A program made the translations under genes and the position numbers. Shown here piece by piece: positions 1 to 64,000 of a DNA stretch of 64,000 nucleotides. The stretch is taken from NCBI RefSeq assembly GCF_025526975.1, contig NW_026515673.1, positions 186,001 through 250,000 of the forward strand, given 5' to 3'. Numbering within the stretch: position 1 is the first letter of the stretch; each line of letters opens with the position of its first letter. Under the pieces are notes generated by a model. It saw nothing but the letters and a program-made list of their open reading frames with translations, did not search any database and was not told the origin of the DNA. Origin of the DNA: Fimicolochytrium jonesii (Eukaryota).

Positions 1-736
1 CAAATGGTATGCATTACGATTGTGCTTCTCATAACCCTCGACGCGCTCACTCACTATGGGCGAATCCGAATTACGTTGCAGCGTTATGGACGTTAGGAAG
101 CACGCGCTCAACAGCCGAGACGCTGTTGAAACTCTTCTCCGTGCTTGTATCACTGGAGAATGAGACAGGAAACGTGCTTGGGGTGAGGTGGACGCTACCG
201 GGAGTCGGTTTGAAGCCAGCGCAGATCACTGAAACCCTGTTCCGGGCGAGTATCGCTCTCGCGAGGTTGCTGACGACCTACGACTGCGACCAGGCGCTGG
301 ACTGGTATGTCGCTGCTTTGGACGCTAGGTATCGAATCGGGGTTGGTGCAGCTCTCGGGAAAGTCAGACAGGTTGGTTGTTCTCCTATCGGATTGCGCTA
401 TGGTACCCGCTCAATTTGAGGTCAACTAAAACCCTTAACATGACCGGTGAACGCCAGGGAGTCCCATTCGATGCACTTCTCGCTGCGATGGACAGAAGTC
501 TTCAAGCGAACATTCTCCCCACTTTATCCAAACGGAAGAAAGAAACGGCCGCGCCAGCCAAGCCGCAAGACGCGATGAAAGAAGCAGTCGCCGTGCGCAA
601 AATGCAATCATTCGTTGTGGAGGCCATGGCATTCGCTGTCAATATCGAGGAGTTTGAGGAAGCTTGCTACTTAGCGGCGCTTGCAGTTGTTGTTGCTGGG
701 CATGAGAAAAGGTTTGTGGTTGTTGCGCGGCCTTAG
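1..736 (+). CDS. Hypothetical protein, spliced, 5'-partial (exons ~82-371 and 458-736)
   Basis: GT donors at 7 and 372, CAG acceptors at 81 and 457. The 372-457 intron joins ORF 9..419 to ORF 377..736 in phase 0. No recognisable domain. Confidence 0.5.
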
Positions 737-874
737 AGACGCAGGAAACCTTTGTAACTCTGACGAGGATTGCTTCTGGTTCGAACCCAGTTGGGAGCAG
801 GACATAGACCTGACAACCCAACTAGCAAATGTACGTGAAATCATATAACCTTGCTCGCATTTGCACGGTAGCCA

Positions 875-1540
875 ATGGCACATCCCATCCTCACGAAATC
901 CCCATTCCCTCTCATCCCGCAGATCTTCATCGCACTCGGCCGCCCGTGGTCAGCCTGTGATGCCCTTGAAGCCTCCGCCAACACATTACGGACAATCACA
1001 CCGTCGGAGGCACACGCTGAAAACAGTCTGATAACGCCGTTGGATAGAGCAAACAAAGAGATTGCGTTCGTTTTCGACACGTTAGTATTGGCGGTGTTAA
1101 TTGGTAGGTGATGCGTTTCCCGTGGGGCCATCGGAAAGTACGTGTCTGACATTCCTGCTTTCTTGTGTATTGCAGATGATCGCGTCCGCATGCTGCGCCT
1201 TGAAGACCGCCTTCGCCTCATTGCTGCAGAGAATAGTTCGCTCAACCTTCCCGAGATCGAGGTACGTCCCCCTCAACCCACAGTACCGGTCTTCCCACCC
1301 TCACCCCCATTCTCATTTTCCCAGTTTCTGCTCACCCTCTCCACATCCCTCCGAACCCTCAACCACACCCACCTCTCCGAGAGCGCCGAAGAGGCCTACC
1401 ACCGCGTTCTACTCGACTGGAAAACGGCTTCGGAGAATCCGCAGTCGAGCGGTGTGAAGCTTACGAGTGAAGCGAGAATGGCGAACCTAGAGCTGCTTTG
1501 GAATCACGTAACTGAGAGAAGCGATGTTCATGTGAACTGA
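875..1540 (+). CDS. Hypothetical ~197-aa protein, two exons (875-1103, 1176-1540)
   Basis: Intron GTAGGT(1104)...CTGAC branch (1146)...pyrimidine tract...TGCAG(1175) joins ORFs 875..1111 and 1142..1540 in matching phase 1. Confidence 0.55.
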
Positions 1541-1779
1541 CGTGGTGATGAGTCTACGACGTATGTAGATTTGTGACGGAACCGATAGAGATAGCTCTGT
1601 GTACTTTGTAATAATCCGGCTTGGCAGCGTGCTGGAGCTTCAGCGACATAACCCAACCCTGTTCAAGGAAAACCTCCTGGGGAAGTGTCGTCCTGACGTA
1701 TGCCGTTGGGACGACACTTCTGAAGGGTGTTTTCGGAGCAGGACGATAGATAACCCTGACCATGTCGAGTGTTTGGCGT

Positions 1780-3695
1780 TCCTGATCCTCTACGTCGACG
1801 ATCTGATACTTATGAGCAACAAGAGACTCGATCTTGACCACTTCAAAGCCAAGGAACTTCAGAAGGCATGGTTGGAAATGGACGGACAAATGGTCGGAAT
1901 CAGGTCGTGTGAAGCCTGTCTCGATGAGAGTGCTGTGGATTTCGATGTTCCATTCCCTGGGGCCTTGTTTAAGACCATAGGGGGTCTTCTTAAGTTTAAG
2001 CACGAGATGCTCTTCTCCTGGCTTGATGTAGCCTGGTGGCTGCTTCATATAGATCTCCTCACTTAGTGTTGGGCTCAGGAATGCGGTGGATATGTCCATT
2101 TGGTTCATTTCAAGGTCTTGAGCTGCTTGCCATGAGAGCAGTAGCCGAATGGTGTCGAACTTGGCCACTGGTGCGAATGTTTCGTTGTAGTCAACTCCCT
2201 CTTCTTGCAAGAAGCCTTGGGCGACTAGTCTGGCCTTGTAGCGTTCGATACTGTCATCAGCATTCGTCTTGATCTTGTAAATCCACTTGCAGCCGACAAG
2301 GTTGCGATCTTTGGGTGCTGCACAGAGCTCCCAGGTGCAGTTCTTGACGAGGGATGCGTATTCAGCATCCATAGCTTCCTTCCACTTGGCTGAGTCGTTC
2401 GGGTTTAGAGCTTGCTTGAGGGTTTTGGGCTCTGTGTGCAGTACTTCGATAGCCAGGGCATAGGCAAGGTTGCTTTGGCGTACTCGAGAGCTCTGGGAGC
2501 GTGTGATGCGTCCGTAATGCACCAAATCGTCTTCTTCCTGGTCTTCATGGTTGTCTAGGTTCTCTGGGGCCTCTGCCCATTGATCAGTGTCAGGTTGTGG
2601 GTTGGGAGATGCATCAGGGAGCTCAGAATTCCCCTCTGCAGTGCGCGGGCGTAATTCAGTGTTGTCTGTGGGCTTGGGTGCGTGCGAAACGATACTGTCA
2701 GGCTCAGGATCGAATTCAAAGCTTGCTAAGCTGTCATAGGAGCGATCTGATGTGTCTTCATGCGTATCCTCGTTGTCCAGGCTGTTGCAGAACTTGTTTT
2801 CATTGAACTGGACATCTCTTGATTCGATAATGGCGCCCTGATCATCGGGTTCGAGTGACTGGAGCCTCCAGACTTTGCTGGAAGAGATATAACCGAGAAA
2901 GAGGCACTTCTTGGCTTTGTTGTCCAGCTTTCCTCGGTTTTTCTTGAGAACCATAGCATAGGCTATACATCCAAACACTCTGAGATGAAGGAGGATGGGC
3001 TTGCAACCGAAGAAGGCTTTGTACGGCGTCTTGAAGTTGTCTAGTGCAGCCGTAGGGCAACGATTTCAAATGTGGACAGCTGCAAGCAGAACTTCTCCCC
3101 AGTATTCGTGTCCGAGACCAGCCTGGGTGAGTAGGCAGCGTGCCATTTTGACTAGAGTTTGATTCATACGTTCCGCTACCCGTTCTGCTCTGGGGTGTCG
3201 GTAGCAGCGCGCTGGTGTTGGATTCCAGCCTTTCTGAGTGCGAGGGTAAATTGGATGGATTCGTATTTGCCTCCTTTGTCCGATCTGAGGACTTTGATTG
3301 ATTTCCCAGTCTGTTTTTCCATAAGAGCCTTGTACAGGCATCAAAGGTATCGCTTTTCTTGCGTAGGAGCTTGACCCAGACGATTCTGGACTTGTCATCA
3401 ATCCATGATGCGAAGTAGGTACATCCCCCAAAAGTAGATGTCCTCATGGGGCCACAGAGGTCAGTGTGGACGAGTGCCAGGACTTCTGTGGCTTGGGTAG
3501 CTTGTTTCTTTGGGAAGGGAGCTCTGGACTGCTTGGAGAGCATGCAGACTTCGCAGATGTGGCCATCAGGATGTTCGGTGACTCTGATGTCACGTTGGTA
3601 GCCATTGGTGAGCTTCTGGACGTCTTGGGCATTCAGATGACCGAGTCGCTGATGCCAGATATGAAAGGGTGTGCAACAAAGTGCTCCTGCTGAGT
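1780..3695 (-). mobile_element. Ty1/copia family A pol remnant (GAG-pre-integrase, integrase, RT); frameshifted, truncated
   Basis: VHTDLCGP, AERMNQTL, KLDNKAKKCLFLGY, SRDVQFNE, WKEAMDAEY, RYKARLVAQGF, QMDISTAFL, YGLKQGPREW motifs in integrase-then-RT order. Confidence 0.93.
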
Positions 3696-3707
3696 AGGGA
3701 TAGCTGC

Positions 3708-3883
3708 AGGGCTCATAACCTGTTATTATGCCAGCTTGCCAAACAAAACGCTTACCCGGTCATGTACTGTACGGGTAGGTGCACCCCAACACCCCCTCTG
3801 CAGCTAGGCAGTGTAGTACATTTTTGACCGGATTTTTTATTGTTTGGCTAGGCAATATTAGGCAGAAGTGGTTTCGAAAAACA
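3708..3883 (-). mobile_element. Short (163 bp) LTR of another copia family (3721-3883) with its PBS
   Basis: TGTT...AACA inverted termini; GGTTATGAGCCCT follows immediately on the minus strand (3708-3720). Confidence 0.65.
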
Positions 3884-3929
3884 GTTACCCAAGCTGAGAT
3901 TCGAACCGCCACCATCAGGGCTCATAACC

Positions 3930-4549
3930 TATTGAAACCTTAGCTGATATAGGTGTATCTGAGAGGTCACTAAGACTGGTTTGCCGATAACTGAGGGATG
4001 TAGCTGCGCAAAGGGCAGTGTTGTGATGTAGAAGACAGTACTGTGGCTAGAGTAGTGCGATAGAAAGCTGCGTATTGAAGAGGTTGAAGTGAAGAGAGGA
4101 GATGGGCAACAGGTCTGTCTTTTATAGGAATCTGGGGCTTCTTTCTTGAGGATTTAGCTATGTGCTGGGGCGTCCAAAGCACTCTCTGAGACCCCCTCAG
4201 AACGCCCAAGGCGTCTCTGAGTGCCGCAATTAAGGTTGGTAAGGTTTGTAAGGTTTTGCCAAGTCTGTGTAGCCTCATAGGTACCTGCTGATGCCCCATG
4301 GGCGTCCGCCAAGTCCGCGGAAGGTGCTACAGGCTACCACAAGCGCAATTGAGCCCAATCTAGCTACTACAACCCGACCACAGCTCCATACGGGCACTAC
4401 AGACCGCTATGAGCTCTAAGAACATCATGAAAGCGCAGTGCTGATGCCTGGATGTCTGGGAAACGGTCCAGACATCTTCAGAGCCTCCCAACACGCGTCC
4501 TAAGTCTTGCAGAGCCTTCTAAGTGCCGCATCTTGATGCTATCTCAATA
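3930..4549 (-). repeat. Copia-A LTR (620 bp), TATTGA...TCAATA termini, PBS at 3917-3929
   Basis: 6-bp terminal inverted repeat; GGTTATGAGCCCT directly downstream on the minus strand. Confidence 0.85.
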
Positions 4550-5489
4550 CAACACTGGTACACGTGCATTCAAGCCCACAGACAAAACGGAATCATGCTC
4601 GCACGCTGCAGAGGGATCTTTTGAGCTTTCTTATGCGTCCGCCAACCCACAACCTGACACTGATCAGTGGGCAGAAGCCTCGGAGGATCTAGGCAACCAG
4701 GAAGAGCCTGAAGACGACGAATTGGTGCAGTACGGACGCATCACACGTTCTCAGAGCACGCAAATTCATCAAAGCAACCTTGCCTATGCTGTTGCAACCA
4801 AAGTACTACACACAGAGCCCAAAAAGTCCAAGCAGGCGCTAAACTCAAGCGATGCAGCAAAGTGGAAGGAAGCATTGGACGCTGAATACGAATATCTGCT
4901 CAAGAAAGGCACCTGGGACCTCTGCCCAACACCCAAAGATTGCAACCTTGTTGCCTGCAAGTGGGTCTGCAAGATCAAGATGAATGCTGATGGCAGTATC
5001 GAACGTTACAGTGCCAGACACTGGTCGCCCAAGGCTTCTTGCAAGAAGAGGGAGTTGACTACAACGAAACATTCGCACCAGTGGCCAAGTTCGACACCAT
5101 TCGGCTACTGCTCTCATGGCAAGCAGCTCAAGACCTTGAAATGAACCAAATGGACATATCCACCGCATTCCTGAGCCCAACACTCAGTGAGGAGATCTAT
5201 ATGAAGCAGCCACCGGGAGAAGAGCATCTCGTGCTCAAACTCAAGAAGACACTCTATTGTCTTAAACAAGCCCCAGGGAATGGAATATCGAAATCCACGG
5301 CACTCTCGTTGAGAAAGGCTTTACACGTCTTGATTCAGACCATTGCGTCTATATCAGATTCTTTGAGGGTGGGCTGCTCATCCTGATCCTCTATGTGGAC
5401 GATCTTAAACTTATGAGCAACAAGAGACTCGATCTTGAAAACTTCAAGGCCCAGGAACTTCAGAAGGCGTACGAGATGCGTGACCTTGG
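4550..5489 (+). pseudogene. Copia-A RT fragment inverted relative to gag/integrase (copies 8909-9848, 13268-14207)
   Basis: WKEALDAEY, GVDYNETFAPVA, MDISTAFL, LYVDD motifs with frameshifts; ends at EMRDLG fused to an LTR. Confidence 0.9.
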
Positions 5490-5930
5490 TGTAGTAGCTA
5501 GATTGGGTTTTATTGAGCTTGTGGAAGCCTGTAGCATCTGACGCGGGCTCCGCGGACTTGGCAGACGTCCATGGGGGCATCAGCAGGCTACACAGACTTG
5601 GCAAAACCTTATAAACCTTACCAACCTTAACTGCGGCACTCAGCGACGCCTTGGGCGTTTTGAGGGGATCTCAGAGGGTGCTTTGGACACCCCAGCACCT
5701 AGCCAAATCCCCAAGAAAGAAGCCCCAGATTCCTATAAAAGGCAGACCTGTTGCCCATCCCGTCCTTTTACTTTATCCTCTTCAATACACAGCTTTCTAT
5801 CGCACTACTCTAGTCACAGTACTGTCTTCTACATCACAACACTGCCCTTTGGGCAGCTACGTCCCTCAGTCATCGGCGAACCAATCTTCATGACCTCTCA
5901 GATACACCTATATCAGCTAAGGTTTCAATA
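5490..5930 (+). repeat. 5'-truncated copia-A LTR in inverted orientation (copies 9849-10289, 14208-14648)
   Basis: Reverse complement of 3930-4371; ends in GGTTTCAATA. Confidence 0.9.
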
Positions 5931-8288
5931 TGTTGTCAGGATCTGGATCGAATTTATAGCTCGCTAATCTGTCATAGGAGCGAGCTGACATGTCTTCATG
6001 CATATCATCATCTTCCAGGCTGTTGTAGACCTTGTTCCCATTGAACTGAACATCTCAGGATTTGATGATGGTGCCTTGATCATCAGGTTCAAGTGAGTGA
6101 AGCCTCCACGCTCTGCTGAAGGGGGTGCATCTGAGAAAGATGCACTTCTTGGCTTTGTTGTCCAGCTTTCCTCAGTTTCTCTTGAGGACCATAGCATAAG
6201 GTATGCATCCACGCCGTCTGAGATGAAGGTCGGTGGGCTTGCGACCGAAGAATACTTTGTACGGTGTCTTGAAGTTGTCAAAGGCAGCCATAGGGCATTG
6301 ATTTCCAATGTGCACGGCTGCAAGCAGCGCTTCTCCCCAGTATTCATGTCCAAGGCCAGCCTGGGTGAGTAGGCATTGTGCCATGTCGAATAGAGTTCGA
6401 TTCACACTTTCCGCTCCTCCGTTCTGCTGTGGGGTGTTGGTAGCAGCGCGCTGGTCTTGGATTCCAGCTCTCCTGAGCGCAAGGGCCAATTGGGTCGATT
6501 CCTTTCTCAGACCTGAGGTCTTTAATTGTGTTCCCCGTCTGCCTGTCCATAAGAGCCTTGTGCTCTCCCCGTGGGTCAAAGGCGTCGCTTTTCTTGTTGA
6601 GGAGCTTGACCCAGACAATTCTGGACTTGTCATCAATGCATGACCCAAAATAGGTACAGCTTGTTTCTTTGGAAAGGGAGCTCTGGACTGCTGGGAGAGC
6701 ATGCAGACTTACAGATGTGACCATCAGGGTGTCCGGTGACTCGGATGTTGCATTGATAGCCGTTGGTGAGCTCCTGAATGTCTTGAGCATTCAGATGACC
6801 GAGTCTCTGATGCGAGATATGAAAGGGTGTGCTACAAGGTGCTCCTGCTGAGTAGGCGTGTTCAGGGATAGCCTGGGCCTTCATGGTATACAGACCGTTC
6901 TCCTTGAGAGCTCTGAAGGCGAGAGCACCGTCCCTGGTCTTGATTGTGCACTCTGCACTCGAGAACTCAACTTGTGCTCTGGTCTCAGTCAGCTGGGCTA
7001 CTGAGATGAGGTTCTTTTCCAGTTTGGGAACTGACCAAATGTTTCAAAGGGTGCCAGTGTGCTCCTTGTGTGTTCTGATTGAGATGGAGCCTGTTCCGAT
7101 GGCTAGGACTGACTGGTTGTCAGCTAGCTGGACCTGGATCTCAGCTTCCAGCATCTTGTGTCATGCAGCCATTCCTTGACATGTGTCATGTGCAAGGAGG
7201 CTCCTAAATTGTTAATCCAGCATTCTGGGCTGATATCTGTGCGTTTAGCAGCGGCCATGAAGAGGAACCCAGTTCCTTGGGTGGCCTGCTGTGACTCGAC
7301 TTGATTCGCATTGTTGGCTTGAGCTAGCTCTCGTTTGAGCTTCTTGCACTCGTTCTTCCAATGCTCTTCAATGCCACAGTGATGGCACTTTCCCTTCTTC
7401 CTGGCCAACCTGGCTAAACCCCCAGCCTCCTGCTGGTGTCCCCCATCCCTGATGAAGGCGTTTCCAGGCGATCTGACTGGTTTCGAGTTCTCCTTGCGCC
7501 TAGCTTCTTCATTCAGAAGTCTGGCCATCAAGAACTCCATGTCTAAGTGGTCCGCCCTGCTTTCGAGGCTCATGATGACTTGTTTGTAGCTGTTTGGCAA
7601 GCTGTATATCAAGGTAGTCATGATATCGTCTTCGGGTACTGGTGCGCCGATAGCCTTCAGCTGTTGTGCGAGCTGTCTGACTTTGTTGATGTGGTTTGTG
7701 ATCGAGTCTGACTCGTTCATAGTAATGGTAAAAAGCTTTTGACATAGGAAGAGCTTGCTGGTGAGCCCTTTTCGTTCGTGCACCTCAGCTAGCTTAGACC
7801 AGGCTTCCCAAGCCGTGTGAGCTGTATGCACGTGCATAAGCTGGGTGTCGTTCAGACTGACGCAGATGTATGCCAAAGCCCTCTCAGCCCCCTTTCCCTT
7901 CGATGGGTTTGCTGTAGCCATGTCTCCTTCGCCTTCAACATCACCATCATCCTAAACTTCCATAGATGGTAGTTATCCCCTGTGAACTTGTCCACCATAA
8001 GTTTCGAAGTCTCTGCGTCTCCAGCCATCGTGTGTTCGAGCTAAGTTTGTCTGTTTCGAGTGTGTGGACACGTTTCGGATAATAGTGTATTGTTGGACAG
8101 GTTTTGGGTGTCAAGTAGTGCATATCTCGTTGAGTTGAGCACTTGAGCGCGTTTTTGGTCGAAAATTGGTGATTTTGGAAGGATATATGGAGGATAGGGC
8201 ATACGTAGCAACTGTAGGGGGTTGGGAACGTCTTGAATAGGATTTGCGAAGATGGTTTTAGTGATGATAAAGCTGAGGGCTCATAACC
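5931..8288 (-). mobile_element. Copia-A PBS, leader, gag, protease, integrase, degenerate (copies 10290-12647, 14649-17006)
   Basis: Copia-type gag (TAWEAWSKL...SLPNSY) with knuckle CHHCGIEEHWKNEC, degenerate protease WINNLGASLHMT, HQRLGH, PQQNGGAE; PBS at 8276-8288. Confidence 0.92.
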
Positions 8289-8908
8289 TATTGAAACCTT
8301 AGCTGATATAGGTGTATCTGAGAGGTCACTAAGACTGGTTCGCCGATAACTGAGGGATGTAGCTGCCCGAAGGGCAGTGTTGTGATGTAGAAGACAGTAC
8401 TGTGGCTAGAGTGGTGCGATAGAAAGCTGTGTATTGAAGAGGTTGAAGTGAAGAGACGGGATGGGCAACAGGTCTGCCTTTTATAGGAATCTGGGGCTTC
8501 TTTCTTGGGGATTTAGCTAGGTGCTGGGGTGTCCAAAGCACCCTCTGAGATCCCCTCAGAACGCCCAAGGCGTCGCTGAGTGCCGCAGTTAAGGTTGGTA
8601 AGGTTTGTAAGGTTTTGCCAAGTCTGTGTAGCCTCATAGGTACCTGCTGATGCCCCATGGGCGTCCGCCAAGTCCGCGGAAGGTGCTACAGGCTACCACA
8701 AGCGCAATTGAGCCCAATCTAGCTACTACAACCCGACCACAGCTCCATACGGGCACTACAGACCGCTATGAGCTCTAAGAACATCATGAAAGCGCAGTGC
8801 TGATGCCTGGATGTCTGGGAAACGGTCCAGACATCTTCAGAGCCTCCCAACACGCGTCCTAAGTCTTGCAGAGCCTTCTAAGTGCCGCATCTTGATGCTA
8901 TCTCAATA
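8289..8908 (-). repeat. Copia-A LTR, second copy
   Basis: +4359 copy of 3930-4549; same termini and PBS. Confidence 0.9.
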
Positions 8909-11900
8909 CAACACTGGTACACGTGCATTCAAGCCCACAGACAAAACGGAATCATGCTCGCACGCTGCAGAGGGATCTTTTGAGCTTTCTTATGCGTCCG
9001 CCAACCCACAACCTGACACTGATCAGTGGGCAGAAGCCTCGGAGGATCTAGGCAACCAGGAAGAGCCTGAAGACGACGAATTGGTGCAGTACGGACGCAT
9101 CACACGTTCTCAGAGCACGCAAATTCATCAAAGCAACCTTGCCTATGCTGTTGCAACCAAAGTACTACACACAGAGCCCAAAAAGTCCAAGCAGGCGCTA
9201 AACTCAAGCGATGCAGCAAAGTGGAAGGAAGCATTGGACGCTGAATACGAATATCTGCTCAAGAAAGGCACCTGGGACCTCTGCCCAACACCCAAAGATT
9301 GCAACCTTGTTGCCTGCAAGTGGGTCTGCAAGATCAAGATGAATGCTGATGGCAGTATCGAACGTTACAGTGCCAGACACTGGTCGCCCAAGGCTTCTTG
9401 CAAGAAGAGGGAGTTGACTACAACGAAACATTCGCACCAGTGGCCAAGTTCGACACCATTCGGCTACTGCTCTCATGGCAAGCAGCTCAAGACCTTGAAA
9501 TGAACCAAATGGACATATCCACCGCATTCCTGAGCCCAACACTCAGTGAGGAGATCTATATGAAGCAGCCACCGGGAGAAGAGCATCTCGTGCTCAAACT
9601 CAAGAAGACACTCTATTGTCTTAAACAAGCCCCAGGGAATGGAATATCGAAATCCACGGCACTCTCGTTGAGAAAGGCTTTACACGTCTTGATTCAGACC
9701 ATTGCGTCTATATCAGATTCTTTGAGGGTGGGCTGCTCATCCTGATCCTCTATGTGGACGATCTTAAACTTATGAGCAACAAGAGACTCGATCTTGAAAA
9801 CTTCAAGGCCCAGGAACTTCAGAAGGCGTACGAGATGCGTGACCTTGGTGTAGTAGCTAGATTGGGTTTTATTGAGCTTGTGGAAGCCTGTAGCATCTGA
9901 CGCGGGCTCCGCGGACTTGGCAGACGTCCATGGGGGCATCAGCAGGCTACACAGACTTGGCAAAACCTTATAAACCTTACCAACCTTAACTGCGGCACTC
10001 AGCGACGCCTTGGGCGTTTTGAGGGGATCTCAGAGGGTGCTTTGGACACCCCAGCACCTAGCCAAATCCCCAAGAAAGAAGCCCCAGATTCCTATAAAAG
10101 GCAGACCTGTTGCCCATCCCGTCCTTTTACTTTATCCTCTTCAATACACAGCTTTCTATCGCACTACTCTAGTCACAGTACTGTCTTCTACATCACAACA
10201 CTGCCCTTTGGGCAGCTACGTCCCTCAGTCATCGGCGAACCAATCTTCATGACCTCTCAGATACACCTATATCAGCTAAGGTTTCAATATGTTGTCAGGA
10301 TCTGGATCGAATTTATAGCTCGCTAATCTGTCATAGGAGCGAGCTGACATGTCTTCATGCATATCATCATCTTCCAGGCTGTTGTAGACCTTGTTCCCAT
10401 TGAACTGAACATCTCAGGATTTGATGATGGTGCCTTGATCATCAGGTTCAAGTGAGTGAAGCCTCCACGCTCTGCTGAAGGGGGTGCATCTGAGAAAGAT
10501 GCACTTCTTGGCTTTGTTGTCCAGCTTTCCTCAGTTTCTCTTGAGGACCATAGCATAAGGTATGCATCCACGCCGTCTGAGATGAAGGTCGGTGGGCTTG
10601 CGACCGAAGAATACTTTGTACGGTGTCTTGAAGTTGTCAAAGGCAGCCATAGGGCATTGATTTCCAATGTGCACGGCTGCAAGCAGCGCTTCTCCCCAGT
10701 ATTCATGTCCAAGGCCAGCCTGGGTGAGTAGGCATTGTGCCATGTCGAATAGAGTTCGATTCACACTTTCCGCTCCTCCGTTCTGCTGTGGGGTGTTGGT
10801 AGCAGCGCGCTGGTCTTGGATTCCAGCTCTCCTGAGCGCAAGGGCCAATTGGGTCGATTCCTTTCTCAGACCTGAGGTCTTTAATTGTGTTCCCCGTCTG
10901 CCTGTCCATAAGAGCCTTGTGCTCTCCCCGTGGGTCAAAGGCGTCGCTTTTCTTGTTGAGGAGCTTGACCCAGACAATTCTGGACTTGTCATCAATGCAT
11001 GACCCAAAATAGGTACAGCTTGTTTCTTTGGAAAGGGAGCTCTGGACTGCTGGGAGAGCATGCAGACTTACAGATGTGACCATCAGGGTGTCCGGTGACT
11101 CGGATGTTGCATTGATAGCCGTTGGTGAGCTCCTGAATGTCTTGAGCATTCAGATGACCGAGTCTCTGATGCGAGATATGAAAGGGTGTGCTACAAGGTG
11201 CTCCTGCTGAGTAGGCGTGTTCAGGGATAGCCTGGGCCTTCATGGTATACAGACCGTTCTCCTTGAGAGCTCTGAAGGCGAGAGCACCGTCCCTGGTCTT
11301 GATTGTGCACTCTGCACTCGAGAACTCAACTTGTGCTCTGGTCTCAGTCAGCTGGGCTACTGAGATGAGGTTCTTTTCCAGTTTGGGAACTGACCAAATG
11401 TTTCAAAGGGTGCCAGTGTGCTCCTTGTGTGTTCTGATTGAGATGGAGCCTGTTCCGATGGCTAGGACTGACTGGTTGTCAGCTAGCTGGACCTGGATCT
11501 CAGCTTCCAGCATCTTGTGTCATGCAGCCATTCCTTGACATGTGTCATGTGCAAGGAGGCTCCTAAATTGTTAATCCAGCATTCTGGGCTGATATCTGTG
11601 CGTTTAGCAGCGGCCATGAAGAGGAACCCAGTTCCTTGGGTGGCCTGCTGTGACTCGACTTGATTCGCATTGTTGGCTTGAGCTAGCTCTCGTTTGAGCT
11701 TCTTGCACTCGTTCTTCCAATGCTCTTCAATGCCACAGTGATGGCACTTTCCCTTCTTCCTGGCCAACCTGGCTAAACCCCCAGCCTCCTGCTGGTGTCC
11801 CCCATCCCTGATGAAGGCGTTTCCAGGCGATCTGACTGGTTTCGAGTTCTCCTTGCGCCTAGCTTCTTCATTCAGAAGTCTGGCCATCAAGAACTCCATG

Positions 11901-12647
11901 TCTAAGTGGTCCGCCCTGCTTTCGAGGCTCATGATGACTTGTTTGTAGCTGTTTGGCAAGCTGTATATCAAGGTAGTCATGATATCGTCTTCGGGTACTG
12001 GTGCGCCGATAGCCTTCAGCTGTTGTGCGAGCTGTCTGACTTTGTTGATGTGGTTTGTGATCGAGTCTGACTCGTTCATAGTAATGGTAAAAAGCTTTTG
12101 ACATAGGAAGAGCTTGCTGGTGAGCCCTTTTCGTTCGTGCACCTCAGCTAGCTTAGACCAGGCTTCCCAAGCCGTGTGAGCTGTATGCACGTGCATAAGC
12201 TGGGTGTCGTTCAGACTGACGCAGATGTATGCCAAAGCCCTCTCAGCCCCCTTTCCCTTCGATGGGTTTGCTGTAGCCATGTCTCCTTCGCCTTCAACAT
12301 CACCATCATCCTAAACTTCCATAGATGGTAGTTATCCCCTGTGAACTTGTCCACCATAAGTTTCGAAGTCTCTGCGTCTCCAGCCATCGTGTGTTCGAGC
12401 TAAGTTTGTCTGTTTCGAGTGTGTGGACACGTTTCGGATAATAGTGTATTGTTGGACAGGTTTTGGGTGTCAAGTAGTGCATATCTCGTTGAGTTGAGCA
12501 CTTGAGCGCGTTTTTGGTCGAAAATTGGTGATTTTGGAAGGATATATGGAGGATAGGGCATACGTAGCAACTGTAGGGGGTTGGGAACGTCTTGAATAGG
12601 ATTTGCGAAGATGGTTTTAGTGATGATAAAGCTGAGGGCTCATAACC

Positions 12648-13267
12648 TATTGAAACCTTAGCTGATATAGGTGTATCTGAGAGGTCACTAAGACTGGTTC
12701 GCCGATAACTGAGGGATGTAGCTGCCCGAAGGGCAGTGTTGTGATGTAGAAGACAGTACTGTGGCTAGAGTGGTGCGATAGAAAGCTGTGTATTGAAGAG
12801 GTTGAAGTGAAGAGACGGGATGGGCAACAGGTCTGCCTTTTATAGGAATCTGGGGCTTCTTTCTTGGGGATTTAGCTAGGTGCTGGGGTGTCCAAAGCAC
12901 CCTCTGAGATCCCCTCAGAACGCCCAAGGCGTCGCTGAGTGCCGCAGTTAAGGTTGGTAAGGTTTGTAAGGTTTTGCCAAGTCTGTGTAGCCTCATAGGT
13001 ACCTGCTGATGCCCCATGGGCGTCCGCCAAGTCCGCGGAAGGTGCTACAGGCTACCACAAGCGCAATTGAGCCCAATCTAGCTACTACAACCCGACCACA
13101 GCTCCATACGGGCACTACAGACCGCTATGAGCTCTAAGAACATCATGAAAGCGCAGTGCTGATGCCTGGATGTCTGGGAAACGGTCCAGACATCTTCAGA
13201 GCCTCCCAACACGCGTCCTAAGTCTTGCAGAGCCTTCTAAGTGCCGCATCTTGATGCTATCTCAATA
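12648..13267 (-). repeat. Copia-A LTR, third copy
   Basis: +4359 copy of 8289-8908. Confidence 0.9.
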
Positions 13268-16200
13268 CAACACTGGTACACGTGCATTCAAGCCCACAGA
13301 CAAAACGGAATCATGCTCGCACGCTGCAGAGGGATCTTTTGAGCTTTCTTATGCGTCCGCCAACCCACAACCTGACACTGATCAGTGGGCAGAAGCCTCG
13401 GAGGATCTAGGCAACCAGGAAGAGCCTGAAGACGACGAATTGGTGCAGTACGGACGCATCACACGTTCTCAGAGCACGCAAATTCATCAAAGCAACCTTG
13501 CCTATGCTGTTGCAACCAAAGTACTACACACAGAGCCCAAAAAGTCCAAGCAGGCGCTAAACTCAAGCGATGCAGCAAAGTGGAAGGAAGCATTGGACGC
13601 TGAATACGAATATCTGCTCAAGAAAGGCACCTGGGACCTCTGCCCAACACCCAAAGATTGCAACCTTGTTGCCTGCAAGTGGGTCTGCAAGATCAAGATG
13701 AATGCTGATGGCAGTATCGAACGTTACAGTGCCAGACACTGGTCGCCCAAGGCTTCTTGCAAGAAGAGGGAGTTGACTACAACGAAACATTCGCACCAGT
13801 GGCCAAGTTCGACACCATTCGGCTACTGCTCTCATGGCAAGCAGCTCAAGACCTTGAAATGAACCAAATGGACATATCCACCGCATTCCTGAGCCCAACA
13901 CTCAGTGAGGAGATCTATATGAAGCAGCCACCGGGAGAAGAGCATCTCGTGCTCAAACTCAAGAAGACACTCTATTGTCTTAAACAAGCCCCAGGGAATG
14001 GAATATCGAAATCCACGGCACTCTCGTTGAGAAAGGCTTTACACGTCTTGATTCAGACCATTGCGTCTATATCAGATTCTTTGAGGGTGGGCTGCTCATC
14101 CTGATCCTCTATGTGGACGATCTTAAACTTATGAGCAACAAGAGACTCGATCTTGAAAACTTCAAGGCCCAGGAACTTCAGAAGGCGTACGAGATGCGTG
14201 ACCTTGGTGTAGTAGCTAGATTGGGTTTTATTGAGCTTGTGGAAGCCTGTAGCATCTGACGCGGGCTCCGCGGACTTGGCAGACGTCCATGGGGGCATCA
14301 GCAGGCTACACAGACTTGGCAAAACCTTATAAACCTTACCAACCTTAACTGCGGCACTCAGCGACGCCTTGGGCGTTTTGAGGGGATCTCAGAGGGTGCT
14401 TTGGACACCCCAGCACCTAGCCAAATCCCCAAGAAAGAAGCCCCAGATTCCTATAAAAGGCAGACCTGTTGCCCATCCCGTCCTTTTACTTTATCCTCTT
14501 CAATACACAGCTTTCTATCGCACTACTCTAGTCACAGTACTGTCTTCTACATCACAACACTGCCCTTTGGGCAGCTACGTCCCTCAGTCATCGGCGAACC
14601 AATCTTCATGACCTCTCAGATACACCTATATCAGCTAAGGTTTCAATATGTTGTCAGGATCTGGATCGAATTTATAGCTCGCTAATCTGTCATAGGAGCG
14701 AGCTGACATGTCTTCATGCATATCATCATCTTCCAGGCTGTTGTAGACCTTGTTCCCATTGAACTGAACATCTCAGGATTTGATGATGGTGCCTTGATCA
14801 TCAGGTTCAAGTGAGTGAAGCCTCCACGCTCTGCTGAAGGGGGTGCATCTGAGAAAGATGCACTTCTTGGCTTTGTTGTCCAGCTTTCCTCAGTTTCTCT
14901 TGAGGACCATAGCATAAGGTATGCATCCACGCCGTCTGAGATGAAGGTCGGTGGGCTTGCGACCGAAGAATACTTTGTACGGTGTCTTGAAGTTGTCAAA
15001 GGCAGCCATAGGGCATTGATTTCCAATGTGCACGGCTGCAAGCAGCGCTTCTCCCCAGTATTCATGTCCAAGGCCAGCCTGGGTGAGTAGGCATTGTGCC
15101 ATGTCGAATAGAGTTCGATTCACACTTTCCGCTCCTCCGTTCTGCTGTGGGGTGTTGGTAGCAGCGCGCTGGTCTTGGATTCCAGCTCTCCTGAGCGCAA
15201 GGGCCAATTGGGTCGATTCCTTTCTCAGACCTGAGGTCTTTAATTGTGTTCCCCGTCTGCCTGTCCATAAGAGCCTTGTGCTCTCCCCGTGGGTCAAAGG
15301 CGTCGCTTTTCTTGTTGAGGAGCTTGACCCAGACAATTCTGGACTTGTCATCAATGCATGACCCAAAATAGGTACAGCTTGTTTCTTTGGAAAGGGAGCT
15401 CTGGACTGCTGGGAGAGCATGCAGACTTACAGATGTGACCATCAGGGTGTCCGGTGACTCGGATGTTGCATTGATAGCCGTTGGTGAGCTCCTGAATGTC
15501 TTGAGCATTCAGATGACCGAGTCTCTGATGCGAGATATGAAAGGGTGTGCTACAAGGTGCTCCTGCTGAGTAGGCGTGTTCAGGGATAGCCTGGGCCTTC
15601 ATGGTATACAGACCGTTCTCCTTGAGAGCTCTGAAGGCGAGAGCACCGTCCCTGGTCTTGATTGTGCACTCTGCACTCGAGAACTCAACTTGTGCTCTGG
15701 TCTCAGTCAGCTGGGCTACTGAGATGAGGTTCTTTTCCAGTTTGGGAACTGACCAAATGTTTCAAAGGGTGCCAGTGTGCTCCTTGTGTGTTCTGATTGA
15801 GATGGAGCCTGTTCCGATGGCTAGGACTGACTGGTTGTCAGCTAGCTGGACCTGGATCTCAGCTTCCAGCATCTTGTGTCATGCAGCCATTCCTTGACAT
15901 GTGTCATGTGCAAGGAGGCTCCTAAATTGTTAATCCAGCATTCTGGGCTGATATCTGTGCGTTTAGCAGCGGCCATGAAGAGGAACCCAGTTCCTTGGGT
16001 GGCCTGCTGTGACTCGACTTGATTCGCATTGTTGGCTTGAGCTAGCTCTCGTTTGAGCTTCTTGCACTCGTTCTTCCAATGCTCTTCAATGCCACAGTGA
16101 TGGCACTTTCCCTTCTTCCTGGCCAACCTGGCTAAACCCCCAGCCTCCTGCTGGTGTCCCCCATCCCTGATGAAGGCGTTTCCAGGCGATCTGACTGGTT

Positions 16201-17006
16201 TCGAGTTCTCCTTGCGCCTAGCTTCTTCATTCAGAAGTCTGGCCATCAAGAACTCCATGTCTAAGTGGTCCGCCGTGCTTTCGAGGCTCATGATGACTTG
16301 TTTGTAGCTGTTTGGCAAGCTGTATATCAAGGTAGTCATGATATCGTCTTCGGGTACTGGTGCGCCGATAGCCTTCAGCTGTTGTGCGAGCTGTCTGACT
16401 TTGTTGATGTGGTTTGTGATCGAGTCTGACTCGTTCATAGTAATGGTAAAAAGCTTTTGACATAGGAAGAGCTTGCTGGTGAGCCCTTTTCGTTCGTGCA
16501 CCTCAGCTAGCTTAGACCAGGCTTCCCAAGCCGTGTGAGCTGTATGCACGTGCATAAGCTGGGTGTCGTTCAGACTGACGCAGATGTATGCCAAAGCCCT
16601 CTCAGCCCCCTTTCCCTTCGATGGGTTTGCTGTAGCCATGTCTCCTTCGCCTTCAACATCACCATCATCCTAAACTTCCATAGATGGTAGTTATCCCCTG
16701 TGAACTTGTCCACCATAAGTTTCGAAGTCTCTGCGTCTCCAGCCATCGTGTGTTCGAGCTAAGTTTGTCTGTTTCGAGTGTGTGGACACGTTTCGGATAA
16801 TAGTGTATTGTTGGACAGGTTTTGGGTGTCAAGTAGTGCATATCTCGTTGAGTTGAGCACTTGAGCGCGTTTTTGGTCGAAAATTGGTGATTTTGGAAGG
16901 ATATATGGAGGATAGGGCATACGTAGCAACTGTAGGGGGTTGGGAACGTCTTGAATAGGATTTGCGAAGATGGTTTTAGTGATGATAAAGCTGAGGGCTC
17001 ATAACC

Positions 17007-17462
17007 TATTGAAACCTTAGCTGATATAGGTGTATCTGAGAGGTCACTAAGACTGGTTCGCCGATAACTGAGGGATGTAGCTGCCCGAAGGGCAGTGTTG
17101 TGATGTAGAAGACAGTACTGTGGCTAGAGTGGTGCGATAGAAAGCTGTGTATTGAAGAGGTTGAAGTGAAGCGACGGGATGGGCAACAGGTCTGCCTTTT
17201 ATAGGAATCTGGGGCTTCTTTCTTGGGGATTTAGCTAGGTGCTGGGGTGTCCAAAGCACCCTCTGAGATCCCCTCAGAACGCCCAAGGCGTCGCTGAGTG
17301 CCGCAGTTAAGGTTGGTAAGGTTTGTAAGGTTTTGCCAAGTCTGTGTAGCCTCACAGGTACCTGCTGATGTCCCATGGGGGTCTGCCAAATCCGCGGAAG
17401 GTGCTACAGACTGCCACAAGCTCAAGCAAGCCCAAGTGCCGCGTCTTGATGCTATCTCAATA
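17007..17462 (-). repeat. Copia-A LTR, fourth copy, with ~165-bp internal deletion
   Basis: Same termini; GCCCAA joins directly to GTGCCGC near 17435. Confidence 0.85.
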
Positions 17463-18585
17463 TTTGGTCCATTCACATTCTGAGACCCGTGAATACTCCT
17501 CCTACGGATATCTTACAAGAAAAAGTTCATAAACCTCCTTCATCATCCCACTTCGCTCTCAAGGCATAGAGATGATCTCTAAGCAATTCAATGAGGCTTG
17601 GCAACGCAACAAGTTTGAGAAAGACATGGTCTGTAGCCTCGCACTTAACAAAATACCAGATGCTCCTCAACAGCTCAAAGGAAGTCCTGGACATCTAAAG
17701 GATATCCTAGACAAATATGTCAATATGCTTTTCAAGGAACCGGAAGGTCTACCTCCTTATTGTGGAGAAGACAATTTCAAGATCGAACTCACTGAAGGTG
17801 CTGAAGCTGTTTGGCAACGTCTTCGTCACATGAACAAGGAAGAACTCGCTGAGCTCAAGAAGCAAATCACCATTGTGCTTGAAAAAGAATGGATACAACA
17901 CTCCTCAAGTCCCTGGGGAGCTAATGTCATCTTTGCCAAGAAGAAAGATGGCGGACTACGCATCTTTTGGGACTACCGAGGTCTCAACTCTGTTACCAAG
18001 AAAGATTGTACTCCTTTAAGCAACATTCAAGGGAGGAGGGATCGATTTCCAGGCTGCAAATGGTTTACGCTTATTGACATTTGAGAAGCATACCATTGTC
18101 TCCTTATACGAAAACAAGATTGAGAAAAAACAGCAATACGAACTCACTTCGGACACCTCAAATATTTGGTTATGCCGTTTGGGCTCATCAATGCACCTGC
18201 TGCATTTCAACACCTTATGAATAAGATCTTTCACAAAGATTACAAATTCCTTGCTACCTATCTGGACGACATCCTTATTCTCTCCCTTGCTGAACACCAC
18301 GAACACGTTGATCGCACCCTGAAGAACCTTAAAGAACACGCCCTTTTCATCAAACCTTCAAAGTGTGTATGGGCCAAAGAAGAAATCAAATGGTGTGGAC
18401 ATATTTTCGGAAGACTTGGTGTTCGCATGGCGCCTCAAAGATTCAAGCTATCAAGCTGGGCTACTCCAAGATCAACAAAAGGAGTTCAAAGCTTCCTTGG
18501 TCTCACGATCTACTTTCTCTACTTTGTTCAAGGTTATTTGGACATCACTACCCCTATCAAGTATTCAATCTTTGAAAGTCAAAAA
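17463..18585 (+). mobile_element. Ty3/gypsy family C RT fragment, degenerate
   Basis: SSSPWGANVIFAKKKDGGLRIFWDYRGLN, VMPFGLINAPAAFQ, YLDDIL; stops and frameshifts. Confidence 0.9.
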
Positions 18586-18725
18586 AGTCTTGCAGAGCCT
18601 TCCAAGTGCCGCATCTTGATGTTATCTCAATGCTCCCTCCCACTTGAAGGCTCCGCTCCGAGTGCATCCCAGCTTGCAGACGTGTGAGGTCTGGCATGGA
18701 TAGGGGTTTAGTAACCATACCAACC
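18586..18725 (-). mobile_element. Copia-A 3' end fragment: RNase H tail, PPT and start of 3' LTR
   Basis: Minus strand reads VTKPL, then AAGTGGGAGGGAG, then CATTGAGATAACATCAAG matching the LTR start. Confidence 0.7.
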
Positions 18726-19600
18726 CTACAACAAGAGCTAGCCCAAGCCAACATTGCGAATCAAGTCGAGTCACAGCAGGCCAGCCAAGGAACCGGGTTC
18801 CCCTTCATGAATATCAGCCCAGAATGCTGGATTATCAAGTTAGGAGCCTCCTCGCACATGACACACTTCAAGGAATGGCTGCACGACACAAGACGCTGGA
18901 AGCTGAGATCCAGGTCTAGCTAGCTGACAACCGGTCAGTTCTAGACATCGGAACGGGCTTCATTATCATCAGAACACACGGGAAGCATGCTGGCACCATT
19001 TGAAACGTTTGGTTTGTTCCCAAATTCGAAAAGAACCTTATCGCAATAGCCCAGCTGACTGAGAATGGTGAACAAGTTGAGTTCTCAAGTGCAGAGTGCA
19101 CAATCAAGACACGAGATGGCGCTCTCACCTTCCGAACTCTCAAAGGGAACTGTCTCTACACCATGAAGGCTCAAGCGATCCCTGACCATGCCTACTCAGC
19201 AGGAGTACTTCGCAGCACTCCCTTTCACATCTGGCATCAGAGACTCGGTCATCTGACTGCTCAAGACGGTCAGAAGCTCACCAACGGCTATCAACGCAAC
19301 ATCCGAGTCACCGGACACCCTGATGGTCACATCTGCGAAGCCTGCACGCTCTCCAAGCACTCCAGAGCTCCCTTTGCAAAGAAACAAGCCACCCAAGCCA
19401 TAGAAGTACTGGCACTCGTCCACGCTGTCCTCTGTGGGCCCATGAGGACGTCCGACCTTTGGGGGCTGCACTCATTTCGCATCATTCATTGGTGATAAGG
19501 CCAGAATCATCTGGGTCAAGCTCCTATGCTGGGTCAAGCTCCTATGCAAGAAAAGCGATACCTTTGATGCCTGGGAGGAATACAAGGCACTTATGACGGT
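18726..19600 (+). mobile_element. Copia-A gag-end/protease/GAG-pre-integrase/integrase-start fragment
   Basis: ASSHMT, WHQRLGH, CEACTLSK, VHAVLCGP; diverged paralogue of 6600-7330. Confidence 0.9.
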
Positions 19601-19603
19601 GGC

Positions 19604-20525
19604 CTATATAAGATGCTGTGGGGGTGGCTGGCAGAAGCGAGGGTCTATCGAATGAGGGGCTATGGTCGGTTCTCGGGGAAAATAGGCTGCCGGTCTCAAT
19701 AGTACAAGAAGATTGCTCTTGTTAGAGCATCGTCTTGCCACCATAATATCCAGGTGCTTTGAATGGAGTCCTTGTTCTTGAAGGGGGTTGGGAGTATGAG
19801 TTTGGGTGCGAAAGATCGGGTCGGTAATATCCAACAAAGGTTGACTACAAAACAATACAACGGAGTTATTCAATACTACTCTCAGCTGTTCTTACTAGAT
19901 TCCTGATCAAGCAAGTCCTCTGCGACGTCAGCAAAGTACAAGCCACAAGACTTGGGGCCGTCTTGTCTAAGCTCTCAGTGTCTGTGAGCTTGCCTTGAAA
20001 AGTCCGAAAGGAACTTGAAAAAGTCGTCAGGAGTAGAGAAGTAGCTCTGTTGTGGGTTGGTGTGTTCTGCGTATCGTACAAAATTCAAGGCGAAACAGTC
20101 AGGCTTCTATACACATTTTTGTAGGCTACAGAATTTTGTCAAAGTCCAAACTCTCTACTATATGTCTCTAGAAGAATCAGCTACATCAAGGGATTCTCTT
20201 TTCCTGCAGCAGTCTACGTCGTTTTCGCCTTTTCCATTCGCAATTTCTACGCTGATACAGTCTTATCGCTAATCTTTTCTGTGGTTTTTCTTCAACGTTT
20301 GGCATATACGGCCACTGGAATTGGTTTTCTTGTTTCGCAGTTGATTTTTTCAGCGTTTCGGGCATTGTGAGAGCTTCCGGTTGGTTGAGAGTCACGTCTG
20401 GGGCGCTTTCATGTGTGAGATCTTTACCTACGCCTACATTTTTCTCATGTCAGTCGTATCCGAGGACAAAACATCGTTGTGAGGGCAGGTCTCGGTAAAG
20501 GCAGGTGTGTTAGGTTATTGTCAGA
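19604..20525 (-). repeat. Gypsy-B LTR fragment (partly duplicated at 25522-26325)
   Basis: Reverse-complement similarity to 47960-48912 (GCACCTGGATATTA, GTCCTCGG.TACGACTGACATG blocks). Confidence 0.8.
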
Positions 20526-20529
20526 GTGT

Positions 20530-21345
20530 CAGAAATGGGAGTATGTCAATTTATTTTTGAAGGTTTTGACAGTATTTGACGTTGTCCCAGGTCTTTGACA
20601 TTGCCCCAGTGCCGAAGCTGATTGCCCGACTGTAGCTCTGTCAATGGATACGCGATGTATGCATAACGATCGTCTTTCTGTATGGTAGGACGTGCAAAGT
20701 TTTGCACGGCCTCCAATTTTGAGGGTGCAATAGCCATTGTTCCTCTTCCAGGATATAGCCACAGAATTGAGCATCCATTTACGCTTGGACGGCTTAACAT
20801 AGAGTTTGTGCTCGGTGAGAACAGCCAAAACACTGTCCACATGAGCGATATGCTCCTCGGCAATCTCCGACAAGATTAAGATATCATCCAGGTAAGATAT
20901 GACATACATCATACATCTTCCCCAATATCTTATTGGGTAACCGTTGAAACGTTGCCAGTGCATTCGTTAATCCTATCGGCATAACCAAGTACTCAAAATG
21001 ATCAAACCGCGTCCAAAACGCTGTTTTGTCTATATCGCCCTTGCAAACCAAGAGGTGGTGATACGCATCTTTGATGTCCAACAAAGACTTGAACTTCCTT
21101 CCACATACCCGATCCTGCAGCTCTGCATGATTCGGTAACGGCGTACAATCCTTTATCATTGCTTTGTTCAGCCCACGATAGTCAACGCACATATGGAGAC
21201 TGCCATCGTTTGTCTTAGCAAGTAACACTGCGGCAACCCATGGGCTCTGCCAGTGCTGAACCCATCTGCGCTCAAGCATGAGAGTAACCTTCTCATTAAG
21301 CTCTTTGAGTTCAGCTTTGCTCATATGCCGTAAAGGATTAAAGTC
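20530..21345 (-). pseudogene. Gypsy-A RT fragment (copy 26330-27145)
   Basis: CVDYRGLNK, LDIKDAYH, VMPIGLTNA, YLDD; diverged paralogue of 31370-32180. Confidence 0.9.
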
Positions 21346-21349
21346 TAGT

Positions 21350-21872
21350 GTGTTGTTTACGAAGACCTCGGATGGTGTTTTGCTGACCAGAGGGGACGTT
21401 ATGGGAGTAACTGATCTCAGCTCCGGTGTTGGATAAACATACGGGATGGTGTAAGTTGTAGCGTGCTGAGGAGGTGCATGGGGGCCAGCGGCAGAGAAGT
21501 CACATATGGCGCACTAGCCGGTATAGGGCTAGCTGAGTAATTAGAGTGAGTGCTGTATACTGACGATTGGGTGAGCGGGTTTACTGAGTGGAACGTAGGT
21601 CCGCCTTGTTGAGGAGCTCGATCCTGATTCAAGAGGGAGGTAACCAAGCCTGGCAAATTGGCAATTAGGTCTTCTAGATGAAGAAACCTCTCTTCCTGCT
21701 TGATTGGAATCCATAGGAATGGGTTGATTTCGGTTTTGGGGGGTCCGGCGGTTTGGGCACATCCACATACAGGGTGATGGCATCCTTCAACTCTGCAATA
21801 GTCGGAGAAGACTCCTCCTTCCTCTTCCTTTTCATCCACAAATCCACCAGGCATTTCACGAAGACGGGTAGG
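21350..21872 (-). pseudogene. Copia-C-like gag fragment (copy 27150-27672)
   Basis: MPGGFVDEKEE...RAPQQGGPT..SVNPLTQS matches gag at 40130-40580. Confidence 0.8.
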
Positions 21873-22165
21873 TGTGATGTGGACTACCTTCCACACGGGT
21901 TGTTTAACTGATGTTCGTATACAATAACTACTTTGCTGTAAGGTATTGTAGACGGACTGGGTGTTCGTCGGCTCTGCTATGCGATATGTAGTAAAAGAAC
22001 TACTTGTTGTGCATAGGACCGCGCGACGAGCACTGTTAAAGTACCCGTGAGGTTGGAGTCCACTGGAGAACACTGTTTGGGACATGTCTCGCACACCTGG
22101 CAAGACATGTCTTGCTGACATGTCGTTCTCCAATAAGACCAGACACTCCACATTACACCCCCCCC
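21873..22165 (-). repeat. Gypsy-A 3' LTR (21873-22157, 285 bp) with G8 polypurine tract (copy 27673-27965)
   Basis: TGTAATGTG...CACATCACA termini preceded by GGGGGGGG on the minus strand. Confidence 0.88.
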
Positions 22166-22354
22166 AGATTCTACAACGCGAACCTGCCCAGCAAGCTCAA
22201 GCAGAGTAGAATATGAAGGTGTCCGGGATCGCACCCAGCGCAATCCTTAATGGTCCTTGTCGTCGTCGGTCCAAATAACCATGCAAAAAAGCTATGGCTT
22301 TTTGGCAGAAAGCCATGGCTTTTTCGCTGAAAGCCATGGTTCGCCAACTGGACG

Positions 22355-25300
22355 TGTAATGTGTGTTGGGTTGTCCGGTCTTATTGGAGAACGACATGTC
22401 AGTGAAAGACCTATCGCTGTCTTGGTGGAAGGCCTTCCGACCTGTCAGTGAAAGGCCTTTCGACCTGTCAGTGAAAGGCCTTTCGACCTGTCAGTGAAAG
22501 GCCTCTCCTAAGCACTCAGCCTTACGCCCTTCACGCTCAGACAGTGTTCTCCAGTGGACCCCGACCACATGGGTACTATAACAGTGCTTGTCGCGAGTTC
22601 CTATTCATAACAAGTAGTTCTCTTACTACATACCGATTTGCAGCGCTGGCGAACACCCAGTCCGTCTACAATACCTTACAGCAAAGTAATACGAACATCA
22701 GTTATACAACCCGTGTGGAAGGTAGTCCACATCACATGGTAGCACCACTCGTTTGAACAAAACAAGCTTCCTAGTAGTAAACACGTCGGCAACTTCAGCA
22801 TCTCGAAATTGCGGACGTAGCAATCGTCACAGAACGTCGATACAACACTTCTAGACGATTCAAATAGCCTTCAGGACGTCCAGGACAACGTCCGTCGCAA
22901 CTCCTAAGCTGTTAGGGTTCTTCTTGATCCTCTCAAAGAGCTCTCTAAACTGATAGCTTCAGATCCTGTCTAGGATCAATGTAGCCAAACCCCGCCGACA
23001 TCGGACAGATTTTGGGGATTTTTTGCTCAAAAGAGGGGAAATCTATGCCCAAATTTTGGTTACTGCACACGGCATATACCTGATTCAAGAACCTAGTTGT
23101 TTGTGTGTATTTGCTCGAGGTACTGAGCTATACAACATCAACGGAGTACTTCTGTCCGCATTCTGGACGTATTCGTCTTTGTTTGAGGTTATTCGACCTG
23201 AAAACGAGATTACACTGGCCAGAAGGTCGTCATGAGTAGGTCAACGGGTAGTACAGTTAACAGGAGTGAGGAAACTACTCCTGGAGGTACAGCTGTTATT
23301 ACTGAGATCGTTGCGAAGCCGGAAATGTCGGTTGACGAACCTTGTGTTGAAGTTTGCCTTCCTCGTCCTCCTCAAACGACGGGACCTGTTCCAATGGAGG
23401 GTATCCAGGTCGGTGGACCTCCTCCATCTCCTGCTGGTAACCCGCACGCTACGGCTATGTTGACGATCTCTGTCGAGGAGTTCAACGCCCGAATTAATGC
23501 TGCTCGAGCAGAAGTTCGCGATCAACATGCCGAGGAACATCAGGCTTGACAGGATCGTTTGCGATCTACGTTGGAGCGTGACTCCGCGGTGCGCCATGAT
23601 GTGCTGCAGGATGGGTCGGTGCATCTGTTCTATATCGAGCAGGGTAGACATCATGGTACATGGATCTCACAGCATCCGTTCAATGGCAAACGGCGTGAGG
23701 CCGCTTTCGTTGACACGTTTTTGCAGAAGCATACGGCCTTCATGGTTACTTTTGGTCTTCCGATTGACGACTTTACGTACATGCAGAAGGTCTTGAGCTC
23801 GCTTGAAGGCGACGCACGTACCTGGTTTGACACCGCATGCAGGCTTGACATGCGGAAAGAGGATTTTGAGACGGCTTTCAAACTAGCCTTCTATCCTACA
23901 AACGCGAAAACAAACGCGCTCAATGCTCTGCACCGTATGACTTTTCATAAGTCGATGGACTCATATGTGACGGAGTTCAAACGTATCATTGCCGAGGCAC
24001 AGCGCAACCTGGAGGTTATCACTCCTGACAATTTGAATAACCTGTTCCTTCGTGGTCTTACTCACAATAAGACCAATACCGTCGGCTATGAGATTGCCCA
24101 GTCGTTGTTGCATACGATGGTCGATTATAGGGAGCAACACCCTCTGCTCGCATTTCCATTGATTTGTTTGATGGATCGTGCGCTTAGTTCGTTTGCTGTA
24201 CGTCGCCTCGCCGATAAGGGCACCGACGCAAACGATAAAGCAGTTGCTTCTGGTAGTAGCGCCTAAACGTGCTAATGTCTCTTCTGCCACGGGTACCGCG
24301 GGCAAGAAGGGGGGGAAAGCTAAGAAGGCGGAAGCTGCTAAACCTTACGCACGCCCAGACCTCTCGCACATGAAGTGCTTCGATTGTGGCGAGATGGGTC
24401 ATCGTGCGCGAGATTGTCCTAAGAAGAAGGATAAGAAATCCGACGAGGCTAAGGATAAGCCGCATTGAGATGCTGGTCAGAAAAAGGGTTTTCAGTAGAG
24501 ACGTTTAATAAAGACACCGTTTATTTGTCTCATTGTGCAATGGTGTCCATTGAAGAGGAACTTGAGGCTATACGCCCTGAGTCCGCTGATGGTAGACTGG
24601 TTGATTGTAGCAATACGTCTGCTGCGGGGGCGCGCCTGTGCCGGCCAGACGAGACTGAAACCGTTTTGAAGACTAGGCCTGAAGCACTGCAACTGCAACC
24701 TGATGCGTTGATCGCACGATGTGCATTTGTAGTTCATGGCAAGTAGAATGGCAGGTTTTGTCGTATTCTGATCGATACGGGATGCACAACACTGATGGTA
24801 CGTCAGGGATGGGGTGTCAAAACATGGTTTCCAAACCTATAACCCTAAAATGCCCATTGATGTTGCCTGGGGCGACGACAGCCATACATTCAACCCCAAC
24901 AAGTCATTTTGTGGCGATCTACAGTTGTGGGGAGATGGACGACACTATTCCAGAGAACAGCTTCCATTTGTGGTCGCTCCTCTGCGGGTAGATGTTATTC
25001 TCGGATTGCCATGGATCTATATGCTTGACGATGTTTGTTTCGAGCACATAGAAGATGAAATTCCTGTTCTACGATTTCGTGCGGATGAAGTTGAACATAC
25101 CCTGGTTGCCAGACCAGTAACTAGGAAGTGGGAATCCCAGTCGTCCTGTAATGCGGCCGATCTGCGGTTTTTTGACATCAGAAAAAAGTCTAAACGATTC
25201 AAGGCGGTGATGCCTGAACGAGAAGACTCGAGTGTAGGAGTTGTAACTTATCAGAAGTTGACTCGCTTATCTCGAAAAAAGGTGTATGGGAAGTGTTACA

Positions 25301-25521
25301 TAGCGTTCGCTATGGACATAGAAGCTGCAGTGAATGCGTCACCAGCTTATGTCCCCGCAGATGAGCGCAATCGCGCCGAACCAGAGCCAGAGGTTCAAAT
25401 TAGCGAAGCTACGGGACAGAAGGTTGATTTGGGCGTGCCATTGGATCACCTTCTTTATCCAATGTTAGAGAAGTACATGGATAGTTTGTTTGTTGAGCAC
25501 GCAGAGTTGCCGCCCGATCGA
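22355..25521 (+). mobile_element. Gypsy-A 5' part: LTR 22355-22736, PBS, gag, protease; truncated by the duplication junction
   Basis: TG...CA LTR, PBS TGGTAGCACC at 22737, gag LEGDARTWF, knuckle CFDCGEMGHRARDC, protease ILIDTGC. Confidence 0.9.
22432..22504 (+). repeat. 23-bp tandem repeat (CCTTTCGACCTGTCAGTGAAAGG) x ~3 inside the LTR (copy 28232-28304)
   Basis: Read directly; absent from the 285-bp LTR variants. Confidence 0.85.
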
Positions 25522-28500
25522 TTAGAGCATCGTCTTGCCACCATAATATCCAGGTGCTTTGAATGGAGTCCTTGTTCTTGAAGGGGGTTGGGAGTATGAG
25601 TTTGGGTGCGAAAGATCGGGTCGGTAATATCCAACAAAGGTTGACTACAAAACAATACAACGGAGTTATTCAATACTACTCTCAGCTGTTCTTACTAGAT
25701 TCCTGATCAAGCAAGTCCTCTGCGACGTCAGCAAAGTACAAGCCACAAGACTTGGGGCCGTCTTGTCTAAGCTCTCAGTGTCTGTGAGCTTGCCTTGAAA
25801 AGTCCGAAAGGAACTTGAAAAAGTCGTCAGGAGTAGAGAAGTAGCTCTGTTGTGGGTTGGTGTGTTCTGCGTATCGTACAAAATTCAAGGCGAAACAGTC
25901 AGGCTTCTATACACATTTTTGTAGGCTACAGAATTTTGTCAAAGTCCAAACTCTCTACTATATGTCTCTAGAAGAATCAGCTACATCAAGGGATTCTCTT
26001 TTCCTGCAGCAGTCTACGTCGTTTTCGCCTTTTCCATTCGCAATTTCTACGCTGATACAGTCTTATCGCTAATCTTTTCTGTGGTTTTTCTTCAACGTTT
26101 GGCATATACGGCCACTGGAATTGGTTTTCTTGTTTCGCAGTTGATTTTTTCAGCGTTTCGGGCATTGTGAGAGCTTCCGGTTGGTTGAGAGTCACGTCTG
26201 GGGCGCTTTCATGTGTGAGATCTTTACCTACGCCTACATTTTTCTCATGTCAGTCGTATCCGAGGACAAAACATCGTTGTGAGGGCAGGTCTCGGTAAAG
26301 GCAGGTGTGTTAGGTTATTGTCAGAGTGTCAGAAATGGGAGTATGTCAATTTATTTTTGAAGGTTTTGACAGTATTTGACGTTGTCCCAGGTCTTTGACA
26401 TTGCCCCAGTGCCGAAGCTGATTGCCCGACTGTAGCTCTGTCAATGGATACGCGATGTATGCATAACGATCGTCTTTCTGTATGGTAGGACGTGCAAAGT
26501 TTTGCACGGCCTCCAATTTTGAGGGTGCAATAGCCATTGTTCCTCTTCCAGGATATAGCCACAGAATTGAGCATCCATTTACGCTTGGACGGCTTAACAT
26601 AGAGTTTGTGCTCGGTGAGAACAGCCAAAACACTGTCCACATGAGCGATATGCTCCTCGGCAATCTCCGACAAGATTAAGATATCATCCAGGTAAGATAT
26701 GACATACATCATACATCTTCCCCAATATCTTATTGGGTAACCGTTGAAACGTTGCCAGTGCATTCGTTAATCCTATCGGCATAACCAAGTACTCAAAATG
26801 ATCAAACCGCGTCCAAAACGCTGTTTTGTCTATATCGCCCTTGCAAACCAAGAGGTGGTGATACGCATCTTTGATGTCCAACAAAGACTTGAACTTCCTT
26901 CCACATACCCGATCCTGCAGCTCTGCATGATTCGGTAACGGCGTACAATCCTTTATCATTGCTTTGTTCAGCCCACGATAGTCAACGCACATATGGAGAC
27001 TGCCATCGTTTGTCTTAGCAAGTAACACTGCGGCAACCCATGGGCTCTGCCAGTGCTGAACCCATCTGCGCTCAAGCATGAGAGTAACCTTCTCATTAAG
27101 CTCTTTGAGTTCAGCTTTGCTCATATGCCGTAAAGGATTAAAGTCTAGTGTGTTGTTTACGAAGACCTCGGATGGTGTTTTGCTGACCAGAGGGGACGTT
27201 ATGGGAGTAACTGATCTCAGCTCCGGTGTTGGATAAACATACGGGATGGTGTAAGTTGTAGCGTGCTGAGGAGGTGCATGGGGGCCAGCGGCAGAGAAGT
27301 CACATATGGCGCACTAGCCGGTATAGGGCTAGCTGAGTAATTAGAGTGAGTGCTGTATACTGACGATTGGGTGAGCGGGTTTACTGAGTGGAACGTAGGT
27401 CCGCCTTGTTGAGGAGCTCGATCCTGATTCAAGAGGGAGGTAACCAAGCCTGGCAAATTGGCAATTAGGTCTTCTAGATGAAGAAACCTCTCTTCCTGCT
27501 TGATTGGAATCCATAGGAATGGGTTGATTTCGGTTTTGGGGGGTCCGGCGGTTTGGGCACATCCACATACAGGGTGATGGCATCCTTCAACTCTGCAATA
27601 GTCGGAGAAGACTCCTCCTTCCTCTTCCTTTTCATCCACAAATCCACCAGGCATTTCACGAAGACGGGTAGGTGTGATGTGGACTACCTTCCACACGGGT
27701 TGTTTAACTGATGTTCGTATACAATAACTACTTTGCTGTAAGGTATTGTAGACGGACTGGGTGTTCGTCGGCTCTGCTATGCGATATGTAGTAAAAGAAC
27801 TACTTGTTGTGCATAGGACCGCGCGACGAGCACTGTTAAAGTACCCGTGAGGTTGGAGTCCACTGGAGAACACTGTTTGGGACATGTCTCGCACACCTGG
27901 CAAGACATGTCTTGCTGACATGTCGTTCTCCAATAAGACCAGACACTCCACATTACACCCCCCCCAGATTCTACAACGCGAACCTGCCCAGCAAGCTCAA
28001 GCAGAGTAGAATATGAAGGTGTCCGGGATCGCACCCAGCGCAATCCTTAATGGTCCTTGTCGTCGTCGGTCCAAATAACCATGCAAAAAAGCTATGGCTT
28101 TTTGGCAGAAAGCCATGGCTTTTTCGCTGAAAGCCATGGTTCGCCAACTGGACGTGTAATGTGTGTTGGGTTGTCCGGTCTTATTGGAGAACGACATGTC
28201 AGTGAAAGACCTATCGCTGTCTTGGTGGAAGGCCTTCCGACCTGTCAGTGAAAGGCCTTTCGACCTGTCAGTGAAAGGCCTTTCGACCTGTCAGTGAAAG
28301 GCCTCTCCTAAGCACTCAGCCTTACGCCCTTCACGCTCAGACAGTGTTCTCCAGTGGACCCCGACCACATGGGTACTATAACAGTGCTTGTCGCGAGTTC
28401 CTATTCATAACAAGTAGTTCTCTTACTACATACCGATTTGCAGCGCTGGCGAACACCCAGTCCGTCTACAATACCTTACAGCAAAGTAATACGAACATCA

Positions 28501-31500
28501 GTTATACAACCCGTGTGGAAGGTAGTCCACATCACATGGTAGCACCACTCGTTTGAACAAAACAAGCTTCCTAGTAGTAAACACGTCGGCAACTTCAGCA
28601 TCTCGAAATTGCGGACGTAGCAATCGTCACAGAACGTCGATACAACACTTCTAGACGATTCAAATAGCCTTCAGGACGTCCAGGACAACGTCCGTCGCAA
28701 CTCCTAAGCTGTTAGGGTTCTTCTTGATCCTCTCAAAGAGCTCTCTAAACTGATAGCTTCAGATCCTGTCTAGGATCAATGTAGCCAAACCCCGCCGACA
28801 TCGGACAGATTTTGGGGATTTTTTGCTCAAAAGAGGGGAAATCTATGCCCAAATTTTGGTTACTGCACACGGCATATACCTGATTCAAGAACCTAGTTGT
28901 TTGTGTGTATTTGCTCGAGGTACTGAGCTATACAACATCAACGGAGTACTTCTGTCCGCATTCTGGACGTATTCGTCTTTGTTTGAGGTTATTCGACCTG
29001 AAAACGAGATTACACTGGCCAGAAGGTCGTCATGAGTAGGTCAACGGGTAGTACAGTTAACAGGAGTGAGGAAACTACTCCTGGAGGTACAGCTGTTATT
29101 ACTGAGATCGTTGCGAAGCCGGAAATGTCGGTTGACGAACCTTGTGTTGAAGTTTGCCTTCCTCGTCCTCCTCAAACGACGGGACCTGTTCCAATGGAGG
29201 GTATCCAGGTCGGTGGACCTCCTCCATCTCCTGCTGGTAACCCGCACGCTACGGCTATGTTGACGATCTCTGTCGAGGAGTTCAACGCCCGAATTAATGC
29301 TGCTCGAGCAGAAGTTCGCGATCAACATGCCGAGGAACATCAGGCTTGACAGGATCGTTTGCGATCTACGTTGGAGCGTGACTCCGCGGTGCGCCATGAT
29401 GTGCTGCAGGATGGGTCGGTGCATCTGTTCTATATCGAGCAGGGTAGACATCATGGTACATGGATCTCACAGCATCCGTTCAATGGCAAACGGCGTGAGG
29501 CCGCTTTCGTTGACACGTTTTTGCAGAAGCATACGGCCTTCATGGTTACTTTTGGTCTTCCGATTGACGACTTTACGTACATGCAGAAGGTCTTGAGCTC
29601 GCTTGAAGGCGACGCACGTACCTGGTTTGACACCGCATGCAGGCTTGACATGCGGAAAGAGGATTTTGAGACGGCTTTCAAACTAGCCTTCTATCCTACA
29701 AACGCGAAAACAAACGCGCTCAATGCTCTGCACCGTATGACTTTTCATAAGTCGATGGACTCATATGTGACGGAGTTCAAACGTATCATTGCCGAGGCAC
29801 AGCGCAACCTGGAGGTTATCACTCCTGACAATTTGAATAACCTGTTCCTTCGTGGTCTTACTCACAATAAGACCAATACCGTCGGCTATGAGATTGCCCA
29901 GTCGTTGTTGCATACGATGGTCGATTATAGGGAGCAACACCCTCTGCTCGCATTTCCATTGATTTGTTTGATGGATCGTGCGCTTAGTTCGTTTGCTGTA
30001 CGTCGCCTCGCCGATAAGGGCACCGACGCAAACGATAAAGCAGTTGCTTCTGGTAGTAGCGCCTAAACGTGCTAATGTCTCTTCTGCCACGGGTACCGCG
30101 GGCAAGAAGGGGGGGAAAGCTAAGAAGGCGGAAGCTGCTAAACCTTACGCACGCCCAGACCTCTCGCACATGAAGTGCTTCGATTGTGGCGAGATGGGTC
30201 ATCGTGCGCGAGATTGTCCTAAGAAGAAGGATAAGAAATCCGACGAGGCTAAGGATAAGCCGCGTTGAGATGCTGGTCAGAAAAAGGGTTTTCAGTAGAG
30301 ACGTTTAATAAAGACACCGTTTATTTGTCTCATTGTGCAATGGTGTCCATTGAAGAGGAACTTGAGGCTATACGCCCTGAGTCCGCTGATGGTAGACTGG
30401 TTGATTGTAGCAATACGTCTGCTGCGGGGGCGCGCCTGTGCCGGCCAGACGAGACTGAAACCGTTTTGAAGACTAGGCCTGAAGCACTGCAACTGCAACC
30501 TGATGCGTTGATCGCACGATGTGCATTTGTAGTTCATGGCAAGTAGAATGGCAGGTTTTGTCGTATTCTGATCGATACGGGATGCACAACACTGATGGTA
30601 CGTCAGGGATGGGGTGTCAAAACATGGTTTCCAAACCTATAACCCTAAAATGCCCATTGATGTTGCCTGGGGCGACGACAGCCATACATTCAACCCCAAC
30701 AAGTCATTTTGTGGCGATCTACAGTTGTGGGGAGATGGACGACACTATTCCAGAGAACAGCTTCCATTTGTGGTCGCTCCTCTGCGGGTAGATGTTATTC
30801 TCGGATTGCCATGGATCTATATGCTTGACGATGTTTGTTTCGAGCACATAGAAGATGAAATTCCTGTTCTACGATTTCGTGCGGATGAAGTTGAACATAC
30901 CCTGGTTGCCAGACCAGTAACTAGGAAGTGGGAATCCCAGTCGTCCTGTAATGCGGCCGATCTGCGGTTTTTTGACATCAGAAAAAAGTCTAAACGATTC
31001 AAGGCGGTGATGCCTGAACGAGAAGACTCGAGTGTAGGAGTTGTAACTTATCAGAAGTTGACTCGCTTATCTCGAAAAAAGGTGTATGGGAAGTGTTACA
31101 TAGCGTTCGCTATGGACATAGAAGCTGCAGTGAATGCGTCACCAGCTTATGTCCCCGCAGATGAGCGCAATCGCGCCGAACCAGAGCCAGAGGTTCAAAT
31201 TAGCGAAGCTACGGGACAGAAGGTTGATTTGGGCGTGCCATTGGATCACCTTCTTTATCCAATGTTAGAGAAGTACATGGATAGTTTGTTTGTTGAGCAC
31301 GCAGAGTTGCCGCCCGATCGAAGTGAAGATAACTTCCATATCGAACTGGAGCCTGGTACGAAACCAGTCTTTAATCCTTTACGGCATATGAGCAAAGCCG
31401 AACTCAAAGAGCTGAATGAGAAGGTTACCTCTCATGCTCGAGCGCGGTTGGATTCAACACTCGCAGAGCCCGTGGGGCGCGGCAGTGTTATTCGCCAAGA

Positions 31501-33304
31501 AAAAGGATGGCAGTCTCCGCATGTGCATCGACTATTGTGGGCTGAATAAAGCAACGATAAAGGATCGTACGCCGTTACCAAATCTTGCAGAGATGCGGGA
31601 TCAGTTACGTGGAAAGAAGTTCAAGTCTTTGTTGGATATCAAAGATACGTATCACCGCCTCTTGGTTTGCAAGGCTAATAGAGACAAAACAGCGTTTCGG
31701 ACGCGGTTTGGTCATTTTGAGTACTTGATTATGCCATTTGGATTGACGAATGCGCCAGCAACGTTCCTGCGGTTAATCAATAAGATATTGGGTAAGATGT
31801 ACGATGCGTATGTCATATCTTACCTGGATGATATCTTTAATCTTCTCGGAAACGGCCAAGGAGCATATCGCTCATGTGGATAGCGTTTTGGCTGTTCTCG
31901 CCGAGCACAAACTCTATGTTAAGCCGTCCAAGTGCAAATGGATGCAGAAAGAGCTTGAATTCTGCGGTCATCTATTAGGCGAGGATACGATGGCCATTGC
32001 ACCCTCGAAACTGGACGCCGTGCGGAACTTTGCACGCCCTATGAAGGAGAAAGAGGTTCAGTCTTTCTTAGGGTTAACAAAATATTTGAGTCAATACGTC
32101 GATCGTTATGCATACATCCCGTATCCGTTGACAGAGCTACAGTCGGGCAAACGTCCTTGGCACTGGGGCAATGTCAAAGAGGTAGCTTCTGTTAAGCTGA
32201 AGGAAGCTATTATCACAGCTCCTACGCTCGCATCTTACGACCCGGAGCGAGATTTATATGTGTTCACGGATGCATCGGGTTTTGCAATAGGCGGATGGCT
32301 CGCCCAGCCGGCGGATCCATCGGAGCCTTACCCGTCACCGTTGCCTACCTCAGTGAAGGGATTTAAAAATCTGCCACCGTTAAAGCCGATAGCTTTCTTT
32401 GGACGGAAGATGCAGCCCGCTGAGACACGTTATCCCGTGCACGAACAAGAGCTATTAGCTCTGGTTGGCATTTGCAAGGCGAATAGGCATTACTTGCAAG
32501 ATCGGACTAATGACCGCCCGTTTCGCGCGTTCACCGATCACACCAGTTTGGTATGGCTTCAGACTCAGCTGTTCCTGAGCCATCGCCAAGCACGATGGGT
32601 TGAATTCCTGCAACAATTCAAATTTGATATTGAATATCAACCTGGTCGTTGGAACACCGTCGCGGATGTGTTGAGTTGTAATCCTTATTCCGCTCCTCGC
32701 TGCGCCGAGTGTAACAAGCGAATGGAAATCGCTGCGGCCATGGGGATGTCCGTTGAGTATATTCCTTTGGGGAATGTTTTGGTTGAAGATTGGTTACAAA
32801 CCTTGGACGCTGATGAGTACTCTGCTTTGCGGAAAGAGGCATTGTCACAGCCGAAGGAACTACAGTCTACATTCTATCGCCATTTTTCGATCGATGACTA
32901 TGGTCGTTTACTGTACCACGATAAGTTCTATGTGCCAGCTGCTTTACGAGGAACTGTATTGCAGGCGTACCACGACTCGTTGCTCTCTGGCTCGCATACG
33001 GGGGTACAAGGTACATTGGGCAAACTCCTACGTGAGTTTTACTGGCCCAATATGGACGCAGATGTGAGAGGGTACATCAAGACTTGTGGGTCTTGCCAAA
33101 GGTTCAAGTCGCCGAACAATAAGCGTGTTGGCTTACTTCGTTCGCTCCCAGTTCCCGACCGACGTTGGCACACGATGGGTATGGACCCTGTCTTGATGCC
33201 AATAACCCGGTCATGGGGGGGGAAGGTGCATAGTGATGCGTTTTACGACAGTATTATTGTCTTCATCGACTATCTGTCAGGGTGCGCATACTTTGTACCT
33301 GCAG

Positions 33305-33795
33305 TGTTATGATCTCGACGACGGGGGCGGAAGCAAAGTAGAGAAGACAGGGCGAGTGTGATAGGCGACAAGAGATTGTATTGGCGAAACAAGAAACAAG
33401 GACTAGAACAGGAGATGAGAAGAACTGGTGTTGATCTGCTGGGGAGGAAGGGAATGGACGAAGAGAGGCCGGCTATTTATAGATAGGCAACCCAGCAGAT
33501 CAGAGAACAACAACAACAAGAGGTGACTGGGGGGCGCCAGCTATGCTCCTAGAGCGTGCGTGGCGAGCGTAGAGAGCATTGCTACAGCTGCTGGCTATGG
33601 GGAAGTAGTGGGGGGTGTGGAGAAGCCGAGGGGGGATTGGCGAAATGAGAGGAGAGAGGGGGAGTGGCATTGACATTGACATTGACACTGACATTGACAC
33701 TGACATTGACATTGACATTGGCGTTTGACATTTGGCGGTTGACATTGGCGGCTGTCAGTAGGTAAGCTTATGGTATGGGCGCGTCGTCCATAACA
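33305..33795. mobile_element. Solo LTR (491 bp) inserted in gypsy-A integrase
   Basis: TGTTATG...CATAACA inverted termini; 5-bp flanks TGCAG/TGCGG (TSD with one mismatch); integrase resumes after it. Confidence 0.85.
33667..33750 (+). repeat. Hexamer microsatellite (GACATT/GACACT)n in the solo LTR
   Basis: About 9 contiguous units plus degenerate ones, read directly. Confidence 0.9.
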
Positions 33796-34698
33796 TGCGG
33801 CATCCACAATAACTGCCGAAGAGTTGGCGCATCTTTACTTCCGAGAGGTATGGCGCCATACAGGTACTGTAGCTGTGATCGTCGGAGATCAAGATCCCCG
33901 CTACCTGGCAGATTTCTGGAAGGTGTTTCAATCGTTGTTGGGCTCTAAGCAGAGCTTGAGCACGGCACGACACCAACAGACGGACGGAAAGGTCGAACAG
34001 TGTATCTCTATCTTGAAGAAGATGATTAAACCGTACCTTAATGTAACGGGAGACGATTGGGTTGACAAACTGCCGATGTTGGAGTTTGCCTACAACTGTA
34101 CGCAGAACAGCACTGGATACTGCCCTTTCGAGGTTGATTTGGGTAGAATTCCACAGGCGCCGATGCATTGGCAAGTTGACGCAAAGGTGTTGCAACGTAT
34201 GGACGATACGTCGATCCCATTCTTGCATAAGTCACGACGTGAGCTCATCAAACAGATGGAGAAGCGTGCTGAGGCATACCGATCCATTGAACTCATAGTG
34301 CAGCAGAAACTTCGGGAAGCCCAGGACAAACAAGCAAAGTATCACGATCGTGGACGTCGTGTACAGAGCTTTTGTCCAGGAGATAAAGTCCTGTTGAAGA
34401 GCGACGGGATAACGATCCCTTCTTTCAATAAGAAGCCGCTCAAGTTTAGACAGAGCTGGCTAGGACCCTTCATCGTGAAGAAGGAAGGACCACACCCGGA
34501 AACGTACAAGTTAGAGCTGCCAGCTTTCATGGGCGCTTTATACCCGGTCTTCCATACGTGTGAAAGGGGTCGATTATTCCCTGAGATAGGTCCTAAATTG
34601 GGTTGTTCGCGGGTGGAGATGATCTACTCGTGGAGAGTGCAAGGTAAAAGGTAGAGACCAACTAGATCCCTATTCTCACCACACAAGTAGACACGCTT

Positions 34699-34945
34699 AC
34701 TTAGCAGTAGTCGGCGGAGGAAGCAGATGACTGAGCGAACTCTATGTAGTGTGCAATGCTGTACTGTGAAGTATGTATTGTCTTGTGTAGAAAAGTCTAA
34801 AGTGTAAAGAGGACGCGAGGTCTGAAGGGGAAGAAACGAGTGAAGTCCCGTACGCAGAAGCGTGGCAAAAGCGGGAGGGGAGTCACGTGAGGAAATAAAC
34901 TATGGGAACTCTAACCGGGGACTTGGGAGGATGATACCCCCAACA
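34699..34945 (-). repeat. Copia-C 3' LTR
   Basis: Direct repeat of 40935-41181 (roughly 19 mismatches by eye); adjacent PPT. Confidence 0.92.
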
Positions 34946-35209
34946 CCCCCACTCAAACTCACGAGTCTATCTAAGTGAAAGATAGATCGAAACAATGAGT
35001 ACAATGGTGCGGCCGTACGCGAAAAACGGGCGGACGTTGGGTGAATAGCTATGACTAAAAATGAAAGAAATGAAAGAGTAAAATGAAAGAAGGGGGGAAA
35101 CGCCGCGAGTATAAAACAAGAGACAGCTGTCAGTTGCCCTAGAGAGGTAAGACCAACGTTCCCCATACTCAACTACCGTATCCCAGACTACCACACGATA
35201 CGCAAAACA

Positions 35210-35845
35210 ATGGCCAACGGAGGCAAGAACGGCGGGAGTGGCAAGAAGAAGCAAATGGCCCGTAAGACGGTGAGACCAGCAGCCCCTCCAGCTGCACCTC
35301 CTCCGGGACCCTCACGACCGACAACGCGCTCTACGCGTGCATCGTCCGCAGCGTCCGCAAGCGACTCTTCGATGTCGAAAGCCCGAGTTAGAGAAGCTCT
35401 TCGATTGGCGACGGAGGTATCGAAGTTGAGGTACCGCAAGGATAACCATGAGAACCTCGCGAAGCACCTGGCGTTTATGAAGGCGAAACTGGATCGATCG
35501 AAGCGAAAGAAGGGGTCGTTCGAAGCATTGACGGAGGAGGCAGACTACCTTGGATGTAAGGCAGTCTCGGAGTCGCGATATAAGGCAAAAGGCGGCATAT
35601 CAAAAGAAAAGATGAAAGATGCAAAGCGCCGCAGTGATGCGGTCAAGAGACGGGAGCGAGACAAGATGATGAAGCGACTCCAGTACTTGCGAAAGCACAT
35701 GGATGATTCGTCTTCAAGTGAGGATGGAGACGGGGACGGAAATGGCGGGGGAGGTGGTCCAGGGGGTCCGCCTGGTGGAGGCGAAGCCGGAGCCGGTGGA
35801 GGCCCCGGTGCCAGGGCAGCGGCAGCTATCAAGGTGGCGGGTTAA
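35210..35845 (+). CDS. Antisense accessory ORF of copia-C, 211 aa, basic, H3-tail-like KQMARKT motif
   Basis: Uninterrupted ATG-TAA ORF between pol stop and PPT; start context AAAACAATGG; TATAAAA at ~35110. Confidence 0.7.
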   Translation: MANGGKNGGSGKKKQMARKTVRPAAPPAAPPPGPSRPTTRSTRASSAASASDSSMSKARVREALRLATEVSKLRYRKDNHENLAKHLAFMKAKLDRSKRKKGSFEALTEEADYLGCKAVSESRYKAKGGISKEKMKDAKRRSDAVKRRERDKMMKRLQYLRKHMDDSSSSEDGDGDGNGGGGGPGGPPGGGEAGAGGGPGARAAAAIKVAG

Positions 35846-35937
35846 GGTGCCGAAGTCGTATGTAGTGCCCAGAAGCCGTCCCGGTATGGGTGTTCCATAT
35901 GTCTCATTCGGACGTAGTCGTCGCCCGCTGTCTATTG

Positions 35938-38900
35938 CTAGCGACACGTCCTTCTTGAATTGCTTGAATGTGTCTCGGGAGGAAAGGGCTTCGTAAAGTA
36001 ATCAGCCAGTTGTTCCTGCCTCGCGGTGTTGGGGAGTACGACGTCTTTCTTCGCCACGCCATCGCGTAGCTTGTGGTAGCGTACGTCGATGTGTTTGGAG
36101 CGTTGCGGAATAGCCGAGTTGGCAATCTCGCGGGCGCTCTGATTGTCGATGTGGAGTGGCGTAGGGTCCTTGATGTTGCCGTATTCGTCGGCGAAGACCT
36201 CTGCGGTGATCGAGCGGAGCCGGATGACCTCGTTGTAACCGAGCGGTGTGGCAATATACTCAGCTTCCGTGGAGCTGAGAGCTACGCACTTCTGCTTGGT
36301 GCTTTTCCAGTAGATAAGCTGGCCGTTGAAGAAGCTGGCGATGCCCGTGGTAGATTTGCGGTCGTTGACATCGTCTGCGTAGGATGCGTCGGTATAGACG
36401 CGAAGTCCAGCTTGATCTGAATGACCGGACTTGTAGGTAAGCTCGAAGGTGCGGGTACCTTTCAGGTAGCGCATGATGCGAAGTACATCATTCCAGTTGG
36501 CTTGGGTAGGAGCTGAGACTTGACGTGCGACGAAGCCGACGGCAGTTGAAATATCCCAGCGCCAGGTAATGGATGCCCACGTGAGGGCCCCCACTGCTTC
36601 CTGGTAGACAAGCTCGCTATGAAAAGGGGGGCTTGCGGAGGCTGGTCGGGTACGCGCAGAGACGGCGCACGGCGTAGAGACCGCGGTAGCGTTTTGTTGT
36701 CCAAATCGTTCGAGTAAACCGTCAATATAGGTAACATTGCTGATTTTGAGTTGGTTCCCTGACGGCGAGAGCTGGTAATCGAAGAACAGACCTAGGCAGT
36801 TCTTGATGGGACTGAGATCCGTACAGTTGAAATGAGAACATAGTTCACCTTTCACTTGCTTGACGTGTACGGGAAAGCAGCAGGCGATGAAATGGTCCAC
36901 ATAGATAAGGAGCATCTGGAGAGCGTCCAGAGTGCGCGTCGTTGTCGCGTAGCGATAGAAGACGCAAGGGCAGTTCTTTAACGGGGTAAAGCCAAGAGAA
37001 CTGAGGGTTTCACAAAGAGTACGGTACCAGAGAAGCGGAGATTGCTTCAGACCGTATAGAGCTTTGCGTAGGAGGTATACCCAGTCTGCGCGCGGTTTCT
37101 GCGGATCTTTGTAGCCTTGAAATTGCTCAACATAGACGGGTCCGTCGATATCGCTGCGTAAGAACGCGTTGGGGACGTCAAGTTGATGGATTTCCATACC
37201 AAGAGAGACGGCAATGGAGAGGAATAGGCGAAGAACTGACATGGGTAGGGTTGGTGCGTAGGTGTTGTTATAATCAATACTCTTGGATTGACGAAAACCT
37301 TGAACTACACGGTGGCCCTTGAATTTCTTGAAAGTACCGTCCGGATTGAAGATTTGACGAAGTACCCAAGTACTACCGAGTACGCGCTGATTTTGCGGAC
37401 GGGGTACGAGCTCCCAAGTTCCGTTATCAACTAGAGCTTGGAACTCTTTATCAGCTGCGAGCTTGAAGTCAGCTGTTTGAGGGGAGGCCATTGCTTGTCG
37501 CCAGGTCATAGTGACGGATTGAGGAGTGTCTTTGGTACGCGTGTTGAAGGCGTTTGAGAGGGCATCAATAGTTCGGGCGTTGAAAGCGTCTGGACGAGAC
37601 TCCCAGATATCCAATGCTTCAGTCTCAATGAGATCAGAGCGTGGTTGCCAGGTAGGGGTAGTAAAACCAACCCACTTGACGAGGTATTCCTTTTGGACGT
37701 TCTTGCTGCGGCGTTGACGTTCAGAAAGGATGTGTTCGATAGGGAACTCCTCTTGCGAGGTGGGAGCATCTTTCAGAAGATCTAGGAGAGCAGGATCTTG
37801 ACGAAGGTGCTCAGGGAGTCCAGTAGATTTGTCGAAGCGAACATCACGTGAGACGGCGACAGTGTCGCGAACTGGATCCCAGACATAGTAACCTTTGGTG
37901 CCTTGTTGGTGACCATAGCCCACTAGGTACATCTTGGTAGCACGATTTGCCATCTTTTCCCGGCCCTTGGGTGGAACAACAGTGTGCGTGAGACATCCGA
38001 GCTTGCGCAGATGCGCGATGCTCGGGCGGCGACCGGTAAGGAATTCGGAGCGCGATTTGGCATCCGAGGATGCAACTGAATGCGGGTAGAGGTTGTGCAG
38101 GTAAGAGACAGCCTCCAGGATGTACAGCCAGAGCTTGCGGGGAAGGTGAGTGTCTGGGAAGATGGTGCGTACGCGGTCCAGCAACGTCCGATTGAGGCGC
38201 TCTGCTTTTCCGTTTTGTTGACTAGAATACGCAACAGTAGACTCATGGGTCATCCCATTGTTGTGTAGGTACAACGTGAGCGCGCCAGTGTATTCTCCTC
38301 CGCTATCCGTATGTAGGATCTTGAGGGAGACGCCAGTTTGATTCTTGAGCCACTTATGAAAGATCATAAACCTTGCGGTAATAGTGGATGCCTCCTTGTC
38401 CTTGATGGAGTAGGTACGGGCGAAATCGGAGCCGTTGTCCAGAAACGCGAGACTGTAGCGCTCTCCGTTGATGCCGTAGATCCGAAATGGACCTTGTAAA
38501 TCGCTGTGAATCAGCTCGCCGGGTTTGTGTGGCGGGGATGTCGATTTAGGGAAGGTGAGGCGGGTAGCTTTGCCGAGAGCGCATGGATCGCAGCGTGCGC
38601 CGGAGTCCGGCGTAGCCCCCACTGAAGGCCAATCCTCTACTATCTTAGGCATAACCGGGAGAATGTGGTTTCCAGGGTGTCCAAGACGTTGATGCAGAAG
38701 TTGGGGGGTTATGGAAGCGACCAGTGCATGTGCATTGGGCTTGTAGGTAGTAACCCGTCCTTCTAAACAGTACGCGTCGCCTTTGCGGATCACCATCATG
38801 AGTAGGTGTCGGTCGGTATTGAACGTGACGACGTCGGTGGGGTGAAAGGAGACGGTAACGCCGTTATCAGTGCATTCAGCAACAGATATAAGCGGCTGGG

Positions 38901-39335
38901 CAGCACTGGGAACCAATACAACATCGCAAAGAGCGAGAACGTTGCCGCCGGACGTAGGTTGGATAAGTACGGTACCCTTCTTTTGAGAGGTAATGGTAGT
39001 CGAATCCACGAGTCCAATAAGGCGTTGGTAGTCTTGAAGAGAAGATGGATCTAGATCCTCAATATAGGGGGTCATATGATCCGTACAACCGGAATCCACG
39101 TTCGCCTTGAAGAGGCGGACGTCGTGGTTGGCTGGTTGGACTTGAACGTGCATGGCATAAGCCATGGAGGCTGCAGCGGGTGCGTCCTGCTTGGTTTTCA
39201 TGTTCTTGTCCATGATATCCTTGACAGCTTTGTAAGTAATGCAGTTTTCCGACTTGTGGCCGTCCCTCTGGCAGTATTTGCACTGGGGAGGCTTCTTGGT
39301 TGCGTCAGAAGACGAGCTTGGGTAGAGGGAGTGCC
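35938..39335 (-). CDS. Copia-C pol: Zn knuckle, protease, integrase, chromodomain, RT, RNase H
   Basis: CKYCQRDGHKSENC in frame upstream of the 1091-aa ORF; VDSGCTDHMT; HQRLGHP; HSDLQGP, HTDSGGEY, QNGKAERLNR; EYLVKWVGF; ALYGLKQSP; YVDH (mutated YVDD); YTDASY, SSTEAEY, SKHIDVRYH. Confidence 0.93.
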
Positions 39336-40845
39336 TCTAGAGCCGCCAGTCTTGGATTTGTTCTTCCTCTTCTGAGGTAGAGTAGAAGTAACGTGGGGAG
39401 CGGATGCGCCCGACTGAGGTGTACTCGGGGTCTTCTCGTTGAGCTGGGCGGCTATACAAATCGCGGCTTCTTGAGAAGGACTAAGTCTATCGTCGTACTG
39501 AGCCTGAGCAGTGATCAGGGTACTAAGATTCTTAGGAAGGGCTTGAAGAAAATCGGCACAGAGCACGTATTCCGGGAACCCGGGGAGTTGTCCAGCCAAA
39601 AGGTTGAAGTGGGCGACAAATTCGGTTAAACCTTGATGGTTAATTGACTTGGGCTTCAGAGCGCGCAGTCTGTGAAGAACTTGCGGCAGATTAGTCCCGG
39701 GAATGAAGCGCCTCAACATCGCGGAGCGTAATCCGAGTCGCGGGGGCAGTCCATAGACGTCTTGAATATCATGCCAGGAAATTATGGAGGAGCGCTCGTT
39801 TTCAGGAAGGCTTTTCCACCACTGGAGAGCTGGTCCAGTGAGCGCGTTGATAACGAAGTCTACGCATTCGGAAGGCGAAATCATCTCGTACTTCATAATC
39901 ACGTCAATGTGATCTAGGAACCCTTGAAGCTTGATAACATTGGGGTCGCCTTTGTAGGTGCCGAGTTTACTAAGGATAGTGTTGATGAAGACCTTGGAAG
40001 CTGATTTGCCGGCCGTAGGGGGTGTTACGGGAGTAACAGATCTCACAGATGCACTTTCGTGTGGAATTTTAGCGAAAGGAGGGCTTTGAGAACGAGGTTG
40101 AAAGTAAGGATGTCGTTCCGGGGCTTTGTAAGCGTATGGGACGGAGTAGGCCATAGCGCGCTGACGGGGCGCATGGGGTGCCGGCGACACAGAGGTCATG
40201 TATGGCATGTTTGCCTGGATAGGGCTAGTCGAATAATGAGAACGAGTGCTGTTCACAGGCGACTGAGTGAGCGGGTTCACGGAGGGGACAGTAGGTCCGC
40301 CCTGTTGAGGCGCTCGGCCCAAATTCAAGAACGAGGTAACCAATCCAGTCAGAGTGGCTGTTTGATCCTTCATTTGACGCATCTCCTCTTCCTGCTTGAC
40401 AGGTGTAGGTTCTCGCTGAATGGAATCCATCAGGAAGGGGTCGGTTCCGGTATGTCCGCGTGATTCAGGCGCATCCACATATGGTGTGGTTGCGTCTTTC
40501 CATTCTGCAATAGTAGCAGAGAGATCCTCTTTCCTCTTCTTGATCCACAAATTCACCAGGCATTTTGTAAGGCGGGGTAGGTGTTGGTTCACTGCGTAAG
40601 TCGGCATGACGGGCTACGCCTTGATTAAGCGGAGTACGTGAGTCAATGCCAGAGCGCTGATTAATAGATTCAGAACTCTTAACAGGGGGTTGTTGAACGT
40701 TCTTTCCTCCTCCTCTAGTAGCCGCAGGTAGTGGACCCAGGAGAGCTCCTCCTTGGGACCGCGTGTGGTGAGCGGAGGGCTTGCCGGCTGTCACTGCAGC
40801 TGCGTAGCCCTTCTGAGGTTGGGTTGTTGAATCCTTAGGTGGCAT
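39290..40845 (-). CDS. Copia-C gag, frameshifted near 40480 and near 39320
   Basis: ORFs 40465..40845 and 39198..40607; capsid-like LTGPALQWW and FLQALPKNL. Confidence 0.75.
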
Positions 40846-40934
40846 GGTGCTTTCTAAGAGAGCGGTGACTGGAGACCGTGAGTTCTTTATCCTGGAACGT
40901 CCGCTAGTTGCGGGCGGAGCCAGGGCTCATAACC

Positions 40935-41181
40935 ACTTAGCAGTAGTCGGCAGAGGAAGCAGATGACTGAGCAAACTCTATGTTGTGTGAGATGTAGTAC
41001 TGTGAAGAATGTATTGTCCTGTGTAGAAAAGTCTAAAGTGTAAAGAGGACGCGAGGTCCGAAGGGGAAGAAAAGAGTGAAGTCCCGTACGCGGAAGCGTG
41101 GCGTAAGCGGGAGGGGAGTCACGTGAGGAAATAAACTACGGGAAACCTAACCGGGGACTCGGGAGGATGATACCTCCAACA
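40935..41181 (-). repeat. Copia-C 5' LTR
   Basis: Followed by the PBS on the minus strand. Confidence 0.92.
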
Positions 41182-44100
41182 GTACCTACCGTACAACAAA
41201 AACCGACGAAAATCGATACGCTAGTTATTCGACTCGCTATCTACCAAAAACAGCCGCTTTTTGACAGCTCGACAGCGCGTCTCCGCCCGACTTTTCGACA
41301 GCCTACCCCTTGTTTCGACACGCAAAAGCGCGTTTTCACACGTGCATTCTGCTGCGCCATTCTTTGACATCAGCACTTTCGTACTCCGACAACCGACTCG
41401 TTTTTAGAGACGACCTTCAACCGTCTATTTTAGACACCTTCGCATTTTTCGAGTAATAGCAACTTTCTCAACAAAATGGCAGACGCTAATGCACCGCCAA
41501 ATAACCCAAATCCAGACCCGAATCCCTATTGCAACCCGGACCCGAACAATCCGCCTAACCTGCCTCCCGACTATGGGGCGAACAACCCGATGTTTACTGT
41601 GACTGCCGACCAGTTCGCTATGCTACTTCGAGTTGCTAGTTCAAAAGGTTTACCTATCATAGGACAACCTGGAGCTATAGAGTTCGATGGACGAGATGTA
41701 CAAGAGAAAATCGACCTATTCTATGCTCAACTCAACGACGCTGGATACGAACCTGACGCCGAGTACCCGAGCATCATCCTAAACTCTCCACACACCACAC
41801 TTTGCAGTTGGTACAACCCGCGAGATCCTGCTATTGATAGTCAGGAGGAACAACAAATCGTGGAATTTAAACACAAACGATGTATGCAGACATTCATCCA
41901 GTATTTGAAACCAAGCATTCGACCACTGCTTCGTAGTATGCCTAGTTTCCAATCGCTTGACATAACCGAATATACTCGATGGAGAGAAGAACCAACCTGG
42001 GCGACGTTTACTGAAGAAGTGATATTGCACTTTGATGCGTTTCAAACTCGCCATACTTCCAACAACCTCGAACAATGGGCTCTCAGTCAATGAGACCATG
42101 TCAAACTGAACACTGCCAAAGTTGCTGAATTTATCAACAAAATGGCCTATCGATATGCAAGAATCGATGGGGTCGCCGACAAAGAAAAGATCAATCTGCT
42201 GCTGACCCCGTGGGAAGACGAACCTGACTTCGACAAACGAGTTCTCCAACAAGCCAGAAGACTCACTGCTGAATGTGGAACCCACTTGCGACCGACTCAG
42301 TTACCCTGCGTTAGCCGAGTTATGGAAGCCATCACCGAAGCAACCAATGAAGATGCTGCGCTTTCTCAACTTACGACAGTTATCAAGCAACCCGATTCCG
42401 ACGTGCGATCTATGACCGTTCAGAAACCGATTCTCACAATCCCCGGCATTACCAACCCGACTGTTAGCGACCAGCTGAACTTCGTACAAGGACAAGTATT
42501 GCAGACCGAGAGCAAACTTGACCAAGCAGTACGCGAAATGACCGAACAAATGGCACAGTTGCAGACTAGCCAGAACCGAATCCTGCAGAGCTTGACTCCT
42601 GCGACCCGACTTCCGCTGCGAACGATTCGCAAGGCAGTAGCTCAACGAATACTGGCAATGCAAATGTTCGACCCTTGCGATGCGTTTATTGCGATCAAGA
42701 ACGACACCAAAGCAGATTTTGCAGAGACTTTTCCGAGGTTCAGAACCGAGGGGAACTAGTTCTTAACGGACAAGGACGAATTGCGTACCCTGACAATACG
42801 ACCATTGGAGTACCTGGACCAGAAATCCCTTTGAACATCGGACGAGGAGGAATCAAGAAAGTTTTCGAAGATGCCAAAGCTGCCACTCCGCAACCGTAAC
42901 ACTTCCGCCAATCAGAGATCCTACAGTCATTCGATCAATTCGTTTATGCTGCGAAACGACGATAAGAAAAAGACCCGTGAAACCTCCGAACGCTCATCCG
43001 AAATCCGAGATTATCTTGAAGAACATGCCGAAGATTTGACCTATACGATTCGGAACATCACAAACTGGGACGATCCCATTCATTTCGATACGACTTTTGC
43101 TCAAGCCTGCAATCCGAAACGACATGCTGTTGCTGATCCAGCTGACAGAAACCGACCCCGAAGTGGACAAGCACCCGCCAGAGCTGGAACTGATACGGAA
43201 GATACAGATGACACCGTCCGAAAGAGAAAATTACCTACCTGAGCCGACCGAGAAAGATTCGCTGGAAGAGATATCCTGAAACCAGGAGAGAAAAAGAAAC
43301 GCCGTCCGATTGGAGACCGGCCAATTGACGATCGACCTGTTACGCCGATGGAGACTGATACTGAGACCAATACGGATGAAGAACAACCCAAGCGAAGACA
43401 GCCGAAGTTCAAGTTTTATCCCGACATTGCAGATCAAGGCAATCATCCCATTGACGCAATCAAACATAGACTCTACAAGAACGTCAATATTGGCATTACT
43501 TTCCCGGAACTGATGACTCTCAGTACCGAATTTCGAAAATCTGTTGCATCCGACTTACGACAACACTGTGTACCAATCGACCAGTATCAAGAAAGTATCA
43601 AGAAACGAAGTGATCGAGAAAAACAGAAGAAAGCCCGTGACAAACGAGTTGCCGAAATGTCGTTCAACGTGAACGCCATTCAACATGCGATATGCCCTCA
43701 GCAGTACCTCAAAAACGTGTACAACATTCAGTCTGAAGGGATGGATGAAGGAGAAGTGATGATGTTTCGACAAACGCGACGGAACATTATAAGACCCCGA
43801 CTCTGAGTGGAATCAGTCCACACGCAAACGTTAAAATCAACCAGTACTCGAATTCGATCGTTGCATTCCTAGATTCCGGAGCTGAAGTGAATCTGATGTC
43901 ACTACGTTTATTCGAAGCACTGTACATTCCGATCAAAACGACCATTCCTGCGAACACGACATTGAAGAATATGGATGGGAGACCCAGTCGAATTAATGGT
44001 GTCGTCTACGACATCAAGATTTCTATTGGATCCATCAGTTGCTTGACCGCCTGTTTTGTCAGTTCCGAGTCCCTCAGTCATGATTTGATTTTGGGAAGGC

Positions 44101-47100
44101 CTTACCGCCGCATTACCCGATTAGAAGAGAAGAATTGCGATGATGGAAGTGTATGGTGTTGAATATTCGACCCAGACTCTGCCAAAAGCGCCCAATTCCT
44201 CGCCGCACCAGCCAAGTATGGGATTCAACCTCTGGACACGTACTTGAAGACTTCAAAACGATGGGTTCATCCCCAATACCTCGAAGATATCGACATGCTT
44301 TACGGACACAAACTCCGACGACCCCTACAAATGCGACCATACATGATCCAATACTCTGAGACAGAAACGGACAGCGAAGAATATGATTCGACAAAAGGAA
44401 ACGTCACCGAAGAACCGACCGATGCAGTAACAACAGACAACGAACAAGATTCAGAACACGACGTTGAAGAAGCTTACGAACAATCAATTGAGTACCATGT
44501 ACAAGCGTTTACCTACCGACAGCAGTCAATCATAGACGGACGATATGCCAATGCTATCCGAAGAATCCGACACAGAAGAAAGTCCTGTTTCAGATTCCGA
44601 CAGTGATTACAGCGTCGATTATGAGGAACTGTTTCAGCCCAGTCGACGACGAACCTATTCCAAATACAACTCCGATTCCTATTCTGAAGAAGAACTATAC
44701 TCCGTGCAAGTACGAACGAAATTCAAGCCTGTTGCAAAGAAGATCAAGCCCGTAGCACAACCCTTGCCCGGAGGCACTTGACCTGAAGCTTTTTCCAGAC
44801 CTACGATTACCGAGACACCTGCCAGAAACACTGAACGCAAAAATCGATTCGATGGACGAGAACACTTGCTTACGTTTGGAGACGATTTGACTACCAAAGA
44901 ACGAGCTGCGTTCTTATGACTATTGCGCAAATACAACATGGCTTTTGCTTTCGACGACAGCGAAAGAGGAACATTGAAGCCACACATTGAAGAACCTGTC
45001 AAGATTCATACGATTCCGCATACGCCCTGGATGGTTAAACCACACCGATTACCCCCGCAGATGACGAAGATTGCCACAGACCTACTCCGAACGAAACGAG
45101 ATGCAGGACTGTTGGAACCTTTATTTGGACCCTACCGCAACCCCTGGTTCTTAGTTCCCAAAAAGAACGGAACTTATCGATTTGTACAAGACGTACAAAT
45201 GCTCCACAGCGTGACAATACAAGATGCCGGATGTGCGCTGATCGCAGAAGTTTTCGCTGAAGCATTCGCTGGAGGTTCGATTTTGTCAATGGCAGACATG
45301 TATTCCGGATATGATCAAGTACCCCTACACCCCAAATCAAGAGACCTTACAGCCATGCTTACGCCATTTGGATTATACCGACTTACCCGACTCCCTCAAG
45401 GAGGAACCAATTCAGTAGCTCAATTTCAACGAGTAGTCGAAAAAGTCTTTGAATCCCTCAAACCCGACATCGTCAGCGTATATGTCGATGATACCGGCAT
45501 TGAAGGATCGAAATACCGAGCCAAGACACACGTGAAACCCAATATTTGTAAATTTGTACAAGACCACATGGACGACTGCGAGAAAGTATTTATTCTTATG
45601 ATTGATTCAGGACTCACGTTTTCCGGCGAGAAATCAAGCTGGGGAATGTCGAAAGCAAGTTTCGCAGGCATAGTCTGCAGTTACGATGGAAGAGCACCCG
45701 AACAATCAAAGATCCGAAAAGTAACCAGCTGGCCCCCTTGCCAGAACCTGACCGAAGTACGAGCATTCCTTCAACTTATTTTATTCTACCGTGCCTGGAT
45801 CAAAAACTTCGCTAAGAAAGCCGACGCCCTGTACAAGTTGTACAGGAAAAACGCTCGATTCGAATGGACGACCAAGCAACAGACCTGTATGGATACGTTA
45901 AAACAAGAATTTGTCGCTGCCAAGATATTAGCTGCGCCCAACTACGAAGAAGATGCACCCCCCGTTCATTATTACGACCGACGCTACACCCATTCCGTGG
46001 GGAGCGATACTCTCCCAAGTTGATCCCGAAGGAAGAGAAACACCGATACGATTTGAAAGTGGATTGTTTACCGAACAGCAACGAAATACCTACCCAATAG
46101 TCAAACTCGAATTACTTGGAGCCTACAAAGGAGTTCGCAAATTACGAACTTACGTTTGGGGCAGACGTTTCAAGCTCCGAATTGACGCCAAACCCTTGAT
46201 TCAACTACTATGTAAACCCGAATTCCCCGACAGCACCATCACGCGATGGGTAGCACAGTTAAGGCTATTCGACTTTGAAATCGAACATATCAAAGGAGAA
46301 AAGAACCCTGCGGACAGACTTTTGCGAAAACCTTGAGCAGATGATGACACCGACACTGAAAACGAAGACTCCGACGATTCGGAAATGCATGTATTACGAG
46401 TCAACTCAGCCACGACCAAATGGAAAAGTGATTTGAATGAAATTTGCCAATACCTGACCGATATGACCGTACCTACGCGATACAAGTACCCCAGCCAACG
46501 AAGAAAATTCCGAAACCGATGTACCCAATACGCCCTACAAGACGACCACCTATTCTTACGAAACGGAAGATTGAAACCACCCCTGCAAATCATCGAAAAT
46601 GAACAAGATCAAGAAGAAATTATCCGATTCATGCACGAAAGCAAGGAAGGAGGAGGACATCGAGGCATCCTTGCGACATTCTGAAAATTACCACAACGCT
46701 ACTACTGGCCAAGACTGTACAAAGAAGTAAAGGCCTACGTACAATCCTGCCATAACTGCCAATTCAGAGACCCGCGACGTGAATTTGAACCGCTTTACAT
46801 CAAAATTCGAACGACAAGACCCTTCCAGAAATGTGGACTAGACTACGTATTTATCACGAAAGGAACAAACGCAAATGAAGGAGGAATGATTTTACGAGAC
46901 GACGCAACCAGTTACCCTGAGGGACGAATGATCAGAGGCAAGCCGACTGCACACAAGATTGCTGCGTTCTTATATGAAGAAGTATTGTGCCAACACGGAC
47001 CAATTGAAAACCTAGTATCCGATGGTGGACCCGAAAACGTCAACGAAATCATACGACATCTTACCGAGCGATACAATGTCAAACACCGAATCACGACTGC

Positions 47101-48912
47101 ATATCACCCGCAAGCGAATGGACTAGTAGAAAGAGGACACGCCCCGATTATCGAAAGACTTATTCGAACCGCACCGACTCCGAGAGAATGGCCAACCGTA
47201 TTCCCTGCTGCATTATGGGCAGATCGAGTTACCGCGAAAAGAACGACACAGTTTACACCCTTCTACCTGATTTATGGAAGAGACGCCGTACTACCTATCA
47301 AACTCACGTACGAAACATGGATGACAGTACCGAATCTTCAACAACCCATGACAACCGAGACACTCTTATAACACCGCATCGAACAATTCCGATACAGAGA
47401 CAACGACCTGAAGCTAGCGACTGAGCAACTAATCGCAAGCCGAAGAGCAAACAAGAAGTATTGGGAGAAACGACACCGAATTAGAAACCGACCTTTCGAA
47501 CCCGGCGACATAGTTCTCCTGCACAACACGAAACTATTGACTCAACAAACCAGCAAGACTGACAACAACTGGTTTGGACCGTACAGAATTACCAAATCCA
47601 ACGACAACGGTTCGTATTATATCGCAGAATTAGACCAGACACCGATACGCAACCCTGTAGCCGGAGACCGATTGAAGATATTTCGAACTCGAACTCAGAC
47701 ACAACCGATAGTCGACAACCATACCGAAGATGAAGAAGGAACAGACGAAGAAGATAATATTACGGACGAGAATTGATGAGGACATCAATATTCGACAAAA
47801 GGAAAGATGTAGTATTGCGCTTTGAACTGCGATAATATTTCGATAATATTTCGACGTCGATTATGCGCCTAGAATCTTCGACGAGCGAATGAAATCACCT
47901 TTATACGACAACCTCAAAATACCGTCAAAACTTCCGACAATAAATTGACACACTTGCGTTCCCGACACTCCGACGATTACCAAATACAACTACCTTTACC
48001 GAAACCTTGCTTCACGACGACGTTTTGTCCTCGGTTACGACTGACATGCTAAATGTAAGCGTAGGAGAGGATCTCACACATGAAAGCAGCCCCGACCCAA
48101 CTCTCAACCAACCAGAAGCTCCCACAACGCCCAAAACGCTGAAGAAATCACCTGCGAAACGAGAAAACCAATTTCCGGTGGCCGTATACGCCGAACGTTG
48201 CAGAAAACCCCGAGAAAAGATTAGCGATAAGACTGTATCAGCACCAAAATTGCGAATGGAAAAAGGAAACACTACGTAGACCGCCGCAGGAAAAGAGAAA
48301 AAGACCCCGACGTAGCTAAATCCTCTAGAGACGACTAGTAGAGAGTTTGGACTTCGACAAAATCCCGTAGCCTAGAAAAATCCACATAAAAACCCGACTG
48401 TTTTCCCCAGACCTTTGTACGATACACAAAACCCAGATCAGTGCATGCAGAACACAGATCCCGATCAACAACAGAGCTTTCTACTTCTCTACTCCCGACA
48501 ACTTCTTTCAGTTTCAGATAGACTTTCAAGGCGCGCTCATAGACCCACAGAGCTTAGACAAGACGACCCCGAGTGTCGCAACTTGTACTTTGCTGACGTT
48601 GCCGAGGACTTGATAGTTCCGGAATCTCGTAAGAAGAGCTGAGAGTGAGATTGGATAACCCCGTTGTTTTGTTTTGTAGTCAAACCCGCAGATATTCCCG
48701 GTTTCGTATTTCGTACCCGTACCCGTAATTCAAGACCCTTTATTAGAAGAAGGACTCCTTTCAAAGCACCTGGATATTAAGGTGGCAAGACAATGCTCTC
48801 GCTTAAGATTTCTTCTTGTGCTATTGAGAGACCGGCAGCTTATTTTTCCCGACACCCGACCGTAAACCCGTATTTGACAGACCCTTGTTTCTGCCGGCCA
48901 CCACCACAGCGT
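41182..48912 (+). mobile_element. Ty3/gypsy family B element lacking 5' LTR; degenerate gag-pol and long 3' LTR
   Basis: gag from 41476 with CVYCDQERHQSRFC; protease AFLDSGAEVN (43863); RT NPWFLVPKK, LPQGGTNS, YVDD; RNase H TTDATP; integrase GHRG, SDGGPE, YHPQANGLVER, WFGPY; PPT AAAAGGAAAGA then TGTAG at 47808. Confidence 0.93.
47808..48912 (+). repeat. Gypsy-B 3' LTR (>=1.1 kb), end fused to gypsy-A gag
   Basis: TG start after PPT; homologous to 19604-20525; junction through shared GCGTC. Confidence 0.75.
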
Positions 48913-51310
48913 CGGTTCCCTTATCGGCGAGACGACGTACAGCAAACGAACTAAGCTCACGATCCATCAAACAAATCAATGGAACGGCGAGCAGAGGGTG
49001 TTGCTCCCTAGAATCGACCATCGTATGCAACAACGACTGGGCGATCTCATAGCCGACGGTATTGGTCTTATCCCGAGTAAGACCACAAAGGAACAGGTTA
49101 TTCAAATTGTCAGGAGTGATAACCTCCAGGTTGCGCTGTGCCTCGGCAACGATACGTTTGAACTCCGTCACATATGAGTCCATCGACTTATGAAAAGTCA
49201 TTCGGTGCAGAGCGTTGAGCGCGTTTGTTTTTGCGTTCGTAGGATAAAAGGCTAACTTGAAAGCCGTCTCAAAATCCTCTTTCCGCACGTCAAGCCTGCA
49301 TGCGGTGTTGAACCAGGTACGTGCGTCGCCTTCAAGCGAGCTCGAGACCTTCTGCATGTACTTAAAGTCATCAATCAGAAGACCAAAAGTAACCATGAAG
49401 TCCGTATGCTTCTGCAAAACCGTGTCAACAAAAGCGGCCTCACGCCGTTTGCCATTAAATAGATGCTGCGAGATCCATGTACCATGGTGTCTACGCTGCT
49501 CGATATAGAACGGATCCACCGACCCATCCTGCAGCACATCACGGCGCATTGCGGAGTCACGCTCCAACGTAGCTTGCAAACGATCCTGTTGAGCCTGATG
49601 TTCCTCGGCATGTTGATCGCGAACTTCGGCTCGAGCGGCAGCGGCAGCAGCCTTCATTCGGGCATTGAGCTCCCTGACGGAGATCGTCAACATAGCCGTA
49701 GCGGGCGAGTTACCAGCAGGAGGTGGAGGAGGTCCACCGACCTGGATACCCTCCATCGGAACAGGTCCCGTCGTTCAAGGAGAAAGAGGAAGGCAAACTT
49801 CAACACGAGGTCCGTCAACCGACATTTTGAGCTCCTCAACGATCTCAGCAATAACAGCTGTACCCCCAGGAGTAGTGTCCTCACTCCTGGTAACTGTACT
49901 ACCCGTTGACGTACTCATGACGACCTTCTGGCCAGTGTAATCTCGTTTTCAGGTTGAATAACCTCAAACAACGACGACTACGTCCAGAATGCGGACAGAA
50001 GTACTCCGTTGATGTTGTATAGCTCAGTACCTCAAGCAAATACACACAAACAACTACGTTTTCGAATCAGGTATATGCCTTATGCAATAACCAAAATTCG
50101 GGCATAGATTTTCCCTCTTTTGAGCGAAAAATCCCCAAAATCCCCCGTGTCCAATGTCGGCAGGTTTTGGCTGCGTTGATCCTGAAATGGATCAGAAGCG
50201 ATCAGTTTAAAGAAACCTTTGAGAGGATCAAGAAGAACCCTAACGGCTCAGCTCTGTCCCAAAACTGAAATACTTCTCCTATCCGCCCGTTTTCGCTTAA
50301 GTATCAAATTACCAACAAAGGCGATGACGGATTACTCGTTTTCCAGTGATTCAAAAATCCCAAAACGTTCAGCTAAATTCAAGGTAATTCTCGGGGTCGG
50401 GAAAAACCTGATCGAGGGTCGTTTCGGTCAAAACTGGGATAGTTTTGCTATACAGAGGTTATGATGGCGACAATTTAGCGCGTTTTTCGATATCTCCGTA
50501 TCCGTAGGTCGAATCTCTTCGAAACTTTCACAAGTCTTCAAGCCCAGTGTGCTCTACAAGGTTTCCGAGTTTGAAGGGGATCAAATTACTGGGGTAGATT
50601 TCCGATCCGCAAACGGGTTACTAATTGGCTACTAGTAAACACGCGTTTATGTTGACTACGTGTCGACCGTTGAACGTATACCTTCAAGGGGTTGATATAC
50701 CGGAAGAGTAAGGTGTGGATGGCAAACTGTGAATTACGGTGGTTTGTTTAACCACCCAGGTACAAAAAGCAAGGTGGTTGCGACGTATCGGTTGTTCCAC
50801 TAGGTAAATAACCTAGAGGTCGGCGCTTTTCGACTATAGCGCACTAGGGGCTTCAGGAGTTGCGACGGACGTTGTCCTGGAGGTCCTGAAGGCCATTTGA
50901 ATCGTCTAGAAGTGTTGTATTGACATTCTGTGACGATTGCTACGTCCGCAATTTTGAGATGCTGAAGTTGCCGACGTGTTTATCTACTAGGAAGCTCGTT
51001 TTGCTCGAAACGAGTGGTGCTACCATGTGATGTGGACTACCTTCCACGCGGGTTGTTTAACTGATGTTCGTATACAATAACTACTTTGCTGTAAGGTATT
51101 GTAGACCGACTGGGTGTTCGTCGGCTCTGCTATGCGATATGTAGTAAAAGAACTACTTGTTGTGCATAGGAATGCGCGACGAGCACTGTTAAAGGACCCA
51201 TGAGGTCGGAGTCCATTGGAGAACACTGTCTGGGACATGTCTCGCACACCTGGCGAGACATGTCTCGCTGACCTGTCGTTCTCCAATAAGACCAGACACT
51301 CCACATTACA
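48913..51310 (-). mobile_element. Gypsy-A 5' part: LTR 51026-51310, PBS, leader, gag
   Basis: 285-bp TG...CA LTR, TGGTAGCACC PBS at 51016-51025, gag ORF 48821..49756 paralogous to 23232-24266. Confidence 0.92.
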
Positions 51311-51910
51311 GTAGGTGATGGTTCACTTCGTTGTTGCACTTGACGGGGTACGCCTTGAATAGGCGGAGTACGTGAGTCAGTGCCAGAGAGCCAATTAGAA
51401 GATTCAGAGCTCCTAAGAGCTGGTTGAACTTTTTTTCCTCCTCCTCTGGTTGCTGGCGGTAGTGAGTCCAGGAGTGCTCTCCCTTGGGAGCGCATATTTG
51501 GGGTAGACGGCTTGCCGGCTGCTAAGGCAGCAGAGCATGCTTTCTGAGTTTGGTTTGTTGAATCCTTTGGCTGCATGGTGCTTTCTGAAAGAACCGGCGA
51601 GGGGACACCGAGCTCTCCATTCTAGATTCGTACGCAAATAGCAGGCGAAGCCAGGGCTCATAACCTGTTAGCGGTAGTTGGCAAAGGAATATGGATAGAG
51701 AACGGAACCTGTGTATGGGGGACGAAGCCCTATATTGTATGAAGTTATACAGTCTTGTCTGAAGACAGAAAGGAGGACGCGAGGTCCAGGGTAGTAAGAA
51801 AAGGGAGAAGTCATGTACCCAGAAGCATGGCGTAAGCGGGAGTGAAGTCACGTGAGGAAATAAACAATGGGAACGCTAACCGGGGACTCGGGAGGATGAT
51901 ACCTCCAACA
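51311..51910 (-). mobile_element. Copia-C relative: 5' LTR 51666-51910, PBS, gag start
   Basis: TGTTGGAGG...CTAACA LTR, GGTTATGAGCCCT, MQPKDSTNQTQK versus MPPKDSTTQPQK at 40845. Confidence 0.88.
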
Positions 51911-51964
51911 GTCTCCTCTGACATTACACTGAGCATGCACCGAATACAAAAAGGATCTCATCCA

Positions 51965-52075
51965 GAACCCCACAGTCATCTGGGAAAACAACCGAAGTGC
52001 TACCACACTTGCTATGAACTCAGTTCATCATGCACAAACCAAGCACATTGACATCAGGTACCACTTCATTCATAT
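51965..52075 (+). pseudogene. Old copia RNase H fragment
   Basis: Translates as VIWENNRSATTLAMNSVHHAQTKHIDIRYHFI, a copia RNase H signature. Confidence 0.8.
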
Positions 52076-52851
52076 TCATGAACCAGTTGCATGTAAGTTG
52101 GTTATGGTCTAGAAATGATCAAATGCCTTACAGTAGGCAGCGTCACCTATGCAATGATTGGTCCAGGGCCAGACATTGGCCAAGCCATTCAAGCAATGAC
52201 CTGGTATTTTGCCAACCCTGCATTGTAGCTTATCTCAAGGCATCAGATGCATTCAAGGACCTCCTGAGCTTGTAGGATGGGCAGGCTACCCAACCTCCAG
52301 GAGATTGACCGCTGGTCACCTCTTCATCTAGGGATGCCCAGGCAGCTGGAAATCACGCAACCGGAGATGCTCCTGGGCTAGAGCATTCCTCAAAAAGCTC
52401 ATCAGACACTGCATATTGCCTTACATCAAACTCGGTTTCACATGCATGTACCAAGCACATTGACATTCAACCTGCATGTCACAGTCCATGTATGTTGAGA
52501 AATTCAATATGGGAGAAGCCTCTGAGATGTGACTTGCAAACGGGGTGAGCCCCTCGTCCGATTCGCTTAGGAAAGCACTATGGAGAGCAAGGCAACATAG
52601 ACTTCGGAAGGGAATAATACTGAGCTCATGCGTTCCCAGGTTCTGCAAGTCAGCGATAGACAAATCCTTCAAGAAGGTACGTGCAAATGCATGGATGCAT
52701 GGACTCTGCACAATCATCTACAATGCTCTATAATCTAAGTTCAGGGCGTCACCGCAGATCCCAGCTATTATGGGATGTGTGCATCTATATCTATAACTCG
52801 ATAACGCAAGCCTACGAGCGCGCAAGAGATTAGGGAGACTACATATACAGG

Positions 52852-54952
52852 TCATTTGCCAGAAGCAATCACGAAGTCAACCCAATCTTTCCACCTCCGG
52901 TCCCACACAATTTTCGCCGTTCGCTGCTCCGCACGAGTCAGGCCCGAGAAGGTGATTCCGTTGAGGGAAAGTTGCTTCAATGAGCGAAGATCAAGCGACT
53001 CGAATGCCATGTACACCTGGTAGTAGTCCGGCGTCACACCTTCATAGCCTAGGTTGATAAAGTGACGATTTCCATTACATCTTTCATGTGCTTATGAAGC
53101 ACTTTGTAGGCAAGGCCGCGGCGCTCATGTACTTACCATAGAGCATAGGATCGTCCGGAGCCAACGTCACTTGTACACCGCTTAGTAGCAGGTCAATGAC
53201 TGGATGCTCTCGCAAATCCTTGACGTAGCCCAACATTTGGTTGCTAAGGAAAACTGGTCAGTAAGCCTGCTCGCCGATCTTCCGATCTTCGGACCGTGGC
53301 CTTGAGTTGAGAATAAAAAAGGTGTGTCGTTACCTAATCGGGGCGACTTCGACTGCTATATTCTGGTCGATGACGCGCTTGATGAGACCGGGGTGTCGGG
53401 ACAAAGCAATACCGTGCCCGATGCGTTTTGTTCCGAGAAGCAACGCATCAACAAGATTCGCATCTGGCGCGGGCCCACAGCGTTGAGTCTCGCCGGCATG
53501 CAGGACAAGGGGAAGTGAGACGCCCGCCCGTTTGGCGGTGCGCTGGCCTTGTACGAGGGTTTGAAGCACTTCGTCCAGCGAACGAGTCTGGTAGAGAGAA
53601 GAGGTTGATTTCACCCCACAAGCGACAGGTCGCGGCGACCGACCCCGTTGATTCGCCGCTTCACATAACAATACGTTTCTAGACTTACCACTTCATGTCC
53701 AACCAAATCGAGCGCGACGATTTGATCAGGGTGGGATTTGCGATATTGAATCGCTTCGCCTATGGATGCAGCAATCACGCTATTGTCCAGCGATCGGACC
53801 TCTTGCCACACAAACCTTAAATCCTGAAAGTCGGGGTGGGTCTGCTTGAACTTTGCGACGATTCGGCGTACGCTGCGCAGCACAGCCGAGAATGGCTTGG
53901 TGTCACCGTTTGCAAGGTACGTTTCCCATTTGAACATGCGGATCTCGACCTGGGCATTGAGATGGGTTAGAGTGGGCAGGAGTCGAGCGGTGCGGAGTTA
54001 CGTACATAAAGTATGCCGTCTTCATAGAACTGCTGAATCAGTCGCCCTATGTATGCTTCGAACATGGGGTCATAGCGGAGAATGGACCCTAGCATCTCAA
54101 ACGACATGAGGAATTGGGCCCACGCAGCATCGTCGTTCTTGAATATGCTAGGGACGAAAGATTACCTTCCATATCAGCGCTATTCTCGAAACTCGTAAAC
54201 TTACTCCCGAATAACACTATTTTGAAGCTCCAAATGACTGTCATAGGCGTTGGCGCCACCGGGAAAAGCATCACGAACTTCTTTGCATGTTGCCCATCCC
54301 TCATCTGGGGGCAACCCTGAGGATGAACTGGCGAACTTGAAGAAAGCGAACTTCTCTTTCCTTGCCACCGCTTGATCAAATGTTGGGACCGTTTTCTCCT
54401 CATATCTATGGATATACCGAATGAGCAATGAATAGCAGACAGCAGAAGCGCCCAAATCGATGCGCTTTCGATATGTTACCTCACGAAGCAGGTGCTTCCG
54501 TGCTCTCCTTCCACCGTGGTGTTTATCAACCACTTCATGTCAACCATCGCCTCCAAATGCCCATGTAAGATCCCGCCTTTTGGCATTTGCCTTAGCAGCG
54601 TGTAGAGTTCGGATTCCTCCATCAATGGCTTGGCGACGGGGAACCGCAGGTGAGGGGGAAACGTGCCTGAGACCTGGAACGCGAGGGACTCCGTTGAACG
54701 GATTCTGGCCAGAACTTCATCCGCTTTTTGCTCCTTCTCCGACAATATGATACTTCGATCAAAGCGTGTTTCCAGATCCAGCGAGGAGAGCGTGCTGCGG
54801 GACGAGGACTCCACAGAGTCCACAATGTTGGCAATTGACCGGGTTGTCAGCAATGGCCAAATGAAGTATAGGGCAACAGCGGCAGCCACACTCTTTTCCC
54901 ACGGGCTCCACCGCGCGGGCGAGCGGTATATCCGCGCCCATTGGGTTGCCAT
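52852..54952 (-). CDS. ADA2: Adenosine deaminase, ADA2/CECR1/ADGF subfamily, multi-exon
   Basis: MPKGGILHGH, DGILY|VEIR, DLVGHE, LHAGET, NLVDALLLGTKRIGHG, EVAPISNQ, PDDP across GT-AG introns; N-terminal hydrophobic segment. Confidence 0.92.
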
Positions 54953-55171
54953 TATGGAAGGTAGGAAGGTAGGGAGGTAAGCAAGGGGGGCAAAGCGAAA
55001 TTCTGGCGGGGGCGTGAACAGAGCCTTGACAGCTTTTTTCCAGTTTTTGCTGTTTTGTGGTGTCACGCCGTCGGACTCGGATGAACGCGTCGAAATGTTG
55101 TCGAAACGTTGTCAGACGTCCTCGCATTTCAGCAACCCTCACACACATCAAGCGCGGAAACTGTCCACGCC

Positions 55172-58118
55172 ATGCCACCTAAAAAGAAAGAGAAGAAAAA
55201 GTCCAAGAAGGATATCGAAAAAGAGAAGCTACTTGAAGAAGAACGGCTGAGGGCTGAAGAAGGTACTCGGCATCCGGAAGTGTCCAACCAGTTGTGCTGA
55301 AGAGTTGAACACCAAAAGCTGAATCCAATTCTTTTCGGCGAAACACCAGAAGCACGGCAGGCCGAGCAGGCTAGGAAGGAGCAGGAACTCCTGGAGCGCC
55401 AGCAGAGGGAGGCATTGGAAGCGATCTTCGTGCAAGTACGATATCAAGCCACGGACGCCGGAGACCAATCCCGTCGGACCTGGAAAGCTTAACTGATTAT
55501 TCCCTTTGCAGGATGCTGCTCGCTTCGATTCCGAAGCCGCCGAACTCGCCACATTGACAGCGACGCGCGCTTCCCGACTGGAAGCCATTCTGAAAAGCCG
55601 CCGCGAAGAGGCCGAGGTAAGTCCTCGGACCAAGGCGGAGTTCACGTTGACCGACAGCGCTGATGACCGGGGCCCTAGTGGCAAGCGTACTTACAATGCC
55701 GACCACTGCCAAATCCTCTCAACGAGCGAAATCTGGTGACATACCTTGACGAATGGGCTGTAGACTCTGAGCGAGACGAAAACAGTTTCTCATTGGAAAA
55801 GTTGTATACGGAACTGCCTGGGATTGATATTGCAAGTAGCCCCCCCATGCGAACCTGCTCACGATGCGGCGCACAGAAATGCTCATCACGTTTGCTCTTG
55901 CAAAACTAGCTTTGTGGAGAGATAGAGCAACATCTGCATGCACCAGCAGACGGGCGAAATGCCAGATCCGAAGCTCTTGGCAGGGATCTAATCCGAATAC
56001 GGGAGCTAATTAATGGAAAATGGAACATGGCCACAATGCGGACGCTGCAGGTGCGGTAGAGAGGAGAATCTGGCGTCGATTCGTCACCAGAGCTAACGAG
56101 CAACGAATATAGCATATAGATCAGTTCCCAAGAGAGGCGAACGAAAACTTCCAGTTTCTGTCCACTACGAAGGACTACGTCTACGGAATCTGGGGCAACC
56201 TTACCAAGAACCCTCGGTAGGTCGAACACTTCCCTTCGCCTGTCAGCGCCCTGACCCCCTCCTGACTCGCGGCTGACCCACGGCGTTCGATCTGAAGCCA
56301 TAAGGTTATAGAGTTTCCATCCGTTCACATTTCCGCCTCCCTCCCGAAACCACTTGTATTGGCCAACATCGCTATCCGACTGCTTCTCGAAAGTGGCATA
56401 ACCGCAACAGCAACATATGAGAAGCAAGAGGGCCCTACGCCGATGTCGGTGATCGGCCCCGTGCTGCAGCTTGATCTGATCGAGATGCCAGACATGCCAA
56501 AGGTTGTCGACGCGTGGACCATTCGCCCAAGTGAGTGTTCGAATCCCATGTCGCGAGTTTTAAGCTGTAAGGTGGTGGAAGCGACTGACGGATGGCGCGT
56601 CGATTCGTAGTGGTGTCAAAGGATGGTAAGATCAAACGTATCACTTATCCTTTCAAGAAAGAAGCAACGGAGGAAGATGAGGATCTTGCTGAAAAGCCCG
56701 ATACCGCACCCGCCGGTGATGACAGCCAAAGCGGGGCGGATGGGCCAGGCCCCGCTGTCTCCGATTCCTCGCTATGGCCGACGACGGTAACGTTTCAGTT
56801 AGAGCCAGGATGTCTGTTGCACAATGGAGTGGCCACGGTGCGGTGGTGGAACTCAAAAATGGAATGGTGGGACGAGGACGGAATCGCAGACGTTGAGATT
56901 GATCCCGGTGGGTGTTGCCTTGGAGGCAGGTTCCCATCGCGATTGAGGACAATGATGTACTGAGAATCCATTAGCCAGCGGCCTGGTCAGGTTCAAAACT
57001 ATCCATTTCGCACCGACGGCCGTCGTGCAGGTAAATTTTCTCCCGAATTACTCATCAGCTTCCCAACGTGGCTCCCCTGTAATAATGTACATTACTTATT
57101 GCAGTACACGTATGCGGAGTTCCCATATGAAGACTGGTCCATCCGCCCGATCGCACCGAACTCCGCCATCCTTCACATCCGAGGGCTACTAAACGATCTG
57201 GAGATTGAAGTGGGGCCGGGAAAATGTCGGGCGTTGCGGCCGGCGTTGGATTTGTCGCAGCTCGCTGAAGGAGAAGCATGGTTGTTTCCCGCTATCTTGT
57301 TCCGGGTATGTGTTTGAATAATTGATATGCGCCTGATAGAACAACCCATGCTACGGAGATTGATGAGATTCAATCGCTTATGCGCTTGATAGAGACTGTC
57401 GAGGATAGGAGCCAACTTCCAGGGTCCACCTCCCAACAAGATCGTCGAGCTGGATGATCTGATACTCAAGGTATGGTGTGACGTTACATCGTAACCCTCG
57501 GAGGGACACTACAGAAACTGAATCCTTACCATCAAACACAGAACCCGACCGTTGAGCAGTTGTGCATAACAGCAATCAGCGCCTGTTCCGGCGACATCAT
57601 GTTTAGGCGGAGTCAAGCGAACCACCTGGTATCGAGCTCAAAGTGCGTCTTCCAGTTCCGCAAGTCCAAACCTGACGACAGTTGGCCGCTGCCAGAAGAA
57701 GTATGTTCTCGTCGCAATGACTCTGGAATAGAATCCTTCGTAACAAATCATTGCGTTTTAGACGGAATGGCACACATTGGTATTTGACGGCCAATGGCAA
57801 GTTGGGGAAAACTTCAAGCAGGCGGGTTATGTCGTACCTCCTGGTAAAGAAGTTACAGAGAACACAACATTCGCCGCTGAAGGCCCGGAGTCGGCCAAGC
57901 AGGTATGTACCAAGCCAGTCCACCTTGGAATGCTCCAAATACAAGTGTATTGCGATTGACACACTATCTTCATATGCAAACAGGTCCACGCAACACCATA
58001 TCACCTTCTTCGGAGTGTCATACAAGACGAAACGACTTCGACTGACGATGATTTCGTACTGTTTTCAAAGACTATGGCCGAGGTTTTGACACTCTCCAGG
58101 CTGCTTTGTTTCGCATGA
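55172..58118 (+). CDS. DNAI7: Dynein axonemal intermediate chain 7 (CASC1/IC97 family), multi-exon
   Basis: MPPKKKEKKKSKK plus E/R/K coiled coil, WQAYLQCRPLPNPLNE...YLDEW, GIWGNLTKNPR, VRWW...WDEDGI, FPYEDWSIRP, C-terminal SRLLCFA; family recognised from recalled motifs. Confidence 0.8.
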
Positions 58119-58274
58119 TTCGCATCTCGTAATGTACGATACCCTACACCCAAACATACACCTCCCCGCTCCTCCCCTCACATACCTCATGTACCCCAAC
58201 TGACAAAATCTTTGTAAATACAAAGGAAAGTGGAGACATATCCCCGCATATTGAATGTCCCGCATCTAAGTGCC

Positions 58275-60094
58275 TTACTGCTCAGCTTTCAGCATATCAC
58301 AGACCGTCTTGTGCACCTTCCAGTTCTCCACTTGGCATGGACGGGAGCAATACCACTCGCTCTTGCATCTAGAGCAGCGTTGCGTAGCCGTCGGATGAGT
58401 GGAACGGTTCGGGCAGCCTGGGTTGGCGCATTTAGGGGTGTCGGGAAGGAGAGTGGAGAGTGTCGGGTGGGTGTACGTCTCCGCAAGGCTGTCATATCGA
58501 TTCAGCATAAGTATCAGCGGACACAATGAGATTGTGGTTTCACGGTCAAAATGAAGGTCGAAACCTACGATTGGGCAATATCCCTCTCATTTCCAGCGGT
58601 TTTCAGCATGTCCGCGGCTTTTGCTCTGACAGTGTTCAAATCAACGTTGTCCAGGATCTCCCCTTCAAGTTTGGGCACTTCTTCCACAAAGCCCATCAGC
58701 GGTTTTGCGACACCGCCATTCGGTGGGGTAAATAAGGAGAGCTCCTCGAGGTAGCGGAGAAGGGATGCGAGAGGAGGGAGCTGATCTAGGATGGTGGGAG
58801 TGATATGCTGCCGAAGCTGGAGTGCAAAGCAAGGTCAATTCTATCAGAACAGATTCAGTTCGCAAGGGGTCCAGACAAACAGACAACCGACCTTGAGTAT
58901 GATGGCGTGATTTGTGGGGTTGAACTCATACTTGCTCCGGCATTCACCGTCCAGTAGCAGCGTGTATAGCGTCAGCAACACCTGGAAGCGGTACAAGAAT
59001 GCTCAGATTTTCCAGATGTTCCCATATGAATCAGTAGCAGCACGCAGTTACTCCTTACCTGCGCCTCCCAGGGGGCAACTCCCATTTTCTCCTCTTCGGA
59101 GATCGCCGCCCAGTCCCCGTTCTCCCCGAATCGTTCCACAACCCACTTCTTCCCCACCCGCCTTCGCCTCTCCCATGGTTTCTTTTCCATGACCCACGCC
59201 AACGCCACAATCAGATCATGCTTCCCCAATATCCTCGTCATGACGCTATACGGCAAAGCGGAGAGATGCGTCGTAATATGGCGTAGAACGGATAAGCTGG
59301 ACAAATGGGTACGAAGTTGTTGGGACGGATTGTCGAGAAGATTTGAAGCGGATTGCCGTTCTCCTCTCTCCTTGTTGCTTTCATCGCTCAGCTCTGCGTC
59401 GTGGTCCGAAACGCTCAATTCGCTGATCTTCCTAGCGCAGTAGTCGATCAGATCTACGATAGCATCACCGAGGCTCTCGCACGCTGTCTGGTTGTAAAGC
59501 AGGATCTCCAGGAGGTTAACTACAGTTGACTCGTGATACAGCTGCGGACATTCGAGAAAGTCGTTCAGCATCACAGCTCTGCGGCAAGGAGACGGAGGTA
59601 GGGGAGAAGACGCACAATAAAATAAACGCGCAGGGTGTTCTCCGGATGGATCTTTTTTTTCTTGATCTTGTTCCACACAAGACGTTTCCAAGTATCTATC
59701 AAAATTAGATCATAGACTACTGCTTCCATCTAAAGTGAATGTTCAGATTTGTTCCTCGTGCGGCAGAAGCAAACCTTTCTTGGCATCAAATGTATTACGC
59801 TATGCCGCACCTTTTGCTCATCGACGATCTGCACACCAACAAATTCCTCGCACATTCTCAAGGTGTTCCAATGCGCTTGTATGTTGAGCTTTTCCACGAT
59901 GTCGTGGTGCTTCATCCATTCTGGACTTCCAACGTCTTGCAGTGAGTGTTTCTTCAACGACGCAACCAAGTGTTCGGATTCCAAGGCGCCGAGAAGCGGT
60001 CTTCAGAGAAGCGAAGAGTGTCCGTTTAGAAGCCGTTCAATGACTACGATGCATTATGCTCTTACCCTTCGTCTCCTCCAGCGTTTGAGATCAT
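58275..60094 (-). CDS. ZMYND10: Zinc finger MYND domain protein 10 (BLU), axonemal dynein assembly factor, multi-exon
   Basis: DVGSPEWMKHHDIVEKLNIQA, LYHESTVVNLLE, DLIDYCARK, KPWERR and C-terminal MYND RCSRCKSEWYCSRPCQVENWKVHKTVC; first exon MISNAGGDEG splices in frame. Confidence 0.92.
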
Positions 60095-60524
60095 GGCTGT
60101 GGAATATGATACTGCTACCCACGTATAGTTGATCTATCGGGTTTGTCAGAGAAACACGGTGAGCAGCATGAGAGGCTCTAGAAAGCAAACAACGCGTGGA
60201 AGCCGAACAACGCGTCTTCATCAACCCTAACCGTGTGTCATGTCTTTCTTTCATTTGCCGTCGTGCACAATGCACATGCACGCCGCCTTATCTCGATGCC
60301 GCCCGATTTTGGACTTGTTTGCTGCCAGGGAGGCGGCGGGCGTTTTTTCCCAGCCCATTCCCAGTCCATTGCCAAGCCTCCCAACCTGTCTCTTTCGCAC
60401 ATCTCTCCCGCATACAGCCCCTCTTGAAGTAGCCTGACACTTCTGTGCGGAAGACGCTTGTTGCTTTACCACACCATCTTAGTCCCTCCCTTGAGCGCCA
60501 GCTCGCTGTCTATAGTTCTATACA

Positions 60525-63500
60525 ATGTCGCCCCCTGTCCGTGCGGCGCTTGATAGATATTATCATGAGGTGGCCAGCATCATCCTCACGCGTCAGAATG
60601 CTGTCACTGGGCTGGTGTGTATTCCGCCAGAATTTGCTTTTCCCATGTGGGCCGTTGAGAGGTCGCTGTTTACGATGGACTCCGTGCTTACGCGGTTTTT
60701 GAACTCAAGATCCCAGCTTCAGTCGCGATAACAACCCACGGAGACTACCGGGACGCCTGGGTTCGGTATGTCTAGATCATATGTTCGTCAAATAGCATGA
60801 TACTCCTCGCGACTAAAGTACGCTTTGCACAGGGATAACGTGTATACAATCTTCTCGGTCTGGGGTTTGGCACTCGCCTACCGGCGTATTGACGATGATG
60901 ATGGGAGAGGATGTGAGTTGATATGGGAGCATTCCCGCTTCGCCCCGGCCCCATTGAACGAGTAATTGCTCCGTTGATGCAGATGAGCTGGAACACGCGA
61001 CCATCAAGACGATGCGAGGTTTACTGTTTGCAATGATGCGCCAGGCCGATAAGGTCGAAAAGTTCAAGAATACTCAGGCGGTTACCAACGCGTTGCATGC
61101 AAAGTGAGGCTCGGTTCACATATGGCGGGCTCACTATATTCCCATATTGACCTCGTCCGACTCCGGGTCAGGTACAACACACAAACAGGTGGCACCGTCG
61201 TCGGCGACAATGAATGGGGCCATCTTCAGATCGATGCGACCAGCATTTTTCTTCTCATGCTCTCGCAGATGACAGCCAGTGGAATGCGTGTCGTGTATAC
61301 CATGGATGAGGTACATTTCATCCAGAATCTAGTGTTCTACATCGAACGCGCATACAGGTGAGTGAAGATCAGGGCATTTGACCTCCAGGGCTACCGACGA
61401 CTGACGGTACGCGTGAAATAGGACTCCGGACTTCGGAGTTTGGGAACGTGGAAACAAAGTCAATCATGGAGAGCCGGAGTTGAATTCTTCCAGTATAGGC
61501 ATGGTGGTCGCGGCGCTGCAGGCGATCAAGGGGTTGAACCTCTTTGGGGCGCGCGGAGGACCAGCGTCTGTCATTCATGTGCTTCCAGACGAGATCACGC
61601 GGAACTACACCACATTGCACTCGGCACTTCCCCGTGAATCCGGCTCCAAGGAAATCGATGCTGCCCTGCTGTCGGTGATCTCATTTCCAGCATTTGCGGT
61701 GCACGACGAGCAGTTGGTCACGCGGACGCGGAACGAGATTGTGAAGAAGTTGGGGGGCAATTATGGTTTCAAACGCTTTTTGCGTGACGGGCATCAAACA
61801 ATGCTCGAAGATCATAGGAGGTGGGTTTCAGTCGGCTTTCCTTTGCACGCCGGACATTACAAGTCGTGCCCGGGTGCTGACAACAGACATTAAACCTCTC
61901 AGGTTGCACTACGACCCCGCGGAATTGAAGATCTTTGAAGGGATTGAATCTGAGTGGCCATTATTCTACACTTACATGATTTTGGACGGGTGAGGATGGC
62001 GAGGCTTAAGAACCTTGAATTACAAATAGCTGACAGGAGTCTAGCCTCTTCCGTGATGACCCAGCACAAGTGCACGAGTATCGGGCCAAGCTCGATCCAC
62101 TACTGGTCGATTCGGAGGGCATCCCGACCTTCAACCGGCATCAACTGGCCCACGAGCCAGTAAACTCACCACATGCGCGTACGCCCTCGGTTTCGAAGCG
62201 TATCTTACCTCCAGCGCACATGCGCTTAGTGCCGGAACTCTTCATCGTTCCCCGCCAAGCTGTGGAAGCTGAGCGCAAGAGTCCAAAATCTCAAGAGCGC
62301 GTACCGAACGAGAATGTCCCACTTGTATGGGCCCAAAGTCTGTATATTCTTGGAAACCTGATTCACGATGAACTGCTATCGCCTGCGGAGCTGGACCCCT
62401 TGGGCCGTAGACTCTCGATGCGTCGAAAGAGCAATTCAGAGGTTGTGGTGCAGGTCGTGATCCTTTCGGAGGATGAGGAGTTACAGGACCGTTTGAGGAA
62501 GTTTGGCTTGGATACTCAGGTTGCCGAAACATGTGCACCAGTGAAGATTTCCCCTCCGTCGGCCCTGCGTGACGCTTATACTGCATTGGGAGAGAACCAG
62601 AAGCTTGTAAGTCATTGAGTCTATTGAAATGTGGCGATAGCGTTCAAACTCTCGCATTCGTTATAGGGACTGACTGGGCGGCCCAAGCGGCCAATGGGAA
62701 CGCTCAGCACATGTAAACTATACCGCTGCCAGGGCAAACTCTATGCCTTCACGCCGCACTTCATGGATAAAGAGGAGTTCTATCTCGTCAGCGATAATGA
62801 TTATCTTGTGAGCTTGTTCGAACAGGAACTCTCATTTGTGCGAAACCACTGGGACGCCACTGGTCGACCTACCATGACTGTAATGCTGACCCGTGAAATG
62901 ATGGCCGGCATCCGTGACATCGATCAACAATCTCAAAGGTGGCGACACGACTCTGTCCATAGTAGCGGACGCAACCTCCTCAACTTTATGATGTCTCTGC
63001 GGTCAGGGCGGGTTGGCGGGGTGAGGGTCCGCTCTGGCCGACTGAGTGATATGATCCCCACCGCGTGTGTCGAAAGTCTTGACTTCCTGGTCAGCGTCGA
63101 AAACAGCGATTACGAGGATTGGGACTCGGTGTTGAGCGGGCAGGGTGCCGATCACGATTTGTCGAAGCTGTCCTACTCGCCCATCGACACGGAGGAGGCT
63201 GGGAAGGAACGCATGCGATCGGCTAGTGGGGAATATAGGAGAACTCGTAGGCGGTCTAGCATGGACTTGCTGGCACCCAAGAGTCCTCTGGCAAGTCCCT
63301 GGGTCATGGACGAAGTGTGGACGCGAGATGGATTCCGCTTGCACGATCATATCGAGGAAACTGATGAGACGGTGCATGCATCGCACTCCGTCCGTGTGGA
63401 AACTCCTCGTCATGGGCCAATGTACGCAACTTGCGATCCGATTGATCCGAACAGCAGCCCTCCGAAAGATTCTGTCGCATCTCAAGCAGTGCTGACGCTG

Positions 63501-64000
63501 ACCCTGCGCGACGCGGGCAAGGTTCCTGCCGCCGTTGATCTGTTACGCAAATCATCCAACTTGTTCGATCAGATTGACCTGCTTCATTACATCTATTCCT
63601 GCCATGGATTGGGGTATGACATCTCAGGACTAGGGACCGTCTCCACACTCCTTGAGGAAGTCTATCTCAAAGCGATGCATCTGCGACAATGGAGTATCGT
63701 GCGACAAGCTGCCGGACTTCTAAAGAAGATGGTCAACTCTCTGACGATCAATCTTTCTGACCTACTCATCCGTCAACGCCCGGTAACAATTGGATACGGA
63801 AGCGAGGAGATGTTCATCACATCGCCAATGTCGCCGGCGGCTTTAAAGGAGAGCATTTACAAACACTGTGCAAGCGATGTACGGGAGGCCCCTCTTGTAC
63901 AAGAAATCCTAACGTATCTGGGCTCCTTCATCCGTGGCACACCTGACATGTTCGAAGGTATCATGCGTGTACGGACCCACTTCTTCATCATCGCGATCCG
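60525..64000 (+). CDS. PHKB: Phosphorylase kinase regulatory subunit (alpha/beta family, GH15-like), 3'-partial
   Basis: [89 protein letters not shown]. Alpha versus beta assignment is uncertain. Confidence 0.88.

Follow-up and report, generated by a model that had tools for sequence, protein, structure and literature searches.

Three tandem copies of a 4359-bp Ty1/copia unit, together with a fourth LTR as assembled, carry an internal inversion in which both LTR ends lie flush on one and the same pol site, duplicated over 5 bp. They are found in a stretch of 64,000 nucleotides of Fimicolochytrium jonesii (contig NW_026515673.1, positions 186,001 to 250,000), referred to below as the window. 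The rearrangement is real, it can be reconstructed precisely, and it is accounted for by known processes. Concerning its origin, the reading that we favour, with a probability of about one half, is the antisense nested insertion of a younger sister element into an older copy with a later inversion, and it is preferred to the rescue of an autointegration circle. The tripling of the monomer is likely to be very recent and to have occurred by unequal exchange between the flanking LTRs, as far as the copies themselves can tell.

Layout of the array and copia identity

Self-BLAST of the window showed a 4359-bp period that spans 3917-17435, with three copies of the inverted LTR (ending at 5930, 10289 and 14648). 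This self-comparison of the assembled window confirmed the original prediction of a 4359-bp unit present as a trimer, with a fourth LTR besides. On the minus strand, each unit reads as LTR, primer-binding site (PBS), gag-protease-integrase (arm A), CAACA, inverted LTR, inverted linker and RT (arm B), inverted CAACA and the next LTR. The coordinates of all the features are displayed in Table 1. The LTR measures 620 bp and has the termini TATTGA/TCAATA; usual LTR termini are TG...CA, and the TA...TA of this element departs from that.

Table 1. Features of the array and of its neighbouring relatives (positions in the window).
Feature	Position	Strand	Pfam domain
Short inverted piece of RT where paralogue R breaks off, equivalent to arm B 5380-5470	1779-1869	+	
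Paralogue R, with less decay than the unit: second PBS (3709-3720), pre-integrase, integrase and 5' part of RT, without the deleted gag-protease	1889-3720	-	
195-bp segment flanked by two PBS copies; possible mini-LTR element or SINE-like insert	3721-3915	-	
PBS behind LTR1	3918-3929	-	
LTR1, 620 bp, 5' end joined to the duplicated target	3930-4549	-	
5-bp target copy CAACA opening inverted arm B (repeats at 8909-8913, 13268-13272)	4550-4554	+	
Arm B: integrase-RT linker and 5' part of RT, both inverted and decayed, ending soon after the YVDD motif	4555-5489	+	RVT_2
161-bp tract identical to paralogue R, inside arm B, in all three units	5024-5184	+	
Inverted LTR remnant, 3' 441 bp, 3' end joined to the target (repeats at 9849-10289, 14208-14648)	5490-5930	+	
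5-bp target copy CAACA closing arm A (repeats at 10290-10294, 14649-14653)	5931-5935	-	
Arm A (leader, gag, protease, pre-integrase, integrase), carrying stop codons, frameshifts and deletions	5936-8276	-	
PBS of the unit (repeats at 12636-12647, 16995-17006)	8277-8288	-	
LTR2, hybrid: LTR4-type to LTR1 position 4229, LTR1-type from 4278	8289-8908	-	
Second copy of arm B, inverted LTR, arm A and PBS	8909-12647		
LTR3, identical to LTR2	12648-13267	-	
Third copy, one private difference at 16275	13268-17006		
LTR4, 456 bp, 164-bp internal deletion; patchwork versus LTR1 and inverted LTR	17007-17462	-	
Other family remnants: fragment of an LTR 5' end in minus sense (18585-18631); paralogue Q in plus sense (18730-19595)	18585-19595	+	

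The window is a retrotransposon nest, with copia and gypsy Pfam domains from about 1.5 to 50 kb and host genes beyond. A phosphorylase-kinase-like ORF at 62667-63998 has chytrids (Blyttiomyces, Rhizophlyctis, Borealophlyctis) among its best named relatives, which points to a chytrid-type fungus as the likely host. ARAGORN found no tRNA genes in the window. A tandem duplicate of 5800 bp with a blunt junction, whose copies differ at 1 position, lies 2.3 kb from the array.

Pfam matched the copia domains Retrotran_gag_2, gag_pre-integrs and RVT_2, as well as SH3_retrovirus in paralogue R; gag_pre-integrs was below the cutoff in the unit and above it in R and Q. The pieces placed by tblastn of homologues follow the Ty1/copia order gag-protease-integrase-RT, and the LTR carries short terminal inverted repeats and is followed by a PBS, as in this group. 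The PBS is shared with a second copia family within the window. A protein search returned 2704 relatives, and the 120 listed ones (34-55% identical) served only to polarise changes. In a protein-based scan, the top segments of the best 80 of 447 confirmed stretches were just 30-51% identical, so that none of them could stand for the family. An exact 24-nt pattern from the LTR matched no stretch of metagenome contigs.

The inverted LTR is a remnant of 441 bp that has lost about 178 bp, and at the same point, 5489/5490, the RT end, RNase H and the PPT are gone as well. For the RNase H and PPT region, tblastn gave no homologue match beyond about 5500 on the plus strand or below 1700, though 53 of the 121 queries extend more than 200 aa past YVDD. 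This absence is a secondary loss, which lowers the status of the element as active and not its status as copia-derived. Judged by its sequence, the element is copia-derived and not autonomous; with no intact polyprotein and no PPT, the array is predicted to be immobile.

The two joints on a single pol site

The LTR ends abut TGTTG at 5931-5935 and CAACA at 4550-4554. When both arms were aligned separately and without gaps to paralogue R, with windows of 40, 60 and 80 nt, the last base of arm A fell on 2693 and the first base of arm B on 2697, which is an exact 5-bp overlap in the three window sizes. The best register was well apart from the runner-up for the two arms (66/80 versus 35/80 and 56/80 versus 34/80), and it holds in spite of the first 10 bases past CAACA in arm B, where only 4 of 10 match R. 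These results bear out two claims of the original prediction, namely that the two joint points are contiguous in a paralogue near 2690 and that both LTR ends met one internal pol site with a 5-bp duplication and an inversion. Chance is far from explaining two flush LTR ends together with a 5-mer in exact register; the match of the 5-mer alone has odds of 1 in 1024.

Other explanations of the joints were discarded. Microhomology in place of integrase does not apply, because the LTR ends abut the target without overlapping it. An ordinary single element bounded by LTR4 and LTR1 was rejected too, since a PBS follows LTR1 and LTR1 is flush on the target. A central purine tract guiding target choice finds no place, as the only runs of at least 10 purines are more than 490 bp off. 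Finally, TTTGG at 1772 was dropped as an outer target duplication, being 1 of 3 occurrences in 1-1900 and away from any LTR end.

The geometry points to an integrase-type joint with inversion, with integrase as the probable agent. Both LTR termini are flush on one internal site, the target is duplicated in inverted orientation and the intervening segment is inverted. Inversion circles of Ty1, of Arabidopsis SISYPHUS/ATCOPIA52 and of HIV-1 likewise have both LTR ends on one internal site and an inverted portion between the LTRs, and opposite-strand autointegration leaves joints of this same kind, in the accounts given in passages of PMC7197481 and PMC2644782. The joints are therefore as predicted for an integrase that attacks its own cDNA. 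However, an antisense nested insertion, the alternative already named in the original prediction, leaves identical joints, so that the joints cannot separate the two routes; it suits the ages better. What distinguishes the routes is whether a single molecule supplied both the ends and the target.

Probable antisense nesting or a possible autointegration circle

According to the favoured reading, element R, with LTR1 and the inverted LTR as its LTRs, would have integrated in antisense orientation into X, a decayed copy of greater age to which LTR4, arm A and arm B would belong, at the linker between integrase and RT. The opposed RT regions could then have served as inverted repeats; the inversion is seen in the arms, and the block formed by B, target, LTR1 and R would have been flipped by a two-break or recombination event, in which the RT end, RNase H and the PPT would have been lost on both sides. 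Nested insertion within one family, before an inversion between inverted repeats, is one route to such structures. Ty1 repeats have been described to mediate inversions (PMC3102749, in part).

As nesting would predict, the inserted element, dated by its putative, evenly diverged LTR pair, is younger than its host. Among the codons conserved in at least 60% of the homologues, 18 of 88 were changed in the unit and 4 of 88 in R (p 0.004), and the same comparison gave 15 versus 3 of 73 at 70% conservation and 14 versus 1 of 60 at 80%. The estimated decay per site was about 8.9% (5.5-13.2) in the unit and about 2.0% (0.5-4.9) in R. For this estimate the homologues were aligned to R, codons were dropped if both copies lacked the common residue, the identical tract was excluded and 2.3 replacement sites per codon were assumed. 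The half-divergence of the LTR pair (2.8-4.1%) fits R and lies below the interval of the unit. Hence the LTR pair appears to be younger than the pol arms and of about the same age as the paralogue that lies behind LTR1, which suggests a young element inside an old one. These decay figures lean against the ends and the target having come from one cDNA molecule, with a dead template copied in trans as a possibility.

Nesting is also supported by the PBS and the pol of R behind LTR1, which are oriented as the own body of an inserted element would be, and by remnants of the same family in both orientations within 20 kb. Furthermore, arm B ends at 5489, R breaks at the equivalent of B 5344, and the flipped piece at the end of R covers 5380-5470; these positions are near-homologous, as if a single event had broken both opposed RT copies. 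On the other hand, the link between LTR1 and R is broken by the 195-bp segment and the second PBS, which leaves LTR1 unproven as R's own LTR. The PBS copies around this segment form an 18-bp repeat (17/18 alike) with a spacing of 209, and Rfam gave no match in 3600-4000. The last LTR (3930) is indeed followed by a PBS, as had been proposed, but the uninverted pol said to lie further on belongs to a different copy, R, which is 81-85% identical to that of the unit, is devoid of gag-protease and begins past the 195-bp segment and the second PBS. RNase H, the 3' LTR and the outer target duplication of X are absent from the left flank (1-1790); the circle also predicts a remainder, that of R, in this flank, and so the loss does not decide between the two.

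A possible but less probable origin of the unit is an autointegration fossil, in which the RNA of the decayed X would have been reverse-transcribed with helper proteins and the two cDNA ends would have attacked opposite strands of their own pol, with an inversion circle as the product. The later steps, to be held just as tentatively, would be a single crossover into the LTR/PBS of a resident R, followed by deletions and conversions and, much later, by the tandem expansion. Such a circle has the merit that a single step accounts for the inversion, the 5-bp duplication and the two joints, with the geometry outlined in part of PMC7197481, and fission yeast cDNA has been found to recombine with genomic relatives (PMC5741268, in part). 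Arm A and paralogue Q have a protease frame switch in common, which implies that dead copies of the family were copied; the age argument is weakened by this, since a decayed cDNA could have autointegrated. A further point against nesting is that the private changes of A, R and Q are similar (21, 24 and 22 of 304) in a three-way comparison with all sites pooled. Nevertheless, the circle requires a template far more decayed than its own LTRs, it makes the near-homologous breaks of B and R a coincidence, and inversion circles are presented as non-productive in the passages of PMC7197481 and PMC2644782.

The LTRs give arguments in both directions. The inverted LTR differs by 24/431 substitutions from LTR2 and by 35/431 from LTR1, plus two indels (5.6-8.1%), so the type of the inner LTRs is overall the nearest to it, in favour of the circle. 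By blocks, whose borders were picked after seeing the data, LTR1 and the inverted LTR diverge evenly (14/166, 13/177 and 8/88, or 8.4, 7.3 and 9.1%; p 0.87), whereas the pairs LTR2-inverted, LTR4-inverted and LTR1-LTR4 are all uneven (3/3; p 0.013, 0.001 and 0.008). In these post hoc blocks, the counts for LTR2 against the inverted LTR are 13/166, 3/177 and 8/88, which argues that LTR2 is not the pristine LTR of a circle.

Of the 15 informative sites up to 4229, the inverted LTR agrees with LTR4 at 13, and of the 8 sites past this position it agrees with LTR1 at 5. The best single breakpoint of the informative sites coincides with the crossover window of LTR2, as the circle would predict. This mosaic first favoured the circle 55:35, but it carries little weight with a free breakpoint: the 39 two-state LTR sites form three blocks with a permutation p of 0.047 with two free breakpoints and of only 0.11 with one. 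LTR1 and the inverted LTR thus look like sister LTRs that have aged together, and LTR4 looks like a patchwork made by conversion, which would be compatible as well with a circle crossing over near the LTR 3' end. What weighs on nesting is that LTR4 should be as decayed as arm A, a level reached only in the last 80 comparable bp (11/80), and two conversions must be assumed. The first block border lies about 30 bp behind a TATA box (4126), which could hint at an RNA-level step; as a post hoc feature, it has little weight.

Compared with known systems, the array differs from inversion circles, which are extrachromosomal, fresh and described as non-productive (PMC7197481, PMC2644782), in being chromosomal and decayed, with LTRs 5.6-8.1% apart and without the RT end, RNase H and the PPT; moreover, its ends and target may stem from different copies. 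Among the papers listed by full-text searches, in a collection that lacks most subscription papers, none announced a chromosomally fixed inversion circle in its title or in the opening of its abstract, and passages of PMC11054761 did not mention one either. With a nested insertion within a family plus inversion, the array shares the flush ends on a 5-bp duplication, the younger PBS and pol behind one LTR and the older host copy; unlike in a complete case, the reciprocal remainder and the outer target duplication are lost, and the route is not demonstrable. Other complex routes take the remaining probability.

Probable conversion, triplication and their meaning

After the inversion, conversion among the repeats would have generated the patchwork of LTR4 and copied 161 bp between R and B. 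The 161-bp run of arm B is identical to R against a background identity of about 80%, and at most 2 differences in 189 bp at 5.6% divergence have a P of 0.0014; gene conversion between R and B is the likely source of this tract. The tract was rejected as the crossover point of the inversion itself, because B is still decayed and X-like downstream of it (2 polarised changes and two deletions versus 1, all small numbers).

Concerning the tandem, the units compared at a shift of 4359 show 2 differences in 8,766 positions over 4230-12995, versus about 244 per unit expected at the LTR divergence. Both are private to the last copy (16275 and 17172), and units 1 and 2 are identical from 4230 onward. 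LTR2, which equals LTR3, differs from LTR4 at 1/301 positions up to 4229 and from LTR1 at 0/80 in 4278-4357, so that both inner LTRs switch type within a 48-bp window, 4230-4277, in which LTR1 and LTR4 are identical. The inner LTRs are therefore recombinants of the two outer ones, as in tandems with shared LTRs. An out-of-register exchange between LTR1 and LTR4 in this window would have produced such a tandem from the monomer. These hybrid LTRs were discarded as proof of the integration of a circle, since unequal exchange gives the same pattern.

Tandems with shared LTRs that arise by LTR recombination are common (PMC5932611). The array resembles them in its head-to-tail units, its hybrid LTRs and its near-identical copies; it is unlike them in that what is repeated is not an intact element but a dead one, rearranged and inverted internally.

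The head-to-tail units with shared LTRs could also be expected if the circle had replicated to a trimer, or if several circles had inserted, when the inversion arose, and the insertion of rolling-circle concatemers has been proposed for tandem transposable elements (PMC5932611 and PMC3648361, both in part). This origin is very improbable: the units differ at 2/8,766 positions, whereas the inverted LTR is 5.6-8.1% apart from the direct LTRs, and each of the three units contains the internal deletions as well as the tract identical to R. The units are far younger than the founding event, which is not the case in a rolling-circle concatemer, and the trimer postdates a local conversion tract; it did not arrive as a concatemer of circles, and the monomer probably lay at the locus first. 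The trimeric circle as one event is largely refuted and survives only as a late pop-out and re-insertion of an old monomer. From the original prediction of a circle that was rescued and then amplified, the order of a monomer first and amplification later stands, but the autointegration circle itself is not favoured, given the age pattern. The likely order of events, as the copies record it, would be inversion, conversion with R and triplication.

It is unlikely, although worth considering, that the assembly created all or some of the extra copies, with one or two units in the chromosome, a question independent of the origin of the inversion. The identity of units 1 and 2 from 4230 and the near-perfect duplicate of 5800 bp (1 difference) at 2.3 kb are in line with it, and hybrid LTRs would result as well from a cycle in the assembly graph that passes through the 48 bp shared by LTR1 and LTR4. 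However, the two substitutions private to the last copy indicate at least two real copies, barring polishing errors, and LTR-flanked units are known to expand in tandem.

A rescued 'suicide' product, that is, an inversion circle from a dead template that recombined into the LTR of a resident sister, reached fixation in the chromosome of a fungus and is at present growing as a tandem array, is a tentative proposition that ranks behind nesting. If it were true, circles deemed dead ends could re-enter the genome, and autointegration would leave a heritable and searchable fossil record that could seed satellites. Under the favoured reading of nesting, the array would be a clean and roughly datable case of a transposon nest that scrambles itself by insertion, inversion, conversion and tandem expansion, and inversion-circle joints in a chromosome would be no proof of autointegration. 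The signature of two flush LTR ends with an inverted 5-bp duplication is easily searched in assemblies, and the age of the LTRs versus that of the target would part the two routes over many cases.

LTR ends and the segment between the two PBS copies

In the copia family of the array, represented by LTR1 (3930-4549), the LTR termini are TA...TA, and a TATA box is found at 4126, about 30 bp ahead of the first block border in the LTR comparison. The duplicated target CAACA (4550-4554 and 5931-5935) is identical in 4 of 5 positions to CAATA, the last five bases of the LTR itself, a resemblance that is probably due to chance.

The 195-bp segment between the two copies of the primer-binding site (PBS) contains imperfect inverted repeats. 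Read on the minus strand, its terminal part consists of a purine run followed by a 71-bp TG...CA piece and then the PBS. This arrangement is like that of a miniature LTR element which would have entered at the shared PBS; alternatively, the segment could be SINE-like, its insertion having produced a long target duplication. Another imperfect inverted repeat (hairpin) was observed at 1668-1734, just to the left of the broken end of the paralogue R.

Other elements and host genes in the window

The remaining features are collected in the table together with this segment.

Features of the window and their positions
Feature	Position	Strand	Remarks
195-bp segment flanked by two PBS copies	3721-3915		PBS copies form an 18-bp repeat, spacing 209
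Exact tandem duplicate of gypsy debris, 5800 bp	19722-31321		blunt junction, 1 difference
LTRs of second copia family	~34699-34945 and ~40935-41181		
Second copia family	35941-39336	-	open frame of 1132 aa
Gypsy-type gag ORF	39201-40613		between 5' LTR and pol of second copia family
Host gene, weak adenosine-deaminase N-terminal match	54479-55111	-	
Host gene, phosphorylase-kinase-like GH15	61417-63998	+	

The LTRs of the second copia family start with TG, and its PBS is the same as that of the array's family. Its open frame gave a weak Chromo match (E 2.6e-4, under the Pfam cutoff), placed between the SH3 and RT domains; among fungal LTR elements, chromodomains have been described for gypsy (PMC3248453). 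The gypsy debris may really have been duplicated, and recently, or the second copy may be an artefact of the assembly. The best named relatives of the GH15 gene are chytrid.

Protease lesions in arm A and Q

Arm A, the gag-to-integrase part of the repeat unit, and Q, a paralogue on the other side of the array from R, present the same protease frame switch (about 7100 on the minus strand and about 18890 on the plus strand, respectively) and the same altered protease active-site motif. From these common lesions it follows that a dead lineage of their copia family was copied after its inactivation.

Follow-up and report, generated by a model that had tools for sequence, protein, structure and literature searches.

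Ty1/copia retrotransposons with a chromodomain have been described in diatoms. In CoDi-A and CoDi-I, the chromodomain lies at the integrase's C-terminal end (Llorens et al. 2009, PMC2774666; Ustyantsev et al. 2017, PMC5348765), and the available excerpts of these two papers mention neither an antisense open reading frame (ORF) nor a histone mimic. In the chromoviruses, which are Ty3/gypsy elements with an integrase chromodomain, that domain guides integration into heterochromatin (Gao et al. 2008, as cited in accessible parts of PMC5348765 and PMC3248453). Furthermore, antisense ORFs between pol and the 3' LTR form the aORF-3R class, exemplified by maize Grande gene23, rice RIRE2, Retand, and Botrytis Boty brtn (Vicient and Casacuberta 2020, PMC7264820). 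Element-encoded anti-silencing is known from VANC of the VANDAL transposons, which acts by sequence-specific DNA binding (excerpts of PMC5735166 and PMC10398659). Viruses and a small number of host chromatin proteins are established cases of histone mimicry, as far as the text available from PMC9768651 and PMC13165374 extends: G9a K185 and GLP K205 are H3K9 mimics (PMC9768651), and SARS-CoV-2 ORF8, through ARKS, and influenza NS1 are histone mimics (PMC13165374). An earlier sequence-only reading of the present DNA had named the ARKT of G9a as a known H3K9 mimic, in agreement with the binding of the K185/T186 mimic by HP1 (PMC9768651, same excerpt).

The element described here lies at 34699-41181 on the minus strand of a 64-kb window, by which we mean the whole stretch of DNA analyzed. 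Like CoDi-A and CoDi-I, as excerpted, it combines a copia domain order with a chromodomain C-terminal to the integrase. It differs from them in that its host is probably a fungus, in its antisense ORF with a candidate histone mimic, and in a gag that scores as Ty3 type, with CoDi compared by description. The ORF resembles the aORF-3R class in its position, its basic character, its lack of a database homologue and, probably, in having its own promoter and a nuclear location. The named aORF-3R examples, as far as is known, are Ty3/gypsy elements. No sequence similarity between them and the present ORF was found, and none is described with an H3 motif (PMC7264820). With the H3K9 mimics in the excerpts cited above, the candidate shares an A-R-K-S/T core in a predicted exposed segment of a nonhistone protein; unlike them, it is encoded by a retrotransposon alongside a reader domain, and its match reaches K4 and Q5. 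Chromodomain-guided integration and element-encoded counter-silencing, which link the present proposal to the chromoviruses and VANDAL, are here conjectural; those elements belong to other superfamilies, and VANC binds DNA by sequence, whereas the present proposal is histone mimicry.

Table 1. Features of the element, in window coordinates
Feature	Position	Strand	Remarks
5' LTR	40935..41181	-	247 bp; begins TGTTGG, terminates AAGT instead of CA
Primer-binding site	40923..40934	-	adjoins 5' LTR directly
gag frame 1	40465..40926	-	probable start MPPK at 40845; then other frame
gag frame 2	39198..40613	-	capsid domain about 39429-40001; profiles Ty3_capsid and Retrotrans_gag
pol frame	35938..39336	-	1132 aa
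pol CCHC	39238-39282	-	
pol protease	38860-39111	-	
pol integrase (rve)	38164-38718	-	D,D,E intact
pol SH3-like	37822-38037	-	
Chromodomain	37594..37752	-	between integrase and RT; cage F531/W555/F558
pol RT (RVT_2)	36667-37506	-	motif YVDH
pol RNase H	35977-36405	-	
Antisense accessory ORF	35210..35845	+	211 aa, pI 10.4; between pol and 3' LTR
KQMARKT	35249..35269	+	aligned to histone H3 K4-S10; K19 = counterpart of K9
TATAAAA box	35110..35116	+	100 bp 5' of antisense ATG; candidate antisense promoter
Polypurine tract	34946..34955	-	adjoins 3' LTR
3' LTR	34699..34945	-	247 bp

LTR pairing and a pol order with an RVT_2-type RT (protease, GAG-pre-integrase, rve, SH3-like, Chromo, RVT_2, RNase H) identify the element as a Ty1/copia LTR retrotransposon. 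The sequence-only reading had described an LTR-bounded element with copia domain order, and this holds: the LTRs are paired (228/247 bases identical, 92%), and a primer-binding site and a polypurine tract adjoin them. We take the primer-binding site to be of the internal initiator-tRNA-Met type, as in Drosophila copia-like elements; a sibling remnant at about 51.66 kb (family D20) carries the same site. Both LTRs of the present copy end in AAGT rather than CA, and a sibling LTR near 51.67 kb in the same window terminates in CA. Comparison of the two flanks revealed no repeat that could represent a target-site duplication. Because this duplication is absent and the RT motif reads YVDH, the element is probably a dead copy. 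Neutral aging was rejected as the source of the 7.7% LTR divergence, since it should have introduced approximately 4.7 new stops into pol, which contains none. The absent target duplication is better accounted for by recombination of two related copies than by neutral aging.

Frame changes split gag. The Ty3_capsid profile matched it at 32 bits, above the profile's cutoff, and matched below the cutoff the gag of P0026, the one true pol relative found (46% identical); gag frame 2 and the P0026 N terminus are 38% identical. No copia gag profile matched at E 0.1. The low-confidence gag model was nearest to dArc1 (Z 9.5, rmsd 7.2, 117 aligned), with PEG10/PNMA2 at Z 7.2 and the copia capsid at 6.0. 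A two-sequence gag profile had no significant match to the window's gypsy element or to 145 copia gags, and a direct gypsy donor of gag was not found within the window. In an RT-RNase H tree (39 of 139 sequences), the element and P0026 grouped on a long branch with a support of 1.0. When pol, alignment A2, or P0026 was used for locus searches, these returned nothing from viral contigs, five distant copia fragments from prokaryote assemblies (24-29%), and from metagenomes one distant copia (L001, 25%), in which no comparable antisense ORF was seen. Diatom clusters are among the Atlas leads under 0.9.

The chromodomain, which the sequence-only reading had placed at 37598-37752, was confirmed and spans 37594-37752. 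Pfam Chromo matched pol residues 533 to 581 with an E value of 2.6e-4 (21.3 bits, under the 25.1 cutoff), and 60 PDB chromodomain-type sequences matched at E <=1, with CBX8 at the top (4e-5) and CDY, Chp1, and HP1 also present. Aligned to CBX8, CDY, and Chp1, the three-residue aromatic cage is intact as F/W/F; the loop following the third cage aromatic is 2 residues shorter than in HP1-type chromodomains. P0026 keeps the domain (Pfam Chromo, 1.2e-7) with a Y/W/Y cage; of the 145 proteins fetched, no other has it. Judged by its sequence, the chromodomain appears to be of the kind that reads histone silencing marks.

The antisense ORF, with 47 lysines and arginines among its 211 residues, is predicted to consist of a disordered tail (residues 1 to 55) and three helices (56 to 168), followed by an acidic stretch and a Gly-rich tail, and it likely encodes a nuclear accessory protein. 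Its TATA box contains the only TATAAA in the 3' region (the window's plus strand has five TATAWAW sites), and the start context is A rich and strong. These signals, together with the three long predicted helices, argue against a chance open frame. Such a frame would suit the low-complexity ends, third-position bases that track the strand bias of the element and not host genes, and the finding that, when the 992-bp 3' region was dinucleotide shuffled 2000 times, 28 shuffles (1.4%) held an equally long ATG ORF, a rate that is also counted in favor of a gene. It would also suit the lack of homologues: 5,328 candidates drawn from 5.8 billion contained none (one match at E 0.48 was low complexity), none of residues 1 to 165 occurred among 1.84 billion representatives, none in viral contigs or the Atlas, and the window itself holds the ORF only once. 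Pfam and NCBIfam yielded subthreshold noise only, a PDB sequence search coiled-coil and Gly noise only, and Foldseek with a low-confidence model 0 matches, results that speak neither for nor against a diverged histone fold. The database gene call on the P0026 contig occupies the corresponding DNA in the opposite orientation and would hide a homologue.

KQMARKT, which the sequence-only reading had reported in this ORF at exactly the coordinates found, lies within the predicted disordered tail. Five of its seven residues are identical to H3 K4-S10, and a sixth is an S-to-T exchange. Its likeness to H3 exceeds that of a bare ARK[ST], with K at -5 and Q at -4 (presumably the counterpart of H3 Q5) before A-R-K-T; the other H3 positions follow the accessible text of PMC8303541 and PMC3248561. 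In six frames of the window, ARK[ST] occurs once, as KQMARKT, against 4.2 expected, and it arises in 4.7% of shuffles of the ORF protein. KQxARK[ST] arises at 4e-5 (200,000 shuffles), a figure that is overstated because the pattern was picked after sight, and is expected 0.006 times per 64-kb window in six frames. The scan covers some 250,000 windows, and therefore chance H3-like 7-mers will occur. According to the parts available, a loose G9a-type RK motif is present in >17,000 proteins (PMC10611923), the positions that SUV39H1 reads most are -5 (K) and -1 (R), with T/S/A/Y favored at -3 and a small residue at +2 (PMC8303541), and DIM-5 requires H3 R8-G12 in vitro (PMC3248561). The motif has this K and R, which speaks for mimicry, and departs from the SUV39H1 preference with M at -3 and V at +2. 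Nor does it match the DIM-5/SUV39H2 window R8-G12, as positions +1 to +3 are T, V, and R, and the T11/G12 positions needed by DIM-5 are absent. Additionally, it overlaps a KKKQ basic patch, a potential nuclear localization signal.

The P0026 frame extends 326 amino acids beyond RNase H, to the polypurine tract. We probed this region by back-translating the opposite strand from the protein, an indirect approach to a single relative. The sequence-only reading had proposed that motif and cage be sought together in relatives; the cage is there, and one frame of the opposite strand could encode KQxARKTVRPA (1576-1566), near the 5' end as expected, but the prespecified 7-residue KQxARK[ST] alone was possible in 167/3000 and 241/3000 shuffles (5.6-8%). 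The 11-mer was admitted by 3/3000 and 0/3000 shuffles and occurred 0 times in 188,930 real residues; 41 of the 205 ORF 7-mers, and three further 11-mer groups as well, are "possible" somewhere in the P0026 tail. Q at -4, A at -2, and T at +1 are compatible with P0026, and the upstream K12/K13 are not. A likelihood test placed KQMARKT above 150/150 shuffles, and in an unguided scan of all 200 ORF 12-mers, the top non-Gly window was the one containing it. In a pair-HMM, the whole ORF scored 10.2 bits (equaled by 8 and 23 of 2196 shuffles) and residues 1 to 170 scored 10.3 bits (equaled by 4 of 600 pieces of real proteins); once the motif was taken out, 4 to 7 of 100 shuffles reached the score, and the unrelated P0001 scored 11.4 overall, via the Gly tail and in a different frame. 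Smith-Waterman alignment to the opposite strand was not significant (45/100 and 73/100 shuffles). Among the several scoring schemes, Viterbi was not significant and summed scoring was, and the p-values are exploratory. KQxARK[ST] is incompatible with both of the better-determined back-translation frames, one of which was rejected as a coding frame because of a forced stop and 35 Cys/Trp-only positions. On the opposite strand there is a frame that has no forced stop and a basic-acidic-Gly layout similar to that of the ORF. From this one relative, these results lend indirect support to a possible conservation of the H3-like motif.

We tentatively favor the reading that this is a copy of a distinct chromodomain-bearing Ty1/copia lineage in which the KQMARKT of the antisense protein is an H3K9 mimic and serves as an anti-silencing decoy. 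A cage-intact chromodomain follows the integrase in the copia pol of both this copy and P0026. By analogy with chromoviruses, it would steer integration into H3K9-methylated chromatin, where a newly inserted copy would come under silencing. A host H3K9 methyltransferase (SUV39H1/G9a type) could methylate or bind K19 in the tail, which is predicted to be exposed, the modified tail might then occupy HP1-type chromodomains and loosen silencing of the element, and the helical basic core may hold the protein on nucleic acid or chromatin. With more reserve, we extend this to a fungal copia lineage of a read-and-decoy type, whose chromodomain would target H3K9me and whose conserved antisense mimic would soak up methyltransferase or HP1 or bind the element's own chromodomain. 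If so, the element would hide in heterochromatin yet remain expressed.

The main rival, a serious but doubtful one, is that the ORF is a real gene of the aORF-3R type (compare Grande gene23 and Boty brtn) whose basic product is nuclear or binds nucleic acid, with KKKQMARK as a localization signal and the H3 likeness incidental and unlinked to the chromodomain. The charge and pI of the protein, the frequency of ARK[ST] in its shuffles, and the departures from DIM-5 and SUV39H preferences are consistent with this; antisense 3' ORFs are common, some of them nuclear (PMC7264820), and a basic patch conserved in P0026 would equally suit such a signal. However, a localization signal needs none of the three flanking residues that fit P0026, the upstream lysines do not fit, and KQxARK[ST] is far rarer in shuffles. 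We consider it unlikely that the mimic is instead a ligand of the element's own chromodomain, tethering the integrase or masking the domain until integration. Both modules occur in one element, apparently in P0026 too, and the mimic spans the reader-side K4-S10 without the writer-side T11/G12. A complex prediction of the chromodomain with ORF residues 4 to 36, which is counted for the favored decoy reading as well, gave a weak pass (0.36 versus 0.07 for the best control), with runs sharing at least 88% of contacts and a partner pLDDT of at least 59. In the calibration of the tool, the pass mark was reached by 51/78 solved and 2/108 mismatched pairs, and the range <=0.60 holds 5/78 solved pairs and all 4 passing mismatches (of 180), with peptides uncalibrated. 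The peptide was modeled unmethylated, the prediction cannot separate the element's own from a host chromodomain, and the score may reflect mere likeness because chromodomain-H3 complexes are already solved. Moreover, CoDi-A and the chromoviruses have chromodomains, and the excerpts available report no partner of this kind for them. Least likely is that the ORF is no gene but a chance frame in a 3' spacer, GC rich and purine skewed, of an element in decay, given its candidate promoter and start signals, its predicted helices, the P0026 frame without a forced stop, and a gene call that would conceal a homologue.

The sequence-only reading had known of no description of the pairing of chromodomain and mimic in copia elements, and this stands in part. 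A transposon-encoded H3K9 mimic was not found in the literature searched, and subscription-only papers or Repbase may contain such elements; chromodomains in copia (CoDi-A, excerpt of PMC2774666) and antisense 3' ORFs (PMC7264820) were already known. A short peptide and a domain of 55 residues would allow a test of the mimic idea. If real, the mimic would explain how an element aimed at silent chromatin escapes silencing, and it would give the antisense accessory ORFs found in LTR retrotransposons, a group of uncertain role (PMC7264820), their first concrete function.

The sequence-only reading had proposed that a single copia element carries both a chromodomain in pol and an antisense open reading frame (ORF) with an H3-like motif, and both parts were borne out here. 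The primer-binding site of this LTR retrotransposon adjoins the 5' LTR, its polypurine tract adjoins the 3' LTR, and its 1132-amino-acid pol has the copia order of protease, integrase, SH3-like domain, chromodomain, RVT_2, and RNase H. The chromodomain scored 21.3 bits on Pfam Chromo, which is below the cut-off; its PDB matches were CBX8, CDY, Chp1, and HP1, and its cage positions are F, W, and F. By these sequence features, the chromodomain is genuine. In a full-length search, P0026 (an unnamed ENA protein) showed 46% identity across 99% of pol, and the other matches listed were at 26 to 37%. P0026 has a Pfam Chromo match of 1.2e-7 and a Y/W/Y cage and, among 145 fetched proteins, was alone in carrying a chromodomain of this kind. 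Because P0026 carries this domain and groups with the element's pol (support 1.0, long branch, in a tree using 39 of 139 sequences), comparison of the two indicates that the chromodomain is a trait of their lineage. It is not new in kind, since the diatom copia elements CoDi-A and CoDi-I also carry one according to PMC2774666, PMC5348765, and bioRxiv 10.1101/2024.05.11.593484. The gag capsids of the element and of P0026 (residues 1 to 185) scored as Ty3/gypsy type (Ty3_capsid, Retrotrans_gag) and not as copia type, and a low-confidence capsid model placed dArc1, PEG10, and PNMA2 nearest, ahead of copia capsids. A profile built from the two gags had no significant match to either the gypsy gag of the window or 145 copia gags. 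A copia lineage with a gypsy-type gag would possibly be a superfamily chimera.

Features of the window and of one distant copia locus
Feature	Position	Strand	Remarks
LTR retrotransposon	34699-41181	minus	247-bp LTRs, identity 228/247 positions
LTR ends	34699-34705; 40935-40941		AAGT in both
Antisense ORF	35210-35845	plus	211 amino acids
KQMARKT	35249-35269	plus	
Gag capsid	39429-40001	minus	
Sequence from interrupted gypsy integrase to 3' LTR	34560-34698		about 140 bp
Host genes	54476-63998		adenosine-deaminase-like, phosphorylase kinase regulatory subunit, and the next row
Host frame	58972-59709		which we take to be a probable ZMYND10-like ciliary gene
Sibling remnant	51130-51912		5' LTR, primer-binding site, and gag start; 75% identity
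Sibling remnants	21434-21875; 27234-27675		gag pieces fused to gypsy RT sequence; 71% identity
Tandem array	about 3900-17300		period 4359 bp, about three units
Tandem array	about 19700-31300		period 5800 bp, two units, 100% identity in stretches shown
Sense ORF of L001, a distant copia locus	2193-4040	plus	615 amino acids, after RNase H; ends near a CCHC-like motif

This copy of the element is probably dead because its RT motif is YVDH (FVDD in P0026), its gag is split over two frames and out of frame with pol (P0026 runs from capsid to RNase H in one continuous frame), its LTRs lack the canonical CA end, and no target duplication was found at its flanks. CA is present at the end of a sibling LTR, located near 51.67 kb. 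Drift to the same extent as in the LTRs would have put 4.7 stops into pol, yet none was seen, which suggests that two related copies recombined to form the element.

The motif KQMARKT matches H3 K4 to S10 at K, Q, A, R, and K, with T in place of S10 and M in place of T6. That it arose by chance in a basic nuclear accessory protein is a distinct though somewhat doubtful possibility; the protein is basic (pI 10.4) and ARK[ST] alone appeared readily, in 4.7% of its shuffles. The longer KQxARK[ST] was rare, at 4e-5 of them, though this pattern was chosen after the fact and is expected 0.006 times per 64-kb window in six frames. The methyltransferase SUV39H1 reads K at -5 and R at -1, both present in the motif; M (-3), V (+2), and R (+3) are not preferred (PMC8303541). 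DIM-5 requires H3 R8 to G12 (PMC3248561). The G9a mimic cited by the sequence-only reading was borne out: its K185/T186 site is bound by HP1 (PMC9768651), so an ARKT-type site can function without downstream glycines.

We consider it unlikely that the motif serves as a ligand of the element's own chromodomain. An ESMFold2 prediction of the chromodomain with ORF residues 4 to 36 gave a weak pass, scoring 0.36 where the strongest of 3 controls reached 0.07; contacts agreed at 88%, and the pLDDT of the partner was 59 to 60. In calibration, passes at 0.60 or under comprised 5 of 78 solved complexes and all 4 passing mismatches (of 180). Because the pass lies in this low range, peptides are excluded from the calibration, the peptide was modelled without a methyl group, and chromodomain-H3 complexes are already solved, the prediction shows at most a likeness to chromodomain-H3.

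Least likely is a chance ORF, a frame of such length starting with ATG having occurred in 28 of 2000 dinucleotide shuffles. The ORF covers 636 of the 992 bases from pol to the 3' LTR, the region's only TATAAA lies 100 bp upstream of its ATG, and that ATG is flanked by A (-3) and G (+4); by its sequence, the ORF looks like a gene. Antisense ORFs between pol and the 3' LTR are a known class (PMC7264820). In a single-sequence model (pLDDT 62, pTM 0.21), a tail predicted to be disordered is followed by three helices and by an end that is first acidic and then rich in Gly. Of 5.8 billion proteins searched, 5,328 were scored as candidates and none was a homologue; nor was one found in 1.84 billion representatives, in viral contigs, or in the Atlas.

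The P0026 frame continues for 326 residues beyond RNase H and ends as a translated polypurine tract, like the element's own minus frame. Since the frame was called through the 3' region, an antisense gene there would be hidden from protein databases. We back-translated this tail and listed the residues permitted on the opposite strand in three frames. One of these, without a forced stop, permits K-Q-(L/H/P/R)-A-R-K-T-V-R-P-A at 1576 to 1566, with an ATG permitted 13 codons upstream, the same spacing as in the window. The 11-mer was permitted in 3/3000 and 0/3000 shuffles and nowhere among 188,930 real protein residues. KQMARKT beat 150 of 150 shuffles in a likelihood test, and when every 12-mer of the ORF was scanned against P0026 without guidance, the motif window came top among non-Gly windows. 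Further compatible 11-mer blocks lay at ORF residues 64 to 74 and 195 to 205, collinear in the same frame, and at 140 to 150, not collinear. Several scoring schemes were tried: summed-alignment scores were matched by 8/2196 and 23/2196 shuffles and by 4/600 real pieces. Against conservation, best-path alignments of the ORF with the P0026 opposite strand were not significant, and with the motif removed, the score was equalled by 4 to 7 of 100 shuffles; 41 of 205 ORF 7-mers were permitted somewhere in the tail, and an unrelated Gly-rich protein had an overall summed score as high as P0026. These results moderately support the view that P0026 has the same antisense gene, with the motif probably its best-kept part. 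Of the features whose conservation the sequence-only reading proposed to check, the chromodomain and its cage were seen in P0026, and the motif is permitted there by back-translation; KQxARK[ST] alone was permitted in 167/3000 and 241/3000 shuffles of the tail.

The window consists of nested LTR retrotransposons and, beyond them, host genes of eukaryotic type, among them an adenosine-deaminase N-terminal domain and the phosphorylase kinase regulatory subunit (E, 3.5e-39). The host genes point to a flagellated opisthokont, for instance a chytrid, and the source is putatively a zoosporic fungus. None of the sibling remnants in the window keeps the 3' region. The tandem arrays of retrotransposon fragments are either true tandem amplification or an assembly artefact. 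The sequence next to the 3' LTR, beginning TGTGAAAGGGG, is unique in the window and may be an LTR piece of a third element. Short contigs in three bacterial assemblies carry eukaryotic-type copia pol fragments (L002 to L006) at 24 to 29% identity to the element's pol; these are probably contamination.

Neither a pairing of chromodomain and H3 mimic, which the sequence-only reading did not know to be described in a copia element, nor any transposon-encoded H3K9 mimic was found in full-text literature searches; the mimics named in the accessible part of PMC13165374 are viral and host only. Each part of the element has precedent. We tentatively favor the accessory protein being an H3K9 mimic that would act against host silencing. 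By analogy with chromoviruses, the chromodomain would steer integration to H3K9-methylated chromatin, where an inserted copy needs transcription. A nuclear accessory protein, expressed from an antisense promoter, would present its H3K9-like site for methylation by a host methyltransferase and binding by HP1, and the protein would relieve silencing.

Follow-up and report, generated by a model that had tools for sequence, protein, structure and literature searches.

Antisense open reading frames (ORFs) situated between pol and the 3' LTR, known as aORF-3R, have been recorded in several LTR retrotransposons, including maize Grande (gene23), rice RIRE2, Retand, PvRetro13 and the Boty element of Botrytis (brtn) (PMC7264820, PMC11963269). 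In the available parts of these and a further report, the ORFs occupying this slot come from plant elements and Botrytis Boty, and their function is unknown (PMC7264820, PMC11963269, PMC8365987). Anti-silencing by transposons is best known from VANC (PMC6719617, PMC13547354). Histone mimicry has been described for viruses and host enzymes, and the sequence 163-ARKT-166 of G9a is methylated and binds HP1 (PMC6028506); H3K9-like motifs are also common among writer and reader partners (PMC10611923). Chromodomains of copia elements were described, as of 2009, for diatom CoDi-A only (PMC2774666), and they are not mentioned in the available part of a survey of fungi (PMC3248453). Group I chromodomains are defined by three aromatic cage residues (PMC3605345). 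The function of LTR-retrotransposon antisense accessory genes is still an open question and few transposon anti-silencing proteins are known.

In this study, a 64-kb stretch of DNA from Fimicolochytrium jonesii (64,000 nucleotides, hereafter the window) was analyzed, focusing on the ORF at 35210-35845. From sequence comparison, this ORF can be regarded as a real, conserved accessory gene of known kind, carried by an unusual copia lineage. The element that hosts it is 6.5 kb long, lies on the minus strand and has LTRs of 247 nt. Its parts are as follows:

34699..34945, minus strand: 3' LTR, 247 nt, 92.3% identical to the 5' LTR (19 differences) by repeat comparison
34946..34954, minus strand: polypurine tract (PPT) adjoining the 3' LTR
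35938..39321, minus strand: Ty1/copia pol with protease, integrase, SH3, chromodomain, RT and RNase H, the RT motif being YVDH
37594..37740, minus strand: chromodomain at the integrase C-terminus, between integrase and RT (Pfam Chromo, E 2.8e-4, below the cut-off)
39198..40845, minus strand: gag, disrupted across several frames, with a Ty3-capsid-like domain
40923..40934, minus strand: primer-binding site (PBS) adjoining the 5' LTR
40935..41181, minus strand: 5' LTR

The order of protease, integrase, RT and RNase H, the RVT_2 domain, the LTRs, the PBS and the PPT are all those of a copia element, and the PBS is presumably of the copia type that uses part of initiator tRNA-Met. No target-site duplication was found at the 34699-41181 element. 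Both LTRs end in GT, and a related third LTR at 51660-51912 ends in the usual CA; taken together, the GT ends and the lack of a target-site duplication suggest that the element may be recombinant. The lesions that the original prediction had placed in gag and RT were confirmed, with the frame broken in 5' gag and again at the gag/pol junction, and probably also at the RNase H end, and with YVDH in the RT where three relatives have YVDD; the chromodomain and the Ty3-type gag had gone unmentioned. This copy of the element is dead. A Cys/His cluster in the N-terminal part of gag (40465-40520, minus strand), which is kept in a related fragment near 21760-21800, is possibly an extra zinc site.

The nearest RT was that of P0003 (54% identity over 415 columns, with pol about 50% identical), an element protein with the same domain set in one frame. 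In an RT tree built on 41 of 120 rows, the element grouped with P0003, P0008 and P0007 in a clade of four at support 100, and paired with P0003 at 88. The chromodomain matched CBX8, CDY, Chp1 and HP1 in the PDB (E 4e-5 to 1e-3). By alignment, its cage positions are F, W and F, compared with Y, W and Y in P0003 and P0008 and W, F and F in P0007, and the three aromatic cage residues of group I (HP1-like) chromodomains are thus present here. The combination of copia pol, Ty3-capsid-like gag and chromodomain was observed in the window (35938-40845), P0003, P0048 and P0105. P0015, P0019 and P0020 also carry a chromodomain, and the carriers are spread over three or more positions in the RT tree.

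Elsewhere in the window, nested retrotransposon pieces were found in two near-perfect tandem duplications, one with about three copies of a 4359-nt unit (3917-17435) and the other with two copies of a 5800-nt unit at 99.98% (19722-31321); both could reflect either recent amplification or an assembly artefact. A short array of 23-nt repeats lies inside the duplicated unit (22379-22530 and 28179-28330). The CpG observed/expected ratio was 0.89-1.21 in the elements and host genes of 29350-64000, and this absence of depletion gives no sign of methylation-driven decay in that region. Intron-containing host genes were identified at 53300-64000, including an adenosine-deaminase-like gene, a MYND finger gene and a Glyco_hydro_15-domain gene, the last of which we take to be phosphorylase kinase-like. 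Two host genes at 53-64 kb look ciliary to us, presumably ZMYND10 and possibly a CASC1-like gene, as would suit a flagellated fungus; a PDB search with the latter found nothing.

The antisense ORF lies in a 992-nt gap that separates pol from the 3' LTR, on the strand opposite to pol. Two features were recorded there:

35110..35116, plus strand: TATAAAA, candidate promoter element 100 nt 5' of the ORF, not recoverable in P0003
35210..35845, plus strand: antisense accessory ORF of 211 aa, from ORF reading, chance tests and homologues

The original prediction of an intact 211-aa antisense ORF between pol and the 3' LTR was borne out in its coordinates and in the layout of the protein, which runs from an N-terminal tail through a Pro/Ser linker and a basic helical region to an acidic/Gly tail. 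The first ATG is preceded by an A-rich context, and the protein is strongly basic, with 45 K/R within residues 1-165. When the gap was base-shuffled 5000 times, an ATG ORF of at least 211 codons never arose, and a stop-free stretch of the ORF's length arose 7 to 45 times in 5000, depending on the null model. No second copy of the ORF was found within the 64-kb window. The TATAAAA claimed about 100 bp upstream is present, and TATA boxes are uncommon in the window (about 1-2% per 150 nt); the related element gives it no backing, as the approximately 78 codons ahead of the inferred P0003 start cannot encode TATAAA. The openness of the ORF despite the lesions in gag and RT had also been offered as support. 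From the 2-3 frame breaks in 4.9 kb, simple arithmetic gives a probability of 0.68-0.77 that 636 nt remain intact with no selection. An open frame therefore gives no indication of selection after insertion, and this argument was dropped.

A full HMMER search of 1.84 billion representative proteins with the ORF protein returned P0123 as its sole match (E 3.7e-8, 31% identity over residues 59-197), and a two-sequence profile of P0123 and the ORF led to the identification of P0127 (E 2.4e-8, 7995 candidates scored). In the alignment of the three sequences (A3), one shared block lies around L-R-Y-R-K-D-x-x-E-x-L-x-x-H (residues 73-86) and another near G115; a charged helix and the acidic/Gly end are also common to all three. 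P0123 and P0127 are known as proteins alone, apart from their genomic context, and as called they start after the N-terminal tail, so they are silent on the motif that it contains. AlphaFold2 (AF2) run on the three sequences gave four helices with disordered ends (mean pLDDT 68.5, pTM 0.49), from which, together with A3, two features were derived:

35348..35716, plus strand: predicted four-helix core, residues 47-169
35705..35842, plus strand: acidic, then Gly-rich disordered tail; both homologues end likewise

The homologue and AlphaFold checks that had been suggested therefore yielded two protein homologues and a four-helix model, and no clear fold match. Foldseek with the model returned no match at E 0.001, and the best VIA-align match reached Z 6.8 with generic helical bundles, a result that excludes no family. 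Pfam gave nothing above the cut-off for the ORF protein, and sequence searches of the PDB gave coiled-coil or linker matches only. P0002, a match from a word-index search, was rejected as a homologue because it matched in composition only. That the ORF is an accessory gene encoded by the element, as originally claimed, is supported by P0123 and P0127 and by the counterpart inferred in P0003.

Locus scans gave no hit for the ORF in prokaryote genomes; viral contigs yielded no locus, and metagenomes yielded one, a decayed plant-like copia. A pol scan of prokaryote genomes gave 32 distant copia loci, and no ORF homologue was found among the 33 copia loci from the scans that were examined (best E 0.5). 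A 151-nt straw-metagenome contig covers 35425-35573 with 7 substitutions; by our own codon reading, 4 of the 6 listed substitutions would be synonymous, and a 1-base deletion lies 15 nt from the contig end, so that the contig is weak evidence on coding constraint either way. Its apparent joint across a skip of 188 nt, supported by 30 letters of Gly-rich sequence, was set aside. As a separate observation, four diverged H3-like genes (L034-L037), apparently intron-containing and with long unusual extensions, were present on contigs binned into a bacterial genome and are probably eukaryotic contamination.

The N-terminal tail of the ORF protein contains the histone-like feature:

35249..35281, plus strand: H3K9-like motif KQMARKTVRPA, residues 14-24, from the translation and its inferred conservation in P0003
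35264..35266, plus strand: candidate methyl-lysine K19, within ARKT (residues 17-20)

KQMARKT occupies residues 14-20, and residues 1-23 include 7 K/R and no acidic residue. Residues 1-46 have no secondary structure in the AF2 model (pLDDT 48-66), and the ARK[ST] motif thus falls in a disordered region. Among 20,000 shuffles of the ORF protein, ARK[ST] occurred in 4.8%, a 5/7 identity in 1.3% and K-x-x-A-R-K-[ST] in 0.6%, before correcting for other histone sites and the large number of ORFs scanned. On the ORF alone, the case for the H3-like motif is modest.

Further evidence came from the relatives. The read-through past RNase H is 338 aa in P0003 and 264 aa in P0007, and 22 of the 25 closest relatives end within 14-31 residues of it. 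Because a long protein tail constrains the opposite strand, the P0003 tail was decoded in antisense, the resulting evidence being a degenerate decoding from one protein rather than from DNA. In one frame, the core pattern was compatible at one site (1 of 500 shuffles; one other site in 154,630 control residues), and K-Q-x-A-R-K-[ST] was compatible 42 codons upstream of the core (13 of 400 local shuffles, and 0 of 400 with the following V). Even when the motif was not prespecified, the best 11-residue match from residues 1-60 was KQMARKTVRPA (17.6 bits, 0 of 250 local shuffles), and of the 53 tail 8-mers only 2 were compatible at that site, each of them in register and falling on the motif. When residues 1-170 were matched in 14-residue windows against the entire P0003 tail, the top two matches were the core and the motif, in colinear order; none of 1949 whole-tail shuffles and 1 of 1922 block shuffles reached their joint score of 31.8 bits, with the null computed over two of the three frames. 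These tests were designed after the core match had been seen; the tail motif itself had been named beforehand in the original prediction. Nine of the ten compatible motif codons in P0003 need a different third base, which indicates that the match is not shared DNA and points to conservation of the protein, and a start Met would fit at the spacing seen in the ORF.

Several comparisons limit how far the decoding can be taken. The whole-protein alignment of the ORF with the decoded P0003 tail was not significant (58.8, shuffle maximum 63.6), the core alone was reached in 6 of 200 shuffles, and a cruder run-length test gave 6 of 60. The best windows of P0123 and P0127 in the P0003 tail scored 14-16 bits at a site different from that of the ORF's match, so single windows of such score can be noise. 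The flanks of the motif fit poorly and the neighbouring K12-K13 do not fit. In the motif itself, H for R18, R for K19 or I for T20 could also be read. In most codons the decoding does not fix the middle base, and K19 may therefore be R in P0003. Neither the core nor the H3-like motif was found in any of the 3 frames of the P0007 read-through tail, and the short tail of P0008 gave no core signal. The C-terminal 264 aa of P0007 are Pro/Ser-rich and may hide a different antisense gene. We infer that P0003 keeps the same antisense gene with the same motif. On the back-decoded P0003 protein, the H3-like motif looks conserved and seems to be under selection rather than due to chance. The earlier caution that a seven-residue match could be fortuitous holds for the ORF alone (1-5%), and the joint P0003 match makes conservation look likelier.

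We tentatively propose, with somewhat less than even confidence, that the product of the antisense gene works as an H3K9 mimic that blunts host heterochromatin silencing of the element, that is, as a host-directed decoy. In the predicted sequence of steps, the basic clusters would bring the protein to the nucleus, a host H3K9 methyltransferase would methylate K19 in the disordered tail, and the K19-methylated tail would occupy HP1-type chromodomains or the methyltransferase itself, in the manner of the ARKT of G9a. Through its basic helical core the protein would be tethered to DNA or RNA of the element, or would dimerise, and the effect would so stay local. It is similarly tentative that the lineage encodes both an H3K9me reader, in its integrase, and its own H3K9 mimic, with the methylated mimic stripping or redirecting chromodomains so that the element could live unsilenced in heterochromatin. 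Against mimicry, ARKS/T motifs are common in basic proteins, one published mimic claim is disputed (PMC10833455), the anti-silencing known from transposons is family-specific and not a broad pathway block (PMC6719617), and the motif was not seen in P0007, nor in P0123 and P0127 as called.

Other functions of the same protein have to be weighed. The product may be a real accessory factor whose conserved basic motif serves in nuclear localisation or nucleic-acid binding, as in Rev/Tat-like proteins or RNA-export helpers, the likeness to H3 being incidental. We consider this credible but unlikely. The abundance of K and R would suit it, the conserved stretch continues as VRPA, which is not H3K9 sequence, and the antisense accessory proteins known so far are found in the nucleus, their function being unknown (PMC7264820); however, basic residues would suffice for such a signal, whereas in P0003 K-Q, A and T also fit and K12-K13 do not. 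It is rather unlikely that the element's own integrase chromodomain is what binds the methylated tail, with the protein acting in masking of that domain, in nuclear carriage of the pre-integration complex or in tethering to chosen sites. Both the element and its clade carry a chromodomain with three cage aromatics, and motif and reader are found together in this element and, by inference, in P0003. Nevertheless, the chromodomain copia loci L013 and L016 have no ORF homologue in the 0.56 and 1.1 kb after pol, respectively, so the chromodomain does not require the ORF, and methylation would be needed before or during particle assembly.

Two further explanations were considered. A by-product reading, in which the ORF or its motif belongs to a purine-rich spacer or an antisense RNA and resembles a histone by chance, would fit the uninformative intactness and the chance level of the motif alone, which rises over several histone sites and many ORFs. 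It appears improbable in view of the protein-level homologues at about 30% identity, the ORF length in excess of the shuffles, and the joint P0003 match with its third-base changes. A decayed captured gene for histone H3 or CenH3, with tail and histone fold, would explain why the tail motif comes first, as in H3, and short stretches of the core presumably recall, to our eye, helix motifs of H3. This origin is nevertheless very improbable: the A3 profile matched H3-like histone-fold exons with a probability of 0.2%, none of 9 pairwise alignments beat the shuffles (best 84 of 1000), and no histone appeared in Pfam, in PDB sequence searches or among the fold-search matches listed, the fold comparison being based on the three-sequence model. 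If the H3K9 mimic reading is true, encoding a mimic of its own would let an element whose chromodomain targets it to H3K9me chromatin cope with the silencing at its landing site, and the gene offers a peptide-level test on one lysine. In the literature searched, outside which lay subscription papers and supplements, no transposon-encoded histone mimic was found, nor any description of this copia lineage; supplements could hold unlisted copia aORFs.

Compared with known systems, the gene most resembles aORF-3R, with which it shares its place and orientation, a candidate promoter of its own, a basic protein, maintenance across related elements and an unknown function; for the last but one, the inferred counterpart in P0003 is the instance found, and none was found in P0007. 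Most aORF-3R cases reported in the available parts of the sources belong to Ty3/gypsy elements from plants and ascomycetes, whereas the ORF described here belongs to a chromodomain Ty1/copia element, has no TRP28/transposase-28, SMC or other Pfam domain, and contains an H3K9-like motif. As in the H3K9 mimic of G9a/GLP and in viral mimics such as influenza NS1 (PMC6028506), ARKT lies in an unstructured N-terminal region, and K-Q precedes it as at residues 4-5 of H3. Unlike these, the ORF product is a candidate mimic encoded by a retrotransposon and has no homology to them beyond the motif. VANC of VANDAL DNA transposons is likewise a transposon accessory protein for which a role against the silencing of its own family has been proposed (PMC6719617, PMC13547354), and no similarity between it and the ORF was found. 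VANC recognises DNA motifs, reduces DNA methylation and has a link to MAIN-like proteins, whereas the route proposed for the ORF product would be a histone-like peptide. Finally, the element resembles the diatom CoDi-A Ty1/copia elements in having the copia domain order and a chromodomain at the integrase C-terminus (PMC2774666). Set beside CoDi-A by description, the lineage reported here adds a Ty3-capsid-like gag and an antisense gene.

Follow-up and report, generated by a model that had tools for sequence, protein, structure and literature searches.

According to PMC6317226, the chromodomain marks gypsy chromoviruses with high reliability and is reported only in these; none was present in 5410 copia elements, mostly from plants. 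The stated exception is the diatom CoDi-A (CoDi-I) group of Ty1/copia elements, for which Llorens et al. 2009 (PMC2774666) reported putative integrase chromodomains, none being known at that time in other copia elements. CoDi-I was given as the copia case again by Ustyantsev et al. 2017 (PMC5348765). The chromodomain passages of two fungal surveys (PMC3248453 and PMC5445492) mention no copia case, and CoDi-A was the only copia chromodomain case found in the open-access papers covered for this lineage. These sources agree with the initial annotation of the locus, which had called integrase chromodomains uncommon in copia without naming the CoDi-A precedent. With regard to function, the MAGGY chromodomain is reported to bind H3K9me2/3 and to redirect Tf1 insertions (PMC4600332, PMC3350952), and the activity of the Tf1 integrase is reportedly modulated by its own chromodomain (PMC3350952). 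Classical (group I) chromodomains are marked by aromatic residues at HP1 positions Y24, W45, and Y48 together with a chromo-box motif, and their TWE motif is described as extremely conserved among the chromodomains of retrotransposons (PMC3350952).

The window, that is, the whole stretch of 64,000 nucleotides analysed here, harbors on its minus strand an LTR element of 6.48 kb, measured between the outer ends of two 247-bp LTRs. The 5' LTR (40935..41181) begins with TGTT and ends with AAGT, hence with GT and not CA, and the 3' LTR (34699..34945) also ends with AAGT; the pair is 92.3% identical, with 19 differences. The primer binding site (PBS) GGTTATGAGCCC (40923..40934, minus strand) lies directly after the 5' LTR, as in an older copy of this family, and presumably is of the half-initiator-Met-tRNA type. 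The same 12-mer is present in the oligonucleotide list of an initiator-tRNA paper, and half-tRNA priming is described as confined to copia lineages (PMC6317226). A G-rich polypurine tract, GAGTGGGGG (34946..34954, minus strand), directly precedes the 3' LTR, so that LTRs, PBS, and polypurine tract are all present.

Two minus-strand frames lie between the LTRs. The gag frame (39198..40613), 471 aa from stop to stop, contains a Ty3/gypsy-like capsid domain according to Pfam and to a lineage Gag profile. The stop-free pol frame (35938..39336) of 1132 aa comprises a CCHC knuckle (CKYCQRDGHKSENC, at 39282), protease, integrase, SH3, chromodomain, RT, and RNase H. Pfam placed Pol_BBD at residues 80-159, rve at 270-371, SH3 at 434-505, and RVT_2 at 638-890 (E 1e-43), which reads as protease, integrase zinc finger and core, SH3, Chromo, and RVT_2. 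The protease DSG and the integrase D, D, and E motifs are present, and the RNase H motif YTDAS occurs at residue 981. The element has the Ty1/copia order PR-IN-RT-RNase H with an RVT_2-type RT. Between pol and the 3' LTR, an antisense open frame (35087..35845, plus strand; ATG at 35210, 252 codons) encodes a basic, low-complexity, lysine/arginine-rich product with Pro and Gly tracts, for which we found no Pfam match above the cut-off and no convincing match among the collected proteins.

The chromodomain is encoded at 37597..37752 on the minus strand (residues 529-580 of the pol frame), in frame between SRDVRFD (37851-37831), on the integrase SH3 side, and TWRQAM (37506-37489), at the start of the copia RT. 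Its position between the integrase SH3 and the RVT_2 RT bears out the copia pol context given in the initial annotation, and the Pfam Chromo search proposed there as a check returned a match. The isolated 80-aa piece scored 25.9 bits (E 9e-6), above the cut-off of 25.1, and the whole polyprotein scored 21.3 bits (E 2.6e-4), below it. Using phmmer against PDB sequences, 58 sequences were retrieved at E<=1, nearly all of them chromodomains, with CBX8 (6e-5), CDY1, CDYL, and Chp1 at the top. The AlphaFold2 model of the domain comprises three strands and a C-terminal helix (pLDDT 82-92). Chromodomains also lead the Foldseek results for this model, with an rmsd of 1.5-2.4 A over 50-56 columns; the best E was 0.008, and no row reached E<=0.001. 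The ESM Atlas lent weak support, with Chromo clusters at 0.94-0.95 and a recognition value slightly below the bar of the tool. As a control for chance, a chromodomain profile of 39 relatives, built with the window sequence left out, gave 66.9 bits on the real linker of the focal element, compared with 12.2 bits for the best of 2000 shuffles (1861 scored at all) and 2.1 bits for the best of 272 collected proteins without the domain.

The aromatic cage is complete, as had been claimed from the sequence at the outset. F531 (37746-37744), W555 (37674-37672), and F558 (37665-37663) align to HP1 cage positions Y24, W45, and Y48, and the chromo-box motif reads YLVKWVG. A phenylalanine in the first cage position would still allow binding, since one of the structures listed by Foldseek is, from its title, an HP1 Y24F variant with a bound trimethyl-lysine peptide. 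Two departures had escaped the initial annotation. The TWE motif is replaced by TWQ in this copy; of the 36 relatives whose sequence spans this site, 34 have the glutamate. The loop lacks two residues relative to HP1-type domains, a feature common to 11 of 37 rows, the nearest relatives included. Taken together, these results confirm that the segment is a genuine classical chromodomain.

For the search of relatives, the SH3-chromodomain-RT stretch was submitted to a HMMER scan of 1.84 billion representatives. From the 150 matches listed, 24 carried a chromodomain in the copia SH3-to-RT linker. Two proteins from the scan had E below 1e-48 and were 45-47% identical over the whole query stretch. 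A profile search added 15 further full-length polyproteins with a linker chromodomain among the 120 matches listed. The closest relatives among the matches listed were 45-56% identical to the focal element. As a result, at least 39 non-redundant relatives from public collections harbor the chromodomain at the same place as the focal element, a count that leaves out two cluster mates (duplicates) and five multi-chromodomain proteins and that, as the query included the chromodomain, speaks for existence and conservation and not for frequency. These relatives surfaced only in the full HMMER scan and the profile search; a first single-sequence homolog search yielded 46 proteins of ordinary copia type, and no precomputed Chromo domain was assigned to any of them. 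The five multi-chromodomain proteins (P0058, P0064, P0114, P0155, and P0192) each consist of four to seven chromodomains in tandem, whose cages look intact, and lack any retroelement domain. In P0058, the loop is short in the same way as in the focal domain.

Pfam Chromo independently recognized 22 of the 24 relatives from the HMMER scan (E<=0.05); the two missing cases were P0053, where the domain is out of frame, and P0142, where it is degenerate. The full aromatic cage was found in 35 of the 39 relatives, with Y/W/Y as the consensus. In one of the four remaining cases, the reading frame is lost past the first strand; the other three (P0121, P0102, and P0142) cover all three positions and have lost the cage. 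The cage tryptophan is kept in all 38 rows that cover it. Because the cage is retained at a lineage identity of about 30-55%, where the linker flanking the chromodomain diverges freely, these alignments point to selection on the pocket. The CCHC knuckle was present in 23 of the 26 long lineage rows. In a scan of metagenome DNA, none of 17 loci was a copia element with a chromodomain; three were gypsy-context chromodomains (45-62 bits with the lineage profile), two were other chromodomain loci, and twelve had no domain match. A gypsy-context chromodomain (L001:1254-1427) has the same short loop and a C-terminal helix similar to those of the nearest relatives of the focal element, and may serve as a lead for a chromovirus donor.

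The Gag of the focal element matched Pfam Retrotrans_gag (32.5 bits) and Ty3_capsid (32 bits) and not a copia Gag family, and the lineage Gag profile gave it 49.5 bits. Among the relatives with a scorable Gag, 24 of 25 were Ty3/gypsy-like by sequence profile. In the profile search, Retrotrans_gag was found in all 15 chromodomain proteins (11 of them also with Ty3_capsid) and in none of the 105 others among the 120 matches listed; in the HMMER scan, nine of the ten relatives with a scorable Gag were Ty3-like. The exception, P0158, is a chromodomain copia polyprotein with an ordinary copia-type Gag that stands apart on the tree, and is possibly a further independent chromodomain capture. Confronted against the PDB, the lineage Gag profile retrieved the Ty3 capsid 6r22 (E 6e-13) with no Copia capsid in the best 60 rows, and a profile built as a control from 24 ordinary copia proteins retrieved the Copia capsid 8vvw (E 1e-45) with no Ty3 capsid in the best 60 rows. 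The Gag of the lineage was thus shown to be Ty3-like at the sequence level.

Other comparisons of Gag were less specific. The lineage Gag profile does not tell gypsy Gags from ordinary copia, with scores of 13-16 bits for the gypsy Gags of the window and of 13.6-14.2 bits for the best among the ordinary copia proteins, and P0020, an ordinary copia protein from the single-sequence search, also matched Retrotrans_gag. The model of the focal capsid (pLDDT 89.7) has the retroelement capsid fold; in structure comparison, it matched PEG10 (Z 12.5), the Copia capsid (11.2), a Ty1-type capsid (10.0), and dArc1 (9.6), values that do not separate the types, and Foldseek returned nothing at E<=0.001. Submitted alone against PDB sequences, P0002 retrieved no capsid, and P0201 retrieved PEG10 weakly (E 0.02). 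A Gag-only search for a gypsy donor, with P0243 as the query, returned only P0243 itself.

For the phylogeny, a quick IQ-TREE run was performed on 676 columns of IN, RT, and RNase H, with the chromodomain columns excluded. The 73 rows comprised 31 with a chromodomain and 42 others, of which 11 were hand-picked RT-tree neighbours and the rest were distance-sampled from 135 full-length sequences. The focal element grouped with P0049, P0056, and P0059 (SH-aLRT 98), inside a group of 14 rows that all have the chromodomain (SH-aLRT 98). A second all-chromodomain group, of 16 rows (SH-aLRT 99), stood apart, and P0158 stood alone; with these groups, the tree needs three chromodomain changes. When the 30 chromodomain rows were forced together, the log-likelihood was 5.7 higher and p-AU was 0.54, and a single origin of these 30 rows is therefore allowed by the alignment. 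In an RT-only FastTree of 233 rows, the 27 with the domain were scattered into seven groups, several of them weakly supported.

The surroundings of the focal copy are crowded with transposable elements (TEs). From about 1.5 to 52 kb, the window consists of nested LTR elements, a TE cluster of roughly 50 kb, followed by host genes. An older copy of the focal family retains a 5' LTR ending AACA, the PBS, and the gag start (51311..51910, minus strand; 75% identity to the focal element over 617 bp), and its gag continues at 27234..27672 on the minus strand (71% identity over 466 bp). This gag is split by a gypsy element with LTRs at 51310-51026 and 27957-27673 and with the 5-bp sequence CCTAC cleanly duplicated at its two borders; the focal copy is nested inside the 23.6-kb span of that gypsy element. 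Through a 5800-bp tandem duplication, the gag continuation is repeated at about 21434-21872. Tandem units of TE fragments occupy 3917-17435 (4359 bp, about three copies) and 19722-31321 (5800 bp, two copies), and the pairs of units compared were more than 99.9% identical, which reflects either duplication in the very recent past or an error of the assembly. Another copia element, at 1557-3065, gave only SH3 and RVT_2 with Pfam. The lineage chromodomain profile, run on all six frames of the window, gave a single match, the focal domain, in line with the initial statement that the other copia pol lacks a chromodomain. Beside the TE cluster lies an adenosine-deaminase-like host gene (54476-55111, minus strand), and a phosphorylase-kinase-regulatory-subunit-like host gene (PDB E 3.5e-39) occupies 61417-64000 on the plus strand. 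The host is a eukaryote, and from the resemblance of an ORF at about 58972-59709 to a cilia-assembly protein, we would guess at a zoosporic (chytrid-like) fungus.

The focal copy itself is decayed and is predicted to be unable to transpose on its own. Its gag and pol do not share a frame; the relatives have a single frame across the junction. A programmed gag-pol frameshift was considered and rejected, as neither a slippery heptamer nor a Ty1-type site was found at the junction and the relatives are single-frame. Its RT motif is YVDH, compared with YVDD or FVDD in 21 of the 27 lineage rows in which this pattern could be located. TG...CA ends and a target-site duplication mark an intact insertion; here, both LTRs end with AAGT, and the flanks do not repeat, so no target-site duplication was detected. 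This combination of frame break, YVDH, LTRs that are 92% alike and end with GT, and absent target-site duplication is why the copy looks dead. Neither this decay nor the Ty3-like Gag of the family had been noticed in the initial annotation. The flanks appear to come from two different gypsy elements, and the GT ends and missing duplication could reflect aberrant integration or recombination between the LTRs of two insertions.

With regard to the role of the domain in the lineage, we regard it as probable that the chromodomain stays on the mature integrase and binds methylated H3K9 and that new copies consequently land in heterochromatin. In this mechanism, the protease would cut just after the chromodomain, which would then ride on the integrase; the cage would bind methylated H3K9; and the bound chromodomain would tether the integration complex to heterochromatin, by analogy with MAGGY. 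An A[FYLM] motif, similar to the ones that precede protease and integrase in P0001 and P0055, occurs within 14 residues after the chromodomain in 21 of 35 rows and before it in 3 of 33 (background 19%), the pattern having been picked post hoc from the alignment. Several full-length relatives lack this cleavage-like motif ahead of IN. The TWQ in place of TWE and the shorter loop of the focal copy were also counted against the targeting reading. The location of the copy, which the initial annotation had taken as consistent with heterochromatin-targeted integration, is indeed within a TE cluster, and fits such targeting but proves nothing; it does not discriminate, because copia elements that lack a chromodomain are found in this cluster as well.

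Heterochromatin targeting is not the only known role of such domains, since the Tf1 chromodomain modulates its integrase, and the chromodomain of this lineage might instead be functional without being aimed at H3K9me. It would then tune the integrase, as reported for Tf1 (PMC3350952), or read another methyl-lysine (H3K27me or a non-histone one) or nucleic acid. Matches to Polycomb-type CBX proteins as good as those to HP1 and Chp1, together with the short loop of the nearest relatives, speak for this family of roles, which we consider rather unlikely overall; within it, the binding of nucleic acid sits poorly with the full cage of 35/39 relatives and with a mostly acidic net charge (six of the seven domains counted), both of which fit a reader of histone tails better. 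Less likely again is that the chromodomain is a passenger, captured once and without a role, and that the clustering in TE islands arises from selection against genic insertions only. The three cage losses and the presence in the same island of other copia elements without the domain would suit a passenger, but a tryptophan kept in 38/38 rows and a full cage in 35, at about 30-55% identity and beside a linker free to diverge, would not be expected of one.

A private accident, in which local recombination would have placed a piece of a chromovirus or an entire gypsy gag in an ordinary copia element, was suggested by the gypsy neighbours, the absent target-site duplication, and the mismatched flanks of the focal copy. 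This explanation is refuted by the 39 relatives with the same domain at the same site, and we give it next to no credence. The possibility of a private insertion in this copy, raised at the outset as an outcome that would count against the annotation, fails for the same reason. Additionally, when the focal capsid was compared with the 319 collected proteins, all 12 other matches belonged to the chromodomain lineage (one being a Gag-only cluster mate), and the window holds no other chromodomain.

Copia chromodomains were already known from CoDi-A; what appears to be new here, from profile comparisons, is the Ty3-like Gag in this chromodomain copia lineage. We tentatively suggest, as a reading that we hold to be less likely than not, that the relatives represent one ancient, widespread, and undescribed 'chromo-copia' lineage apart from CoDi-A, which would combine copia enzymes and priming with a Gag and a heterochromatin-reading chromodomain that both derive from a Ty3/gypsy chromovirus. 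If that were true, it would be a natural cross-superfamily hybrid in microbial eukaryotes. A second sizeable copia lineage with an intact HP1-type cage would represent another adoption of a heterochromatin reader by LTR elements, and it allows a direct test of whether a chromodomain redirects a copia integrase as it does in gypsy. The pairing of chromodomain and Ty3-like Gag (15/15 against 0/105 among the matches listed) raises the prospect of module exchange between LTR superfamilies. Furthermore, classifiers based on Gag or on the chromodomain may misfile chromodomain copia elements.

Among the described systems, CoDi-A shares with the focal element, as far as the published description goes, the copia domain order and a chromodomain at the integrase C-terminus. 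However, all seven CoDi-A rows were scored without a CCHC array (PMC2774666, supplement 3), whereas the focal element has a knuckle, and the CoDi-A hosts are diatoms, whereas the host of the focal element shows no diatom sign. Like the chromoviruses MAGGY and Tcn1, the focal element has an integrase C-terminal group I chromodomain with a three-residue aromatic cage and a Gag that scores with Retrotrans_gag and Ty3_capsid. It differs from them in that it does not follow the RT-RNase H-IN order with RVT_1: its integrase precedes the RT, the RT is RVT_2, the SH3 is of the copia type and not SH3_Tf2-1, and the PBS is likely of the half-tRNA type. The element is of copia order, with a chromovirus-like integrase in a copia frame, and is not a chromovirus. 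The CopiaMBD elements of arthropods are likewise reported as a copia family with a captured chromatin reader proposed to guide insertion (de Mendoza et al. 2019, PMC6673714); however, that reader is a methyl-CpG-binding domain whose binding was shown there, whereas binding by the chromodomain of the focal lineage is predicted. Finally, Chronos of oomycetes is described as having acquired an integrase chromodomain independently of the chromoviruses, although it belongs to the Ty3/gypsy superfamily and carries an extra RNase H (PMC5348765).
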